The translations under genes were made by a program, and so were the position numbers. From a virus (Duplodnaviria; Heunggongvirae; Uroviricota; Caudoviricetes): a stretch of DNA of 64,000 bases. Position 1 is the first letter of the stretch. Every line of letters starts with the position of its first letter. The notes beneath the pieces were generated by a model, which did not search any database, was not told the DNA's origin, and saw only the letters and a program-made list of their open reading frames with translations. The stretch is taken from the IMG/VR virus record IMGVR_UViG_3300009285_000002. One strand, 5' to 3'. Shown here piece after piece: positions 1 to 64,000 of this stretch.

Positions 1-1530
1 AATAAGTATGGAGCGCAGGTAGTATCTAACGGCGGTGGTTGGCCAAATGTACAGGATGCAAAGCATCGTTCTAATGAGATGTGGTATTCTAATGGTAAGT
101 GCATGCAAACCCCATCGTACATAAAAGACAATAGACCTTATATTAATATCTCTGAGTCCGGTAATGTCTCAGTATCTAATAACAGCAGAGTTATGCCCGG
201 TATTTTTAATGCGTTGGGCTATGACCGTATTCTACTATGGAATGGGGTATTTAATAGCGCTATATCTGAGCTTACCGTAAAAGATGCTAGAACTGGTTCT
301 GGTGTAACCGCAGATGGGAAGCTAGTTTTACTATCCGCAGAGGGCAATGATGTGCGTAATATCGGCCTTACGTTCCCAGAAATGGCTAGTATCCTAAAAG
401 AATTTGGGGTGGTTAATGGTGGAAATAACGATGGCGGTTCGTCAAGTGCCATTATAAATACTGCAGTGTCGAACACCGTATTATTTGAGGGTTCGGATGG
501 ACACGAGGCGCCAGTAATAAATCACTTTATCGTTTATGCAAATGTATTGGATATTCCTATAGAAACAACTGATGACCCGGTTGTAGTTGAAACAGGCATT
601 AGAAAATATGTGGTTGTGCGTGACATCAAACCACGTCCAAACCCTTCCATATCTGGTGGAAGTAGACAGGATATAAAGGCAGGTTACGTTTTTGAAAGCT
701 CAAATATTCAACCCGGGCTTCCACCACCTACAGAGTTTGTAAGGCTGACAGATGGTGATTGGCTACCTTTAGTGTATAAAGGTGTTGAATATGTCAAAAA
801 GGCCGGTTTAGCTACTCCTACACCTACAGCACCCACTGGAAGGTTGGCGGTAGTTTTATCTTCATATGATAAGACTGGGCTATCCAGAGCTACTGTAAAT
901 AACTCCCCTGCTAAAGCACGTGGAATTCCAGACCCAGTGCAGTACGAGGGGACAAACAATGACGAGAATAAACCAGTAATCCTAACCGAAAGACTGCAAT
1001 GGTTTTGGTACAACGCTTGCGTAGCAAAGACTCCTTGGCTTTCTGATGCACAGCATAAAGCATCCTTCAACAGCCTTACAACTAATGATAGATACATCAC
1101 CAATGGGCACGGGTCTAATTCCCTGCGTGTCTATCCTACAGGTAAAAACTCAACCAAAAAAGATATGCAGTATTTCACACTTCTAACCAGTCACGCAATA
1201 ATTGAGATAGCTGGAGAGCATAAATTCTGGGCGAAGTCCTGGAAAACTCCATTCTACGTGATAGACGCAAGCAAGTCGGTTGAAGAATTCACACCAGAAG
1301 CCTACCCATATCGTTGGTACAGACCACTGAATTCTTGCAGGGAGCGATTGTACGATAGTAGAAAGAGATTTATAGGCTATGATGAGCATGTTGAAGAACC
1401 GTTTCCGCAATTCAATGAGCAAGCAATTGTACCGATGTTCATGCCAAATACTAACATCGCATGGATAGAAGATGATGCGATAAGAGTGCTCGAAGAAAAC
1501 GAAGCATTACCATACCCATTTACTAGGTAG
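1..1530 (+). CDS. 5'-partial protein, possible phosphodiester glycosidase (NAGPA-like) domain
   Basis: Frame is open from nt 1 with no upstream stop, so the gene continues left of the window. A GGNNDGGSSSA motif and its surrounding context resemble the DGGSS signature of phosphodiester glycosidases. Confidence 0.4.
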   Translation, partial: NKYGAQVVSNGGGWPNVQDAKHRSNEMWYSNGKCMQTPSYIKDNRPYINISESGNVSVSNNSRVMPGIFNALGYDRILLWNGVFNSAISELTVKDARTGSGVTADGKLVLLSAEGNDVRNIGLTFPEMASILKEFGVVNGGNNDGGSSSAIINTAVSNTVLFEGSDGHEAPVINHFIVYANVLDIPIETTDDPVVVETGIRKYVVVRDIKPRPNPSISGGSRQDIKAGYVFESSNIQPGLPPPTEFVRLTDGDWLPLVYKGVEYVKKAGLATPTPTAPTGRLAVVLSSYDKTGLSRATVNNSPAKARGIPDPVQYEGTNNDENKPVILTERLQWFWYNACVAKTPWLSDAQHKASFNSLTTNDRYITNGHGSNSLRVYPTGKNSTKKDMQYFTLLTSHAIIEIAGEHKFWAKSWKTPFYVIDASKSVEEFTPEAYPYRWYRPLNSCRERLYDSRKRFIGYDEHVEEPFPQFNEQAIVPMFMPNTNIAWIEDDAIRVLEENEALPYPFTR

Positions 1531-1601
1531 ACTGCTGCAGACGTAACACACTGCACGTCATAGGATTAATTTTTAGGAATTTATAATAAAGGAGATTTTA
1601 A

Positions 1602-2804
1602 GTGGATAAAAAACTTAGGTGCTTGGTAGTATCAGATCTGGTCGCACCCACGGGCTTTTCTAGGGTTGCGCACAGCATTTTAGACAATCTTAAGGATAAG
1701 TATGATATAGTAGGTCTTGGAGTTAATTATAGGGGAGACCCGCATAACTATAACTTTCCAATTTATCCGGCTGGTATAGGCGGGCGTATATTTGGTGAGG
1801 ACAGACTAGCTACTATTTTAAATCACACCAAATTTGATATATTGTTCATAATAAATGACGCCTGGATAGTGCATAATTATCTGGAATTTATAAAGAGTAA
1901 CGTTAACGTTCCACTACCAAAAATAGTAGTATATTTTCCAGTAGATTCTAGAAATCACGATCCGTCTTGGTACAAGAATTTCGATATGGTATCAAGAGCA
2001 GTTACATATACTGATTTTGGTAGGTCTGTTGTAAATGATGTAGCTTGCTCACCTAATTTGAAACTGGATATTATACCTCATGGAGTTAACCAGGAAGTAT
2101 TTTACAAGAAGTTTACAAATAGAAAGGATGCAAAAAGATCCCTCCTATCTGGTGCAAAGAGTGACGATGGCTTTATATTTTTATCTGCTCACAGAAACCA
2201 ACCCAGAAAGCGCTTGGATATAACTCTGAACGCATTCAAACTATTCTCTGAAAATAAAAAAGACGTTATGCTGCATATGCACTGTGGAGTTAGGGACTCC
2301 CACATAGATGTAGCCAAGTTCTCACAGAGAATCGGTATAGATAATAAGCTTATACTCACGAACCTAAACGGTGGAGTTCAGGCTATTCCCGACAGCGCGC
2401 TTAATGATATATATAATTCAGCAGATGTGGGACTAAACTCAAGCATGGGCGAGGGATGGGGGCTTCCTAACATAGAGCACGCCATGACTGGGGCGCCACA
2501 AATAGTGCCAGACCATAGCGCCTGCTCGGAAATATATTCAGGGTGCGGTTTATTGGTGCCATCTGTAACTGACTTCACTTTTGATAATAGCATGACCATA
2601 GGTAAATTAATCTCTCCAGAAGGTCTGGCATCAAAAATGGAGCTGATATATAGCGATAAGGCGCTGTATAAGGAACTATCTGACAAGTCAATAAGTAAAT
2701 TTGCAGACCCTAAGTACTCATGGAAAAATATAAGTGACACTTGGGATAAGCTATTCTCAGAGGTACTATTAAGCAATGAACATAGTCTTTCCGGCCAACA
2801 CTAG
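1602..2804 (+). CDS. glycosyltransferase family 4-like
   Basis: GTG start preceded by an AAGGAG ribosome-binding site. The C-terminal EGWGLPNIEHAMTGAPQIV matches the GT4 E-x7-E retaining-glycosyltransferase motif. Confidence 0.55.
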   Translation: MDKKLRCLVVSDLVAPTGFSRVAHSILDNLKDKYDIVGLGVNYRGDPHNYNFPIYPAGIGGRIFGEDRLATILNHTKFDILFIINDAWIVHNYLEFIKSNVNVPLPKIVVYFPVDSRNHDPSWYKNFDMVSRAVTYTDFGRSVVNDVACSPNLKLDIIPHGVNQEVFYKKFTNRKDAKRSLLSGAKSDDGFIFLSAHRNQPRKRLDITLNAFKLFSENKKDVMLHMHCGVRDSHIDVAKFSQRIGIDNKLILTNLNGGVQAIPDSALNDIYNSADVGLNSSMGEGWGLPNIEHAMTGAPQIVPDHSACSEIYSGCGLLVPSVTDFTFDNSMTIGKLISPEGLASKMELIYSDKALYKELSDKSISKFADPKYSWKNISDTWDKLFSEVLLSNEHSLSGQH

Positions 2805-3234
2805 GGATGTAATTGAAGATATAATAGATGCTGTTGGAAGAGATGTCACCTTCTACACATCAACACTATCAGGGTGTTCGTACTCTGGAGACAGCCTAGA
2901 CCCAATTACTAACACATCTACAAACTCATTTTGTCCAGTTTGCAGCGGTGTGTGGTGGATACCTACATGGTCAAGCAACTATTTAAAGGCGCATGTAACT
3001 TGGAAGTATGCAGATCAGAGCGAATTTCATTCTGGTGGCTACGTGTTTATTGGCGATGGTACGGTAAAGATAATGTACTCAGGACCATATATGGATATTG
3101 TAAATAGCACTGAGTACATGGTTGTAGATGGAAAGCAAGCGGATATTCAGAAAGTAACACTTCTTGGTATACCATCCATAAATAGGATAATTCTAGATTT
3201 CAAAGAAAGGAGTAATGAGGATGACACAAACTAA
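2776..3234 (+). CDS. hypothetical protein
   Basis: ORF of 152 aa packed into the late block and overlapping the upstream stop. Confidence 0.4.
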   Translation: MNIVFPANTRDVIEDIIDAVGRDVTFYTSTLSGCSYSGDSLDPITNTSTNSFCPVCSGVWWIPTWSSNYLKAHVTWKYADQSEFHSGGYVFIGDGTVKIMYSGPYMDIVNSTEYMVVDGKQADIQKVTLLGIPSINRIILDFKERSNEDDTN

Positions 3235-3451
3235 GGCTATTCAGGAAGTAGACATTCTATCTGTTATAGGACAGGTAGGTAAGCGAAACAAAAAGATACA
3301 AGCAAAAATATTGCAAGAGCTTGAGAAGCACCTAGATAGAAACTCATCTGAATATGATGAGCTTAGGAAGTTTGTTTTGGATGAAGTAAATGGCTATACC
3401 CGTTCCATAATGAGAGATATATTTGGTGATATAGAGTATATGATTCCTTAG
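3215..3451 (+). CDS. hypothetical protein
   Basis: ORF of 78 aa with GGAG upstream, translationally coupled to its neighbour. Confidence 0.35.
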   Translation: MRMTQTKAIQEVDILSVIGQVGKRNKKIQAKILQELEKHLDRNSSEYDELRKFVLDEVNGYTRSIMRDIFGDIEYMIP

Positions 3452-3507
3452 CCTTATTTATTTAATATATTTCTAATGTATGGATGGTAAATAGGAGCTA
3501 AAACAGT

Positions 3508-4512
3508 ATGGAAGACGCATTACAAATCCTTAGTAAAACTATTTCAGACGCTAAGGCCGCTAAGACTAGCCTAAATGATGCTGTAGTAGCAAAAAAGTCC
3601 GTATTTGAAGCTATTAGTAATGTAAGGAAAGCCATTACAAACATTAGAAAGACGCAGCCAGACTTGGATTACGCAGTGGCACTGGAATCTACTTTGAGCG
3701 AGGCACCGTCAATATTAGCGGATGAAATTAAGGATGCGGTGACCAAGGCCCCAGAGTATGCTTATATAGCATTCTTAGGGCCACTTCTGGATGTGGCTAA
3801 AAATAAAGACTTGTATAAAGTGACCGCTGTTGGAACTGGATGGAACAGAAGTATAACGGTAAGTCTAGCGATGAATGAGGTGGCTGGAAGCATTGATGAC
3901 TACGCTGAGGCCGTTCAAGGAGCTAGAGCCACTTTAGGTGTTAAAGATTCAGATTCACGAGACGCGGTAAAAGCTTCGGACTTTTGGAGAAAGAAGGTAT
4001 ATCCGCATAAAGATGGCATATATGCAAAAACTATAAATCTCAGGCTTGCTATATCTGCTAGTCCAGCCCCATTTTGGAGCTTACTTAATGATGGTAGCAA
4101 AAATGTAAGTATGTCCTCAAGTATTGGCGGCACACCTTTTCCTAGCAGAGGTGGACATCATTTTGTGCAAAACACAGAGGAAAAGATAAGAAGGCTATTC
4201 GTCAGCACCTTTAGAAAGCTAAAGGAGCGCAGCATCGGTGTAGAAAATGGTTTATACGCATCTATAGAAGACGCCAACATTATTCTAGATAAACTTCAAA
4301 GAGAGATAGATAGAATGAGCGCAGATTCTGACTTGCTTTTAAACATAGCATCGGAGATTGGGGTTACAGTTGGACAGCTAAATGCAAGCAAGGTTTTAGT
4401 AGCCGCCAGTAGAATAAAAAGTGGCGATATGTTTACTACCAGGGTAGTTGTTGGCGATGGCATAAGGATAAGAACTAGGAAGTTTATAGCATTGCTTTCA
4501 GGCTATGATTAG
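3508..4512 (+). CDS. hypothetical structural protein
   Basis: ORF of 334 aa with an AGGAGC ribosome-binding site, sitting in the structural block. Confidence 0.45.
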   Translation: MEDALQILSKTISDAKAAKTSLNDAVVAKKSVFEAISNVRKAITNIRKTQPDLDYAVALESTLSEAPSILADEIKDAVTKAPEYAYIAFLGPLLDVAKNKDLYKVTAVGTGWNRSITVSLAMNEVAGSIDDYAEAVQGARATLGVKDSDSRDAVKASDFWRKKVYPHKDGIYAKTINLRLAISASPAPFWSLLNDGSKNVSMSSSIGGTPFPSRGGHHFVQNTEEKIRRLFVSTFRKLKERSIGVENGLYASIEDANIILDKLQREIDRMSADSDLLLNIASEIGVTVGQLNASKVLVAASRIKSGDMFTTRVVVGDGIRIRTRKFIALLSGYD

Positions 4513-4521
4513 GAGAGTATA

Positions 4522-4968
4522 GTGTATATAGAGAGAATCGAAGACCTTAGCGTGTATTATTTTGTAAGGGGGGCATTTCCAGAGTCAATGATAAGGGTCG
4601 AAGACGGTTTTCCGGACGGCCCTCTAACCATACCTACAATAGCTATAGAGGCGGGAAAGGTAGATGTAGTTGAGTTTGAGATGAGTAACAGGGTTGGTTT
4701 AAGAGTAAGAAACTGGTATATAGATATATATGCCAAGAATAAGTCACAAAGAGATGAGTTTGGATATAGGTTGTTGGATGTACTCAAAGACGGTGTTCCG
4801 GTGTATAATTATGATGAAGGTTTTCCTCCAGAAGTGTCACCAACTAAGATAGGGCACTTACAAGTGCTATCAAAGTCATATAATCCAATTAAAATTAACG
4901 CAGATGTGGTAGGTAAGTTATATTATAGGGCCACCATTTCTATAGTAACTCAGAATAATAAGGTGTAG
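4522..4968 (+). CDS. hypothetical protein, tail-completion candidate
   Basis: GTG-start ORF of 148 aa immediately before the putative major tail gene. Confidence 0.4.
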   Translation: MYIERIEDLSVYYFVRGAFPESMIRVEDGFPDGPLTIPTIAIEAGKVDVVEFEMSNRVGLRVRNWYIDIYAKNKSQRDEFGYRLLDVLKDGVPVYNYDEGFPPEVSPTKIGHLQVLSKSYNPIKINADVVGKLYYRATISIVTQNNKV

Positions 4969-5000
4969 ACTACGATCTACAACAAACGGAGGTTTAAATT

Positions 5001-6200
5001 ATGGCAAAACGTTTAGCCGTGCCAAGTAAAGAATTACAACTGAAGATAGTGGGCCCAAGAGATGCGTTTGTGGCATCGAGAGTTCAAAGCCTATCACTAT
5101 CCTCAACGCAACCATCCACTACTGTGGATGAATTGGGGAATCCATTACATGTGGGAGAAGTTAAAGACACTCCAGAAGTCACACTTTCATTTAGTGCTTT
5201 TGATGTTGGTATAAAGATCTTTGCTGCGCTAACCGGAACCAATCCGGCGGCATACCCAGGAGCCGGAGTTGACATCTCCAATCTTGGTGAGATTGACGCA
5301 GTAATGTATGTTAAAGATGCCGATGTGGCTGATTATGTTAAATCAATAAGTGGTAGACGCCTTCAAATTAGAGATTTTAAATTTGACTACACGGTTGATG
5401 GTGAATCTAAAGAAGATTATACAGCTATTGGCTCAGAAAGACGCTACCTTAAGTATGATGTGGTGGTTGATAAATTTACCACCGGTACCACATCATTCAC
5501 AGTATCGCAAACACCGATACAGCTTAAGAGCGGTAACTATGCTATTACAGTTACACTAGATGGTGACTATCTATTAGAAGTAACTGGAGCCCCTGCTACC
5601 GGAGAGTACCGGCTTGTTGGCACCACGCTGACAACCGGCGATTCAAGAACGTCACAGGTGCTGGTAGTGTACCACGCAAACCCAGCCGGCCTTAATTGGT
5701 CAGATGTTGGAGACGCATCTCTTCCAGTTGCGATCAAGGGTAGAGATGTTGATGTATCCATTGCTGCTAATGGCATAGCAAGAGTTCAATCGGTATCAAT
5801 TAATGGTAACTTGAATACCACACCAGTAAAAGAGCTTGGAACTAGGGTAGTTGTTGGGTATCAAAAGCAAGTTCCTACTGTTGAAGGGACGATAACCGTT
5901 CTAGACACCGATAATGATCTTATTTCATTACTAACTGACGGTATTATAGCTGGCAGCGGTGGAACAGTAGAGTGGGGGCCGGGAGATGAATGCACAGTAT
6001 CAGGTTTGGCATTAAAGATTGAACTTGGAGACCCGTGCGATACTGATGGGGCAATCACAGTATTGAAGACCGTTTATATCTCTGACATTACCATAGTCGG
6101 AGACTCATATACTTCCAACGTAAATAGCAATGCAACACAGACGTTTAATTTCAAGTCTGTTATGGGATCGTTGACAGTTTATTCGGGGTCAATGCCTTAG
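5001..6200 (+). CDS. putative major tail protein
   Basis: ORF of 399 aa with a GGAGG ribosome-binding site. Apart from the inserted endonuclease, it is the last structural gene before the chaperone and tape-measure pair, and its C-terminal third is beta-rich. Confidence 0.45.
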   Translation: MAKRLAVPSKELQLKIVGPRDAFVASRVQSLSLSSTQPSTTVDELGNPLHVGEVKDTPEVTLSFSAFDVGIKIFAALTGTNPAAYPGAGVDISNLGEIDAVMYVKDADVADYVKSISGRRLQIRDFKFDYTVDGESKEDYTAIGSERRYLKYDVVVDKFTTGTTSFTVSQTPIQLKSGNYAITVTLDGDYLLEVTGAPATGEYRLVGTTLTTGDSRTSQVLVVYHANPAGLNWSDVGDASLPVAIKGRDVDVSIAANGIARVQSVSINGNLNTTPVKELGTRVVVGYQKQVPTVEGTITVLDTDNDLISLLTDGIIAGSGGTVEWGPGDECTVSGLALKIELGDPCDTDGAITVLKTVYISDITIVGDSYTSNVNSNATQTFNFKSVMGSLTVYSGSMP

Positions 6201-6281
6201 TATATAAGGTAACATATTTTCGGTAATCGGGGGTGGGTATTAGTTCCTTCTAGTATCCATCCCTATTACATAAGGACGAGA

Positions 6282-6911
6282 ATGAAAATAAAACTAAATG
6301 GTATTAATTGTGAACTGTGTAAAAAGGAGTTTACTCCAAAAACAGTAACACAGCAATTTTGTAGTAGGCATTGCCAATCCAGTAATAAGAAGACTCAACC
6401 AGCATTTTATTCGGTAGAGTGCGATTGTAAGTGTGGTTGTGGGGGATTTGTTATGAATCCCGATACTCATTATAGGTACAGAAGGTTCATTCCTCAACAT
6501 GTAAATTCCGGCGGGACACACCCAAGACTTGGATACAAAGAGTCAGAAGAACATGTGTGCATGAGAATAAAGAAAGCGATGTCTAAGTCGGGAACAAAAA
6601 CCCCAACTTGTTTAGAGACGGAACTCTACGCTTATTTGGATTCCCGTGCAATTAGTTATGAGAGGCAGTATCGGGTTGGTAGGTTTATACCAGATGCCTA
6701 TATAGAAGAACTAAAACTCTGCATCTTTGCTGACGGTGGATATTGGCATAGTTTACCTGACGTAGCAGCAAGAGATAAAAGAGCCAATGATTACTTATAT
6801 GATTTAGGCTACAGTGTGGTACGTTTACCGGCTATCGGTAAAGGATACACATTAGATTTATCTAAGTTAATTAATCTTTTAAATAATAAAATAGCAATCG
6901 TAAGATTGTAG
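6282..6911 (+). CDS. DUF559/Vsr-like (PD-(D/E)XK) endonuclease, homing-endonuclease-like
   Basis: N-terminal Cys-rich zinc module (CELC...CSRHC). The C-terminal RFIPDAYIEELKLCIFADGGYWH...RDKRANDYLYDLGYSVVRL fits the DUF559 and very-short-patch-repair nuclease core. It is free-standing between tail genes and followed by a terminator. Confidence 0.5.
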   Translation: MKIKLNGINCELCKKEFTPKTVTQQFCSRHCQSSNKKTQPAFYSVECDCKCGCGGFVMNPDTHYRYRRFIPQHVNSGGTHPRLGYKESEEHVCMRIKKAMSKSGTKTPTCLETELYAYLDSRAISYERQYRVGRFIPDAYIEELKLCIFADGGYWHSLPDVAARDKRANDYLYDLGYSVVRLPAIGKGYTLDLSKLINLLNNKIAIVRL

Positions 6912-6924
6912 CATTAAAGGCATA

Positions 6925-6978
6925 GGACAGGGCTACAAGTTGTAATAGTAATATTACTATGTGGCCCTGTTTTTTATT
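6925..6978 (+). terminator. rho-independent terminator
   Basis: Long imperfect hairpin (CAGGGC...GCCCTG with an internal AGTAATATTACT palindrome) followed by TTTTTTATT. Confidence 0.5.
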
Positions 6979-7017
6979 AAATTATATATTAGGAAGTAAA
7001 GGATAAAGGAGTAACAA

Positions 7018-7749
7018 ATGTCTATAGTGAATGTTGAATTAAATGATGTTGACATCGCCCCACTTTTTGTTTGGAGCAAGGAATTTGAGGTTGTATGGGA
7101 CGATAACAGAGTTCCAGTATTTATGCGTATTCTAGGTGATGCAGATTTAAATAGATCTAGAGTCGCTGCGTTAAGAAAGAGCGCCGAACTAAGAAGACGA
7201 CTCAAGGATATAAACAGCGATGAGAGACTGGCGTTCATAAAGGATATAGATGATCTTAGCACCGATCAACTGACCGCAGTTATAGCGGTGTTCTCTATGA
7301 GGGAGCTATCAGAGAAGGCACAGGCTAAGATGAAAATAAAGGCGCCAAAGCAACCAAGATCGGATGCTAAAACATCGTCACATGAGAGGTATCAAGCTGA
7401 GGTTGATTCCTATCCAGATAGAAGGCAGAAGGAGCTCAGGAGTCTTTTAGAGACTGAAGTTAATAGTCTAAAAAAGGCATTGGAGTCTGAGACTAAGGAG
7501 TTTATCTATGGCAAATATGTATCAATAATGATAGATGAGATGTGTGAACAGGAGCTTCTAAGGGAGTTTAAGTCACAATGCTGCTATTATGGCTCGTTCA
7601 AAACGGAAGATCTTAGTGACAAGTTATTCTCATCATATGAAGAGTTTTCCAATCTACAATCCGATCTAAAACAGCAGTTCCTAGCTGAATATGCTAAGTT
7701 AGAGTTGAATGGAGAAGAACTAAAAAAATTGCAGCAAGTAACGCCATAG
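7018..7749 (+). CDS. tail assembly chaperone, G-like
   Basis: Sits directly upstream of the tape measure gene and is coiled-coil rich. It contains an internal slippery run. Confidence 0.5.
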   Translation: MSIVNVELNDVDIAPLFVWSKEFEVVWDDNRVPVFMRILGDADLNRSRVAALRKSAELRRRLKDINSDERLAFIKDIDDLSTDQLTAVIAVFSMRELSEKAQAKMKIKAPKQPRSDAKTSSHERYQAEVDSYPDRRQKELRSLLETEVNSLKKALESETKEFIYGKYVSIMIDEMCEQELLREFKSQCCYYGSFKTEDLSDKLFSSYEEFSNLQSDLKQQFLAEYAKLELNGEELKKLQQVTP

Positions 7750-8019
7750 CATCCATTTGGAGTATATCCAAAGCGTTACTTGTACCACTGGATCCCAGAA
7801 TAAAAACATTATCAGATACACCACATACCATATCCTATGTAATTAGAAAGAGGCAGCAATTGGATTCTCTTTCAGAAATTCCCAAGGAAAAGCAACCAAC
7901 CCTAGAAATTATTTGGGATGGAAGTCCGGAAGATTTGGATTCATGGTTGGAAACAGTATTCGATAGTAAACATAAAACAACTACAACTGATATTAACTTA
8001 TCAGAAGTTGAGGAATAAA
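7018..8019 (+). other. predicted -1 programmed-frameshift chaperone fusion (G-T-like)
   Basis: Seven consecutive A at 7722-7728 sit in frame as cta-aaa-aaa-ttg, giving an A_AAA_AAA slippery site. The -1 frame is open from 7698 to a TAA at 8017-8019, just before the tape measure start at 8027. Confidence 0.45.
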
Positions 8020-8026
8020 CTAAGCT

Positions 8027-11000
8027 ATGGCTAATGATCTTGAGAAAACAATTCAATTACTAGATGAGACTACAGATGCCGCCGTTAGAGCAAAGGTAAC
8101 TCTAGAGCAGCTTGTAACACAAATGATGAAGAACCCGTCTCAGACCGTGCAGCTTAACTATGCTGATGAGCTTCGACATATTATTTCTCTTGAAGAAAAG
8201 AGAATATCTTTAATGAAGCAGGCCAATAGCATTATGTCACAGAGCAGAGGTGGTGCTACCACATCAACTACTGGTGGCAATGCCACACGTGATTCTGATA
8301 GGGCAGGTCAATTACGTGGTGTTGTGGGAGGGGCCTCATCCGCACCGGCTTCTGGAGAAGCATCTCCTCAAGCTCTGGCACGATTTAATGCTGCCTTTGA
8401 TAATTTAAATAGAAACGCTACAGACACAAAAAGAGCGCAGCGCGAGGCTCTTGTAGCGCAGCTAAAGAAGGAAAGACAGGCTTGGTTAGACACTAACCAA
8501 GCTATGCTTGCTTACGCTAAAACACAGGGCATTGTAGATCCGCAAAAAGCATATAAAAGCACACTTTTAGGTGGGTCTAGTGGGGCCTATGATATATCCA
8601 CCTTCAAAGAAAGAAACGCTATGGGGGAGTGGAACACACTTAAAGTAAAATCTGATAAACAAGGGCAATTATCCAACTTGCAGCCACCAAAGGCGCAGCA
8701 ATCCTTTGCTCAGGGTATTACTAAGGACATTGGCGACCTATTAAAATGGTCAGTAGCTATTGCAGCTATTTATGGCCCAATTAATGCTATGTCTGAGGCC
8801 ATGACTCAACTTATTGAAAACGAGTCTAAATTAGCTGACGTGTCTGTCTTCCTTAGTGACGGTTTAGCTGGAACTGAAAAAGTATTTGGAACCGTTTCCG
8901 ATGCAGCTCAATCTTCTGGAGAGTCTATCTCAGGAGTTATTGATGCTTTTGGCGCAGCTTATACTGCTGCTGGTAGAATTACAGATGAGGTAGCTAGATA
9001 TGCTGCTGCATCTTCATTACTAAACGATGCTCTATCTCTTTCCAAGCTATCTACTTTGGATCAAGCTGGGGCTATTGATGTTTTAACAGCAGCTCTTTAT
9101 CAGACAGCAGAGGGTCAAGAAGAAGTATCCAAGAAATTAGGTAGACAGGCTACCCAATCAGACGTAGCTGCTAATGCTTTAAGTAACGGAAAGAATTTAC
9201 TTGACCAATGGGTCTTGGTTAGTAGGAGTGCTTCTGTATCAGTTGAAACTCTAGCTACTGGCGTAGCGGTTTTGGGAGATTCTGCTGAAACCGCTGGTTT
9301 AAGAGTAGAGCAAATGAACGCCATGATAGCTACTTTATCCGAAGTATCTCTATCTTCTGGTAAAGAAACAGCTAATATAGCTAAGGCTCTTATTGGTAAC
9401 TATCAACAAGAATCCGCTGTAAAAGAATTGAATCGTTTAGGTATCGCTGTAGTAGATACTACAGGTAAGACCAGACAGTTCATGGATGTTATGAAAGATG
9501 TTTATGCCCTAAGAAGTAGTAAGATTCTTGGGGATCAGGACTTTAACAGACTAACACTCGCTCTTGGTGGTGGTGGTATTCGTAGACAGAAGGACGTTGC
9601 CGCATTCATTGAAAATATGAATAGAATGGAGCAACTTACCAAGATTCAGGATGCAGGTGCTGGTGGGCAAACAGAGGCGGCTATGGCTAAGAAATTAGAC
9701 ACAGTTCAGACTTCTGCTACTCAATTGCAGAATGCCTTTGTAAGCCTAGCTCAGACTATGGGTACTGAGGGCGGATTGCTTGATATGTTCTCAGGTGCGG
9801 CTAAGGGAGCTACTTCACTTGTAAACGCTATTGATGCTATTTCTGGTGCGGTTGGTAAAGTTGGCCCATTATTAATGGCAGTTGGGGTTGGCTCTCTTCT
9901 TATGAAAGGTAGGGGTGGGGCTGCCGGACTACAATCCATGCTAATGAACAATCTAGGTATGGGTGGTATGAGTTCTGGTTTACTTACTGGAACAATTAAT
10001 CCCATACAAGCCGCACAACATAGAATGGGGTACTCTCCCTTTAGCACAACGGGTAGATTTGGAGCCGCTATTGGAAGGGCCACGACGGTACCAAGCGCCG
10101 CCGCAGTATTGGCTCCGGCGATGCAAAACCTTGCAGCAGGTGATACAGAGGAGGCTGGAGCTAATATAGCTGGAGGCATTGTTGGTGCTTTAGTAGCTGG
10201 CCCGGTTGGTGCATTGGTTGGTTCCGCAATTGCAGAGGCTTTTGTTAGAACTACCATGACTTACGATAAGAGCTTCGTCGATCTTTTTAGCGGAAAGAAT
10301 GCACCCGAAACCGATGAGGGAGGCTACGGTCTTGGAGTAACCAAGAAATCTTTAGAGGAGCTTACTGATCAAGCCTATAAAACTGTTGGGAGTTTGGACG
10401 CTTGGAATGAATTTGTTAACTCTACAACTGAAACAGCGGCTAACCCTAAAGAGAGGTGGGATGCTTTAGTAAGCGCATTTACCGGTAAATCAGATCTGAT
10501 TGGATCGGATAAAACCATAGGTGCCGCTGCCATGCGACTTCTTGAAAAGAAAGACCCAGAACAGGCTAAAGCTCTTAGACTTCGTATGGCAGAAGAGGGA
10601 TTGCAGCCAGAAGGCTACCAAACTAGACAGACCAAAGAGCAGATAGGATTATCCACTCCTGAAAGAATGAAAGAGTTAGGCTTCATGCAACAACAGGAAA
10701 TGGATAGACTAAAGGGTGGAGTTATTTCTGGCGATATTAAACAATCTGATTATGCAAATAGGTTAGCTTCACTATCTGCATTCTCTACAACTGCCACTGG
10801 ATGGATGGCAGCGGCTACCGATGAATCCGGTAAGCTTAACGATTCATTTAAATCCAATGAAGATGCTTATGAACAATTCCTATTAATTATGGGATCTGGT
10901 AATCAAGAAGCCATTAAGAACATAAATTCAATGGTAGCTGAGATGACCAAACTACAAGATATAATTGATAATTGGGATCCAAATACAGCAGTTGGAGTGA

Positions 11001-12256
11001 ACTTCACAGCCAACGGTCAAGAGTTTACTGAAGTTACTGATTTAAACACCGTTAAGAATGCTCTTGGGGCAGTGCAGACTGGTTATGTGGCCGCAGTAAA
11101 TACGTCTGCTGACTATGCTAGAAACCAGAATATGGGCGTAAGAGATGTTTATGGAAGCAATACTGCTGCAACAAGTGGAAAAGATATTAACACCGTCATA
11201 CAAGATTCTATTAAACTACAAGATCAGTTTTATAGCAATCTATCGAAAGAAGATTATGATGCTAAGAAGAGGAGTTTTGAAGAGTTTTATGTTTGGGTTG
11301 AGGATGCTGGTAAATTATTTTATAAGAGTGTTACTGATGCTTCTGGTAAGCCATTAGATAAAGCTCTATTTGGTGAAGCTTTACAAACTGCACAAAAAGA
11401 AGGTAGAATTTCTTCTACTGATAGGGGTATGGATTGGCAAGTTCAAAGTTATACAGCCGCTCAAGTTAGGGATGCAGAAAGAAGAGCACCGGCAATGGTA
11501 GCCGAGTTGGAAAAGAAGAGTGGCGGGAAGTATAATTCTGAGATAACTGATACTTTAGTTACAACCTCTGATAAGCAAACAATAGTTTCACATGGAGACC
11601 AGAAGGTTATTGCTTACCTGTTACAACAGATTTTGGATACTGAGAAGAAACAGTTGCAGGGCATATGGAATTTACCGGAAGGATCCTCTTTCTGGGTACC
11701 TTTACAATCCATGATAGCCGGGGATGGGGCCGGTGGTAGTGAAGAAGTACTTGATGCGGGCCTCACAAGTGTAATTGATAGTAGCCAAGTAGCGTTCAGA
11801 ACACCAACTACAAACGGATTTATGGCAAACAATGTAGACGAGATGATAAACAATATGATTACGGGTGGGGAGATGCGTTCTGATAGAGACATGCCATCTC
11901 AGCAAAGCCTGCATGAGGATATGCTTAAACTTGGGAAAGGTCAACCAACCTCAGAAGAGCCTACTGGAATAATAGATCAACTTATGAATCTGCTAAGGAA
12001 CTTTATGGACCCAATGGGCCCGGCATATCACACACCAGGGCCGAGTGGAGCAAACCCAATGAGTACGGGCAGGGGACCGGCGCAGGCCTCCGAAACTCAG
12101 CCCATAACGACTAGGCTAGATCTTAAGTTCTCTTCCACAACAAATTTGATGGTGGATGGAAGGACTTTAGCAACAATTGTTAAACCATACTTGGCGGCCG
12201 ATTTTATGAGGGCAAACGAGAGTGGTGGTACACTTACACGAAGTTTTGTTATTTAA
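8027..12256 (+). CDS. tail tape measure protein
   Basis: 1409 aa, helical with Ala/Gln-rich ends and a central run of Gly/Ala/Met-rich hydrophobic segments. It follows the chaperone gene. Confidence 0.85.
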   Translation: MANDLEKTIQLLDETTDAAVRAKVTLEQLVTQMMKNPSQTVQLNYADELRHIISLEEKRISLMKQANSIMSQSRGGATTSTTGGNATRDSDRAGQLRGVVGGASSAPASGEASPQALARFNAAFDNLNRNATDTKRAQREALVAQLKKERQAWLDTNQAMLAYAKTQGIVDPQKAYKSTLLGGSSGAYDISTFKERNAMGEWNTLKVKSDKQGQLSNLQPPKAQQSFAQGITKDIGDLLKWSVAIAAIYGPINAMSEAMTQLIENESKLADVSVFLSDGLAGTEKVFGTVSDAAQSSGESISGVIDAFGAAYTAAGRITDEVARYAAASSLLNDALSLSKLSTLDQAGAIDVLTAALYQTAEGQEEVSKKLGRQATQSDVAANALSNGKNLLDQWVLVSRSASVSVETLATGVAVLGDSAETAGLRVEQMNAMIATLSEVSLSSGKETANIAKALIGNYQQESAVKELNRLGIAVVDTTGKTRQFMDVMKDVYALRSSKILGDQDFNRLTLALGGGGIRRQKDVAAFIENMNRMEQLTKIQDAGAGGQTEAAMAKKLDTVQTSATQLQNAFVSLAQTMGTEGGLLDMFSGAAKGATSLVNAIDAISGAVGKVGPLLMAVGVGSLLMKGRGGAAGLQSMLMNNLGMGGMSSGLLTGTINPIQAAQHRMGYSPFSTTGRFGAAIGRATTVPSAAAVLAPAMQNLAAGDTEEAGANIAGGIVGALVAGPVGALVGSAIAEAFVRTTMTYDKSFVDLFSGKNAPETDEGGYGLGVTKKSLEELTDQAYKTVGSLDAWNEFVNSTTETAANPKERWDALVSAFTGKSDLIGSDKTIGAAAMRLLEKKDPEQAKALRLRMAEEGLQPEGYQTRQTKEQIGLSTPERMKELGFMQQQEMDRLKGGVISGDIKQSDYANRLASLSAFSTTATGWMAAATDESGKLNDSFKSNEDAYEQFLLIMGSGNQEAIKNINSMVAEMTKLQDIIDNWDPNTAVGVNFTANGQEFTEVTDLNTVKNALGAVQTGYVAAVNTSADYARNQNMGVRDVYGSNTAATSGKDINTVIQDSIKLQDQFYSNLSKEDYDAKKRSFEEFYVWVEDAGKLFYKSVTDASGKPLDKALFGEALQTAQKEGRISSTDRGMDWQVQSYTAAQVRDAERRAPAMVAELEKKSGGKYNSEITDTLVTTSDKQTIVSHGDQKVIAYLLQQILDTEKKQLQGIWNLPEGSSFWVPLQSMIAGDGAGGSEEVLDAGLTSVIDSSQVAFRTPTTNGFMANNVDEMINNMITGGEMRSDRDMPSQQSLHEDMLKLGKGQPTSEEPTGIIDQLMNLLRNFMDPMGPAYHTPGPSGANPMSTGRGPAQASETQPITTRLDLKFSSTTNLMVDGRTLATIVKPYLAADFMRANESGGTLTRSFVI

Positions 12257-12291
12257 ATTAAGTACATGAAATATAAACTAAGAGGTGATGT

Positions 12292-12648
12292 ATGGCTTGG
12301 AGTCTAAATTCTATAAGAATTTTTGTGAATGAATCAAAGGAAGACGCTGCGCAAATAGTTCCGAGACTCCAGCCATTATCTGGAGGAACGGTTCTACAGG
12401 TATTCGGATACGAGTCCGATGTTAGAACTATTACTGGATTGGTTGTTGGGGATACTGATAAGAATGGTCTTAAGACATTAAGAACCACGGGCTCTTCTTA
12501 TACACTGCTGTCACCAGAAGGCTCTTTAGGTTCTTTTGTTGTTAAGAATGTGGTCGTAAATAGATCACCATCAATATGCCAAACTCTTAGACCGGACCTT
12601 GCAGAGGATGCGCCGGTCTATCAGGTTGAAGTTCAGTTATATGAGTAA
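12292..12648 (+). CDS. hypothetical tail protein
   Basis: ORF of 118 aa with a GAGGTG ribosome-binding site, between the tape measure and distal tail genes. Confidence 0.4.
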   Translation: MAWSLNSIRIFVNESKEDAAQIVPRLQPLSGGTVLQVFGYESDVRTITGLVVGDTDKNGLKTLRTTGSSYTLLSPEGSLGSFVVKNVVVNRSPSICQTLRPDLAEDAPVYQVEVQLYE

Positions 12649-12654
12649 TATATA

Positions 12655-13602
12655 ATGGCAGACTATCTTTCAGCGTCAGCAACCGGTTGCTCTGGCTTGA
12701 TATCCGTATCAACTGGAGACAGTCACGGAGCTGCTACATCTACAGCAACTATAACAAGTACGTCATCATCTTTAGATGTTGGCGACGCAGTATCTATTTA
12801 TATAGATGGTATCCGTGTATTTTCCGGGTATGCTAAAAATATCAAGAGGTCACAGCAACCAACTAAATATGAAATATCGTGTGCTGGGGCAATGGTTAGG
12901 GCCGTTGATTTCTTCATAGCCTCCAGTAACCCTAATACGCCTTACTCAAGAGAGAATATAGCTGCACATACGCTAGTTGGTCAACTAATGGCAATGGCCG
13001 GACTTAGCTACTCTGGAAGCAACCCTGGATTCACATTTGCAACAAATGGCACACCTTTAGAAGTTAATTTAACCTCTGTATACGACTATTCTAAATTTAT
13101 AGCGGACATAATAGCTTGGCATATATATGCTGACATGAATGGCGTGGTACATTTTCTAAGCCGGCCAGCATACCCACAGGGATCCGATGCGTCAGTTGCC
13201 ACGCTATCCAATAGTAACTTACTAGATGTAAGTTACTGGAGATCAGATAGAGACCTAAGAAACAGGGTGGTAGTCTACGGGTCTAGTGGCGTATACGCCA
13301 CAGCTCAGGCGTCATCTCCATACCTGCCATCCGGATTTTATAAAAGCATAGCTGTAGCAGCGCCAACGGTTATAACTAGCAATAGTATGGCTCAGCAGTC
13401 AGCAAACTATAACCTAACCAAACTAAATCGTTTAACTATTGGTGGCAGCGCCACCATAATAGGCGATCCGTCAATATTCTGTAGAGATTGTGTTACAGTA
13501 AACAAATCAGATATAGGAATGTCAGGTAAGTTCTATGTATATGGTCTGGAACATTCTTGGGATAGATCTGGTTTTATGACATCAATGGATTTAAGGCAAT
13601 AA
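12655..13602 (+). CDS. distal tail protein-like
   Basis: ORF of 315 aa immediately after the tape measure gene. Confidence 0.4.
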   Translation: MADYLSASATGCSGLISVSTGDSHGAATSTATITSTSSSLDVGDAVSIYIDGIRVFSGYAKNIKRSQQPTKYEISCAGAMVRAVDFFIASSNPNTPYSRENIAAHTLVGQLMAMAGLSYSGSNPGFTFATNGTPLEVNLTSVYDYSKFIADIIAWHIYADMNGVVHFLSRPAYPQGSDASVATLSNSNLLDVSYWRSDRDLRNRVVVYGSSGVYATAQASSPYLPSGFYKSIAVAAPTVITSNSMAQQSANYNLTKLNRLTIGGSATIIGDPSIFCRDCVTVNKSDIGMSGKFYVYGLEHSWDRSGFMTSMDLRQ

Positions 13603-13625
13603 TAGGAAGAAATAGAGGATAAAGG

Positions 13626-16600
13626 ATGAATGTAACCGTAAAACACGATGGAGCTAGTATAACGTCTCATGTTATTTCGTATACAAGGGAATCTAAGATT
13701 TGCACCGGCATAGGTATGCTTGAGTTGGTGGTTGATTATACATACGGCTCAACATTTAACCCATGGGATGAGATAACAATATATGAGGGCGGGTCTAAAA
13801 CTGGCATATACTTTGTATCCTCTGTATCAGAGGGACAGCCAAGCGCTACTATTACAGTAACCGCACAGGATAACTCTAAAAGACTGTCTGACTATTTTAT
13901 AAGTGATTCATATCTAGTTGATTATCCATCATACAGCAGATACTGGATAGAGCTATTTCTCACTGAGGTGGGAATAAGCTATACGTTCACTACTAATGAA
14001 GAGAGTAGCTTACTATCTAATAATACAGCTTTAGGGCTAATGTCAGCATATGAACAGATTCTTATGCTACTTCAGATGAACGGATGGTATATAACTTTTG
14101 ATTCCTCTGGGAAAGCCAAGATAGGCAAGGCGAATGTAGACTATGGAACAAGCGGTGGCTCGTTTGGTAAGGGCGACATAATAGAGATACGCGTTGATAA
14201 GAACGACAGCATGTACAGAAATAGGGTTGTAGTGTGGGGAAATGGTGACCCGGAAAGCGGAAGATGGGTGTTTGCTGATGTATCAAAGCCTACGAAGTGG
14301 GACTATGATAGACGTGACAAAAGAACCATTGTGGTATCTAATAGCAATATACCTACGGTTAAGGATGCGTTCATACTAGCCAATAAGGCTATAATGGAAT
14401 TCGCAAAGATAACAGTAGAAAAGCACATAACATTAGAGGGTGCAAGGAATATAGATATAGGGGATGTTGTAAAGATAAGAAGTGGTGTGTTCACCGGCAA
14501 GGGGCTTGTTACTACCTTCGGAACGTCAATGTCAAAACAGGGGCTTATAACTAATATATCCATGGATGAGCGCTGTCCAAGATTATTTGGTTTCTATAAT
14601 TTAGGTGGTTTCGTATACGTGGCCACATTTGGCAGTGGCGTATGGAGGAAGCATATACAGCCCTCTGCATGGAGTGGTAATGCTAGCACCATGTCTGGGT
14701 TTGCAAGCGGGATATATGACTTCAGCGGGTGGTATGATTCCTCTAGCGGTATAACAGATATGTCTGTTACCGACCTGCATGTAAACGCTGGCGTGCTAGC
14801 CAGTGTGACTTCATCAGGACAGTCATACTATGCTATAGAGGATAATGTGACAGAGTCCGGCTCCTCTGTAATATGGTCCGGAGTGGTGTTGGAAAACATG
14901 GCTGTTATGTATAGCGGCGGTGTTATGGAAGTGGATACCTACTCTGGAGTTATGGCTAGAGCCTGTATAATAGATAGAGACACTAATTATGTGCATATAG
15001 TGGCGGACAACAGATCTGGATTGAATTATGGTGACTTTCTGTACGAAACAGATCCGTTAGGTGATGTACTATTTCCATCATTTGCCTATGATGTGTACTC
15101 AGGTAATATACGTATACCGCCCACTTGGCTTAATGTAGACGTACCAAATAGAGCTTGGGTGTTAGAAATAAATCCCTATGACGGTGGTTTTTATGGGTAT
15201 CGGTCAGTAAATGTATCTGGAAACTTTGATTTCTATGCATATGATATAGAGAATGATGGTACACATGACTATGTTGAGGCGGTTACCTTTGGTTCTGGTA
15301 TAATTCCAACATCTCTGTATAACGGGGTATATGAGGGTGCCGGGGCTACGCAGTACTCGAACTATACTATAGCTCGTCCTGTAATAGACCACAGACTAAA
15401 CACAGTTATGTCTTATTCAGGCATATCCGCACCAGTACTGCAGAATCCTAATACGATCTCAGTGTCAACCCCGTACACTGACTATCTAACCGACGGCACG
15501 GTGTCATTTTATGACTACCTTCCAGTTGGCTCTGGATACATGGTTTACGAGGATCGCTACACAGCGCCATCACCAGACACAACTAGGCTTAATGCTGTTG
15601 AGATATGGTATGATAGGAGTATATGGGGAGATGAGCTAAATCCACAGCTAACGTTTGCAAAATATACCGCATCTACCGCCGACTTTGACTTTTATCCGAA
15701 CTCATCAATTATAAAGAAGATGTCGCCATATGATAGGAAATTCACATTCATCGGCAAGTCTGGGTTTACCAGTGAAGTTTCAACCGTTACTGCCGATACT
15801 GGCAGTATCTTTCATGTGGAACTTGATTTAGCCAACAGCGAGCCCGGCGTAGACAATAGTACGGCAACCAATACTCTAGTGGTTGGTGGCCTTCCAAACG
15901 CAAATGGCTGCATACCATATACTCTTCCTAACGGTAGTCCGCGTAGTCCTTGGTCAACTCCAATTGAGTGCGCGTATAAGGGCCTTATAACTATTAACGA
16001 GTTTGTGCAAGTTAAATGCGTTAGTATAGAAAACGGGTTTAAAGTGTTATTAATTAGAATATCATTATTGGATGGATCGTATAGCGAATCTACAATATTA
16101 GAGAAGTCCGGTACTGGTGCTACTGTAGACTCTGGCGAGTACTTCTTTTGCAGACCGCTACCGGCGCTATTTCAGCACGGATCTGGTGGGTTCAGAATCA
16201 TAGTACCGTACATAGAATCCACTGTAGTAACCGGTTTGTATGGCTACGAATATGTCACAGTAAAGGTGAGACGATTTAAATATACCTCACCAGAAGCGGG
16301 AACTCCGTCATCTGGTGGAGCCGGCTCAACTGATGAGGAAATCTTAGATTGGAGCAGCACGTACGGGACTATGTATGCAAAGAACAGTGCATTTTCTGAC
16401 CATATAGAGGAGGGAAATTTCAATAACAATAGGCAGTATTGCCAATACGTAATCGGTAGCGACCTTGGTACCTTTGGTACAGTGGCAGATAGCGCAGAAG
16501 TTATAACCGATTGTTTTGACAACTTCACTATATCACATGGCGAAACCTCCAGCCCATTAAATGGTTATGCTGCAATATATACTATAAGGGGCAATACCGC

Positions 16601-17597
16601 ATTCTCTAGTGGATTAGCTACAGATACATATCAGGCAGTTGGAAAGAAACTGGATGGTACGTTTTGCTACATTAACGTTAACAATTGTGAGGTGCTGGAC
16701 AATATAGTACCAACTGACCCCGATGTCGTGCTACATTCACATCTATGCGTGAGGGACTCGTTTAATGGAGAGCACTTCTTTAGATCCTCAATTACAGGGG
16801 TTGGTGGTAATTTAGTAACTGTGGCGTTGAATTTCGGTGGCAGCGTATCGCGTATGTCAAATGTAGCAGATCCTGTAGTAACTGACGAACAGATGTTTGG
16901 AAACTTTAGATCACGTGGAATACGCACGGGTGCATACCAACGAGATTTAGAGTATGTAGAACCATTTCCAGCATCAGGCATATTTCCAATATATCAAATA
17001 CTGCAAAGGACCGAAGATGATTTCAGTGTAGTAAAGAGTGGACTGTACAGAGATAGACTGGAAATATCAAACTACTCTCCATTGGTAACTATGGATAGAA
17101 GGATAAACTCTGCAGAAACATATTATATATCACAGGATGGCTCAGTTCTACAAACAACACACGTAGCCATGAGCGGTTATAATTTAGATAGTGTATCTGA
17201 ATCAGGTTCTTTATACAGTCTGGGCATTCTGGCCGATGATATGAGATACGCTTATCTGGACGGTGCAAATGAATCCGGCTCCACAGGAAAGCTATTTGTG
17301 GTGTACAGCGGGGGTGTTGGGTATACAGATCTTGACACTCTAGACAGCTTCTCTGGTTTATATCTAAATGTAGCAAGTGGCTTAGATATCAGTAATTATG
17401 GGATACCAAGTGGCTATACAACAAGAATAGAAACATCCAACTATGCACTTCCAGACCAGTATTTATTCGTGTCGGTTAGTGGAGATAGCGGAATGGGTTT
17501 CTATCAAAAGGATCCGTCATCAGGGGTTTGGGTTGACTACTCGTCTGGGTACCCACAAGCCAGGACCACAATAATAAGACTAGATGACTCCATATAG
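13626..17597 (+). CDS. large tail/baseplate protein (Tal-like)
   Basis: ORF of 1323 aa in the position usually held by the tail-associated lysin or baseplate hub. AGGATAAAGGATG upstream. Confidence 0.5.
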   Translation: MNVTVKHDGASITSHVISYTRESKICTGIGMLELVVDYTYGSTFNPWDEITIYEGGSKTGIYFVSSVSEGQPSATITVTAQDNSKRLSDYFISDSYLVDYPSYSRYWIELFLTEVGISYTFTTNEESSLLSNNTALGLMSAYEQILMLLQMNGWYITFDSSGKAKIGKANVDYGTSGGSFGKGDIIEIRVDKNDSMYRNRVVVWGNGDPESGRWVFADVSKPTKWDYDRRDKRTIVVSNSNIPTVKDAFILANKAIMEFAKITVEKHITLEGARNIDIGDVVKIRSGVFTGKGLVTTFGTSMSKQGLITNISMDERCPRLFGFYNLGGFVYVATFGSGVWRKHIQPSAWSGNASTMSGFASGIYDFSGWYDSSSGITDMSVTDLHVNAGVLASVTSSGQSYYAIEDNVTESGSSVIWSGVVLENMAVMYSGGVMEVDTYSGVMARACIIDRDTNYVHIVADNRSGLNYGDFLYETDPLGDVLFPSFAYDVYSGNIRIPPTWLNVDVPNRAWVLEINPYDGGFYGYRSVNVSGNFDFYAYDIENDGTHDYVEAVTFGSGIIPTSLYNGVYEGAGATQYSNYTIARPVIDHRLNTVMSYSGISAPVLQNPNTISVSTPYTDYLTDGTVSFYDYLPVGSGYMVYEDRYTAPSPDTTRLNAVEIWYDRSIWGDELNPQLTFAKYTASTADFDFYPNSSIIKKMSPYDRKFTFIGKSGFTSEVSTVTADTGSIFHVELDLANSEPGVDNSTATNTLVVGGLPNANGCIPYTLPNGSPRSPWSTPIECAYKGLITINEFVQVKCVSIENGFKVLLIRISLLDGSYSESTILEKSGTGATVDSGEYFFCRPLPALFQHGSGGFRIIVPYIESTVVTGLYGYEYVTVKVRRFKYTSPEAGTPSSGGAGSTDEEILDWSSTYGTMYAKNSAFSDHIEEGNFNNNRQYCQYVIGSDLGTFGTVADSAEVITDCFDNFTISHGETSSPLNGYAAIYTIRGNTAFSSGLATDTYQAVGKKLDGTFCYINVNNCEVLDNIVPTDPDVVLHSHLCVRDSFNGEHFFRSSITGVGGNLVTVALNFGGSVSRMSNVADPVVTDEQMFGNFRSRGIRTGAYQRDLEYVEPFPASGIFPIYQILQRTEDDFSVVKSGLYRDRLEISNYSPLVTMDRRINSAETYYISQDGSVLQTTHVAMSGYNLDSVSESGSLYSLGILADDMRYAYLDGANESGSTGKLFVVYSGGVGYTDLDTLDSFSGLYLNVASGLDISNYGIPSGYTTRIETSNYALPDQYLFVSVSGDSGMGFYQKDPSSGVWVDYSSGYPQARTTIIRLDDSI

Positions 17598-17609
17598 GAA
17601 TACACATAA

Positions 17610-18746
17610 ATGAACAGTAGATTTGACTATACAGTGCTGGACGCAATAAATAATGCCTTTAGAGCATCAAAAGCCGCCCCACTTAATCTGGGTGGTACAG
17701 CCAGTGGTGGAGGCGGACCAATAGGTGGCATTGTTGGATATTTGGACCAAGGAAGACTATCATATGATTCCATAGAAGATGCTACCGCCTCAACACCGTT
17801 ATCTGGAATGTCAGTAAGAGACAACCTTAACCATATAAGATATCGTCTGTATGACTTAGAAACAAGCCTAAGTCCAATATCTGTAAACGACGACGGGGTG
17901 CCGGTAGCCTCTGGTGTAACGGTTTTAAACTTCCAATCTGGTATAACCGCTATTTCTACAGTAAGCGGCGTTGTAGACATAAATGTAACCGTTAGCGGTG
18001 GGTCATTACCAACGCTGGATCAAAATAGGATTGTAATAACAAATTCAGGTGGTAGCATAACTACAGATGCAAAAATAAAATGGGCATCTGGTATTATGAC
18101 TTTAGAGGGTAATGACGATCTTGCATATATAAAGGGTGTAAGTAACGCAACATCACATGGATTGGCAATTACCGCGGGAGACGGCTCAGTAGATAAACCA
18201 GATGCGGCGTACCTAGATCTATCTGGAGGTAGTACGGACCAGGTAACGGGTGGGGCTGGAGATGTATATATCTATGCTGGTAACCATCTTGCAAATGGTG
18301 GGGCTGGAAGCGTATATATAAATGGTGGAGCATCAGAAGGATTAGATGCTGACTGTGGTAACGTAGATATTGGTCCCGGATGGGCGTATACAGCATCTGG
18401 ATGGCGTAGCGGAAAAGTATTTGCTAGGGGATTTAATTTCACAACCCCAGCGATATTATACACAAACACTAAGGCGGCAATTGAATCTCTAACTGCCACG
18501 CCCTACAATGGAGTATCCACTGGAGCAATGGCATACGCAACAGATAATCCTACTGCACCATTTGGGACTTATAATGGAGTTAGCTGGGATTGGCAATCGC
18601 TTAGTAGCAGCGGAAATGGAATTTTGCAGCGTGTACTAACATCTAATCTAACACTCAATGCTGGCGAATGCCTCACATTGGTTGATTACATAAACGTAGG
18701 AACTTATTTGCTCACCTGCAATGGTGATGCGGTCGTGGAGGTATAA
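17610..18746 (+). CDS. tail fibre protein
   Basis: 378 aa with Gly-rich repeats (GGTASGGGGPIGGIVGY, GGAGDVYIYAG, GGAGSVYINGG) typical of phage fibres. Confidence 0.5.
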   Translation: MNSRFDYTVLDAINNAFRASKAAPLNLGGTASGGGGPIGGIVGYLDQGRLSYDSIEDATASTPLSGMSVRDNLNHIRYRLYDLETSLSPISVNDDGVPVASGVTVLNFQSGITAISTVSGVVDINVTVSGGSLPTLDQNRIVITNSGGSITTDAKIKWASGIMTLEGNDDLAYIKGVSNATSHGLAITAGDGSVDKPDAAYLDLSGGSTDQVTGGAGDVYIYAGNHLANGGAGSVYINGGASEGLDADCGNVDIGPGWAYTASGWRSGKVFARGFNFTTPAILYTNTKAAIESLTATPYNGVSTGAMAYATDNPTAPFGTYNGVSWDWQSLSSSGNGILQRVLTSNLTLNAGECLTLVDYINVGTYLLTCNGDAVVEV

Positions 18747-19907
18747 ATGAAGTTCGGAAATGGCAAGATAACCTTTGAATCAGCGATAGAGAAAATTATT
18801 TCGGGAGATGCAATTACGATTACTCTGAGTAATCATAAATTGCAACCAGAGGCAGGAGTAACAGATAATCTGTCTACTATCAATGGAACCGTAGATGGTG
18901 ATTTTGGAATTTTGTATGCAAGCGATTTTGGGACAGATACAATCACAATAAAGCACAATGTTGGAAATATTCTGTGTGTGGGTGGGGCAGATATTTCCTT
19001 GAGTTATGGTTCTGTGAACTGGTATTCCAATGGAACTAAAATATTCGTGTCTGGAGGAGGCGGGGCAGGCAATATCGGATACAAAATAGTTCCAACCGTT
19101 TCTGCAAATGATTTAATTTTGTCACTGAAACATGAGGACGGGACAGACCCATCCGCAGTCCGCCCGCTGTATTTCAAAATTGGAGATACCCAAAGGGCTG
19201 TCACAGCCGCTTTGTCGGTGACAAAAGCAGACGCAACGAATTGGGCGAATTTAGGGAGTGCAGAATTAGCTACATACGAGACGGATTTATTCCCTTATCT
19301 AATCTGGAATACAAATCTAACTCCTGACGCGGTAGACATCGGCTGGTCGCGCATTCCGTACGGAAATTTATATTCCGATTTTTCAGCAACCACAACAAAC
19401 GAAAAATATCTTGCAATCAACGCCACCGCGCCCGCCGCTACTGATGACTGCGTAAACATCGGACGCTTTGCGGCTACGCTCTCTGCTGGGGCTGGATACA
19501 CATGGACAGTGCCGACATATACTGGCGTGCATTTGATACAGAGACCGATTTACGAAACAAGACTACTATCTTGGAAACCTGTTCACACGCGCACTGTTAC
19601 TGCCTACACAAACGTCCCCACCATCAATACCTCGGCTTATCAAGTCATTGGACGTTTTGTGTGGATTAATGAACGTCATACGCAAAACGCCACCCCCGGT
19701 GGAACTGGCAATCAACAATTCACACTCCCGTTTACGCAACTCTACGCGACATTCACGTCGCTGCTTGGATTAAACGAGGATACCCCACGGTTGATGACGG
19801 CTCTTATTATTGCCAGCAGTAACATTGTCAGAATGTTTTTGTATGAAGGCACAACGGAAGTTACGGCGTCTAATTCCTATAGCGCAACTGGAATCTACGC
19901 CGTATAA
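18747..19907 (+). CDS. tail fibre / receptor-binding protein
   Basis: 386 aa, translationally coupled to the preceding gene by a TAAATG overlap. The C-terminal half is GC-richer than its surroundings. Confidence 0.45.
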   Translation: MKFGNGKITFESAIEKIISGDAITITLSNHKLQPEAGVTDNLSTINGTVDGDFGILYASDFGTDTITIKHNVGNILCVGGADISLSYGSVNWYSNGTKIFVSGGGGAGNIGYKIVPTVSANDLILSLKHEDGTDPSAVRPLYFKIGDTQRAVTAALSVTKADATNWANLGSAELATYETDLFPYLIWNTNLTPDAVDIGWSRIPYGNLYSDFSATTTNEKYLAINATAPAATDDCVNIGRFAATLSAGAGYTWTVPTYTGVHLIQRPIYETRLLSWKPVHTRTVTAYTNVPTINTSAYQVIGRFVWINERHTQNATPGGTGNQQFTLPFTQLYATFTSLLGLNEDTPRLMTALIIASSNIVRMFLYEGTTEVTASNSYSATGIYAV

Positions 19908-19921
19908 AGGAAATCTAAAAC

Positions 19922-20080
19922 ATGACATCACCATTATCAGAAACAACGCTCGAAACAATAAGCCTGCCTATTTTCGCGGGCGTGAAATATAGTAAACTGT
20001 TCACACACAACGCATGGGCGCACTGCCTCGTCATTGACAATGGCGTGGTCACATTTGGTGTTACCGAAGCTGGTCTCTAA
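19922..20080 (+). CDS. small protein, possible fibre assembly factor
   Basis: 52-aa ORF not in the supplied track. AAGGAAATCTAAAACATG ribosome-binding site. It shares the GC-rich composition of the fibre C-terminus. Confidence 0.3.
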   Translation: MTSPLSETTLETISLPIFAGVKYSKLFTHNAWAHCLVIDNGVVTFGVTEAGL

Positions 20081-20112
20081 TTTAGTATTAAAATACGGGA
20101 GGTACAATATAA

Positions 20113-20517
20113 GTGAGTAATGAAGCGCTAATTGCCGCGATAGTATCAGCCATAACTGCCTTAATGGGTGGTGGGCTACTTGGTGCTATTTTCGCGGGCA
20201 TGTCAACAAGATCAGCAATAAGGAAAACCGGAGCAGACGCTCTGGAAACCTACCAAAGAATCGCTAATATAGCATCTGAAAGTCTGCTTGCTTCTCAACT
20301 AAGGGAGAAAGAGGCTGAAGCTCGCTACGAGGCTATGGTTGAGAAGCTTGAGTCAGAGGCTAAGATACGTTCGGAAGAGAATACTGAACTAAAGCAAGTA
20401 ATTAGCACGTGGTCAGTAGGAATAAAGATGCTACACAATCAACTGGAAAGCCTTGAACACTCCCCTAGATGGAGACCCGATGTTGGCGACTGGAAGTTTC
20501 TTAAGAATAACAATTAA
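20113..20517 (+). CDS. membrane/coiled-coil protein, lysis-associated candidate
   Basis: N-terminal transmembrane segment (AAIVSAITALMGGGLLGAIFAG) followed by a coiled coil. GGGAGG ribosome-binding site. Confidence 0.35.
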   Translation: MSNEALIAAIVSAITALMGGGLLGAIFAGMSTRSAIRKTGADALETYQRIANIASESLLASQLREKEAEARYEAMVEKLESEAKIRSEENTELKQVISTWSVGIKMLHNQLESLEHSPRWRPDVGDWKFLKNNN

Positions 20518-20526
20518 GGAGAACAT

Positions 20527-20739
20527 ATGATAGATCTAATTAAAAACCCAAGGTTCTTAGAAGCACTGTGCTTCATAATAGCCGCTTTAACCCTACAGTT
20601 TGCACCAGAATATGCAGTCAATGTTACTACATTATTGGCAACAATAGTAGCCACACTGAAGATATTGAAGGTAGTACCAGAAGTAAGACTATCCTCAAGG
20701 CTTAGAAATAAAAAGAAAACAGCCGTCAAAAAGAAATAG
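20527..20739 (+). CDS. holin-like protein
   Basis: 70 aa with two hydrophobic segments and a Lys-rich C-terminal tail. AAGGAGAACATATG ribosome-binding site. Confidence 0.4.
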   Translation: MIDLIKNPRFLEALCFIIAALTLQFAPEYAVNVTTLLATIVATLKILKVVPEVRLSSRLRNKKKTAVKKK

Positions 20740-20762
20740 GTAATAAGTAGTAATATATGATA

Positions 20763-20795
20763 AAGGCTCACTTATGTGGGTCTTTATTTATTTAA
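20763..20795 (+). terminator. putative intrinsic terminator
   Basis: An 8-bp stem with G-U pairs (AGGCTCAC / GTGGGTCT) followed by TTATTTATTT. Confidence 0.35.
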
Positions 20796-21065
20796 GTCCG
20801 TATACGCCAGTTACATCGCCAAACTACCCACCAACCGCCTCTAAAACGCACCACAAAGGCCCACCAGCGATTAAAACCACCATATATGCCAAAGTATGCC
20901 TGTAATACAACAGTGCTCGTGGCAGCGCCTATGCTCTCGGAGGGGTAATTATAAATTTAATTACAAAAAAACCGACTGCACACATAGGTATATAGGTATG
21001 TATCGGAAGCTATTTCCGGAATATAGGAGGAATATGCGGGGTACACAGGGGCTGAAACAAAAAAA

Positions 21066-21100
21066 ATCCCTACTGGATTTTTTCCAGTAGGGGGGGGGCA
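21066..21100 (-). terminator. rho-independent terminator for the minus-strand block
   Basis: Stem CCCTACTGG / CCAGTAGGG. On the minus strand it is followed by eight T, and on the plus strand by nine G. Confidence 0.5.
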
Positions 21101-21113
21101 TATATTGTATATA

Positions 21114-29790: not shown

Positions 29791-30450
29791 TTGATAACTA
29801 AACCAACCATAGGTATTCCAGTATCCAATATAGGTGGTGTTATTGGTGTAAATGAAGATCTGGTTAGGTTTACCTCAATATTTGGAAATGTCGCATTCAT
29901 GTCTCCAGATGCTGATAATGCTAAGGTGGACGCCATTCTTCTTCCCGGAGGTGCAGATGTAGATCCATTACGGTACGGACAGGAGCCGAGTTGGTGGACT
30001 GGAAGACCAGATGTGGCCCTGGAATATTTTGACACACAAGTTTTACCAAAATATTTTGGTAAAATCCCAGTTATTGGCGTATGCCGTGGTCTCCAAACGA
30101 TCAATGTTTTATACGGAGGGACATTAAGACAGCATATACACTTTAACCGGCACAGTTCTAATGGTAATGATCTAGTAGACAGCATTAAAGTTATGTATAC
30201 CAATGAAACATTCAGAGTAAACTCTTTTCACCACCAGGGAGTCGGAAACCACGCGATACCAGCTATAGCCACCAACAACAATGGCCTTATAGAAGCCGTT
30301 GAGGACACAACCAACAATGTGTTTGCCGTACAGTGGCACCCAGAGAGGATGTATAATCAGGATTCTGAGTTCTATGATATCTGGACTATTGGAAATATCT
30401 TTAGCCTTCTTGGTATGGAAATTCCACAACAGTACGTTTTGGAAGAATAA
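29791..30450 (+). CDS. class I glutamine amidotransferase-like / gamma-glutamyl hydrolase (peptidase C26, PuuD-like)
   Basis: Catalytic Cys motif PVIGVCRGLQTINVLYGG and His motif FAVQWHPE. Confidence 0.65.
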   Translation: MITKPTIGIPVSNIGGVIGVNEDLVRFTSIFGNVAFMSPDADNAKVDAILLPGGADVDPLRYGQEPSWWTGRPDVALEYFDTQVLPKYFGKIPVIGVCRGLQTINVLYGGTLRQHIHFNRHSSNGNDLVDSIKVMYTNETFRVNSFHHQGVGNHAIPAIATNNNGLIEAVEDTTNNVFAVQWHPERMYNQDSEFYDIWTIGNIFSLLGMEIPQQYVLEE

Positions 30451-30459
30451 GGAGATAAT

Positions 30460-30666
30460 ATGTATGCTGATTTACTTAATTATGCAGTGGAAAAGAAGGT
30501 ATATGCTATAATCTCTGGTTTAACACAGGAAGGAACTGAGTTGACCCTAGTTAAAAGCAAGAATACGGTGGATGTGTATATCCAAAATGAGGTAATATTC
30601 ACCTCACACATGGTAAAGAATATAATATTCCATGAGCACGGCTGTACTATTACATTAAAGCATTAG
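30460..30666 (+). CDS. hypothetical protein
   Basis: 68 aa with an AAGGAGATAATATG ribosome-binding site. Confidence 0.4.
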   Translation: MYADLLNYAVEKKVYAIISGLTQEGTELTLVKSKNTVDVYIQNEVIFTSHMVKNIIFHEHGCTITLKH

Positions 30667-30675
30667 GGAATAGAT

Positions 30676-30891
30676 ATGACCTATACCCAAGTTATATTAT
30701 TAAGTGCGCTTCTTAATATTGGTATGGTATACATTGTCTACCGTCAATTTATAAGAATACAAGAGTTGGAGAAAACTCTTAGGGGGATAGTTAAACAGGC
30801 GGAAGACGTAATAAGAAAAGCTATGCCAAAAAAACCACCGGCCGCTCCACCAAAGAGTAAGATCCCATGGTATAAATATTATAGAGATTAG
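30676..30891 (+). CDS. small membrane protein
   Basis: 71 aa with one transmembrane segment and a Pro/Lys-rich tail. Confidence 0.4.
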   Translation: MTYTQVILLSALLNIGMVYIVYRQFIRIQELEKTLRGIVKQAEDVIRKAMPKKPPAAPPKSKIPWYKYYRD

Positions 30892-30900
30892 GAGATAAAC

Positions 30901-31080
30901 ATGAAACAAGATGATATGATCAATGCCATGTATACTAAAATGGCTGGGCTACGTTTTTCGGGCGCAGTGGGCCTTATTTGCTGGATAATAGTTCGGCTAC
31001 TATATAGGCTTCTGCAAAAGAAGGTACTTACCGAAGAGGAGGTTCGCTGGATATTACCATAATTGTTATACCAATGCCGT
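30901..31080 (+). CDS. small membrane protein
   Basis: 59-aa ORF not in the supplied track. AGGAGATAAACATG ribosome-binding site. Transmembrane segment GAVGLICWIIVRLLY. Confidence 0.35.
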
Positions 31081-31115
31081 GTAATTTCGTCTAATTCAAT
31101 AAAAGGAGAAAACAA

Positions 31116-31517
31116 ATGGAACAGGCTCTACTGTCGCTCATTAGCCTATTAAAAGCAGCATCACCTGTGGTATGGGAAGCAGCCATACGTCAGGTGCTGG
31201 TGGTAGCATATACTGAATTGTTCTTTGGAATCTTGGTTCTCGTGTCTGCGATCATTTCAGCCACCTGCTTGGTGAAGATGTATAGAGCATACGCAGAGGT
31301 GGAAGCCGCTCATGGCTATGATCTTAAAGAAGCTGTGCGTGCAAAATATGCAGTAGCTCTGCATTGGAAGGATGATATTGGAGAGTTCATGCTATGGGCA
31401 TGGCTTATTGTATTCAGTATCATTGGCATTGTAAACGTGGCTAGTGCTGTTATGCACCTCTCAAATCCAGTATGGTATGCCATTGAGTGGCTGTTATCTG
31501 CAGCCACTGGTGGTTAG
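31116..31517 (+). CDS. membrane protein
   Basis: 133 aa with three predicted transmembrane segments. AAAGGAGAAAACAAATG ribosome-binding site. Confidence 0.45.
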   Translation: MEQALLSLISLLKAASPVVWEAAIRQVLVVAYTELFFGILVLVSAIISATCLVKMYRAYAEVEAAHGYDLKEAVRAKYAVALHWKDDIGEFMLWAWLIVFSIIGIVNVASAVMHLSNPVWYAIEWLLSAATGG

Positions 31518-31570
31518 CCTAATACTGAATTAAACATACAACAAATTCAAACCAAATAAGGAGAATAGTT

Positions 31571-32476
31571 ATGAAACAGAAAACTAATTTTATGCTGGTT
31601 ATTTTGCTCGCAGTCTCGATGGTAATTTCTGGATGCTATTGGAACGATCTTGCGCGGCCAAACCAAATGGCTGTACAACTTGATGAAGGACAGATCAAAA
31701 ATGTGGCGGGGCCCGGTGGCAAGTATACTGATATGTCAATGTGGTCTGATCTTCTTCTTGTAAATGTGGATACTGTAACATTCTCCGTTGAAGATCCGGA
31801 GGTACTGACATCTGATAACCAGGCCGTAGGTGTAAAGATGACAATACAAGCACGGCGAAAATCAGATCGTGCGTCCATTGAAAATATCGTTACTAATTGG
31901 TATTCACTGGTTGACGATACCAAATTAATCGAAACCATTTCCGCCACCGCACGAGAGGGAATGAAAAACGGTGTACGTGGATTTGACCTGGCCCAACTTC
32001 TTAATGACCGTAATGGACTGGGAAACGCCATCAAAGACCAGTTATCACAGGACTCCGAAAAGTATTCTGTGGAGATTATCAATGTTACTGTGGAAAATAT
32101 TGCCCCGTCCGCTGAATACATGAAAATTCTATCTGACAAAGCCAACTTATCCGCTGAAACCGCTAAAGAGCTGGAGCGCCAGAAGCTTATTCAGCAAACT
32201 GCGTCCAATAATATCCTTCAGGCACAAAAAGATGCGGAAGTAAAGGTGGCGCAACTTGAGGCAGAAATGGCCAAGACCGCAGTTGAAGTGGAAATTGCAA
32301 AACGTGAGGGTCAAAAGACCGCCGCGGCCCAGGAAGTATACACCAACAATCCACAAGCGTTTGCACTTGAGCAACTTCGTCTTCTGGATGCCATTTTTGA
32401 CGGGTCTCAGGTGTTCTATCTTCCAGAAGGCACCGATCTCACCGGCATCTTTGGTTTAGATAAGCTGGTTAAGTGA
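31571..32476 (+). CDS. SPFH/band-7 (stomatin/prohibitin-like) domain lipoprotein
   Basis: Signal peptide with lipobox MVISGC. An SPFH-like beta/alpha core is followed by a long Ala/Glu/Lys/Gln-rich coiled coil (QKDAEVKVAQLEAEMAKTAVEVEIAKREGQK). Confidence 0.5.
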   Translation: MKQKTNFMLVILLAVSMVISGCYWNDLARPNQMAVQLDEGQIKNVAGPGGKYTDMSMWSDLLLVNVDTVTFSVEDPEVLTSDNQAVGVKMTIQARRKSDRASIENIVTNWYSLVDDTKLIETISATAREGMKNGVRGFDLAQLLNDRNGLGNAIKDQLSQDSEKYSVEIINVTVENIAPSAEYMKILSDKANLSAETAKELERQKLIQQTASNNILQAQKDAEVKVAQLEAEMAKTAVEVEIAKREGQKTAAAQEVYTNNPQAFALEQLRLLDAIFDGSQVFYLPEGTDLTGIFGLDKLVK

Positions 32477-32667
32477 TGTCCTCACTCATATATTTATTAA
32501 AGGGTGCTGGAATTATGCTCGTGGCGGTACTACTGTCCGGTTTCGCCGTGGCTACCTTACTTTTGTCGGTAAAGTGGGCTCTGTTCCTAATTCGCACCTG
32601 CTGGGACTCGTTGTCAAATGAGTTCACCGCGTTTAATGATTGGGTAAAAACCAAGTTACGCGACTAA
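32473..32667 (+). CDS. small membrane protein
   Basis: 64 aa with a transmembrane segment. ATGA-type overlap with the SPFH gene. Confidence 0.4.
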   Translation: MMSSLIYLLKGAGIMLVAVLLSGFAVATLLLSVKWALFLIRTCWDSLSNEFTAFNDWVKTKLRD

Positions 32668-32721
32668 AAAATGTAAGGTAATGGTTTTCTCTAAAAGTTC
32701 TCTTTACCTATAAAGAGAAGT

Positions 32722-33021
32722 ATGTTTTACCACGTAGACATTAAGTATAACTGGAGAAATCGTATGAATAATAATGTACTAGAAGTCACAGCGTTGCTAC
32801 TCCAATGGTTGCAGGATATCTATAGTGGCGAAATCATATGCCATGAGCCAGATTATACGCAGGAGCGTTGTATTACCGCACCACTATCTTTCAATGATGC
32901 GGTGCGCCTGTTAAAGAGTATAAACGGTATACTGAAAATAGCTGGAGCAAAGTATATTGTATATTTCCTTACTCCAACAAACGAGGAAATAACCACCTGG
33001 GAATGGATTAGAACAGGATAA
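32722..33021 (+). CDS. hypothetical protein
   Basis: 99 aa. Confidence 0.4.
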   Translation: MFYHVDIKYNWRNRMNNNVLEVTALLLQWLQDIYSGEIICHEPDYTQERCITAPLSFNDAVRLLKSINGILKIAGAKYIVYFLTPTNEEITTWEWIRTG

Positions 33022-33033
33022 GGATGATGTAGT

Positions 33034-33543
33034 ATGCAATCATATAACAGAAATGATGCTGGTACACCAGAAGAAAAGGTGCTAAGGTATATAGCCACCC
33101 ACGATCACAAGCCGTTAGTGTTTTCCAAACAGACCTATAATGCATTCTCTAGCGCTACCAGAGCCATAACACTTCCAAAAGATGTTACGGATGTTGCCGG
33201 TATGGTAATGTTTACTATTCTTCAAACCAGGGTTAAAAAGTCGCTATATATGGTTTCTAGAGGCGAACAGTGTCGTCCATATGCCAGAAGAAGCTCATTT
33301 GATATTTGGAGGCACATTCGTTACTATAATCCAGATATTGACTTATTTTCTGTTATGCGCTGTATAGCAGGAGTTTATGAAGTAAATATATCATATTGTC
33401 CTACTGTGCATAAGCTGGTTATAATAGCCAATTCGGACGATCCCACACATCTTCGGATTGGAAGAAGCCGTTATAATGAGTATTTTAATATACGAAGCGA
33501 GTATGGCGTAGGAATCAGATATTGGCACACTATTGGAGAATAA
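33034..33543 (+). CDS. hypothetical protein, paralog of 42800-43258
   Basis: Shares SSFDIWRHIRYYNPDIDLFSVM...YCPTV...IGRSRYNEY with the SSLDIWRHAKFVSPDVDILSIM...YCTTV...LGRRSFYCREY stretch of ORF 42800. Confidence 0.45.
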   Translation: MQSYNRNDAGTPEEKVLRYIATHDHKPLVFSKQTYNAFSSATRAITLPKDVTDVAGMVMFTILQTRVKKSLYMVSRGEQCRPYARRSSFDIWRHIRYYNPDIDLFSVMRCIAGVYEVNISYCPTVHKLVIIANSDDPTHLRIGRSRYNEYFNIRSEYGVGIRYWHTIGE

Positions 33544-34668
33544 ATGAGAGACAACCATCCTGGAACAGTGGGAGCGGAGTTTGAATCAGTAATAACAAGT
33601 AGAGACGCGATTTCAGATACCATTAACCGATCTAAGCAGTTACTTCTTGGAATAAGATCCATAACCCGAGATGCTTCAGTGGAGTCTCCAACTGCTCGAA
33701 TAGGTAACTCCACCAGCGTATTCCTTGGTAGTCAACAACTCAGGGGCACCATAAAAAGAACTGGAAATGTAACAGCCGGCTATGAAATAGTGACCAATCC
33801 GATGCCGCTGGGAGATATGCGTAAGGTTATAGCTCAAACAATAAACCTACAGGTTAGAATGGGCGAGATATACTCGCCAAGATCATCTATCCACATTCAT
33901 GTAGGGTTTCCAAATGGCTTGATATTTAGAAAGATTGCCCTGGCACTCGGTAAAGCAGTAGAGCCGATATTCTATAAGATTGCTGGAATGGGTGGAAATT
34001 TTAGGGGTGCCACTAATCATTCCGCGTACTGTAGACCCATAGCCCTACCACCAGCCATAGCGCTGGCAGATTCAGACAAAGTGGCATTGCTTAGGCCAGA
34101 CAAAGCGCTATCTTCCTATGGAGAGAACTCCTTTTGGAACTACATGGGAATAAGCTCAGTAGAGAGAGATAGATATATACCCATAAGATACATGGGTATA
34201 AACATATACTCAACGCTAATGATCGGTACGATGGAATTTAGATTCTTTAACTATAGTTCCGTGTCACGTCATGTGGAGGCCGTAGCCGGACTGTCTCAGT
34301 TTATAACCGACCTTATGATCAGAATTCCGTTGGATGTGGCAATAAGTTGTGCCAGTTTGAGCATCTTCAAGAGTAACTCAGACCAGGATTATATAGATGC
34401 ACTTAGAGAAATGTTGGCCCTTGGAAAACGATATGGGTCTGAGTATACACTGTCGGACGTGGACTATGAGAACATATTGGATTTGATTCGTGCAACTCCG
34501 CAACCAGTATTTGAGGATAAACCGATACTATCACACGTATCTAGGAGTAAGGTAACGTTGGAAATGGCTAGGCAGTATGGTCTGGATATAGTTGACCACG
34601 CAGAGCCCTCTGGATTTATAGATATACATACATTCAACCAGAGTAACCGGTGCTTGATAGGAGATTAA
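33544..34668 (+). CDS. glutamine-synthetase-fold carboxylate-amine ligase (amidoligase-like)
   Basis: N-terminal TVGAEFESV and a later MEFRFF element resemble the GxExE / E..R signatures of GCS2 and phage amidoligase families. TAAATG coupling to the upstream gene. Confidence 0.4.
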   Translation: MRDNHPGTVGAEFESVITSRDAISDTINRSKQLLLGIRSITRDASVESPTARIGNSTSVFLGSQQLRGTIKRTGNVTAGYEIVTNPMPLGDMRKVIAQTINLQVRMGEIYSPRSSIHIHVGFPNGLIFRKIALALGKAVEPIFYKIAGMGGNFRGATNHSAYCRPIALPPAIALADSDKVALLRPDKALSSYGENSFWNYMGISSVERDRYIPIRYMGINIYSTLMIGTMEFRFFNYSSVSRHVEAVAGLSQFITDLMIRIPLDVAISCASLSIFKSNSDQDYIDALREMLALGKRYGSEYTLSDVDYENILDLIRATPQPVFEDKPILSHVSRSKVTLEMARQYGLDIVDHAEPSGFIDIHTFNQSNRCLIGD

Positions 34669-35868
34669 ATGTGTCAATTATTGCTAGTAAACTTAAATAA
34701 AAAAGATCTTAACAGGGTTTTTCTGTCCACACTTCTTCAGGTGGATGCTAACGGGAACCAAGACGGAACAGGATTCTTAGGGCTACGCTCTGATGGACAA
34801 GCATACCTATGGAAAACAGAACTGCCGGCAGATGGTATCTCTAATCTGGGCGCTATTATTGTTGATGGAGTATCATCAAATCTTCCAATAATGGCACACG
34901 TAAGGGCAGCCAGTAGGGGTATAAATGTGAACCCAGAGAATGCACATCCGTTCCACATTAAGCTTAAGAGGTTTTACCTTGCGCATAACGGAAGATTATA
35001 TGGAAATGATGAGTCTCCCTCCTATACCGGTTTTGCGACCGATGATACTAGCATTGGATCCGATTCGCTCAAGTTCCTTACATCATTGGAAGAAGAGTCC
35101 ATTAAATCACCAAATAGTGGTATAGTGGAGTTGCTCAACGCTACCATGAGTAGCTATACAGGTAAGTTTGCGCTTATTATATATGACTCATACTCCAATA
35201 AACACTATGTTGTTAGAGGATCTACCGCTGACTTGCATATGGTCAATATATTTAGCCAAATCGGTGAGGTTCGTAGACAGGTTGGGTATATAGTTAATAC
35301 CAAAAAGAATAGCTTGGAAGACGCGTTAACAATATCCGTACAGATCGGACAAATTGTAACTGGTACAATGATATCGCATGACGACGTTACTGAGCTGGAT
35401 AAGGACAGTGTGTATGAGGTGGAGAAGCTAACCCTTACCAAAATTGGTGAGCTTAAAGAAAAGCCCGTTATATATGCCAGAGCCGTTACACAGGCTTTTA
35501 GCAATACCAGACCACCCAATCAAAGCATACCTGTATGGAGGCTATCCGAGAGGCTCTTGAAATTCATGGATAGCCACTTTCTAACGATACCCGATATGGA
35601 TGCTCTGCTATACCTATTCACCGGCGTTAGAATGGCTGATATATCCGATGATAACCTGGAGTTCTTTGTAGCTACTATAATTCCAAAAATCTCGGCGCCT
35701 AAGAAGATAAGAGATAAGCTAAACTCCATCTTAGGAGATAGTGGCCGTGTTTTCCCAATCGTATACACTCAGGTTAAGCAGCTAGAGTACCCTTGGATTA
35801 TAAGCTCTCCAAAGTCGCAGAACGAACTGTGTGACTACATGGAAGCATTGAAGAAGTCTAGGGCATAA
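34669..35868 (+). CDS. class II (Ntn) glutamine amidotransferase-like, YafJ-type
   Basis: Begins MCQLLLVNLN, with Cys2 directly after Met as in Ntn GATase-II and YafJ proteins (MCELLG). The stop of the upstream gene overlaps the start. Confidence 0.45.
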   Translation: MCQLLLVNLNKKDLNRVFLSTLLQVDANGNQDGTGFLGLRSDGQAYLWKTELPADGISNLGAIIVDGVSSNLPIMAHVRAASRGINVNPENAHPFHIKLKRFYLAHNGRLYGNDESPSYTGFATDDTSIGSDSLKFLTSLEEESIKSPNSGIVELLNATMSSYTGKFALIIYDSYSNKHYVVRGSTADLHMVNIFSQIGEVRRQVGYIVNTKKNSLEDALTISVQIGQIVTGTMISHDDVTELDKDSVYEVEKLTLTKIGELKEKPVIYARAVTQAFSNTRPPNQSIPVWRLSERLLKFMDSHFLTIPDMDALLYLFTGVRMADISDDNLEFFVATIIPKISAPKKIRDKLNSILGDSGRVFPIVYTQVKQLEYPWIISSPKSQNELCDYMEALKKSRA

Positions 35869-36611
35869 TGTTTATTATAACTACCAGAAAGATGCTGCCA
35901 AGCGCAAGGGCTCTAGCTAGAGCTATTGGAGAAAGACTCGGTAGTAGAGTTCACGTCACTGCCAACGAGAACACCAATCTCGCCGGTCCAGTGATAAGGT
36001 GGGGTAACCGCTCCAGAGTAGTAACCGCTCCCGGAATACACAATGGGAACAGCTATAAGTTTATTGACGCCTGCACCAATAAGAGGATATTCTCCGAGTT
36101 GATGAATGCTATGGAAATCCCCTGTGTTGAAATCAGATCTGGAATACCGGAAAGGTTTCCCGTGGTTGTACGAAGAACACTCACTGGATTTGGAGGAGCC
36201 GGGATCAGTGTATGTAAAGATCTGCGGGATTGGAACTTATTTGGTGGCACTTATTGGAGTTACTGGGTAGATTTCCGTCCTGAACTCGGTGTGCATATCT
36301 TCAATGGTAGGATTCTAAAGGCATTCAAAAAAGCTTCATCTGGATATAGCGAAAATACTTCAGAATTTCCTATAAGGAATATGTCCAATGGTTATGATTT
36401 CAAAAGAGTGGACTTGGAGAACTATCCCAAGTTAGTTACATTTATGGAACGGTTTTGTAGTAAGTTTCCTATTTTGTTTGGTAGGCTTGATGTCGGTTGG
36501 GATTACAATGAGAAGACCTACCGTGTAATAGAGTTTAATACGGCCCCCGGTATTGCTACCAACTCTGATACTCTTGAAGCCTATACTAATGCTTTCTTGG
36601 AGGTACTATGA
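35868..36611 (+). CDS. ATP-grasp ligase
   Basis: C-terminal GRLDVGWDYNEKTYRVIEFNTAPGI matches the ATP-grasp D..............E.N..PG signature. TAATG overlap with the upstream gene. Confidence 0.55.
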   Translation: MFIITTRKMLPSARALARAIGERLGSRVHVTANENTNLAGPVIRWGNRSRVVTAPGIHNGNSYKFIDACTNKRIFSELMNAMEIPCVEIRSGIPERFPVVVRRTLTGFGGAGISVCKDLRDWNLFGGTYWSYWVDFRPELGVHIFNGRILKAFKKASSGYSENTSEFPIRNMSNGYDFKRVDLENYPKLVTFMERFCSKFPILFGRLDVGWDYNEKTYRVIEFNTAPGIATNSDTLEAYTNAFLEVL

Positions 36612-36642
36612 TTAAATATACTGGCTAATGCTCTTAATGCTA

Positions 36643-36759
36643 TGAATGAATTTCCCGGCTTCAATCATCCTAAGTACTTCGATGAAATTATTGGATGGAT
36701 AAAGAAATGGGTATCTCCCGAACATAAGTATAATATAGAGAAAAACCTTAGAGGATAAC
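36643..36759 (+). CDS. small protein
   Basis: 38-aa ORF that fills the only gap in the operon. Confidence 0.25.
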
Positions 36760-37533
36760 TTGTATTTCATTGGACAAAGGCATATAATGAACCAGTTGAA
36801 GGATATTCTCCCACACCTATATGAGAATGATGTTGGTATGAACATCCTTATGCGTGGACCAAGTGGTTGGGGCAAAACCAGAATGTCATTTATGATCTGT
36901 AATTATTTGACTGGAGGCAACTTTGAATACTGTCTAGGAGATAAACTTCTATTTACAGATACGGTTAGAGTACACTTTATAGATGAAGTGCATCTATTAG
37001 AGCACCCAGAAACCATCTACCCTAAGATGGATAGTAATAAGTATGTGATTGTTATAGCTACCAACGATGTAGCCACTCTTCCAGAAGCTTTGGTAAATAG
37101 ATGTGTGGAGTTTATCTTCTCTGAATATTCTATTCCAGAACTTAGAGAGATAGCTAGAGGTTGCACTAATGTAAGTATGTCCAATGATTTCCTGGATTAT
37201 ATAATAGAAAGCGGTGGCGGTAATCCTAGAATTATAAAGAGTCTTCTAGGTAGATTGAATATTATTCTATCTAGGAATCCTCTTATTCTAAAGGGACTGG
37301 ATCTTAACCAGTTCAAAGAATTACTGCACGAAGTATTTGGAATCAAGGACGGTATGGATGTTATGTGCCAGAGGTATATGGAAGCCCTTCATCTATTGGG
37401 AGGTACTGCCGCTATTACAACCATAGCAAGTTACATACATATTGACCAGAATACGGTCAAGTTCTTTATCGAGCCTATTCTTCTCTATAAGAATAGGATT
37501 AGAATAACCAGTAGAGGAAGGAGTCTAATTTGA
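36760..37533 (+). CDS. AAA+ ATPase (RuvB-like or clamp-loader-like)
   Basis: Walker A MRGPSGWGKTRMSF and Walker B VHFIDEVHLLE (compare RuvB FIDEIHRL). Sensor-1-like VIATN. Confidence 0.5.
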   Translation: MYFIGQRHIMNQLKDILPHLYENDVGMNILMRGPSGWGKTRMSFMICNYLTGGNFEYCLGDKLLFTDTVRVHFIDEVHLLEHPETIYPKMDSNKYVIVIATNDVATLPEALVNRCVEFIFSEYSIPELREIARGCTNVSMSNDFLDYIIESGGGNPRIIKSLLGRLNIILSRNPLILKGLDLNQFKELLHEVFGIKDGMDVMCQRYMEALHLLGGTAAITTIASYIHIDQNTVKFFIEPILLYKNRIRITSRGRSLI

Positions 37534-38552
37534 CAACTGTTATAATTAGTAGCGTGGTACCAAGTATTCTACAAATAGTATCGCCAGTGCATGACACCGT
37601 TATACAAAGGGCGCACGGGCTTAGGTTCTACTTCAAAGGCGGTGGTGATCTGGTGGCGTTGCAACGTGGGTCAGAGAGGGTATACACGGTGCATATCCCA
37701 ATTTTCTCTGATGTAGTAGCTGCCACCATCTCTTCACTTGTAGCAGAATTGGCTGAAGACATCGCCAAGGAAATTGAAGTCAAGAAGATAGGCAATGTAG
37801 AGTGGTTTCTATTTGATACCAAAACTAAAAAAATCCTGTGCAAAGATAGCTTCATGGATTTTATCCCATACCACAGTATTAGAAAAGCGCTGTTTGTGGT
37901 TGAGAATGAGGATGGGACCAACGAAAAGTATTTTAGGTATATGCCGGACTCGAGTAACTATGCCTTAATACAACTTATGTGTACTATAGTGGCCAAAAGG
38001 GAGCTTATGCTGCCCATCTCTGAGGTAGCCTCTGATTGGAGCCTTACTGGAAAACAGCTACTGTCATATCTTGTATCAGAGCGGTTTTATATGAAGGTGG
38101 ACTTCTCCTCCATTTACGGATGCTGGGATGCAATGAAGTTAGTCTTTAATAAGAACAGAAAATACCCAATTCCCGTAAACTTGGATACAATGAATGTTGA
38201 CCGGGCAAAAAAACTTGCTGTGGACGCTCACTATGGTGACGTGGATGACGACTATCCAGATTTCTCCTCACCACCGCCTAGCATCGGCAATGTAAAAACA
38301 TTGCTGTCCGATGTTCTGCTAATTGGAGTTGATGCATTTTGTAAAAATAGCACGGGGTATATAGATGTAGAGATTGACTGGATGCGCGAGACATTCAAGT
38401 CAGTAACAATAGATTGCGTGTCTGGAATATGCTTCGTAGAACTAAACAGGGGAATAGAGATATCTTTGGAACAACTAAAAGATGATCTACAAGCGGATAA
38501 TCTACAGATCTTAAGTGATCTGACCGATATCATACCAACGGGAGACCAATGA
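37530..38552 (+). CDS. hypothetical protein
   Basis: 340 aa with a TTG start that overlaps the upstream stop (TTTGA). Confidence 0.4.
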   Translation: MTTVIISSVVPSILQIVSPVHDTVIQRAHGLRFYFKGGGDLVALQRGSERVYTVHIPIFSDVVAATISSLVAELAEDIAKEIEVKKIGNVEWFLFDTKTKKILCKDSFMDFIPYHSIRKALFVVENEDGTNEKYFRYMPDSSNYALIQLMCTIVAKRELMLPISEVASDWSLTGKQLLSYLVSERFYMKVDFSSIYGCWDAMKLVFNKNRKYPIPVNLDTMNVDRAKKLAVDAHYGDVDDDYPDFSSPPPSIGNVKTLLSDVLLIGVDAFCKNSTGYIDVEIDWMRETFKSVTIDCVSGICFVELNRGIEISLEQLKDDLQADNLQILSDLTDIIPTGDQ

Positions 38553-39004
38553 GCACAACCTTCTTGTCCCATCTACGTCACGGATGTGGTGGTAACGTAG
38601 TTATAGACGCGTCTACGTCCGTAAAGTTATATGCGCCAAGTTTTAGGATCTCACAGGATGGCATAGGCGATCTTATGCTGGATGTGAATATCGCGTCAGG
38701 GGGGGATCTTGTACCATCCTACTGGTGTTTGAAGTGTGGGGAGACAATATCTCCCGATGACCTGTGGGAAGCCCTGTCAGCGTTATGCCAAGTATGTGGG
38801 TATAGCCACCAGATTTCAGATCTCAACGTTCACTCACAGATAGCCACCATATGCAACGAATGCCTAAATTCCATTAAAACGGTGTGCAATGGCGGACACT
38901 CTACAAATGAGCGTATAGCTCTATATATTGATATGTACTCTTTGACAAAGAGTATTAGAGTTGTACCACTGCTTAAAGTACTAAAAAACACAATAAAACT
39001 ATAG
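38549..39004 (+). CDS. zinc-ribbon protein
   Basis: ATGA overlap with the upstream gene. Four Cys pairs: CLKCG, CQVCG, CNEC and CNGGH. Confidence 0.4.
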   Translation: MSTTFLSHLRHGCGGNVVIDASTSVKLYAPSFRISQDGIGDLMLDVNIASGGDLVPSYWCLKCGETISPDDLWEALSALCQVCGYSHQISDLNVHSQIATICNECLNSIKTVCNGGHSTNERIALYIDMYSLTKSIRVVPLLKVLKNTIKL

Positions 39005-39017
39005 AGGAGAAAACATA

Positions 39018-39902
39018 ATGGACAAGAAAACTTTGAAATTTGGATCAGACCCAGAATTTGCAGCCGCCTACCGAGATGATAATGGTGAACTGTTTATCCT
39101 TCCACCAGTGATCTTGAGGAATGATTTTGGAGCACCATTTGAAGATAATGGGCGTCACCCAATTTTCAAGCGATACGGAGACACCGTTGTTCATGAGGAT
39201 GGGGCCGCTTTTGAAATGTCTACTCCGCCTACGTCAGATTGGCGGTCTATGTGGAAAACTTTGCATGATACTCGTGAAGCATTTGGAAAAGATGTGCTGG
39301 AACAGTATAGCGTATGCGATCCACGCCTTTACTCCTTACCTGCGATGCGCTTCCAGGTAGATAGGTGGCTTGGCAGAGGTGAGGAATTTAAGATGGCCAC
39401 GCTGTTCGGATGTGACGCGGATGAAGACGTATTTAATACCAGAGTTCCGTGCAGAACTATGGATGCATCTAAGCACCCATGGCGGTACATGGGTGGACAC
39501 ATACACGCATCCGGTATCAGAGATATTGAGGAACGTCCATTGATGGCTGTAAGAAGTATGGTTCTTACTGCCGGACTTGCTTCCACAGCATATTCGGATG
39601 TTCCTGAATTGGAAAAGGAACGTATATTCTTATACGGGAAACCTGGAAAGTTCCGTATTCAGCACTACACGAATGGAGAGGTTGGTATTGAGTACCGTAC
39701 TCCGTCCACTCGATGGACAGAAAGTATCGAGCTTGCTGAGAAGATCTTTACCTGGGCAGAAATCGGACTTACTTCACTTTTGCAAGGCGGCTTGCTGGAC
39801 AGCATTGCCAAAATTGTGGAGAAAGAGGCACGTTCCGCTATTACCACTGTTAACCAGAAGAAGGCTATTGAGATTTTGGATTTCATCGCTACCAAGGTGT
39901 AA
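39018..39902 (+). CDS. hypothetical enzyme, possible second amidoligase-like protein
   Basis: 294 aa with a GAGGAGAAAACATAATG ribosome-binding site. KFGSDPEF near the N-terminus and IEYRTPST later echo the G.E.E / E.R pattern of ORF 33544. Confidence 0.3.
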   Translation: MDKKTLKFGSDPEFAAAYRDDNGELFILPPVILRNDFGAPFEDNGRHPIFKRYGDTVVHEDGAAFEMSTPPTSDWRSMWKTLHDTREAFGKDVLEQYSVCDPRLYSLPAMRFQVDRWLGRGEEFKMATLFGCDADEDVFNTRVPCRTMDASKHPWRYMGGHIHASGIRDIEERPLMAVRSMVLTAGLASTAYSDVPELEKERIFLYGKPGKFRIQHYTNGEVGIEYRTPSTRWTESIELAEKIFTWAEIGLTSLLQGGLLDSIAKIVEKEARSAITTVNQKKAIEILDFIATKV

Positions 39903-39942
39903 ATTGCTATAGGCATAACATTCATACCATAAGGAGAAACAA

Positions 39943-40830
39943 ATGAAAGTAGTATGCGCAACCTCAGATTTGGCCCAACCATTCTATAAGTGGTTTGACG
40001 ATATTGCAGTGCTTGGCCATGAAGATCGGGTCACTGATGATATTGACCTGCTGATCCTAACAGGTGGCTCAGATGTATCCCCATCTCGTTATAACAGCCT
40101 ACCGGGCGGTTCTTACGGAATTGATCTGGAAAGGGACGAGAGGGAGTTTAATATTGTTGGAAAGGTTATGAGCCTAAATCCCAGAGTAAAGATCTTGGCT
40201 GTTTGCCGTGGATTGCAGCTTCTTAACGTATTATTTGGAGGAAATCTTATACAAGATTTATCCAACGCTGGTATAGGACACAGTGGAGTACATACTATAG
40301 ACTGGCTCAGTGAACACCCGCTATCTTGGTTAACCACAGTAAACTCTATGCACCATCAGGCCGTCAGCAGGATAGATGGAGATAACAGATTCCCACCATA
40401 CATTCTGGCCATAGAGCCAAATACCAGGGTTCCGGAAGTTGTATCATGGGGAAATGCGTTCTTGGGCGTACAATTTCATCCAGAGTTCTTCTCTGAAGCG
40501 ATTGGAGAGCGCTTCTTTGCAGTTGTAAAAAACTGGGTTGATGGGCTGGTGTCATTGGGCTACCCTGTCACTGCAGAAGACCTAGATGGACGTCCATCCA
40601 TAACATGGAGTAATGATACGGATTATGAGGAAGACTCTTTCGACGATGATGAGGACGAAGAACTGGAGGAAGAACTGCTTGAAAATGTGCCTAGTACAGC
40701 TCCTTCTATTAATTTGGTGGTCAATAGAGAGATGACTAACCGGATACTATATTCATTTAATAGTCTTACGGCGGCTACTAATGGCACAGACCTGAATTAC
40801 ACAGACAGTAACGATAATGGAGGTAGCTAA
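39943..40830 (+). CDS. class I glutamine amidotransferase-like / C26 peptidase with poly-acidic C-terminal tail
   Basis: Cys motif KILAVCRGLQLLNVLFGG and His motif FLGVQFHPEF. The C-terminus carries EEDSFDDDEDEELEEELLE. Confidence 0.6.
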   Translation: MKVVCATSDLAQPFYKWFDDIAVLGHEDRVTDDIDLLILTGGSDVSPSRYNSLPGGSYGIDLERDEREFNIVGKVMSLNPRVKILAVCRGLQLLNVLFGGNLIQDLSNAGIGHSGVHTIDWLSEHPLSWLTTVNSMHHQAVSRIDGDNRFPPYILAIEPNTRVPEVVSWGNAFLGVQFHPEFFSEAIGERFFAVVKNWVDGLVSLGYPVTAEDLDGRPSITWSNDTDYEEDSFDDDEDEELEEELLENVPSTAPSINLVVNREMTNRILYSFNSLTAATNGTDLNYTDSNDNGGS

Positions 40831-41430
40831 ATGGATAGATCACTTTTCATTAGTATCGTATCGGATGCCAGAAGCTCTTCGGACACTCAGCGCGATCTTA
40901 TGGATAAACTTGAGGGTCTGGATGATTTTCAGTCATTGATAGATATCATCCAGGCCAGGACTACTGAGTGGGGAATAGCGGTAAAACTAATAGGGGAACA
41001 CACAGCTCTGGTTGAGAGTACGCTATCTCCAAAAGAAGCCCAGATCAAGAGCTTCTTCGCTAATCACTCTTTTGAGAGCACCAACGAGCAGCGCATAGTT
41101 GCGGATTTGATAGAATTACTATCAGATATCAACGCTACCAGATTTATTCAAACTAACACCCGATCTATGCGTGCTTTCGATTCATATGTGGTAATAGTTC
41201 CGACCGGAAATAGTAACTCACACAGTTACAAAATCGGCTTACCTATTATCAATTTGTCCTCTGGTAGGACATTCTTTAGATTGGATGGCTCATCTGGCAA
41301 CGATATGTCTACCAATACAACAGAATATCGTATGCCATCCCGTTTGGAAATTGAGGCTATTGTGATAGCGCTGTTCAAGAAGTCCATGTCGTTTGTGGAA
41401 AACATGGTATTTGGTTTAACTGATAGTTAA
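40831..41430 (+). CDS. hypothetical protein
   Basis: 199 aa, starting directly after the upstream stop. Confidence 0.4.
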   Translation: MDRSLFISIVSDARSSSDTQRDLMDKLEGLDDFQSLIDIIQARTTEWGIAVKLIGEHTALVESTLSPKEAQIKSFFANHSFESTNEQRIVADLIELLSDINATRFIQTNTRSMRAFDSYVVIVPTGNSNSHSYKIGLPIINLSSGRTFFRLDGSSGNDMSTNTTEYRMPSRLEIEAIVIALFKKSMSFVENMVFGLTDS

Positions 41431-41439
41431 GGAGAAAAT

Positions 41440-41745
41440 ATGGGAATATCTGTAGTTAGAGTTTGTGGTGGTGTGGCCGAGGTGGTGTTCCAATCCCCGG
41501 ATGTTGAAACGCATATTTTTGATATGGATGGGGATGTATGTAACTATCTGTATAAAGATAAGTATGTATGCCAGATAGTTACAGTTAACGATGATGGAAC
41601 TTTGGATCTTAAATGTGTGGATACCACCGACGGAAGTAGACACAACCGTTCCTTCTTGGGAGTTCCAGTTGATGATGTCGAGTTCTTCTCATCTTTGGAG
41701 GACTCAGACTATGCTGATGATCTGGATGAACAGGAAGGCGCATAA
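41440..41745 (+). CDS. small acidic protein
   Basis: 101 aa with a C-terminus rich in D and E (SLEDSDYADDLDEQEGA). Confidence 0.4.
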   Translation: MGISVVRVCGGVAEVVFQSPDVETHIFDMDGDVCNYLYKDKYVCQIVTVNDDGTLDLKCVDTTDGSRHNRSFLGVPVDDVEFFSSLEDSDYADDLDEQEGA

Positions 41746-42311
41746 TGTATCTTCATGAGTATTACCACAGCAGCAGTCACATGCGCTCCTATATTACAAA
41801 GTTAGCTGAAGAGTTTGGTCTTGTTGTGGCGGATGGTAACCACGGCAGTAAAATTACATCCAGCATACATATTTCCCTAGCTGACGCGGATATAACGTCG
41901 GTTCTCAGTGAATTCCCGGGAAATTGCTCATCGCTGGTTCTGTCCGATATACAGGGCGGCTTCTGTGGAAATTCGTTATCCAAGATGTCAGATGCCGCGG
42001 TTAACTTCTCCATTGCGTTATGTAAATACGCAAGTTACGGTGGCCTTTTTGTTAGTGGTACATCAGATGACATGCTCAAAACTCTGGTACGGGATTACGG
42101 ATTCAGTGTTGTTATCAATAACCTACATAATCCACATTCCAGCAGAAGCAACTTCTTCCTTTTGCGGGATTTCAGCTTTGATTTTACACCGCCAACCGAA
42201 CCCCATGACAACACTGTTGTAGAGGTAATCAATTTAGACGCCAATAATATTATGGGCCGACTGCCGGATGTAAATGACCTCATTGAAGTTAACCTAGATG
42301 AGGGGTTTTAG
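41745..42311 (+). CDS. hypothetical protein
   Basis: 188 aa with TAATG coupling to the upstream gene. Confidence 0.4.
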   Translation: MYLHEYYHSSSHMRSYITKLAEEFGLVVADGNHGSKITSSIHISLADADITSVLSEFPGNCSSLVLSDIQGGFCGNSLSKMSDAAVNFSIALCKYASYGGLFVSGTSDDMLKTLVRDYGFSVVINNLHNPHSSRSNFFLLRDFSFDFTPPTEPHDNTVVEVINLDANNIMGRLPDVNDLIEVNLDEGF

Positions 42312-42314
42312 GCC

Positions 42315-42788
42315 GTGTACGATCTTGAGTCGGTTAAGCAGCTTATACTGAGCCGGGAGTTGGAGGAGTATTCAGGCTCTCCAGATATACATATGTCAGT
42401 GGTTGACATGCGTATAGGTAATGAGGCGTTCATAGCAACTATAGAGATAAAATCTCCCGACTATACCTATAATATAGATAAGGTATATCCATTTTCCGAG
42501 TGCTACGGTTGCGTAGTTAACGAAAACACGTCTATAGCCGATTACCTGGATGTGTTTAATGCGGTTATGAACGAACTTGACAGTCTGGAAGACGAAGGAT
42601 TCACTGGTGTAACTCGCTATAACATAGATAAGCATCGTGGCACCATTATAGAGCTTAGGAGACAGGTAGGTAATACCGAAAACTCTCAAGTGGAGCTTCG
42701 TAGTAAATTGATACTTAGGTTAACCAGCGCCATACATGAAGCCAAAAGTTACATAGAATGGCTTGATTCCTACTATTACCAAATATAA
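42315..42788 (+). CDS. hypothetical protein
   Basis: 157 aa with a GTG start. Confidence 0.35.
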   Translation: MYDLESVKQLILSRELEEYSGSPDIHMSVVDMRIGNEAFIATIEIKSPDYTYNIDKVYPFSECYGCVVNENTSIADYLDVFNAVMNELDSLEDEGFTGVTRYNIDKHRGTIIELRRQVGNTENSQVELRSKLILRLTSAIHEAKSYIEWLDSYYYQI

Positions 42789-42799
42789 AGGAGACCATC

Positions 42800-43258
42800 A
42801 TGTCAAGAATAATGGAAAGACGAAAAAAGATTGAAACCTATATTGGTCTATATGAGCGATCCCCGCTAAGCTTCCTTAGATATGCTGTTGGTGAAGGGGT
42901 AGCAGTGCCAATGGAATCAGATGGATCGGATTTAGATGTTTTGGTTATGGAGATATTGGAAAAAGCAATGGTTTGCATGTCCTATAATGGAGTTCGCATT
43001 GAAACTATGTCAGGAAGAATGCGAAGTTCATTAGATATCTGGAGGCATGCCAAATTTGTGTCTCCAGATGTTGACATTCTCTCAATCATGGAATCTATAC
43101 ATAGACTACGTGATCGTATTTATGGACATTACTGTACAACCGTAAAGAGATCAGTGTTCAGACTCCCGAACAACTATGGAATCGCACTTGGTAGGAGGAG
43201 CTTTTACTGCCGGGAGTATAGAATTAGGTTTAGCACCTGGGGTAAACTGCATGAGTAA
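42800..43258 (+). CDS. hypothetical protein, paralog of 33034-33543
   Basis: Shares the conserved core SLDIWRHAKFVSPDVDILSIM with ORF 33034. Confidence 0.45.
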   Translation: MSRIMERRKKIETYIGLYERSPLSFLRYAVGEGVAVPMESDGSDLDVLVMEILEKAMVCMSYNGVRIETMSGRMRSSLDIWRHAKFVSPDVDILSIMESIHRLRDRIYGHYCTTVKRSVFRLPNNYGIALGRRSFYCREYRIRFSTWGKLHE

Positions 43259-43583
43259 TGCGTTGGCTAAAGCTAGAACACCGTTCTCCGTAACCGAAGA
43301 TGGTACGCATAGGTATGACTCAAAATACCCGCATAAAATAAAATACCTGGTGCAAAATGGTCAACTATTTGAAAGTCGTTATTTTGGAGAATTGTTTGGC
43401 CACGAAGATTTGTATAGGTTTGTGGAAGACGTAGCCGATAATGGGTTCTTATGGTTCACAGTAAGGCGTGGTAGCTATGAAAGAATCAACTGGCTGTCTA
43501 TTGAAAAGGCTTGTGTATTTATCGCACATTCTGTAATTGACTCTATTATCAAGGAGGATTATTTCCATGAAATGTGCCAATAG
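43251..43583 (+). CDS. hypothetical protein
   Basis: Internal start (MSNALAKA) of track ORF 43176-43583 that overlaps the upstream stop. Confidence 0.35.
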   Translation: MSNALAKARTPFSVTEDGTHRYDSKYPHKIKYLVQNGQLFESRYFGELFGHEDLYRFVEDVADNGFLWFTVRRGSYERINWLSIEKACVFIAHSVIDSIIKEDYFHEMCQ

Positions 43584-43923
43584 GGTAGTATATGCAACTA
43601 AAAGGCGGATAAATGCAAGTGCGCATCCCACAATAGTCTCTTGTATTCCATCTGCGTATTGGAATACCTATACGGATTATTATAGAAAGTTTTCACAATC
43701 TAATATAGAACGTTACTATATAATCCACCATATAGATGAACCGTGTGGTGGTAATATAGTATCAAATTTGACGTTCGATCCAGGTTATTTTCTTGGTGGA
43801 GCCGACCCAGAGTTCACAATAAGATTTACGTGTGATAGGTGCGGTGGATACGAACATCCCAACCTTCCAAGAGACCTGGATGATGTTAATAAGCTATTAA
43901 CTAAGTGTATAAGTAAGTTATAA
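43567..43923 (+). CDS. Cys-rich hypothetical protein
   Basis: Internal start of track ORF 43537-43923 with an AAGGAGGATTATTTCCATG ribosome-binding site. Confidence 0.4.
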   Translation: MKCANRVVYATKRRINASAHPTIVSCIPSAYWNTYTDYYRKFSQSNIERYYIIHHIDEPCGGNIVSNLTFDPGYFLGGADPEFTIRFTCDRCGGYEHPNLPRDLDDVNKLLTKCISKL

Positions 43924-43933
43924 GGAGTAGCAT

Positions 43934-44179
43934 ATGTTTGCTATAAAAAGACCTATCAATGGTATTAGTATTAATGGAGACGAATTTATCCTTAATGCTG
44001 ATGGAAGTACTAAACTATTTACTTCTAATGGAGAAGCCAGACGCTTTCTTCTACAGAATAATGTAGATGTGCGGTCTGTGAATATTGTACCCATTAGTGA
44101 ATTAGATGTTCTTAGTGGTCTTGTAGAACCGTTGTTACAAGCAACCAATGAATTAATCCGTATTTTGAAAAAGGAGTGA
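43934..44179 (+). CDS. hypothetical protein
   Basis: 81 aa with an AAGGAGTAGCATATG ribosome-binding site. Confidence 0.4.
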   Translation: MFAIKRPINGISINGDEFILNADGSTKLFTSNGEARRFLLQNNVDVRSVNIVPISELDVLSGLVEPLLQATNELIRILKKE

Positions 44180-44526
44180 TAATGCGCATAAAAATTGGAA
44201 TTGATTTCGGAGACAATGATTTCTACCACCTATTTGAGGGATTCTTTAATAATATAATCCTTGAACTGTATTTCACTCCCACAAAAGAACAAGTGGTAGA
44301 GCTGTTTAATTCCTCAGCATACGGCATGTATCTGGCATTTCAGAACAAGTTTACTTATGGAGAGAAAGAACACAATAAGTATCTAGCAGAATCTTATCTA
44401 AAGATAACCACAGATAAAGTGTATATTAACGAAGAGGTACAAGAATATTTGGATGATCCGGATCAAGCTCACTTCAAAAATGGCGAATTCTTCTATACAG
44501 ATGGACGCAAATTCCTAAACGCATAA
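44176..44526 (+). CDS. hypothetical protein
   Basis: 116 aa with an ATGA overlap with the upstream gene. Last gene of the plus-strand block. Confidence 0.4.
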   Translation: MIMRIKIGIDFGDNDFYHLFEGFFNNIILELYFTPTKEQVVELFNSSAYGMYLAFQNKFTYGEKEHNKYLAESYLKITTDKVYINEEVQEYLDDPDQAHFKNGEFFYTDGRKFLNA

Positions 44527-44548
44527 TAGCATACAATATTAAACAATA

Positions 44549-44577
44549 AGCCCCGCAAATCGCGGGGCTATTTTTTT
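44549..44577. terminator. bidirectional rho-independent terminator at the convergent junction
   Basis: AGCCCCGC, an AAATC loop, GCGGGGCT, then ATTTTTTT. It sits between the last plus-strand gene and the first minus-strand gene. Confidence 0.8.
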
Positions 44578-44601
44578 GCATACTTACTATCCACTGGAGA
44601 G

Positions 44602-44925
44602 TTACTGGTTTAGTTCATCGTTTATTATACTAGCTATAAATCGTTGAAAAAATCTAAATTCTTCATACATATTTCTTCCACCAAACTCTACTTCACGTAT
44701 AGAACAATATTCCAACAATCCATTTATTTCCCTAAATTCAGTTCTACCTGTAGCATGTTTTATAAATCTAATAGAATTTCTTACTGCTACTTCCAATAAC
44801 CATAGGTCTAATTGTTTATTCTCATCTAGGAATTTGGATATATCTATACTCATTTTTTTGGGGAGAAAGAAACCATCTTCTATTAGTTCCTTCATAACCG
44901 TTTTGGTATCACTATCTAGTTTCAT
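44602..44925 (-). CDS. hypothetical protein
   Basis: 107 aa. Confidence 0.4.
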   Translation of the reverse strand: MKLDSDTKTVMKELIEDGFFLPKKMSIDISKFLDENKQLDLWLLEVAVRNSIRFIKHATGRTEFREINGLLEYCSIREVEFGGRNMYEEFRFFQRFIASIINDELNQ

Positions 44926-44926
44926 A

Positions 44927-45457
44927 TCATAACTCCATATACTGTAGCGTACCCATAAGAGTTTGAGAGGTTGGGTATATACCCCATAATTCCTTATTCC
45001 AAGGTTGTGAAATCATTATCACTTTGGTTACTTTGGATAAGCCCTCTACATGCTTTGGTAGATCGTCTATGGCGTAATCCAATCTAAGGAGTCTAGCCAT
45101 ATTTACTTTATCATCAGTGAATATTAGATTTTCCTGGAATGGGAACTTATATTTTCTCAAATACTGCTCAGTTGTAGTCTTAACCAATCTAGGGCGGCTA
45201 GTAATATAGTAAATATCGAATTTATCCTTAATACACTCCAGGAACTTTACACAGTCAGAGGTTGGCTGTTGGCTGGAATAGAAAATATCTATTTCTGTAA
45301 TGAACTTCCATACGCCCTCTGACCAGGTTTTATACTCATCTGTCCAGAAAGCATTATAGGTCCCAACATAGCCTTTATATGTTCTAAAGTAATCATATAC
45401 TGCTAAATGCCATGCCACTAAAGTACCATCCAAATCTAATCCTATCGATCTGGCCAT
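44927..45457 (-). CDS. HAD-superfamily 5'(3')-deoxyribonucleotidase-like
   Basis: N-terminal motif I IGLDLDGTLVAWH, of the DxDGT type. Confidence 0.45.
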   Translation of the reverse strand: MARSIGLDLDGTLVAWHLAVYDYFRTYKGYVGTYNAFWTDEYKTWSEGVWKFITEIDIFYSSQQPTSDCVKFLECIKDKFDIYYITSRPRLVKTTTEQYLRKYKFPFQENLIFTDDKVNMARLLRLDYAIDDLPKHVEGLSKVTKVIMISQPWNKELWGIYPTSQTLMGTLQYMEL

Positions 45458-46359
45458 TATATTAATTCTCTTTCAAACCCATAAACTGAATTGCTAGACA
45501 GTATTTCCTTGAATTCTTCCACAGTTCCTCCAGATTGGAAATAGTTTAGTGCTCCATATTTCTCGGCTTCTTCTTTAAATCTCATAATCTTTACTCTAGA
45601 TAATCCAAGAGAATTAGCTGTTCTAAGTGCGGCTGTGATTCCGGCAGAATCATTGTCGGCCACAAAGTATATTTCTTTCATCTTAGTAAAGTATCTAATC
45701 CATCCGGAATTCCAAGATAAAGCTCCATTAGTAGAACATACAGATGGAAGCCCCAATTGGTTTAGAAGCAGACAATCTACCATACCCTCCACAATATATA
45801 CTGTCTTAATAAATGGAAGAACCTCCTTATTGAATAGGACTGGTTTAAAATCGGTATCCTTATACCAGAATCTAATTCTCTTATCTGGCTTATCCCTCCT
45901 ACACTGGAAGTTGATGAATAACCCATCATCGTAAATTGGAATTAAGTTCCAGCCCTCAAAATTACCCAGTCTATATCTATCTATGGTAGAATTATTCAAT
46001 CCCCGGCTTGTCCAATATTCCCTGTTGCTTCTTCCAGAATTGTGGAACAAATCAACTAGCTTATCCAATCTAGTCTGAATAGAGGTTTCTTTAGAATCGG
46101 CTGGATTCTCCGCTGTTCTGTTATGTAGAACCTCTTGTGCTGATTTTCTAGTTAGCCCCCTTACATTCATTAAATAGTCTAAAGAATTTCCCCTTAGATT
46201 TCTGGAGTTAAAGAAGAATAAATCATTAAGGGAATCAACAACCAAACTAGAATGAACGTCTGACCTAAACCATCTTCCGCTTCCCGAAATCCCATAGTCT
46301 TCTCTAACCAAGTCCACTAGGCTAGTCATTTTCCTTCTTTCTAAGAGTGAAGTCATCAT
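45457..46359 (-). CDS. DNA primase (TOPRIM domain)
   Basis: TOPRIM motifs VYIVEGMVD (Glu) and YFVADNDSAG (DxD). Confidence 0.55.
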   Translation of the reverse strand: MMTSLLERRKMTSLVDLVREDYGISGSGRWFRSDVHSSLVVDSLNDLFFFNSRNLRGNSLDYLMNVRGLTRKSAQEVLHNRTAENPADSKETSIQTRLDKLVDLFHNSGRSNREYWTSRGLNNSTIDRYRLGNFEGWNLIPIYDDGLFINFQCRRDKPDKRIRFWYKDTDFKPVLFNKEVLPFIKTVYIVEGMVDCLLLNQLGLPSVCSTNGALSWNSGWIRYFTKMKEIYFVADNDSAGITAALRTANSLGLSRVKIMRFKEEAEKYGALNYFQSGGTVEEFKEILSSNSVYGFERELI

Positions 46360-46537
46360 CTTTATATATGGCAGTAATGGGGTGTGCTATTACTCTTGTA
46401 GGATGCATACTAATCTTACACTTTGGACATTCTAATGAAGCTGTGTGTATCTCATTGAATAATATATATTGAGATAATAGCATATCCATATCAAATATGT
46501 GTCTACAGTTAGTGCATCTAAGAGTGTATATTCTCAT
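46322..46537 (-). CDS. zinc-ribbon protein, possible detached primase Zn-binding module
   Basis: CTNCRH...CPKC in a 71-aa protein that overlaps the primase start. Confidence 0.35.
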   Translation of the reverse strand: MRIYTLRCTNCRHIFDMDMLLSQYILFNEIHTASLECPKCKISMHPTRVIAHPITAIYKDDDFTLRKKEND

Positions 46538-46703
46538 TGTTTATCCTACTGTGTTCTAGACTATTTACGTCTAGCAGGTTTATCTTTGGGATTTCGTTCA
46601 TCATCCTTCTGCTTCCTTTTCTTTCTAAGATTTAGAACTTTTTCCTTGTCCAGTTTCTTACTCTTAACTTGCTCTAAATCATCGTCCAATTTATTAGAAC
46701 CCT

Positions 46704-46907
46704 TCATTTGCTATTCTCCTTGGAATACATTTCATCTAAAACTGTTTTTGGGATGCATGTCTCTTTTTCTATATCTACTTCTACAATCTTACCGTCTACG
46801 ATGTCATAATAAATTCTACAGTAGAAGCAACGGTAGAAACGTCTGGGTAAAACCATTACAATATCACAACAACCATTACACTGTAGGCACTTATTAGCAC
46901 TTGGCAT
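46704..46907 (-). CDS. Cys-rich small protein
   Basis: CLQCNGCCD motif in a 67-aa protein. Confidence 0.35.
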   Translation of the reverse strand: MPSANKCLQCNGCCDIVMVLPRRFYRCFYCRIYYDIVDGKIVEVDIEKETCIPKTVLDEMYSKENSK

Positions 46908-46934
46908 ATATTGTACTACCTTTTCTCGATTAAG

Positions 46935-47138
46935 TCAACCAGCATCAATAGATTCTAAATCCCCTTGTGCAGAGAACTTGAAATCTACATCAATAGTTTT
47001 ACCGTCATTCTTATTGTAAACGGTAAGCCATCTGACCACTATATTTTCATTCCCCAATAGACACTCTCTATTCCAATCGGTATGGTATATAATATTAGTT
47101 TTATCTAGCATCTTACAAATAGTGTCAAAATCAGACAT
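46935..47138 (-). CDS. hypothetical protein
   Basis: 67 aa. Confidence 0.35.
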   Translation of the reverse strand: MSDFDTICKMLDKTNIIYHTDWNRECLLGNENIVVRWLTVYNKNDGKTIDVDFKFSAQGDLESIDAG

Positions 47139-47360
47139 TTAGTTTCCTCTTAAGTACCTATCAAGGGTGGATACCAAAGACTCGGTAAGCAAATCATCGT
47201 TCTTGGTATGTAAGAATTGAACCAATCTATTTAAATCTGTTATAGACAATGGAACATAAATAAGCTCATGCTGCTCCTTACAAACGTCCGCTTTGGTAGC
47301 ATCTATGTAAAGTTTGCCACAGTAGCCACATCTGTAGCCATCTATAGTTTTTACCGCCAT
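47139..47360 (-). CDS. zinc-finger small protein
   Basis: CGYCGK...C motif in a 73-aa protein. Confidence 0.35.
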   Translation of the reverse strand: MAVKTIDGYRCGYCGKLYIDATKADVCKEQHELIYVPLSITDLNRLVQFLHTKNDDLLTESLVSTLDRYLRGN

Positions 47361-47387
47361 AATATCCTCCTTAAGTCTGTATAAGTA

Positions 47388-47624
47388 TTACTTTGAGCCA
47401 GACCAAACTGTGCGGTTATACGCACTGACAGTTGAAAACAGCTCCTCCACTCTTTTTACGGAAAAGCGCAGCTTTATGTGTGGAAGTGCTCTTCCATAAT
47501 CAGCATATGATTGCCATTCACCATAAAATACAAGGCCGCTGTCCGAGACCTCTTCAAGAAGAAAATTAAGCTTATCCACCACATCACTAATATCTTTAAT
47601 TATTTCTGTGTTGTCTCGTGCCAT
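47388..47624 (-). CDS. hypothetical protein
   Basis: 78 aa with an AAAAAGGAG ribosome-binding site. Confidence 0.4.
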   Translation of the reverse strand: MARDNTEIIKDISDVVDKLNFLLEEVSDSGLVFYGEWQSYADYGRALPHIKLRFSVKRVEELFSTVSAYNRTVWSGSK

Positions 47625-48100
47625 TTTACTACTCCTTTTTTACCGTACTCCACACCACATGCTTTACAAAACCAGGTTCTTCCCATAAGTATAAAACACA
47701 CTCTATCCATGCAACGGTGACAATATCTCCAAGATTCTTTAATATCTACATTTATAACAACAACCATTAATCCTCCGTACCGTCTAAGGAATCTTGTTCT
47801 TGCTTAGCGCCACAACTACATTCTCTACTCCACCATACTTCTTTATCATAAGCATATGCAGAATATGTATGTATCTTCCAATCAGACCAATTATGTCCAG
47901 TAAATAAATGTATAAACCACATTACTTATTTTCCTCATATTCAGACCACATCAAAAAGCTTTCAATCCACCATCTAAGGGAAGCGTCTCCATGCAAACTC
48001 TTTAGATTTGACGTAAATAGCTCGGAATTCCTATACATCCATAACTTAAATTCCTCCGCCGTAATTACGGCGTCAAATTCTTCTTTATAGTCATTGGACA

Positions 48101-49003
48101 TTATATATTATTCCTCCTTTGTTCTAATGGTAAATCTACAAAAGTTTCACTTGAAGTTAGATTAAATTTCCACGTCAGCCACATTGAATGGAATTGAGCT
48201 GATGAATATGCATACAAGAATTTGGTGGGGGTTTCATCTATTGATTTGTAATTGTGTAAACTGAAATTAGCCTCCATGCACGATCTATAAGAAGATAGGT
48301 CGTTTTGTTGCATATCATGCAAACTGTCAAACGGACATGAATTCTTAATTAATTTCCATACCTCACCTTCATGTATACGTCTAAGAATGTTTGGAGTTAT
48401 GAATGAAATTCTAGCCGTAGGAATTATTTTCTGACAATTGTAGTTTCTAATCCAGTTAATTGTGGTCTGGGAGTAGTCTGCATTTATTAACATGGCAAAA
48501 GGAACTCCGTACTCAAAGCATCTTTCAATGAAAAGGTCTTTTATACTAAATGGCGGATTTGTAATTATTGAAATATTTTCCGGTAGATTTTTCATTGGAT
48601 CCGTGATAAAGTTATATACCTTACTGGGATCAGAATCTTTGATGTCAGATTCAAAAACCGTATAACCGGCATCTCGAAGTTTTCTGGAAATTTTTCCTGT
48701 TCCATAGGCTGGCTCCCATACCGCCTTAATTTCTTTAGGAATAAAGGGAATCAGTAAATCAATTGCATAATTAGGAGTTAAAAATTTATCCCGCTCCTGT
48801 TGTACATCGGGAACTTTTCTGGCAGTGGTCATTAGTTTGTATACTTTATTATACTCATCCATTAATAAGCTTCCTTGCTCGTCAGGGGCTTTACGTGTGC
48901 TTGTGACAGGCTTTACTCTCAATTTGTACTCTTTATCAACAATAGATGAAAGAGGCTGCGCGACATCGGGTTTTTTATTACTTTGCATTGCTTTTCCTTT
49001 CAT
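48101..49003 (-). CDS. N6-adenine DNA methyltransferase
   Basis: Motif I WEPAYGTGK followed by motif IV NPPF. Confidence 0.55.
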   Translation of the reverse strand: MKGKAMQSNKKPDVAQPLSSIVDKEYKLRVKPVTSTRKAPDEQGSLLMDEYNKVYKLMTTARKVPDVQQERDKFLTPNYAIDLLIPFIPKEIKAVWEPAYGTGKISRKLRDAGYTVFESDIKDSDPSKVYNFITDPMKNLPENISIITNPPFSIKDLFIERCFEYGVPFAMLINADYSQTTINWIRNYNCQKIIPTARISFITPNILRRIHEGEVWKLIKNSCPFDSLHDMQQNDLSSYRSCMEANFSLHNYKSIDETPTKFLYAYSSAQFHSMWLTWKFNLTSSETFVDLPLEQRRNNI

Positions 49004-49021
49004 TTCTGTAAACTCCTACCC

Positions 49022-49050
49022 TTGACTAATAAAGGGTTAGGGTGTATAAT
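49022..49050 (+). promoter_or_regulatory. sigma70-type promoter in a divergent intergenic region
   Basis: TTGACT at 49022-27, a 17-nt spacer, and TATAAT at 49045-50. Confidence 0.5.
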
Positions 49051-49139
49051 TGGGCATAATCAAAAACAAAACTAATCAATCAAATGTACCTCTATTATAC
49101 TACGATTTTAGTTTTGTGTCAATAGCAAAAGGAGGACAA

Positions 49140-49343
49140 TTGTCCAAGAAAGACTACAAAGCTTTTTCAGATATTATACGAAATAGGCTGGAAGAGTATC
49201 CTAATATAAGTAGTGCTAACGAACTTCTAGTTAGAGCTGAACTAAAGGGAGTGGCTTACGATATGGCTAGACTCTTCCAGCAAGACAACCAAAACTTCAA
49301 GATAATAGCCTTTCTAAACGCTTGTGGAATTAACCATGATTAA
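49140..49343 (+). CDS. hypothetical protein
   Basis: Probable TTG start with an AAAAGGAGGA ribosome-binding site inside track ORF 49050-49343. The track's own start would overlap the -10 box of the promoter. Confidence 0.35.
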   Translation: MSKKDYKAFSDIIRNRLEEYPNISSANELLVRAELKGVAYDMARLFQQDNQNFKIIAFLNACGINHD

Positions 49344-49554
49344 TATGAATGGACTACAGATCTCCAAACCGTTTTTCCAGTATGGCAGCTCAGAAACCGC
49401 AGTAAAGTTTAGTATAGAAATTGATATGAATGATAGGAGAGAGTATCCTGCAGATGTAGAGTTCCTCTATGATAGAGAGCAGTTAATAGCTTTACATGAA
49501 CATTTGGGAAATATAATTTATGAGATGAAAAGGATGGAAGATGGAAGTAAATAA
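49324..49554 (+). CDS. hypothetical protein
   Basis: 76 aa, overlapping both neighbours. Confidence 0.35.
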   Translation: MELTMINMNGLQISKPFFQYGSSETAVKFSIEIDMNDRREYPADVEFLYDREQLIALHEHLGNIIYEMKRMEDGSK

Positions 49555-50296
49555 AATATATAATATGAGCTGTTTAGATGGACTAAAGTTACTGGAACAA
49601 AATAGTGTGGATTTGGTAATAACCTCTCCACCATACAATGTACAAGTTCCATATGACTCTTGGGCAGATAATATGCCTGTGGAAGAATACTTCACTTTTA
49701 CTAAAGAGTGGCTAACCCTGGTATACACAGCACTAAAACCAGATGGTAGGATAGCACTAAATATTCCATACGAAAGCAACTATAACTATTTAGATTGGGG
49801 AAGGTGCTTTCTAGTAGCTGAGTATTGGAAGATGATGAAAGAAATCGGTTATCACTTTGCCGGTGTAGTGGACTTGAAAGAAGAGCATCCACAGCACCAT
49901 TCTCCAAGAGGGAGCTGGATGTCCCCCTCTGCGCCTTATATATATAATCCAAAAGAATGTGTGGTTATTGCTTATAAGGAACAGTGGAAAAAGAATAAGC
50001 AATCCACTAAATACTTTATAGGTGAGGAAGGAAGAAAAGAGTATCTTTCACTTCTCTACGGCTCTTGGCCATATAGAGCGGAAACAAAGAAGTGGACTAA
50101 AGCAAACTTCTCTTTGGATATACCAATGAACTCCTTGAAGATGCTCTCTTGGGAAGATGACCTAATTGTAGACCCATTTATGGGAAGTGGAACTACAGCC
50201 GTAGCCTGTAAAATGCTAAAAAGGGACTACATTGGATTTGAGATTAGCCCCGAATATACTAAAGTGGCAGAAGAAAGAATAAACACTGTTGTTTAA
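49541..50296 (+). CDS. DNA methyltransferase (beta-class N6A/N4C, PF01555-like)
   Basis: Motif IV LVITSPPY at the N-terminus and motif I DPFMGSGTT at the C-terminus. Confidence 0.6.
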   Translation: MEVNKIYNMSCLDGLKLLEQNSVDLVITSPPYNVQVPYDSWADNMPVEEYFTFTKEWLTLVYTALKPDGRIALNIPYESNYNYLDWGRCFLVAEYWKMMKEIGYHFAGVVDLKEEHPQHHSPRGSWMSPSAPYIYNPKECVVIAYKEQWKKNKQSTKYFIGEEGRKEYLSLLYGSWPYRAETKKWTKANFSLDIPMNSLKMLSWEDDLIVDPFMGSGTTAVACKMLKRDYIGFEISPEYTKVAEERINTVV

Positions 50297-50332
50297 TTTG
50301 CTGTATAATTATTACAAAATAAGGAGAAAATT

Positions 50333-50620
50333 ATGCTAAAGTTGCAGAATGGCCTACAAGTTTATTTCAAGCACTACCCGGACGAAGATGGTAACTCATA
50401 TTCAGGTCTACCATATCATGGAAGAACCCTCTGTGTAATTGAGGACTCAGTAGCTGGGGAATGCCTAAGAGATGGGGAATCCTTCTGTGGATTGAATGAA
50501 GATAGGTTTGATAAAGCTGTTGGTAGAAAGGTGGCGCTTGCCAAAGCCTTGGAAGGTGCTCCTAGAGAATTCCGTACTGAGGTATGGAATAAATATATTG
50601 AAACAGTAAAGCATCTTTAA
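50333..50620 (+). CDS. hypothetical protein
   Basis: 95 aa with an AAGGAGAAAATTATG ribosome-binding site. Confidence 0.4.
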   Translation: MLKLQNGLQVYFKHYPDEDGNSYSGLPYHGRTLCVIEDSVAGECLRDGESFCGLNEDRFDKAVGRKVALAKALEGAPREFRTEVWNKYIETVKHL

Positions 50621-50631
50621 TTAGATGCTAT

Positions 50632-50705
50632 GCCGTCGTAGCTTATGTGGAAAAGCGGGAATTTTGTAAATTCCAGACAGTGGGTTCGACTCCTCACCGA
50701 TGGCT
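50632..50705 (+). tRNA. tRNA-Thr(TGT)
   Basis: Hand-folded: acceptor GCCGTCG/CGATGGC, D stem GCTT/AAGC, anticodon stem GGAAT/ATTCC with loop TTTGTAA, and T loop GGTTCGACTCC. No encoded CCA. Confidence 0.55.
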
Positions 50706-50709
50706 CTAT

Positions 50710-50782
50710 TATCCCGTAGTTCAGATGGAAGAACGCTTGTCTTTGAAACAAGAGGTCGGATGTTCAAATCATTCCGGGATAG
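50710..50782 (+). tRNA. tRNA-Gln(TTG)
   Basis: Acceptor TATCCCG/CGGGATA, D stem GTTC/GAAC, anticodon stem CTTGT/ACAAG with loop CTTTGAA, and T loop TTCAAAT. Confidence 0.55.
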
Positions 50783-50787
50783 CTAAT

Positions 50788-50859
50788 GCTCTTATCTTAT
50801 AGTGGCTAATAAACTAGACCCTCAATCTAGTAACTTGGGTTCAATTCCCAATAAGAGCA
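50788..50859 (+). tRNA. tRNA, anticodon uncertain (loop CCCTCAA, read as CTC/Glu)
   Basis: Acceptor GCTCTTA/TAAGAGC, D stem TTAT/ATAA, anticodon stem CTAGA/TCTAG, and T loop GGGTTCAATTCCC. Position 33 is C. Confidence 0.4.
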
Positions 50860-51118
50860 CAGAGGTAAATATGATTACTAAAATACTAAATGGAGTTATC
50901 TGGTATGATTACAAAGGTGATGAAATCTGTTGGAATGGGGGGGGGGTATATATCCCTTCTTTGTGAGGGGGAGTTTGACTCTCTGGAAGAAATGGATCAA
51001 TTTTGGGAAGACTATGGTAACAGTTTTCGTAGACAGGAAATATAGGTAACTAAAGATATGGCTATGGATGCTGGAGACTTATTCCTTGAAGGACAAATCT
51101 GGCAGTGGTAGCACAAAT

Positions 51119-51191
51119 GCTCTCTTGGTCTATTGGCTAAGACGCCTCCCTTTCAAGGAGGAAACAGCAGGTTCGATTCCTGTAGAGAGCG
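51119..51191 (+). tRNA. tRNA-Glu(TTC)
   Basis: Acceptor GCTCTCT/AGAGAGC, anticodon stem CCTCC/GGAGG with loop CTTTCAA, and T loop GGTTCGATTCC. Confidence 0.55.
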
Positions 51192-51257
51192 CTAGTAGGT
51201 TCTGTGTCAAGGGAGATACGGACGTAAGATAGGCAAACACTCCTCTGCCTACAATAT

Positions 51258-51330
51258 GTTGGATATGGTATATCGGAATTATGTCTACCTGTGAAGTAGA
51301 AGAGCTGGGTTCAACTCCCAGTATCCAACC
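51258..51330 (+). tRNA. tRNA-His(GTG)
   Basis: Acceptor GTTGGAT/ATCCAAC, anticodon stem TCTAC/GTAGA with loop CTGTGAA, and T arm CTGGGTTCAACTCCCAG. The D arm is weak. Confidence 0.45.
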
Positions 51331-51341
51331 ATATAAAATAT

Positions 51342-51413
51342 TGTCCTATAGCTCAATGGTGACCCTTCGCTCTGTTAAAGCGAAGGTTCGTGGTTCAAGT
51401 CCACGTAGGACAG
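51342..51413 (+). tRNA. tRNA-Asn(GTT)
   Basis: Acceptor TGTCCTA/TAGGACA, anticodon stem TCGCT/AGCGA with loop CTGTTAA, and T arm CGTGGTTCAAGTCCACG. Confidence 0.5.
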
Positions 51414-51537
51414 CTAAATCCAGTGGCATGTGGTTGTAAAGATGATATTACAAGCGGCCATGCTAAAAAATAAAAGAGCCGTACATACTCGGCACTGGAT
51501 TTTATTACCCCATAGCTCAACTGGAAGAATATAAACT

Positions 51538-52047
51538 ATGAGAAGAAGAACAAATCCATTATATAATATAGATAAGCAAACTCTATTAGACGCTGTGATA
51601 AATAGCAAGTCAATAGCAGAAGTCCTAGATAGATTGAATGTACCTAGATTTATTGGTAGTAGCTATGAAATATTTAGAAACCTATGCAAAACTTATGACC
51701 TTACTGATGAATTCAGAAAGCTAAAAGATAGAAGTAAGGAAACAATAAAGAAGCAGGTAAGTCATGTCGGAATAAAATACTCGCTAGATTATATATTAGT
51801 AGAAAACAGTACTTACAAGAGTAGAACTGAGCTAAAGAAAAGGCTGGTGAATTGTGGTATGCTAGTTAATAGGTGTAATATATGTAGTTGTGATCCAATA
51901 TGGAATGGAAAGAACTTAGTATTTATACTTGACCATATAAATGGGATTCATAACGATAACAGATTTGAAAACCTACAACTGGTGTGTCCAAACTGCAACA
52001 GTCAACTTAGTACATTTTCTGGAAGGAACAAAAAATACAAGCATTGA
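51538..52047 (+). CDS. HNH homing endonuclease
   Basis: C-terminal CNICSC...ILDHINGIHNDNRFENLQLVCPNCN HNH/Zn motif. The gene sits inside the tRNA array and its stop codon overlaps the 5' end of the next tRNA. Confidence 0.6.
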   Translation: MRRRTNPLYNIDKQTLLDAVINSKSIAEVLDRLNVPRFIGSSYEIFRNLCKTYDLTDEFRKLKDRSKETIKKQVSHVGIKYSLDYILVENSTYKSRTELKKRLVNCGMLVNRCNICSCDPIWNGKNLVFILDHINGIHNDNRFENLQLVCPNCNSQLSTFSGRNKKYKH

Positions 52048-52115
52048 CATATAGTATAATGGTAGTACAAAGGACTCTGAATCCTTTAGTAGTTGTTCAA
52101 ATCAACTTATGTCAG
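52045..52115 (+). tRNA. tRNA-Gln(CTG)
   Basis: Acceptor TGACATA/TATGTCA, D stem GTAT/GTAC, anticodon stem AAGGA/TCCTT with loop CTCTGAA, and T arm AGTTGTTCAAATCAACT. Confidence 0.5.
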
Positions 52116-52151
52116 CAAGGTTTGAGGTTCGAGACCTCAGAGGGTAGCTAT

Positions 52152-52237
52152 GGAAGATTGACGTAATGGTATCGTAGAGGGTTGCTAACCCTTCCTGCAT
52201 ATAATGTGCAGTACAGGTTCGAGTCCTGTATCTTCCG
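52152..52237 (+). tRNA. tRNA-Ser(GCT), type II
   Basis: Acceptor GGAAGAT/ATCTTCC, anticodon stem GAGGG/CCCTT with loop TTGCTAA, long variable arm CTGCA..TGCAG, and T arm ACAGGTTCGAGTCCTGT. Confidence 0.5.
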
Positions 52238-52320
52238 CCTAGTTAGTAAAAGTGTTGGTAGCTGACCTGACAGATACACGCCCTATGATATGACCATACG
52301 GACATAGGCAACTAACTTAT

Positions 52321-52404
52321 GGAGAGTGGCGTAAAGGCTACAAACATCTCTTGAAAAGATGGCTCGTGAGTAAAATCCGAAGGGTTCGATTCCTTCACTC
52401 TCCG
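52321..52404 (+). tRNA. tRNA-Ser(TGA), type II
   Basis: Acceptor GGAGAGT/ACTCTCC, anticodon stem CATCT/AGATG with loop CTTGAAA, long variable arm, and T arm AAGGGTTCGATTCCTTC. Confidence 0.5.
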
Positions 52405-52444
52405 CTGTGCAATATAAATCATACAGTAAAAAAGGAGAAATGAT

Positions 52445-52684
52445 ATGCAAGGATACTCACTAAAAAGTACAGTACATTCAAACCAGTTTATGCTCTTAGC
52501 AATGGACAAAGATTCACATGAGATGGTAGTTAAACCTGGTGTATATAATACATATGCAGAGGCACTGCACGCTGCTCAGAAGTTAGCCGGCACTTTTACA
52601 TACGCTAAATATATTGTGGTGGCTGTGGCAGCGGTCACTGAATCTATTAATAATCCAGTGGTAACTACTAAATATTCTATATAA
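52445..52684 (+). CDS. hypothetical protein
   Basis: 79 aa with an AAAAGGAGAAATGATATG ribosome-binding site. Confidence 0.4.
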   Translation: MQGYSLKSTVHSNQFMLLAMDKDSHEMVVKPGVYNTYAEALHAAQKLAGTFTYAKYIVVAVAAVTESINNPVVTTKYSI

Positions 52685-52695
52685 GGAGTACGCGT

Positions 52696-52824
52696 ATGTC
52701 ACATATAAAAGGTGCTAAAAAGCATTATGTAGTAACTGATGCCGATGGTGACGTATGGACTGATTGGTTATATCTGTATGAAGTCATATACTATAGAATC
52801 ATAGGTTGCACAGTAGAAAAGATA
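52696..52824 (+). CDS. small protein
   Basis: 42-aa ORF not in the supplied track, with a TAAGGAG ribosome-binding site. Confidence 0.25.
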
Positions 52825-52895
52825 TAGATATAGATACGGTTCCCACTAATGAGTGGAGGCAGTTCTACCAGAAGAACCCTGTATTGTGTAAGCAG

Positions 52896-52976
52896 GATCC
52901 GTTCCCGTACTGGCCACGCCTTCTAAGCGATAGGTGCATAATGGATAATGTGGGTTCGACTCCCACCGGGAACTCT
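52896..52976 (+). tRNA. tRNA-like element, possible degenerate tRNA (CCTTCTAAG suggests Arg-TCT)
   Basis: Perfect acceptor GTTCCCG/CGGGAAC and T arm GTGGGTTCGACTCCCAC. I could not fold a canonical D or anticodon arm by hand. Confidence 0.3.
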
Positions 52977-53091
52977 GTAAGTAACTATGGCACAACATAA
53001 CAAAAAGCGTTAAATATGGAAAGATCTAGGTTCGAGTCCTAGTGAGAGCACCTGTGGGAAGTATGATGTTCATCATACTTTAAGAGGAGAT

Positions 53092-53472
53092 ATGCCGAAC
53101 ATAAACTGCGAGGAAGCACATAAATATTTTAATGTTTTAGATGCCGAAACTGGTTTAGTAAGAAGCGTGCTAATACACAAAGAAGGGGACCATGAGTTTG
53201 TGCCATACTCTGTTCCAGTTACTTTTGAGCTTATTGATTCAACAATAACTGTTACTACTACTCCAGTAAGAATATGTGATGCGCTATGTAGTATAAAAAT
53301 ACGAATTCAGAACTCGTCTACAAATAGAAATGTGCTAATTGGAAACTCGGTATCGCAGCACATGGTAATATATCCAAAAGAAAGTTTAGAGATGTATATT
53401 GATGACCCGTCCAAGATATACATTAAGTCTGCATCTGGATCTGCTGTTGTAAATTGTTTAGTATACTGTTAA
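53092..53472 (+). CDS. hypothetical protein
   Basis: 126 aa with an AAGAGGAGATATG ribosome-binding site. Confidence 0.4.
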   Translation: MPNINCEEAHKYFNVLDAETGLVRSVLIHKEGDHEFVPYSVPVTFELIDSTITVTTTPVRICDALCSIKIRIQNSSTNRNVLIGNSVSQHMVIYPKESLEMYIDDPSKIYIKSASGSAVVNCLVYC

Positions 53473-53563
53473 TATAGTAAATGTGGGGTCACAAGTGCGG
53501 TCACGGAAAGATAACGTAAGAAAAGTAACTACTCCGTATAAATGTTCCTGCCCCCCGCATTAT

Positions 53564-53635
53564 ACATCTATAGTGTAATGGATAACACAGATGGCCACGG
53601 ACCATTTAATCCGAGTTCGAGTCTTGGTAGATGTA
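53564..53635 (+). tRNA. tRNA-Arg(ACG)
   Basis: Acceptor ACATCTA/TAGATGT, D stem GTGT/ACAC, anticodon stem GATGG/CCATT with loop CCACGGA, and T arm CCGAGTTCGAGTCTTGG. Confidence 0.5.
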
Positions 53636-53650
53636 TAAAGGAGAGAGTAA

Positions 53651-53908
53651 ATGATAAGTAAATCACAGGCAAGAAGAATCGACGAACAAAAAGGTACTGA
53701 AATCATTTTACGCAATCGCTGTCAATGTTCTGTATGTCTTGACATAATCGAAAGTAAATCACGTCACGACTTCGTACAGTGTCGTTGCAGGCGCATTTTC
53801 ACTGACGGCGGCACTGATTACATTCGCAGGGGCTTCACTGACCCCTCTGACTTGATTGACCTTACTGAAATGCAAGATTCTACCCTTGACACATCAGATA
53901 AAACATGA
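53651..53908 (+). CDS. hypothetical Cys-rich protein
   Basis: 85 aa with an AAGGAGAGAGTAAATG ribosome-binding site and a CQCSVC...CRCRR pattern. Confidence 0.4.
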   Translation: MISKSQARRIDEQKGTEIILRNRCQCSVCLDIIESKSRHDFVQCRCRRIFTDGGTDYIRRGFTDPSDLIDLTEMQDSTLDTSDKT

Positions 53909-54096
53909 TAAAATAGGACTAATAATGAAGATAAACAAAGCAGTAAAGCGAGACAGAAAGATATTCAAAAGAAAGAACGGAATGGTTGTTAGTGGAAAAA
54001 GCGTGTTCTTAATACAAAGAGAACATATTAAAAAAGCTGTTGCAGCAAAAAATAAATAGTGTGGCAGGTTACATTCCAGGACTTACTACACTATAT

Positions 54097-54167
54097 GGGC
54101 GTCTCGTATAAAGGGATTACAGTTGATTTGCAATCAACTTATTAGAGTTCGATTCTCTAGACGTCCA
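54097..54167 (+). tRNA. tRNA-Ala(TGC)
   Basis: Acceptor GGGCGTC/GACGTCC, anticodon stem GTTGA/TCAAC with loop TTTGCAA, and T arm TAGAGTTCGATTCTCTA. Confidence 0.55.
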
Positions 54168-54270
54168 CAAGGCTTACAGCACAAAGCGAAAACACATTAA
54201 AAGCAGATAAAATATGTTTTGCTACCTATACATATAAAAGAAAGATGTGCTGTAAGCTCTGCCATAACAT

Positions 54271-54339
54271 GGGTAATTCGTAATGGTAACGAACAATTCT
54301 CCAAAAATTGTTGAGTGGGTTCAATTCCTACATTGCCCG
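54271..54339 (+). tRNA. tRNA-Trp(CCA)
   Basis: Acceptor GGGTAAT/ATTGCCC, anticodon stem CAATT/AATTG with loop CTCCAAA, and T arm GTGGGTTCAATTCCTAC. The D arm is short. Confidence 0.45.
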
Positions 54340-54350
54340 CAATAGAAATA

Positions 54351-54426
54351 GCGTCCTTAGCTAAATTGGATAGTCAGCAGTTCCCTCTTAAGGAAAAGGT
54401 TGAGAGTTCGAGTCTCTCAGGGCGCA
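54351..54426 (+). tRNA. tRNA-Lys(CTT), tentative
   Basis: Acceptor GCGTCCT/AGGGCGC and T arm GAGAGTTCGAGTCTCTC. The anticodon arm has 4 bp plus a mismatch, with loop CTCTTAA. Confidence 0.4.
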
Positions 54427-54465
54427 CCTGTGCAAAAAAAACTTACTAAAAGGAGAGCAAATAAA

Positions 54466-54621
54466 ATGTTATTTTCACATAAAGAAAGTGGCCAAGGTCT
54501 TGTAGAGTATATAATGGTACTTGTAGCAGTTATAATTCTGGTCACTATAGCATTTCTACTACTTGGACCCTCTATCGGAAATATGTTTAGTTCACTAAAC
54601 TCCAGTCTGAACGGAATCTAA
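54466..54621 (+). CDS. Flp/Fap-type pilin-like micro-protein (class III signal peptide)
   Basis: MLFSHKESGQG-LVEYIMVLVAVIILVTIAF matches the Flp prepilin G/xxxEY cleavage motif followed by a hydrophobic helix. AAAAGGAGAGCAAATAAAATG ribosome-binding site. The track ORF 54400 starts earlier, inside the tRNA. Confidence 0.4.
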   Translation: MLFSHKESGQGLVEYIMVLVAVIILVTIAFLLLGPSIGNMFSSLNSSLNGI

Positions 54622-54629
54622 ACAAAGGT

Positions 54630-54818
54630 ATGCATATGGAAGATAAAACAAACAAACAAAACATGAAAATGCTTCTCGTGTATATTATGTCATTCTTTGC
54701 GTGTATAGTTATAGTGATGCTGATGAGCGTAATATTTGGCTTTGGACTTCCATCCACGGTAGTAAATCCGTATGATAGACCGGCATCGTCACTGTCATTT
54801 CACGATCATCGTTTATAA
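54630..54818 (+). CDS. small membrane protein
   Basis: 62 aa with transmembrane segment MLLVYIMSFFACIVIVMLMSVIFGF. Confidence 0.4.
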   Translation: MHMEDKTNKQNMKMLLVYIMSFFACIVIVMLMSVIFGFGLPSTVVNPYDRPASSLSFHDHRL

Positions 54819-54830
54819 AAAGGAGCGTCT

Positions 54831-54950
54831 ATGGAAATTTTATTCGCTGTATTACTACTAATGTTCTTCCTATTATTGGAGATAAAGAAAAGAAAGGATA
54901 CTCCGTATAAAGACTATGCAAGTGGGAAAGATAAAATGGACCCTAGAGAT
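54831..54950 (+). CDS. small membrane protein
   Basis: 39-aa ORF not in the supplied track. AAAAGGAGCGTCTATG ribosome-binding site. Transmembrane segment ILFAVLLLMFFLLL. Confidence 0.3.
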
Positions 54951-55036
54951 TAATTAACTAATACAACATTTGCAGTCCCGGTTATGACTATAAACTAAGA
55001 CCTGGCGACCTAGGCATGTCGGGTAAAACTGCCCAA

Positions 55037-55109
55037 TGCTCCTATATCTCAATGGTTAGAGAAATCGTCTTATAAGCGATGGGTTCTAGGTTCGACTCCT
55101 AGTGGGAGC
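55037..55109 (+). tRNA. tRNA-Ile(TAT), tentative
   Basis: Acceptor GCTCCTA/TGGGAGC, D stem TCTC/GAGA, anticodon stem ATCGT/GCGAT with loop CTTATAA, and T arm CTAGGTTCGACTCCTAG. Confidence 0.45.
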
Positions 55110-55196
55110 ACTTATAGCACACCGTACAAACACGTAATACGTTAACGGGGCATGTCCTGTGTGGGAAGATAACGTCGGTGTGTTATAAAAATTTGA

Positions 55197-55268
55197 TGCG
55201 GGTGGAAGGTAAGGCATCTTAATGGGCCCATAACCCATACAAACGGGATTCAATTTCCCGACCCGCTA
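55197..55268 (+). tRNA. tRNA-Met(CAT), initiator-like
   Basis: Anticodon stem ATGGG/CCCAT has three consecutive G-C pairs next to the loop CCCATAA. Positions 1:72 are an unpaired T:T above a 6-bp GCGGGT/ACCCGC stem. D stem AAGG/TCTT and T arm CGGGATTCAATTTCCCG. Confidence 0.5.
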
Positions 55269-55338
55269 CTAATTAGTACACGGTCACTTAATGACCTTAA
55301 ATGTAAGCGTATTCCGCTAACGACACGGGCGTGCTGAT

Positions 55339-55410
55339 GCGGGTATGGTGTAATGGTAACACAGAATTCTTCCAAAATTCTATTGTGAGTTCGAGTCCCA
55401 CTATCCGCTC
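55339..55410 (+). tRNA. tRNA-Gly(TCC)
   Basis: Acceptor GCGGGTA/TATCCGC, D stem GTGT/ACAC, anticodon stem GAATT/AATTC with loop CTTCCAA, and T loop GTTCGAGTCC. Confidence 0.55.
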
Positions 55411-55570
55411 TTATGAATCCAAGACAAACTAAACTAGGGTTTTATGCAGTAAAGTTATATAGCTTAGGCTATATTATATATCAGGTTTTTTTCAACGGAT
55501 CTAAGTTTATAAATGTTGACGGTGCAGAGTACGAATTTTCTGATATTCAGTATTTCTATGAGGAGTAAAT

Positions 55571-55723
55571 ATGGCTATATTTAATTGTACGTGCGTGCAT
55601 GAATTTCAAGATAAGACCTATGGGGCCGGAAAACGAGTTTTTAACCTTGGAAAGTCAAACTACAGATGCACGGTATGTAAGTCAACTAAGCCACTTTTGG
55701 GTAACGAAAAGAAAGTAGCTTAG
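55571..55723 (+). CDS. small zinc-ribbon protein
   Basis: 50-aa ORF not in the supplied track, with a GAGGAGTAAATATG ribosome-binding site. CTCVH...CTVC pattern. Confidence 0.3.
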   Translation: MAIFNCTCVHEFQDKTYGAGKRVFNLGKSNYRCTVCKSTKPLLGNEKKVA

Positions 55724-55748
55724 TAGTAGGCTAGTAGTTATATAACTT

Positions 55749-55835
55749 GGGTAGTCGGCGAAGTTGGAGGGTCGTACCTGACTGTAAATTAGGCTTCTTT
55801 ACAAGAACTAGCAGGTTCAAATCCTGCACTACCCA
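55749..55835 (+). tRNA. tRNA-Tyr(GTA), type II
   Basis: Acceptor GGGTAGT/ACTACCC, anticodon stem CCTGA/TTAGG with loop CTGTAAA, variable arm TTCT..AGAA, and T arm GCAGGTTCAAATCCTGC. Confidence 0.5.
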
Positions 55836-55919
55836 CTGTGTATAGGAAAGATATACACTTTCGTATAGGAACACTCTTTCTGAGCTTCTACCGGATAAGC
55901 TCACTAAACCCCGGTATAT

Positions 55920-56003
55920 GCATCTGTGTTGGAACTGGCAGACAAGCTGGTCTTAGAAACCAGTACCCTAAAAAGTGTGGAGGTTCAAATCCTCTCAGAT
56001 GCA
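55920..56003 (+). tRNA. tRNA-Leu(TAG), type II
   Basis: Acceptor GCATCTG/CAGATGC, anticodon stem CTGGT/ACCAG with loop CTTAGAA, long variable arm, and T arm GGAGGTTCAAATCCTCT. Confidence 0.5.
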
Positions 56004-56097
56004 CAAGCAAAGTACTTTGCTAGGAATATGTATGTACATGGGAAGGCTGAAACACTTTGACCCGTTGCCGGATACCATATCTCTGCATATTCCGTAC

Positions 56098-56172
56098 GCA
56101 AGCGTGAAGGGAATTGGCATACCTACTAAGCTCAAAACTTGGTGCATATTGGTTCAAATCCAATCGCTTGCA
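56098..56172 (+). tRNA. tRNA, anticodon uncertain (loop CTCAAAA read as CAA, but type-I length)
   Basis: Acceptor GCAAGCG/CGCTTGC and T arm ATTGGTTCAAATCCAAT. Anticodon stem CTAAG/CTTGG. Confidence 0.4.
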
Positions 56173-56247
56173 CAATGTACGTGTGTAGAGGTTCGATTCC
56201 TCTAAAAGTTGGTCAGGCACTATACTATCGTAGGTAACGTACATTAT

Positions 56248-56330
56248 GCTCTTGTGGCGGAACTAGGCAGACGCTGAGGACTTAAAATCCCCTTCCTTCG
56301 GGAGTGTGGGTTCGATTCCCACCTTGAGCA
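56248..56330 (+). tRNA. tRNA-Leu(TAA)-like, possibly impaired
   Basis: D region TGGCGGAACTAGGCAGACGC closely matches E. coli tRNA-Leu. Anticodon loop CTTAAAA, variable arm TCC-TTCG-GGA, and T arm GTGGGTTCGATTCCCAC. The acceptor GCTCTTG/CTTGAGC has two U:U mismatches. Confidence 0.4.
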
Positions 56331-56359
56331 CACTATAAAACAGTAAAAGGAGATAAAAA

Positions 56360-56575
56360 TTGACATCTATAGAATTCAAACTTAGCATCAAGCAATCAGT
56401 AAAAATAACCAATATTAACACTTTGGGTACAGTAATTGGCTACTATGTAGGTGATTCTGGTATTCAATACCAGGTTGCATATTTCTTAAATGGAGAGCGT
56501 AAAGTTATGTACCTATACGAAGAAGAGTTGGGAGATCCTAAAGAAGATACTGGGATTGGGTTTATTACTAAATAA
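56360..56575 (+). CDS. hypothetical protein
   Basis: TTG start with an AAAAGGAGATAAAAATTG ribosome-binding site. 71 aa. Confidence 0.35.
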   Translation: MTSIEFKLSIKQSVKITNINTLGTVIGYYVGDSGIQYQVAYFLNGERKVMYLYEEELGDPKEDTGIGFITK

Positions 56576-56713
56576 TAAAGGACACCGAGACATGATAAAA
56601 AGAATATTATGTGGTACTACAACTGAAAATGATGTATGGGGGGTGTTTTTCTATCTATTTATAGCACTTGCACTTGGCATACTTATAGGCTCTCTTTGAC
56701 GGTAAATTGCCTA

Positions 56714-56742
56714 TTGACAAATAGCATTAACTATGATATAAT
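56714..56742 (+). promoter_or_regulatory. sigma70-consensus promoter
   Basis: CTATTGACAAA context, 17-nt spacer, TATAAT at 56737-42. It lies in an AT-rich ORF-free stretch upstream of the 57152 gene. Confidence 0.55.
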
Positions 56743-57151
56743 ATGTATAAATTAAGCACTTGACATGGTGTTTATCCTAGGTTACTAGACCTTAATAACT
56801 AGCTCACTACCTACGAGTGGAGATGAGTATGAATGAATCCAATCACGGACATTCCTCTTCATAATGGCTAACTCGCTATCTTAATTTTGTTCGTGAATAG
56901 AAACTAGCGCAGCTTAGTTCTATTCAACTTACCTATTCATAAAAGGGGAAGATTAAACTAAATTTCTTTAGAGATTTTCTTAAGTACTTAAACATTAAAC
57001 CTTAAGAGCATATCTCCTAAACAATCTAACGATTGTTTATTAGAATTGTTAGATAATAGATTAGTAGCTAAGTAACATAATAAACAGTTAACTATATCTA
57101 ATACATATGTAAATTCTTGAACGAAAACCATTAATATACAAAAGGATAAAA

Positions 57152-64000: not shown

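What the first reader, a model, noticed from the sequence alone, without database searches (positions are those of the whole stretch)
33034..40830. Translationally coupled operon of amidoligase-like, class-II GATase, ATP-grasp, AAA+ and two class-I GATase/C26 proteins
Genes at 33544, 34669, 35868, 37530 and 38549 overlap by TAAATG, TAATG, ATGA or TTTGA junctions, so they are co-translated. The set comprises:
- a GS-fold ligase-like protein (GAEFE...MEFRFF)
- a protein starting MCQLL, the Ntn class-II amidotransferase hallmark
- an ATP-grasp with the ...VIEFNTAPG signature
- a RuvB-like AAA+ ATPase
- a second putative amidoligase
- a C26 gamma-glutamyl hydrolase with a poly-acidic tail, plus a second copy at 29791

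This is the enzyme repertoire expected for making and trimming a gamma-glutamyl or peptide-type amide linkage on a metabolite, protein or nucleotide. It is my best candidate for an uncharacterised biochemical system in this window. The target is unknown.
Basis: partly seen in the sequence, partly recalled or inferred. Interest (0 to 1): 0.8.

Follow-up and report, generated by a model that had tools for sequence, protein, structure and literature searches.

The report
Phage amide-ligase module with RuvB-like motor
An uncultivated groundwater phage carries a divergent, enlarged copy of an already described but never tested phage gene set for making and trimming glutamyl or peptide-type amide bonds, here always interleaved with a stripped-down RuvB-type ATPase and two proteins of unknown function.

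Summary
Window 33544-40830 encodes, on the + strand:
- two glutamine-synthetase-fold ligases (Amidoligase_2; phiEco32-type COOH-NH2 ligase)
- a Cys1 class-II amidotransferase
- an ATP-grasp ligase
- a RuvB-family AAA+ ATPase
- a Peptidase_C26 enzyme, with a second copy at 29791-30450

All catalytic motifs are intact. This is not a new kind of system. The five enzyme types form a recurrent phage module (phiEco32/LUZ24-like, Zobellviridae, Rhizobium and Alcaligenes phages) that was described computationally in 2009. I found no experimental work on it.

What is new is the architecture. In 16 related metagenomic loci, the RuvB-like ATPase lies among genes of the ligase/amidotransferase set wherever the contig extends beyond it. 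It lacks the RuvA-binding hairpin. A 340-aa acidic protein follows it in 14 of those loci. That protein models confidently (pLDDT 89) yet has no fold or sequence relatives. A CxxC zinc-ribbon protein was detected in nine of the loci. The gamma-glutamyl cyclotransferase of the known modules is absent.

The likely chemistry is ATP-dependent ligation, followed by glutamine-dependent amidation or gamma-glutamyl removal. The target is unknown. About 84 kb of the genome shows no thymidine-hypermodification genes.

Verdict: new variant of a known kind, moderate interest.

The parts
29791..30450 (+). Class-I glutamine amidotransferase / Peptidase_C26, copy a (219 aa). Cys98 lies in VCRGLQ; His183-Glu185 lie in WHPE.
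   Evidence: Pfam Peptidase_C26 at 2.1e-30 and GATase at 4e-13. NCBIfam top hits, all below cut-off, are gamma-glutamyl-CDP-amidate hydrolase and PuuD. In relative L007 a homologue sits inside the block. Motif positions.
33034..33543 (+). Basic 169-aa protein of unknown function, paralogous to 42800-43258.
   Evidence: No Pfam, PHROG or NCBIfam hit. phmmer to 42800-43258 gives 6e-12. Homologues flank the block in L008 and lie upstream of it in L005; none were found in L006, L007 or L011. pI 9.4.
33544..34668 (+). Glutamine-synthetase-fold carboxylate-amine ligase, Amidoligase_2 type (374 aa).
   Evidence: Pfam PF12224 at E 8e-4, 19.8 bits, below the cut-off of 22. Thirty metagenomic homologues at 37-55% identity, several with a precomputed PF12224 hit. 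hhalign to the amidoligases of three cultured or annotated phages gives 96.3%, E 1.9e-9. Invariant E12, E14, E47, E81, H119, R215, E231, R233 across 23 sequences.
34669..35868 (+). Stand-alone Ntn class-II glutamine amidotransferase or gamma-glutamyl amidohydrolase (399 aa). The Ntn domain spans about residues 1-200; the C-terminal ~200 aa have no match.
   Evidence: GATase_6 at 28.9 bits (cut-off 27) and GATase_4 at 25.2 bits (cut-off 23). Motifs: MCQLL, HVRAAS, NAHPF, HNG, GSDS. The best PDB and NCBIfam relative is EgtC, weakly. hhalign to phage GATase-II N-domains gives 98.8%, E 5e-17; the C-domain is unmatched.
35868..36611 (+). ATP-grasp carboxylate-amine ligase, RimK/GshB-like (247 aa).
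   Evidence: PHROG 2599 at 6e-16. The lineage HMM hits annotated ATP-grasp genes of three phages at 8e-21 to 4e-14. tblastn finds 83 phage records. The weak PDB hits are all ATP-grasp enzymes. No Pfam hit. Motifs GFGGAGI, ELGVHIF, RLDVGWD, IEFNTAPG.
36612..36759 (+). Spacer of 148 nt holding a small ORF (about 38 aa, ...NALNAMNEFPGF...).
   Evidence: The in-frame translation shares NALNAM[NH]EF with the end of an 83-aa ORF at the same place in L007. In L005-L007 this position holds one to three small variable ORFs; in L008 and L011 it holds none.
36760..37533 (+). Minimal RuvB-family AAA+ ATPase with a C-terminal RuvB-type winged helix (257 aa, TTG start). Walker A is 33-40, Walker B 73-78, sensor 1 at 99-103, Arg finger R114, sensor 2 R157. 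The presensor-1 beta-hairpin is deleted.
   Evidence: Pfam RuvB_C at 5.8e-10, AAA, RuvB_N. NCBIfam RuvB at 4e-18. All 13 PDB hits are RuvB, the best being 3pfi at 1.6e-10. It is the most conserved protein of the block, with 82% mean column identity. The TTG start is supported by an xYF[IV]GQ N-terminus in 7 loci.
37530..38552 (+). Acidic 340-aa protein of unknown fold ('u340'). Its start overlaps the end of the RuvB-like gene by 4-20 nt in six of the seven longer loci.
38549..39004 (+). Zinc-ribbon protein (151 aa) with CxxC pairs at 60/63, 80/83 and 102/105, plus C13.
   Evidence: Invariant Cys and His in 4 loci. No significant PDB or family hit. A homologue is present in the distant locus L022 (hhalign 81%, E 1.2e-5). 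No homologue was detected in L009.
39018..39902 (+). Glutamine-synthetase-fold carboxylate-amine ligase, phiEco32-type 'COOH-NH2 ligase type 2' (294 aa).
   Evidence: Pfam PF14395 at 1.9e-4, 21.2 bits, below the cut-off of 25. PHROG 3815 at 1.1e-17. tblastn finds 54 phage records, mostly LUZ24/PaP3-like. The lineage HMM hits known phages at 5e-17 to 6e-8. Invariant D11, E13, H59, E60, D61, E66, H161, H163, R213, E225, R227.
39943..40830 (+). Class-I glutamine amidotransferase / Peptidase_C26, copy b (295 aa). Cys88 lies in VCRGLQ; His179-Glu181 lie in FHPE. The C-terminal ~100 aa form a low-complexity acidic tail.
   Evidence: Pfam Peptidase_C26 at 3.7e-23. PDB 3fij at 4e-13 and 7d4r at 4e-8. 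The tail is acidic in the window, L005, L006 and L008; it is present but not acidic in L007; it is absent in L009 and L011.

Best explanation
The block 33544-40830, plus the extra C26 gene at 29791, is a phage-encoded enzyme module for ATP-dependent amide-bond formation, followed by glutamine-dependent amidation or gamma-glutamyl removal. It is a divergent member of the module carried by phiEco32/LUZ24-like, Zobellviridae-like and other podophages.

**Shown by sequence**
- Three ligases have intact active-site residues: two glutamine-synthetase-fold ligases and one ATP-grasp.
- Three thiol enzymes have an intact nucleophile: one Ntn class-II and two class-I/C26.

**Inferred mechanism**
- Each ligase activates a carboxylate as an acyl-phosphate and joins it to an amine.
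- Three successive ligations would build a short glutamyl or peptide-type adduct on an acceptor.
- The class-II and C26 enzymes do one of two things. They may hydrolyse glutamine to feed ammonia to a ligase, turning a carboxylate into a carboxamide. Or they may strip a gamma-glutamyl group used as a temporary protecting or activating handle, as in the EgtA/EgtC and PuuA/PuuD pairs.
- The closest characterised relatives of the hydrolases (EgtC, PuuD/SpuA, gamma-glutamyl-CDP-amidate hydrolase) all act on small molecules. The immediate substrate is therefore most likely a low-molecular-weight amine or carboxylate, or an exposed peptide stem such as a cell-wall precursor.

**Specific to this phage lineage**
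- A minimal RuvB-family hexameric-motor ATPase without the RuvA-binding hairpin is inherited inside the block.
- A tightly coupled acidic 340-aa protein of unknown fold and a zinc-ribbon protein accompany it in most loci.
- I take the 340-aa protein to be the motor's adaptor.
- Whether this trio works with the ligases is not settled.
For: **Family assignments and motifs:**

**Same five enzyme types in independent phages:**
- UFV-P2 and LUZ24-like phages (PMC3890496).
- Alcaligenes QDWS535, Zobellviridae T5S1 and Rhizobium RHph_I3_11.
- Lineage HMMs and profile-profile comparison hit the matching gene in each: GATase-II 3e-14 (hhalign 98.8%), ATP-grasp 8e-21, COOH-NH2 ligase 5e-17, C26 6e-19, amidoligase hhalign 96%.

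**Block conserved in relatives:**
- Four metagenomic relatives of the amidoligase (46-54% identity): L005, L006, L007 and L008.
- L011, where the 340-aa protein is only about 20% identical, keeps the same order.
- L009, where the ATP-grasp has moved to the front.
- In all nine further JGI contigs the RuvB-like gene is flanked by module genes as far as the contig reaches.
- In the distant L022 (RuvB-like 34% identical) the order is amidoligase, GATase-II, RuvB-like, three unknown ORFs, then a homologue of the zinc-ribbon protein.

**Literature:** PMC10580990 reports the prior prediction of Iyer et al. 2009 for phiEco32.
Against: - Both GS-fold ligases score below Pfam's curated cut-offs in the window protein itself. 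Neither has a solved relative detectable by sequence.
- There is no experimental evidence for any member of this module in the library searched.
- All 8-gene loci come from one viral lineage whose flanking genes are also collinear. Synteny therefore cannot cleanly separate functional linkage from shared descent.
- The gamma-glutamyl cyclotransferase and the ~190-aa conserved protein of the known modules are missing.
- The small-molecule preference is inferred from weak, sub-threshold similarities.
Confidence: 0.7

Rival explanations
1. Two unrelated units are interleaved. One is an ordinary phiEco32/LUZ24-type amidoligase module. The other is an independent DNA recombination or replication trio (RuvB-like motor, its adaptor and a zinc-ribbon protein) that merely sits between the ATP-grasp gene and the second ligase gene in this lineage.
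For: - The ATPase is specifically RuvB-like.
- The phage also encodes RecA, DnaB, a primase and a family-A polymerase.
- The trio has no counterpart in the known modules.
- Gene order downstream of the block is conserved too, so collinearity is general in this lineage.
- A 148-nt spacer, or variable small ORFs, separate the ATP-grasp gene from the ATPase gene.
Against: - The ATPase stays inside the ligase set in every locus that reaches beyond it. This includes a rearranged locus (L009) and a distant one (L022), where it overlaps the end of the GATase-II gene.
- The hairpin that binds RuvA is deleted, and no RuvA or RuvC was seen.
- The partner protein is acidic, which is unlike a junction-binding protein.
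Confidence: 0.3
2. It is a protein-tagging system. The ligases add glutamate or a short peptide to a phage or host protein, as RimK does on ribosomal protein S6 or PafA does with Pup. The thiol hydrolases act as erasers. The AAA+ ATPase recognises or remodels the tagged protein.
For: - The ATP-grasp falls in the PHROG annotated as RimK-like.
- GS-fold ligases combined with an AAA+ ATPase recall the Pup system (established knowledge).
- Acidic disordered tails recur on module or neighbouring proteins: C26b, the 101-aa protein at 41440-41745, and the amidoligase in L022.
Against: - The ATPase is RuvB-type, not Mpa/Cdc48-type.
- No conserved small protein ends in GGQ/GGE, and the tails are not conserved at their C-termini.
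- The class-II enzyme keeps the residues that bind a free alpha-amino and alpha-carboxylate. The closest relatives of both hydrolase types act on small molecules.
Confidence: 0.15
3. It is a DNA or nucleotide hypermodification pathway. The ligases attach an amino-acid-derived group to a base, and the RuvB-like motor moves the enzymes along DNA.
For: - Amidoligase and amidotransferase genes were seen next to thymidine-hypermodification genes in viral contigs (PMC8989533).
- A RuvB-family DNA translocase and a zinc ribbon sit inside the block.
- In the known podophages the module sits beside primase/helicase genes.
Against: - No thymidylate-synthase-like hydroxymethylase, TET/JBP dioxygenase, 5-hmdU kinase or aGPT-Pplase appears in the window or in the 10 kb on either side. 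That is about 84 kb of an 89-kb genome.
- The only DNA-modifying genes seen are ordinary methyltransferases.
- The 340-aa partner is acidic.
Confidence: 0.1

Closest known systems
phiEco32/LUZ24-type phage amidoligase module. Members are a COOH-NH2 ligase type 2, Amidoligase_2, a class-II amidotransferase, an ATP-grasp, often C26, and a gamma-glutamyl cyclotransferase. It was described in silico by Iyer, Abhiman, Burroughs and Aravind, Mol Biosyst 2009 (not held; known to me through citing papers and the Pfam name).
   Same: The same five enzyme families occur, each detectably homologous to the corresponding gene in the Alcaligenes, Zobellviridae and Rhizobium phages. The local order amidoligase, GATase-II, ATP-grasp is the same. 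The module is co-directional and tightly packed.
   Different: - Sequences are very divergent: no DNA match, and no tblastn match for the amidoligase among 50,697 phage records.
- There is no gamma-glutamyl cyclotransferase, and no ~190-aa protein between the two GS-fold ligases.
- The GATase-II C-terminal domain is unrelated or unrecognisable.
- Three extra genes are interleaved in most loci: the RuvB-like ATPase, the 340-aa protein and the zinc-ribbon protein.
- The host genome is an ~89-kb tailed phage rich in tRNAs, not a 45-70-kb podophage.
Gamma-glutamyl 'add then remove' enzyme pairs of small-molecule metabolism: EgtA/EgtC (ergothioneine) and PuuA/PuuD or PauA/SpuA (polyamine catabolism).
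   Same: A GS-fold or related ligase is paired with an Ntn class-II or C26 thiol hydrolase. The window's class-II enzyme is closest to EgtC, and its C26 enzymes are closest to PuuD/SpuA-type hydrolases.
   Different: All similarities fall far below the equivalog cut-offs. There are three ligases and three hydrolases instead of one of each. None of the other pathway enzymes is present.
RuvB, the Holliday-junction branch-migration motor.
   Same: It has the AAA+ core, lid and RuvB-type winged helix, with Walker A/B, sensor 1, Arg finger and sensor 2 present.
   Different: It is about 80 residues shorter. The N-terminal segment before FIGQ is missing, and the presensor-1 beta-hairpin that binds RuvA is replaced by three residues (read from the alignment). 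No RuvA or RuvC was found. Its partner is an acidic protein of unknown fold.

Membership tests
phiEco32/LUZ24-type phage amidoligase module | phiEco32-type COOH-NH2 ligase type 2 (PF14395) | tested here: met
   39018-39902: PF14395 at 1.9e-4 (21.2 bits, below the cut-off of 25). PHROG 3815 at 1.1e-17. The lineage HMM hits the annotated ligases of three phages at 5e-17 to 6e-8.
phiEco32/LUZ24-type phage amidoligase module | Amidoligase_2 (PF12224) GS-fold ligase | tested here: met
   33544-34668: 19.8 bits against a cut-off of 22. Homologues carry PF12224. hhalign to known phage amidoligases gives 96.3%, E 1.9e-9.
phiEco32/LUZ24-type phage amidoligase module | Stand-alone class-II (Ntn, Cys1) glutamine amidotransferase | tested here: met
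   34669-35868: GATase_6 and GATase_4 above cut-off; MCQLL at the N-terminus; hhalign 98.8%.
phiEco32/LUZ24-type phage amidoligase module | ATP-grasp ligase | tested here: met
   35868-36611: PHROG 2599 at 6e-16; the HMM hits known phage ATP-grasp genes at 8e-21.
phiEco32/LUZ24-type phage amidoligase module | Gamma-glutamyl cyclotransferase (AIG2/GGCT) gene after the ATP-grasp gene | tested here: not met
   No GGCT hit in any ORF from 28.6 to 44.5 kb by Pfam or PHROGs. hhalign of lineage proteins against the Zobellviridae GGCT is negative.
phiEco32/LUZ24-type phage amidoligase module | Conserved ~190-aa protein between the two GS-fold ligases | tested here: not met
   hhalign of every unassigned lineage protein against this protein from three phages gives probability below 1%.
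Peptidase_C26 / class-I glutamine amidotransferase | Cys-His-Glu triad in the conserved motifs | tested here: met
   VCRGLQ and [WF]HPE are present in both copies. Pfam E-values are 2e-30 and 4e-23.
RuvB | AAA+ motifs plus the RuvB C-terminal winged helix | tested here: met
RuvB | Presensor-1 beta-hairpin and a RuvA partner | tested here: not met
   Between Walker B and sensor 1 the window protein has ...KMDSNKYVIVIATN. RuvB has a ~20-residue hairpin at this position (alignment). No RuvA-like family was found in the window survey.
Thymidine hypermodification clusters (Lee et al., PMC8989533) | A 5-hmdU source (dUMP hydroxymethylase or TET/JBP), 5-HMUDK and aGPT-Pplase | tested here: not met
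   None was found in the window or in the 10-kb extensions on both sides.
Pup-proteasome-like tagging | A small disordered tag ending in GGQ/GGE and an Mpa-type AAA+ ATPase | tested here: not met
   The ATPase is RuvB-type. C-termini of the acidic tails are not conserved: S, V, E, E and E in five loci.

The most novel reading that the evidence does not exclude
The RuvB-type motor, the 340-aa protein of unknown fold and the zinc-ribbon protein are working subunits of the ligase machinery. The block would then be an ATP-driven system that delivers glutamyl or peptide-type amide conjugation to a macromolecule. The target could be phage or host DNA, or a DNA-bound or unfolded protein. That would be a previously unknown type of phage-directed macromolecular modification.
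Probability: 0.2. Interest if true: 0.85.

Novelty: new variant of a known kind. Interest (0 to 1): 0.5.

Why it matters
The phage amidoligase/amidotransferase/ATP-grasp module is widespread. It occurs in Pseudomonas LUZ24-like therapy phages, marine Zobellviridae and OM43 phages. It has had only a computational prediction since 2009, and nobody knows its product or target.

This lineage shows that the same enzymes can be kept for a long evolutionary time together with a RuvB-family motor and a confidently folded protein that has no known relatives. That gives a new clue about the target, possibly a macromolecule. It also gives a compact eight-gene set for heterologous expression.

If the trio proves unrelated to the ligases, the finding reduces to a very divergent copy of a known module plus an unusual minimal phage RuvB.

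Tried and rejected
- **DNA searches.** Megablast and blastn of the block against 50,697 phage records found no match, and tblastn of the amidoligase found none either. The lineage has no cultured relative; its polymerase is only 26% identical to the nearest.
- **Pattern scans for relatives.**
  - A scan of IMG/VR with the single amidoligase found nothing.
  - A scan of GTDB genomes with the RuvB-like profile found nothing.
  - A scan of IMG/VR with the L022 ATPase found nothing.
- **Word-index protein search.** A second search with a 7-sequence profile of the 340-aa protein added only one sequence.
- **PDB sequence searches.** Searches with profiles of both GS-fold ligases found nothing credible.
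- **The 169-aa protein at 33034.** I tested it as the counterpart of the conserved ~190-aa protein of known modules. The result was negative.
- **The zinc-ribbon protein.** I tested it as a split-off copy of the Cys-rich C-terminus of the known phages' GATase-II. hhalign gave only 13%, so this remains a lead.
- **Promoter and terminator scan.** Counts did not exceed shuffled controls, so no operon boundaries could be set.
- **AFDB Foldseek library.** It was unavailable.
- **Iyer et al. 2009.** The paper is not held.

Full report
**What the window is.** It is a stretch of an uncultivated tailed phage from a groundwater metagenome (ENA ERZ909576/SRR2177968). The longest contig carrying the same genes is 89 kb. 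The layout is:
- tail and structural genes at 0-20 kb;
- a long + strand block of early or accessory genes at about 22-44.5 kb;
- a short minus-strand block with a primase and a deoxynucleotidase;
- an array of 20 tRNA genes at 50.6-58.2 kb;
- a family-A DNA polymerase and RecA.

Neither the DNA nor the amidoligase protein matches anything among 50,697 deposited phage records. The polymerase is only about 26% identical to its nearest deposited relatives.

**The observation.** The junction strings are correct:
- 33543/33544 and 34668/34669 are TAAATG (abutting);
- 35868 is TAATG;
- 37530 is a TTG start inside TTTGA;
- 38549 is ATGA.

There is also a 148-nt spacer before the AAA+ gene, and 13-nt and 40-nt spacers before the last two genes. 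Six of ten junctions in the block are <=0 nt, against 11 of 41 elsewhere on the + strand. The same packing continues for 2.4 kb downstream. The only convincing terminator is a bidirectional hairpin at 44549-44569, where the + and - blocks converge. 'Translationally coupled' is therefore plausible, but it does not mark out this gene set.

**The enzymes.**
- Profile searches confirm each guess.
- Both glutamine-synthetase-fold ligases score slightly below Pfam's curated cut-offs in the window proteins.
  - The amidoligase has 30 metagenomic homologues, several of which pass PF12224. It aligns with the amidoligases of three annotated phages at 96% hhalign probability.
  - The second ligase hits PHROG 3815 at 1e-17 and matches 54 phage records, mostly LUZ24/PaP3-like.
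- The ATP-grasp has no Pfam hit but is clear from PHROG 2599 and from 83 phage matches.
- Residues invariant across the family alignments fit active enzymes. They include Glu/His/Arg sets in both GS-fold ligases and the ExN Mg site of the ATP-grasp.
- The class-II enzyme keeps Cys2, Arg79, Asn107-Gly108 and Asp132. Both C26 proteins keep the Cys-His-Glu triad.
- The closest characterised relatives, all well below equivalog thresholds, are EgtC for the class-II enzyme and PuuD/SpuA-type or gamma-glutamyl-CDP-amidate hydrolases for the C26 enzymes.

**It is a known kind of module.** The same combination lies in one co-directional cluster in several phages:
- LUZ24-like phages (UFV-P2 ORFs 21-29, PMC3890496);
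- Alcaligenes phage QDWS535, a Zobellviridae phage and Rhizobium phage RHph_I3_11.

The combination is a COOH-NH2 ligase type 2, Amidoligase_2, a class-II amidotransferase and an ATP-grasp, often with a C26 enzyme and a gamma-glutamyl cyclotransferase. HMMs built from the window lineage hit the corresponding gene in each of the latter three phages. The module goes back to Iyer et al. 2009, which I could not read. PMC10580990 cites it as suggesting cell-wall modification and superinfection exclusion in phiEco32. Pfam names PF14395 after phiEco32. Seven literature searches found no experimental characterisation. The nearest item is a report that directed evolution of a Pseudomonas phage selected missense changes in its amidoligase and amidotransferase genes (PMC11450229).

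**What differs here.** Three genes with no counterpart in the known modules lie between the ATP-grasp gene and the second ligase gene.

1. *A 257-aa RuvB-family ATPase.*
   - All 13 PDB hits are RuvB, and the NCBIfam RuvB hit is 4e-18.
   - It has all the AAA+ motifs and the RuvB winged helix.
   - It lacks the N-terminal segment and the presensor-1 hairpin that binds RuvA (alignment).
   - It is the most conserved protein of the block.
2. *A 340-aa acidic protein.*
   - Its start overlaps the ATPase stop in six of the seven longer loci.
   - Its family has only 55 representatives among 1.84 billion proteins.
   - With 45 sequences AlphaFold gives pLDDT 89.4.
   - No Cys, His or Lys is conserved.
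3. *A 151-aa protein with three CxxC pairs*.

**Conservation of the expanded block.**
- The order amidoligase, GATase-II, ATP-grasp, RuvB-like, 340-aa protein, zinc ribbon, COOH-NH2 ligase, C26 recurs in L005, L006, L007, L008 and L011, sometimes with small extra ORFs inserted. In L011 the 340-aa protein is only about 20% identical.
- L009 has the ATP-grasp moved to the front and no detectable zinc-ribbon homologue. The ATPase and the 340-aa protein still sit between GATase-II and the second ligase.
- In nine more JGI contigs the ATPase is flanked by module genes as far as each contig reaches.
- In the most distant contig, L022 (ATPase 34% identical), the order is amidoligase, GATase-II, ATPase, three unknown ORFs, then a homologue of the zinc-ribbon protein at hhalign 81%.

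This argues that the ATPase belongs with the ligases. It is not proof: all loci belong to one viral lineage, and its downstream genes are collinear too.

**The target.** I looked for evidence of DNA hypermodification, because amidoligase and amidotransferase genes have been seen beside thymidine-hypermodification genes (PMC8989533). I surveyed the window and the 10 kb on either side, about 84 kb in total. I found no thymidylate-synthase-like hydroxymethylase, TET/JBP dioxygenase, 5-hmdU kinase or aGPT-Pplase. I found only ordinary methyltransferases.

For protein tagging there is only circumstantial support: a RimK-like ATP-grasp and recurrent acidic tails. The tails are not conserved at their ends, and the ATPase is not of the unfoldase type.

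The nearest characterised relatives of all three thiol enzymes act on small gamma-glutamyl compounds. My best reading is a multi-step ligation that builds a glutamyl or peptide-type adduct on a small molecule or an exposed peptide stem. The thiol enzymes would either supply ammonia or remove a gamma-glutamyl handle. The role of the RuvB-like trio remains open.

**Verdict.** The system is a new architectural variant of a known, computationally described and experimentally untested phage module. It is not a new kind of system. Interest is moderate. It would rise sharply if the RuvB-like motor and the 340-aa protein with no detectable fold relatives were shown to work with the ligases.

Noticed in passing
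window 33034-33543 and 42800-43258; L008 5952-6437 and 16312-16836; L005 8947-9453: Two basic (pI ~9.4) paralogous proteins with no family hit bracket the module in the window and in L008. They share a DIWRH...PD[IV]D motif. They are absent from L006, L007 and L011.
   Followed up: partly
window 36612-36759: The 148-nt 'gap' before the RuvB-like gene holds a ~38-aa ORF. Its sequence (NALNAMNEF...) matches the end of an 83-aa ORF at the same position in L007. It also contains HPKYFDEIIG, which resembles the RPKxxDEFIGQ N-terminal motif of RuvB. This may be a remnant of the ATPase's lost N-terminus.
   Followed up: partly
window 41440-41745; 39943-40830 tail; L022 170-1792 tail: Strongly acidic disordered C-terminal tails recur on different proteins in and next to the module. 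The 101-aa protein has one in three loci, C26b has one in four loci, and the amidoligase has one in L022. They could be substrates, DNA mimics or docking tails.
   Followed up: partly
L005 18489-19343, L006 17973-18827, L007 18696-19583, L008 14038-14865, L011 9744-10592: A 275-295-aa protein with no family hit directly follows the C26 gene in five relatives. It is missing from the window, where C26b instead carries a longer tail.
   Followed up: no
L002 5403-6815 (minus strand), L003 2930-4465, L004 1970-3118: The class-II amidotransferases of the known phage modules are longer (382-511 aa) and end in Cys-rich segments with CxxC pairs. The separate zinc-ribbon protein of the window lineage may be their split-off equivalent, but hhalign gives only 13%.
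   Followed up: partly
window 25312-28378, 50632-58164, 57152-57925: The phage has an RNA-repair and translation set. It comprises an RNA ligase, a TROVE-like DUF2828/DUF7788 protein (PHROG 850, 2e-126), an RlaP nucleotidyltransferase, and 20 tRNA genes including a tRNA-Ile(TAT).
   Followed up: no
window 30460-32667: Between the first C26 gene and the module lie an SPFH/Band_7 protein (31571-32476) and several small hydrophobic ORFs. A Band_7 gene is also upstream of the module in L006.
   Followed up: no
window 44549-44569: A perfect bidirectional intrinsic-terminator hairpin (9-bp stem, 7 GC pairs, T-runs on both strands) marks the convergence of the + and - strand gene blocks.
   Followed up: no
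P0034 (homologue of 37530-38552): One homologue of the 340-aa protein is deposited in NCBI nr as a hypothetical protein of Pseudoxanthomonas sp., on a 2.4-kb contig. This is the only hint about the host.
   Followed up: no
L013 3086-4960 and 14852-15310, compared with the window: Another contig of the same phage population carries LAGLIDADG homing-endonuclease genes upstream of the window's start. It also carries a DUF559/Vsr-like endonuclease among the structural genes, which suggests mobile-endonuclease traffic.
   Followed up: no

What the first reader, a model, noticed from the sequence alone, without database searches (positions are those of the whole stretch)
54466..54950. Flp/Tad-type pilin-like micro-protein and two small membrane proteins embedded between tRNAs
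The 51-aa ORF at 54466 reads MLFSHKESGQG|LVEYIMVLVAVIILVTIAF. This is the class-III prepilin pattern of Flp pilins (G/xxxEY followed by a hydrophobic helix) and it has a strong ribosome-binding site. Two further small transmembrane ORFs follow (54630, 54831), each with its own ribosome-binding site. A phage-borne Flp-like pilin could plug into a host Tad or type-IVb pilus machine, or act as a membrane-targeted toxin or immunity factor. Its placement inside a tRNA array is unusual.
Basis: partly seen in the sequence, partly recalled or inferred. Interest (0 to 1): 0.6.

Follow-up and report, generated by a model that had tools for sequence, protein, structure and literature searches.

The report
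Phage copy of host Tad pilin
A large groundwater phage carries, inside its tRNA gene array, a conserved 51-residue copy of the main subunit of its probable host's adhesive Tad pilus; the copy most likely enters the host pilus pathway, which would extend the recently described phage trick of pilin mimicry to a second pilus class.

Summary
ORF1 (54466-54621) is a real gene and a true Flp/Tad-type pilin homologue. It is 57-65% identical over its full length to the 51-aa Flp pilins of Anaerolineae (Chloroflexota). In those bacteria flp sits in an operon with cpaB, tadZ, cpaF, tadB and tadC. Pfam Flp_Fap misses the phage protein, but 52 of 52 relatives tested hit it, and an HMM built from them scores the phage protein 72.6 bits (E 8e-25). 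A second, diverged phage contig (L001) keeps ORF1 and ORF2 in the same tRNA-array position, with saturated synonymous change but pN about 0.27-0.29. ORF3 is an orphan. The window has no prepilin peptidase or Tad machinery, so the protein would depend on the host's. Leader, GQGLVEY motif and outward-facing C-terminal part look like the host's. The hydrophobic core is more diverged than in any of about 240 cellular relatives. Best reading is a pilin mimic that enters and probably perturbs the host Tad pathway, possibly for superinfection exclusion; this function is inferred, not shown. Two corrections: the canonical cleavage site is G9|Q10, not G11|L12, and ORF2 probably starts at 54636. This is a new variant of a known kind and moderately interesting.

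The parts
54466..54621 (+). flp-like gene. 51-aa prepilin: 9-aa leader MLFSHKESG, predicted cut G9|Q10, Glu14 at mature +5 and Tyr15 at +6, hydrophobic helix 15-38, C-terminal LLLGPSIGNMFSSLNSSLNGI.
   Evidence: sequence; homologues in tad operons; family membership; purifying selection versus L001; register versus PDB 8U1K/8U2B; single helix 7-49, pLDDT 82.
54451..54455 (+). Shine-Dalgarno AGGAG for flp, 10 nt upstream of the ATG.
   Evidence: The L001 orthologue has AAGGAG 6 nt upstream.
54636..54818 (+). ORF2. 60-aa single-pass membrane protein (62 aa if started at 54630): Lys-rich N-terminus, TM about 12-38, conserved C-terminal DRPxxSxxFHDHR. Function unknown; syntenic partner of flp.
   Evidence: called from 54636; 52% identity to L001 1468-1650; pN 0.29, pS 0.80; no other homologue; hydropathy.
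54831..54953 (+). ORF3. 40-aa ORF with a short N-terminal hydrophobic segment and a highly charged tail (8 K/R). Strong SD, but an orphan, so coding status is unproven.
   Evidence: In L001 this position holds tRNA-Leu and tRNA-Lys instead.
54351..54428 (+). tRNA-Lys(CUU), 37 nt upstream of flp. The same tRNA precedes flp in L001.
55038..55111 (+). tRNA-Ile(UAU), closing the three-ORF island.
53886..53914 (+). Near-consensus sigma-70-like promoter (TTGACA-17-TAAAAT, extended TG). It lies upstream of a 44-aa ORF, tRNA-Ala/Trp/Lys and the flp island, with no + strand terminator-like site from there to the end of the scanned region (58500). It is a candidate promoter of a mixed tRNA-mRNA transcript (inference).
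54975..55037 (+). 63-nt non-coding stretch about 95% identical to L001, while neighbouring coding DNA is about 61% identical. Possibly a processing or leader element of tRNA-Ile(UAU); role unknown.
   Evidence: no significant fold; no Rfam hit.

Best explanation
ORF1 is a phage-borne homologue of the major Tad (Flp, type IVc) pilin of its probable host, an Anaerolineae-class Chloroflexota bacterium. It is a real gene kept under purifying selection. It is probably transcribed together with the phage tRNAs, which on processing would leave a short mRNA carrying flp, ORF2 and ORF3 (inferred). The phage has no pilus machinery, so the 51-aa prepilin would insert in the host membrane. The host TadV/CpaA-type prepilin peptidase would cut it after Gly9 to a 42-residue single-helix pilin, which would join the membrane pilin pool used by the host CpaF/TadB/TadC machine (inferred from conservation of leader, GQGLVEY and the C-terminal segment). 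Its outward-facing C-terminal part looks like the host's, but the filament-core helix is unusually diverged. I therefore think it acts as a mimic that co-assembles with, caps or jams host Tad pili, or titrates the peptidase, rather than as a simple spare subunit. The likely benefit is to make infected cells refractory to further pilus-dependent adsorption, that is superinfection exclusion and sparing of progeny. This is by analogy with phage-encoded FimU and PilA mimics. Approximate confidence per step: real gene and Flp-family homologue 0.9; uses the host Tad pathway 0.6; purpose is pilus interference or superinfection exclusion 0.35.
For: Identity. The closest cellular relatives are 45-65% identical over all 51 residues and almost all come from Chloroflexota/Anaerolineae. 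In at least 12 loci they lie in RR-HK-flp(1-3 copies)-cpaB-tadZ-cpaF-tadB-tadC operons, confirmed by Pfam as RcpC, REC+ParA, T2SSE and T2SSF. This cluster is described and transcribed in Anaerolineae (PMC4877987). 52 of 53 family members hit PF04964. An HMM of those 52 scores the phage protein 72.6 bits. A profile search finds 11,785 representative relatives. The best solved-structure matches are Caulobacter Tad pilins 8U1K and 8U2B. AlphaFold2 gives one helix, residues 7-49.

Real gene. The orthologue in L001 is in the same tRNA-array position, with pS 0.76 versus pN 0.27 and differences mostly at third codon positions (28 third versus 9 second). Its GC is 0.35, phage-like, against a mean of 0.48 for host flp genes.

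Dependence on the host. No Peptidase_A24, T2SSE or T2SSF was found in any window ORF of 150 aa or more.

Mimic rather than spare part. Core residues 16-30 are 33% identical to the family consensus in both phage copies. The 83 distinct cellular sequences have mean 90% and minimum 60%, and 157 representative stretches have minimum 53%. The C-terminal part is typical, at 69-75% against a host mean of 70%. [quoted passage not shown]

Recurrence. Eleven IMG/VR contigs carry flp-like genes, some next to tail-fibre, terminase or DNA-polymerase genes.

Precedent. Phage FimU and PilA homologues are incorporated into type IVa pili and block pilus-dependent phages; these include truncated 60-residue PilA copies in virulent phages (PMC12952977).
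Against: Nothing here shows expression, cleavage, membrane insertion or any effect on pili. Pfam Flp_Fap does not hit the protein directly; only Flp1_like does, at 20.7 bits against a cut-off of 33.5. The host is inferred only from pilin similarity. No prepilin peptidase gene was seen within 8 kb of the host tad loci examined, so the processing enzyme is assumed rather than located. It is unknown whether this phage, or any Chloroflexota phage, uses Tad pili as receptor. A receptor-masking mimic would be expected to vary on the exposed C-terminal part, as P-FimU does, but here it is the buried core that varies. Core divergence could simply reflect relaxed constraint. Only two members of this phage lineage exist for comparison.
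Confidence: 0.5

Rival explanations
1. It is a functional replacement or booster pilin. The phage supplies a working major subunit to keep or increase adhesive Tad pili on the infected cell. This would hold the filamentous host in flocs or biofilm where new hosts are dense, acting like an auxiliary host gene.
For: All positions that are invariant in the family are kept: G9, Q10, G11, V13, E14, Y15, G34, P35, G38. The length and C-terminal segment match the host's. flp is reported as the highly transcribed, apparently limiting gene of the Anaerolineae pilus cluster (PMC4877987).
Against: The filament-core helix is the most diverged among about 240 relatives, and it also differs between the two phage copies, with only 4 of 15 positions identical. 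That is hard to reconcile with precise packing against six neighbouring subunits. The benefit to a phage with replication genes and no integrase seen in this window is unclear.
Confidence: 0.15
2. It is a decoy substrate for the prepilin peptidase. It saturates or blocks the host TadV/PilD-type enzyme and so shuts down maturation of all class-III signal-peptide proteins (Tad pilins, pseudopilins, possibly competence or type IVa pilins), without itself being assembled.
For: The parts under strongest constraint include the leader and GQGLVEY recognition motif, while the assembly core is free to drift. The gene sits in a presumably strongly transcribed tRNA array behind a near-consensus promoter.
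Against: The C-terminal LLLGPxIGNxxSxxNSSL segment is not needed for peptidase recognition, yet it is also conserved. No precedent is known to me.
Confidence: 0.12
3. It is a pilin-derived membrane peptide recruited for a phage function unrelated to pili. Together with ORF2 and ORF3 it would act as a holin, antiholin or membrane-depolarising factor, or as a small toxin/immunity module.
For: Three consecutive small ORFs with hydrophobic segments each have their own SD. The core needs only to stay hydrophobic. In IMG/VR contigs L007 and L008 the flp-like gene follows tail-fibre genes, a place where lysis or moron genes often sit. ORF3 has a holin-like charged tail.
Against: Strict retention of the peptidase motif and the pilin C-terminal segment is not explained. 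Flp has no charged C-terminus, with no Lys or Arg after the helix. There is no endolysin nearby; the GH25 domain protein is about 53 kb away at the window's left edge. The neighbours in L007, L013 and L014 have no lysin domains. ORF3 is not conserved. There are no PADLOC or PHROG hits.
Confidence: 0.13
4. It is a passenger gene recently picked up from the host, with no selected function.
For: Phage tRNA arrays accumulate small accessory ORFs, and this array is full of them.
Against: The orthologue is kept in the same position in a phage whose coding DNA is only about 61% identical, with pN well below pS. Its composition is phage-like. An intact start, SD and motif are present in both copies.
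Confidence: 0.05

Closest known systems
Flp/Fap major pilins of Tad (type IVc) pili, Pfam PF04964, specifically the 48-55-aa Flp of Anaerolineae tad loci (flp-cpaB-tadZ/cpaE-cpaF-tadB-tadC; PMC4877987)
   Same: Same length (51 aa), the same 9-aa leader type (MLF..KE.G), an identical GQGLVEY motif and the same C-terminal LLGPxIGNxFSxxNSSL. Overall identity is 57-65%.
   Different: It is encoded by a phage, away from any tad gene and inside a tRNA array. Its hydrophobic core (residues 16-30) is only 33% identical to consensus and carries residues never seen in the host columns: I16, M17, A21, I23, T27, I28, F30. It falls below the Pfam threshold.
Caulobacter crescentus Tad pilin PilA (PDB 8U1K, 8U2B; PMC11067988)
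   Same: Best solved-structure match by sequence (E 0.004-0.007). It is a single amphipathic helix with Glu at mature +5 and no globular domain. Caulobacter Tad pili are phage receptors.
   Different: The similarity is distant and limited to the EY-helix-LG region. The host phylum differs. The Caulobacter gene is cellular and linked to the cpa locus.
Phage-encoded pilin mimics P-FimU and P-PilA of Pseudomonas and Xylella phages (Sztanko et al., Cell Rep 2026, PMC12952977)
   Same: A phage carries a roughly 50%-identical copy of a host pilus structural subunit with no machinery of its own. Some are short N-terminal-helix-only PilA copies, and some are in virulent phages. The proposed or shown role is anti-phage defence by entering the pilus.
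   Different: Those are type IVa pilus components of Proteobacteria, with diversity on exposed parts. This one is a Tad/Flp pilin of a Chloroflexota phage with diversity in the buried core. No function has been tested here.
Phage superinfection-exclusion proteins that disable type IV pili without being pilins (for example Zip acting on PilZ, bioRxiv 10.1101/2024.03.05.583538; review PMC11436027)
   Same: The proposed outcome is the same: the infected cell loses a pilus receptor (titles and abstracts only).
   Different: The protein families and the mode of action, which targets assembly factors, are unrelated. There is no sequence relationship.

Membership tests
Flp/Fap Tad pilin (PF04964) | Flp motif: a short leader ending in Gly, then XXXXEY (G/XXXXEY), with Glu at mature +5. 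| tested here: met
   ...ESG9|Q-G-L-V-E14-Y15. G9, E14 and Y15 are invariant in 53 aligned members. The register matches the mature Caulobacter PilA chain, where Glu is residue 5.
Flp/Fap Tad pilin (PF04964) | A mature protein of about 40-60 residues consisting of one hydrophobic or amphipathic helix without a globular domain. | tested here: met
   The predicted mature protein is 42 residues. The apolar run spans 15-38. AlphaFold2 gives a single helix 7-49, mean pLDDT 82.
Flp/Fap Tad pilin (PF04964) | Match to the Pfam PF04964 profile at or above its gathering score. | tested here: not met
   No PF04964 hit at E up to 1. Only PF16982 Flp1_like hits, at 20.7 bits against a cut-off of 33.5.
Flp/Fap Tad pilin (PF04964) | Significant sequence homology to established family members. 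| tested here: met
   52 of the 53 aligned sequences hit PF04964 (E up to 0.01, best 1.9e-9), all except the window protein. An HMM of these 52 scores the window protein 72.6 bits, E 7.6e-25. phmmer gives E 2e-10 to 2e-5 against P0003-P0007 in a 5.8-billion-sequence search. JGI names relative P0010 'pilus assembly protein Flp/PilA'.
Flp/Fap Tad pilin (PF04964) | Genetic linkage to tad/cpa assembly genes (cpaF/tadA ATPase, tadB/C, cpaB/rcpC, tadZ/cpaE, prepilin peptidase). | tested here: not met
   None is in the window. The feature is met for the cellular homologues: at least 12 Chloroflexota loci have flp directly upstream of cpaB-tadZ-cpaF-tadB-tadC.
Flp/Fap Tad pilin (PF04964) | Cleavage by a TadV/CpaA-type aspartic prepilin peptidase and polymerisation into a filament. 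| not testable with these tools
   This needs biochemistry. No peptidase gene was located in the window or within 8 kb of the host tad loci.
Phage-encoded pilin mimics (P-FimU / P-PilA type) | Encoded in a phage genome and homologous (about 50% identity) to a structural subunit of the host's pilus, without assembly genes. | tested here: met
   Phage context; 57-65% identity to tad-linked Flp; no machinery.
Phage-encoded pilin mimics (P-FimU / P-PilA type) | Incorporated into the host pilus and blocks adsorption of pilus-dependent phages. | not testable with these tools
   Shown experimentally for P-FimU only (PMC12952977).
Phage-encoded pilin mimics (P-FimU / P-PilA type) | Homologue of a type IVa pilus component (FimU or PilA). 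| tested here: not met
   The protein is of Tad/Flp type, with no type IVa pilin domain hit.
Holins | Small membrane protein with a charged, usually basic C-terminal tail, encoded next to an endolysin. | tested here: not met
   The Flp C-terminal flank has no K/R and net charge 0. No lysin lies in or near the tRNA array. There is no PHROG holin hit. ORF3 alone has a basic tail but is an orphan.

The most novel reading that the evidence does not exclude
A lineage of large tRNA-rich phages of Anaerolineae carries a core-remodelled Tad pilin that the host prepilin peptidase matures. It then poisons or caps host Tad pili, possibly with the conserved membrane partner ORF2. Its mRNA is released from a tRNA-mRNA co-transcript by tRNA processing. 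This would be the first phage-encoded Flp/Tad pilin with an anti-pilus (superinfection-exclusion) role, would extend pilin mimicry from type IVa to Tad pili and to Chloroflexota, and would imply that Tad pili are phage receptors in this phylum.
Probability: 0.3. Interest if true: 0.65.

Novelty: new variant of a known kind. Interest (0 to 1): 0.5.

Why it matters
Tad pili drive adhesion and floc or biofilm formation in filamentous Anaerolineae, which are abundant in aquifers, digesters and activated sludge, and almost nothing is known about their phages. A phage-carried Flp gives three things. It gives a host prediction for an otherwise unassignable phage. It hints that Tad pili are a contested surface structure, as receptor or defence target, in Chloroflexota. 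It also gives a natural 'variant pilin' whose core substitutions could show which helix contacts matter for Tad filament assembly. I found no paper describing a phage-encoded Flp pilin. The Flp-type proteins tested hit no PHROG family significantly. tblastn found no match in 50,697 deposited phage genomes, although that null is weak for such short hydrophobic queries. The concept of phage pilin mimicry itself was published for type IVa pili in 2026, so this is an extension rather than a new principle.

Tried and rejected
Most of the following searches gave null results.

- Direct Pfam, NCBIfam, PHROG and PADLOC scans of the three ORFs gave only a sub-threshold Flp1_like hit for ORF1 and nothing credible for ORF2 or ORF3.
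- Megablast of 53000-57000 against deposited phages gave no match. tblastn of three Flp queries against them also gave no match. The tblastn nulls are probably weakened by low-complexity masking.
- I looked for more members of the phage lineage. Exact scans with the conserved 63-nt element gave 0 hits in IMG/VR and JGI metagenomes. ORF2-pattern scans gave no confirmed relatives. A DNA polymerase scan gave one 38% relative without flp or tRNAs. ORF2 and ORF3 word-index searches returned only themselves.
- All-versus-all comparison of neighbours of viral flp genes showed no conserved partner apart from ORF2 in L001. L007's polymerase is only 25-27% identical to the window's, so L007 is a different phage.
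- Foldseek of the single-helix model against the PDB gave no hits, as expected for one helix.
- I tested whether host flp genes lie next to tRNAs, which would suggest co-capture. They do not in 59 of 60 loci.
- I looked for a prepilin peptidase near host tad loci by multi-TM filtering and a GGGD[VIALF][KR]-type motif and found none within 8 kb.
- The 63-nt conserved element has no significant fold, and Rfam reports only tRNAs in the array.
- The longer upstream starts for ORF1 (TTG at 54400; the 63-aa start in the same frame called in the JGI record, P0002) were rejected. The TTG start lies inside the tRNA-Lys gene and the other just downstream of it, neither has the SD, and relatives start at MLF.
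Full report
**What is in the sequence.** The window is part of a large phage genome. It holds DNA polymerase A (58541-61189), a RecA/UvsX recombinase (61233-62249), tail proteins, an RlaP nucleotidyltransferase and other typical genes. It also holds 20 tRNA genes, all on the + strand, between 50632 and 58164. The three ORFs of the finding are present exactly as described.

- ORF1 is at 54466-54621, 51 aa, with AGGAG 10 nt upstream.
- ORF2 is at 54630-54818. The start shared with its only homologue, and used by gene callers, is 54636.
- ORF3 is at 54831-54953, behind AAGGAG.

They fill the gap between tRNA-Lys(CUU) (54351-54428) and tRNA-Ile(UAU) (55038-55111). The identical 51-aa protein is found on independently assembled contigs from a groundwater metagenome project (PRJNA292723) and in a JGI metagenome. 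The arrangement is therefore not an assembly artefact.

Pfam Flp_Fap (PF04964) does not hit the protein. Only the related Flp1_like model does, below threshold (20.7 bits against a cut-off of 33.5). Homology searches settle the matter.

- A 5.8-billion-protein search returns 48-73-aa proteins 50-63% identical over the full length, three of them pre-annotated PF04964.
- A scan of one genome per prokaryotic species finds 446 confirmed relatives. The best 80 (45-65% identity, mostly all 51 residues) are almost all Chloroflexota, chiefly Anaerolineae/Anaerolineales.
- Clustering their neighbours and checking representatives with Pfam shows a recurrent operon. It runs LuxR-type response regulator, histidine kinase, flp (1-3 tandem copies), cpaB/rcpC (PF16976), tadZ/cpaE-like REC-ParA ATPase, cpaF/tadA (T2SSE), tadB and tadC (T2SSF). 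It occurs in at least 12 loci.
- This is the Tad cluster already described and shown to be transcribed in Anaerolineae (PMC4877987).
- Of 53 aligned family members, 52 hit PF04964, and the only one that does not is the window protein. An HMM built from those 52 scores the window protein 72.6 bits, E 7.6e-25.
- A profile search of 1.84 billion representatives finds 11,785 relatives at E up to 1e-3.
- The best solved-structure matches are the Caulobacter Tad pilins 8U1K and 8U2B.
- AlphaFold2 predicts a single helix, residues 7-49, mean pLDDT 82. Foldseek is uninformative for one helix.

ORF1 is therefore a bona fide member of the Flp pilin family by homology, although it fails the curated Pfam cut-off.

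**A correction on the cleavage site.** The Flp motif is G/XXXXEY. The alignment to the mature Caulobacter chain, which starts at Ala15 of its prepilin with Glu as residue 5, puts the phage Glu14 at +5. The expected cut is therefore after Gly9 (MLFSHKESG|QGLVEY...). This gives a 42-residue mature pilin.

**Is it a real, selected gene?** Yes.

- A 2-kb contig from an NCBI metagenome assembly (L001) is a fragment of a related phage tRNA array with 8 tRNAs. It runs in the same order: tRNA-Trp, tRNA-Lys(CUU), flp, then the ORF2 homologue.
- The L001 array has extra insertions: an 82-aa ORF, a tRNA-Ile(GAU) between flp and ORF2, and tRNA-Leu plus tRNA-Lys where the window has ORF3.
- DNA identity in the two genes is about 61%. 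Synonymous sites are saturated (pS 0.76 and 0.80), while pN is 0.27 and 0.29. Differences pile up at third codon positions.
- The gene's GC content (0.35) matches the phage (0.41), not host flp genes (mean 0.48) or host loci (mean 0.54). It is therefore a long-resident gene rather than a fresh capture.
- ORF2 shares this support: 52% identity, with conserved N-terminal Lys residues, TM segment and a C-terminal DRPxxSxxFHDHR motif. It has no other homologue anywhere I could search.
- ORF3 has only its SD to recommend it. It is an orphan and is absent from L001.

**Context and dependence on the host.** Every window ORF of 150 aa or more was covered by precomputed or fresh Pfam/PHROG scans. None carries a prepilin peptidase (Peptidase_A24), a T2SSE ATPase, a T2SSF platform protein or a CpaB domain. 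No second Flp-motif ORF exists in the window. Any pilin-like activity must therefore use host machinery. A near-consensus sigma-70-type promoter (53886-53914) lies upstream of a 44-aa ORF, three tRNAs and the flp island. No + strand terminator-like site follows from there to the end of the scanned region at 58500. From this I infer a mixed tRNA-mRNA transcript, from which tRNA processing would release the flp-ORF2-ORF3 message. In L001 flp is directly bracketed by two tRNAs. In an unrelated low-GC viral contig (L009) a tRNA-Thr starts 14 nt after flp. In cellular genomes flp is not associated with tRNA arrays. Small ORFs are interspersed all along this array, so the placement is a property of the phage's accessory region, not an oddity peculiar to flp.

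**An unexpected feature.** Both phage copies keep the leader, the GQGLVEY motif and the C-terminal LLLGPxIGNxxSxxNSSL segment at host-like levels. Identity to the family consensus there is 0.69 and 0.75, against a host mean of 0.70. Their hydrophobic core (precursor residues 16-30) is only 0.33 identical to consensus. That is lower than all 83 distinct cellular sequences (mean 0.90, minimum 0.60) and all 157 representative stretches (minimum 0.53). It includes residues never seen in host columns. The two phage cores also differ from each other, with 4 of 15 positions identical by direct count on the sequences. [quoted passage not shown] The phage protein thus keeps what the peptidase and the outside world would see, and lets the assembly interface drift. 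Flp-like genes in other viral contigs (L007, L008, L010) have host-like cores, so this feature is specific to the tRNA-array lineage. The cellular comparison set was chosen by similarity to the query. This biases it toward similar sequences and does not weaken the outlier status.

**Mechanism.**
- Shown: homology, conservation, host-type features, absence of machinery.
- Inferred: the prepilin inserts in the host membrane, is cut by the host TadV/CpaA-type enzyme and joins the pilin pool of the CpaF/TadB/TadC machine.

Given the altered core, I favour a mimic that perturbs assembly, as a co-assembling, capping or jamming subunit or as a peptidase competitor, over a plain spare subunit. The most plausible pay-off is making infected cells refractory to pilus-dependent adsorption. 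The closest precedent is the 2026 report that Pseudomonas phages encode FimU homologues that enter the type IVa pilus and block tip-binding phages. That report also finds PilA-like proteins in Xylella prophages and in virulent Pseudomonas phages, one family being N-terminal 60-residue truncations (PMC12952977). Tad pili are known phage receptors in Caulobacter (PMC11067988).

Several points count against the favoured reading. Nothing here shows expression or processing. The host assignment rests on pilin similarity alone. No Chloroflexota phage is known to use Tad pili. A receptor-masking mimic would be expected to vary on the exposed part, not in the core. The rivals are a booster pilin, a peptidase decoy, a pilin-derived holin or toxin acting with ORF2 and ORF3, and a neutral passenger. 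They are listed with their tests, and the last is disfavoured by the selection evidence.

**Recurrence and novelty.** Eleven IMG/VR contigs encode GQGLVEY-type Flp proteins with good ribosome-binding sites. Several sit beside hallmark phage genes: tail fibre in L007 and L008, DNA polymerase exonuclease subunit and tRNAs in L009, large terminase in L010. Neighbours are otherwise not conserved. This suggests repeated independent acquisition. The seven Flp-type proteins scanned gave no significant PHROG hit, tblastn finds nothing in 50,697 deposited phage genomes (a weak null), and full-text searches found no paper on phage-encoded Flp pilins. I rate this a new variant of a known kind: phage pilin mimicry, now for the Tad class and for Chloroflexota phages. 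It is of moderate interest (0.5).

Noticed in passing
window 54975-55037 (and L001 about 1900-1961): A 63-nt non-coding stretch directly 5' of tRNA-Ile(UAU) is about 95% identical between the two phages, while adjacent coding DNA is about 61% identical. It has no significant fold (z -0.72) and no Rfam family. It may be a tRNA leader or processing signal, or a protein-binding site.
   Followed up: partly
window 54223-54249: The 27-nt sequence TACCTATACATATAAAAGAAAGATGTG just upstream of tRNA-Trp is identical in L001 and unique in the window. It may be a regulatory or processing element.
   Followed up: partly
window 52320-52404, 52901-52975, 52990-53051, 56189-56204: These T-arm-like repeats and weak tRNA-like covariance hits are not called as tRNAs by ARAGORN. 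The segment 53025-53051 is 93% identical to the 3' end of tRNA-Ile(UAU). They may be degenerate, split or unusual tRNA genes.
   Followed up: partly
window 25312-25932, 26960-28378, 57152-57925: The phage carries an RNA ligase (PF09414), a DUF2828/DUF7788 protein (PHROG 850, 'RNA-binding protein') and an RlaP nucleotidyltransferase, in addition to 20 tRNAs. Together these look like a tRNA supply-and-repair kit, perhaps against host anticodon nucleases.
   Followed up: no
proteins P0008 (182 aa) and P0009 (418 aa): The top-scoring representatives contain 2 and 5 tandem Flp-like stretches in one polypeptide, so they are possible multi-Flp polyproteins or unsplit tandem genes.
   Followed up: no
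L016 5299-6180 and L017 5533-6150 (IMG/VR contigs): The flp reading frame stays open upstream into a multi-TM protein of unknown family, conserved between the two contigs. This is either a fusion or a missed internal start.
   Followed up: no
Chloroflexota loci L037, L038, L047, L053, L067, L069, L077 and others: In Anaerolineae the flp-tad operon is regularly preceded by a LuxR-type response regulator and a HisKA_3 histidine kinase that appears to lack TM segments (26 and 21 of 80 loci). This is a probable dedicated regulator pair of Tad pilus expression.
   Followed up: partly
window 53651-53908: An 85-aa Cys-rich DUF7695 protein (E 2e-22) is also embedded in the tRNA array, one of about ten small ORFs interspersed among the tRNAs.
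   Followed up: no
window 54351-54428 and 55038-55111: The phage encodes a tRNA-Ile with a UAU anticodon, and a tRNA-Lys(CUU) that ARAGORN calls at 78 nt with the anticodon at position 37. These are unusual tRNA features that may repay a closer look.
   Followed up: no
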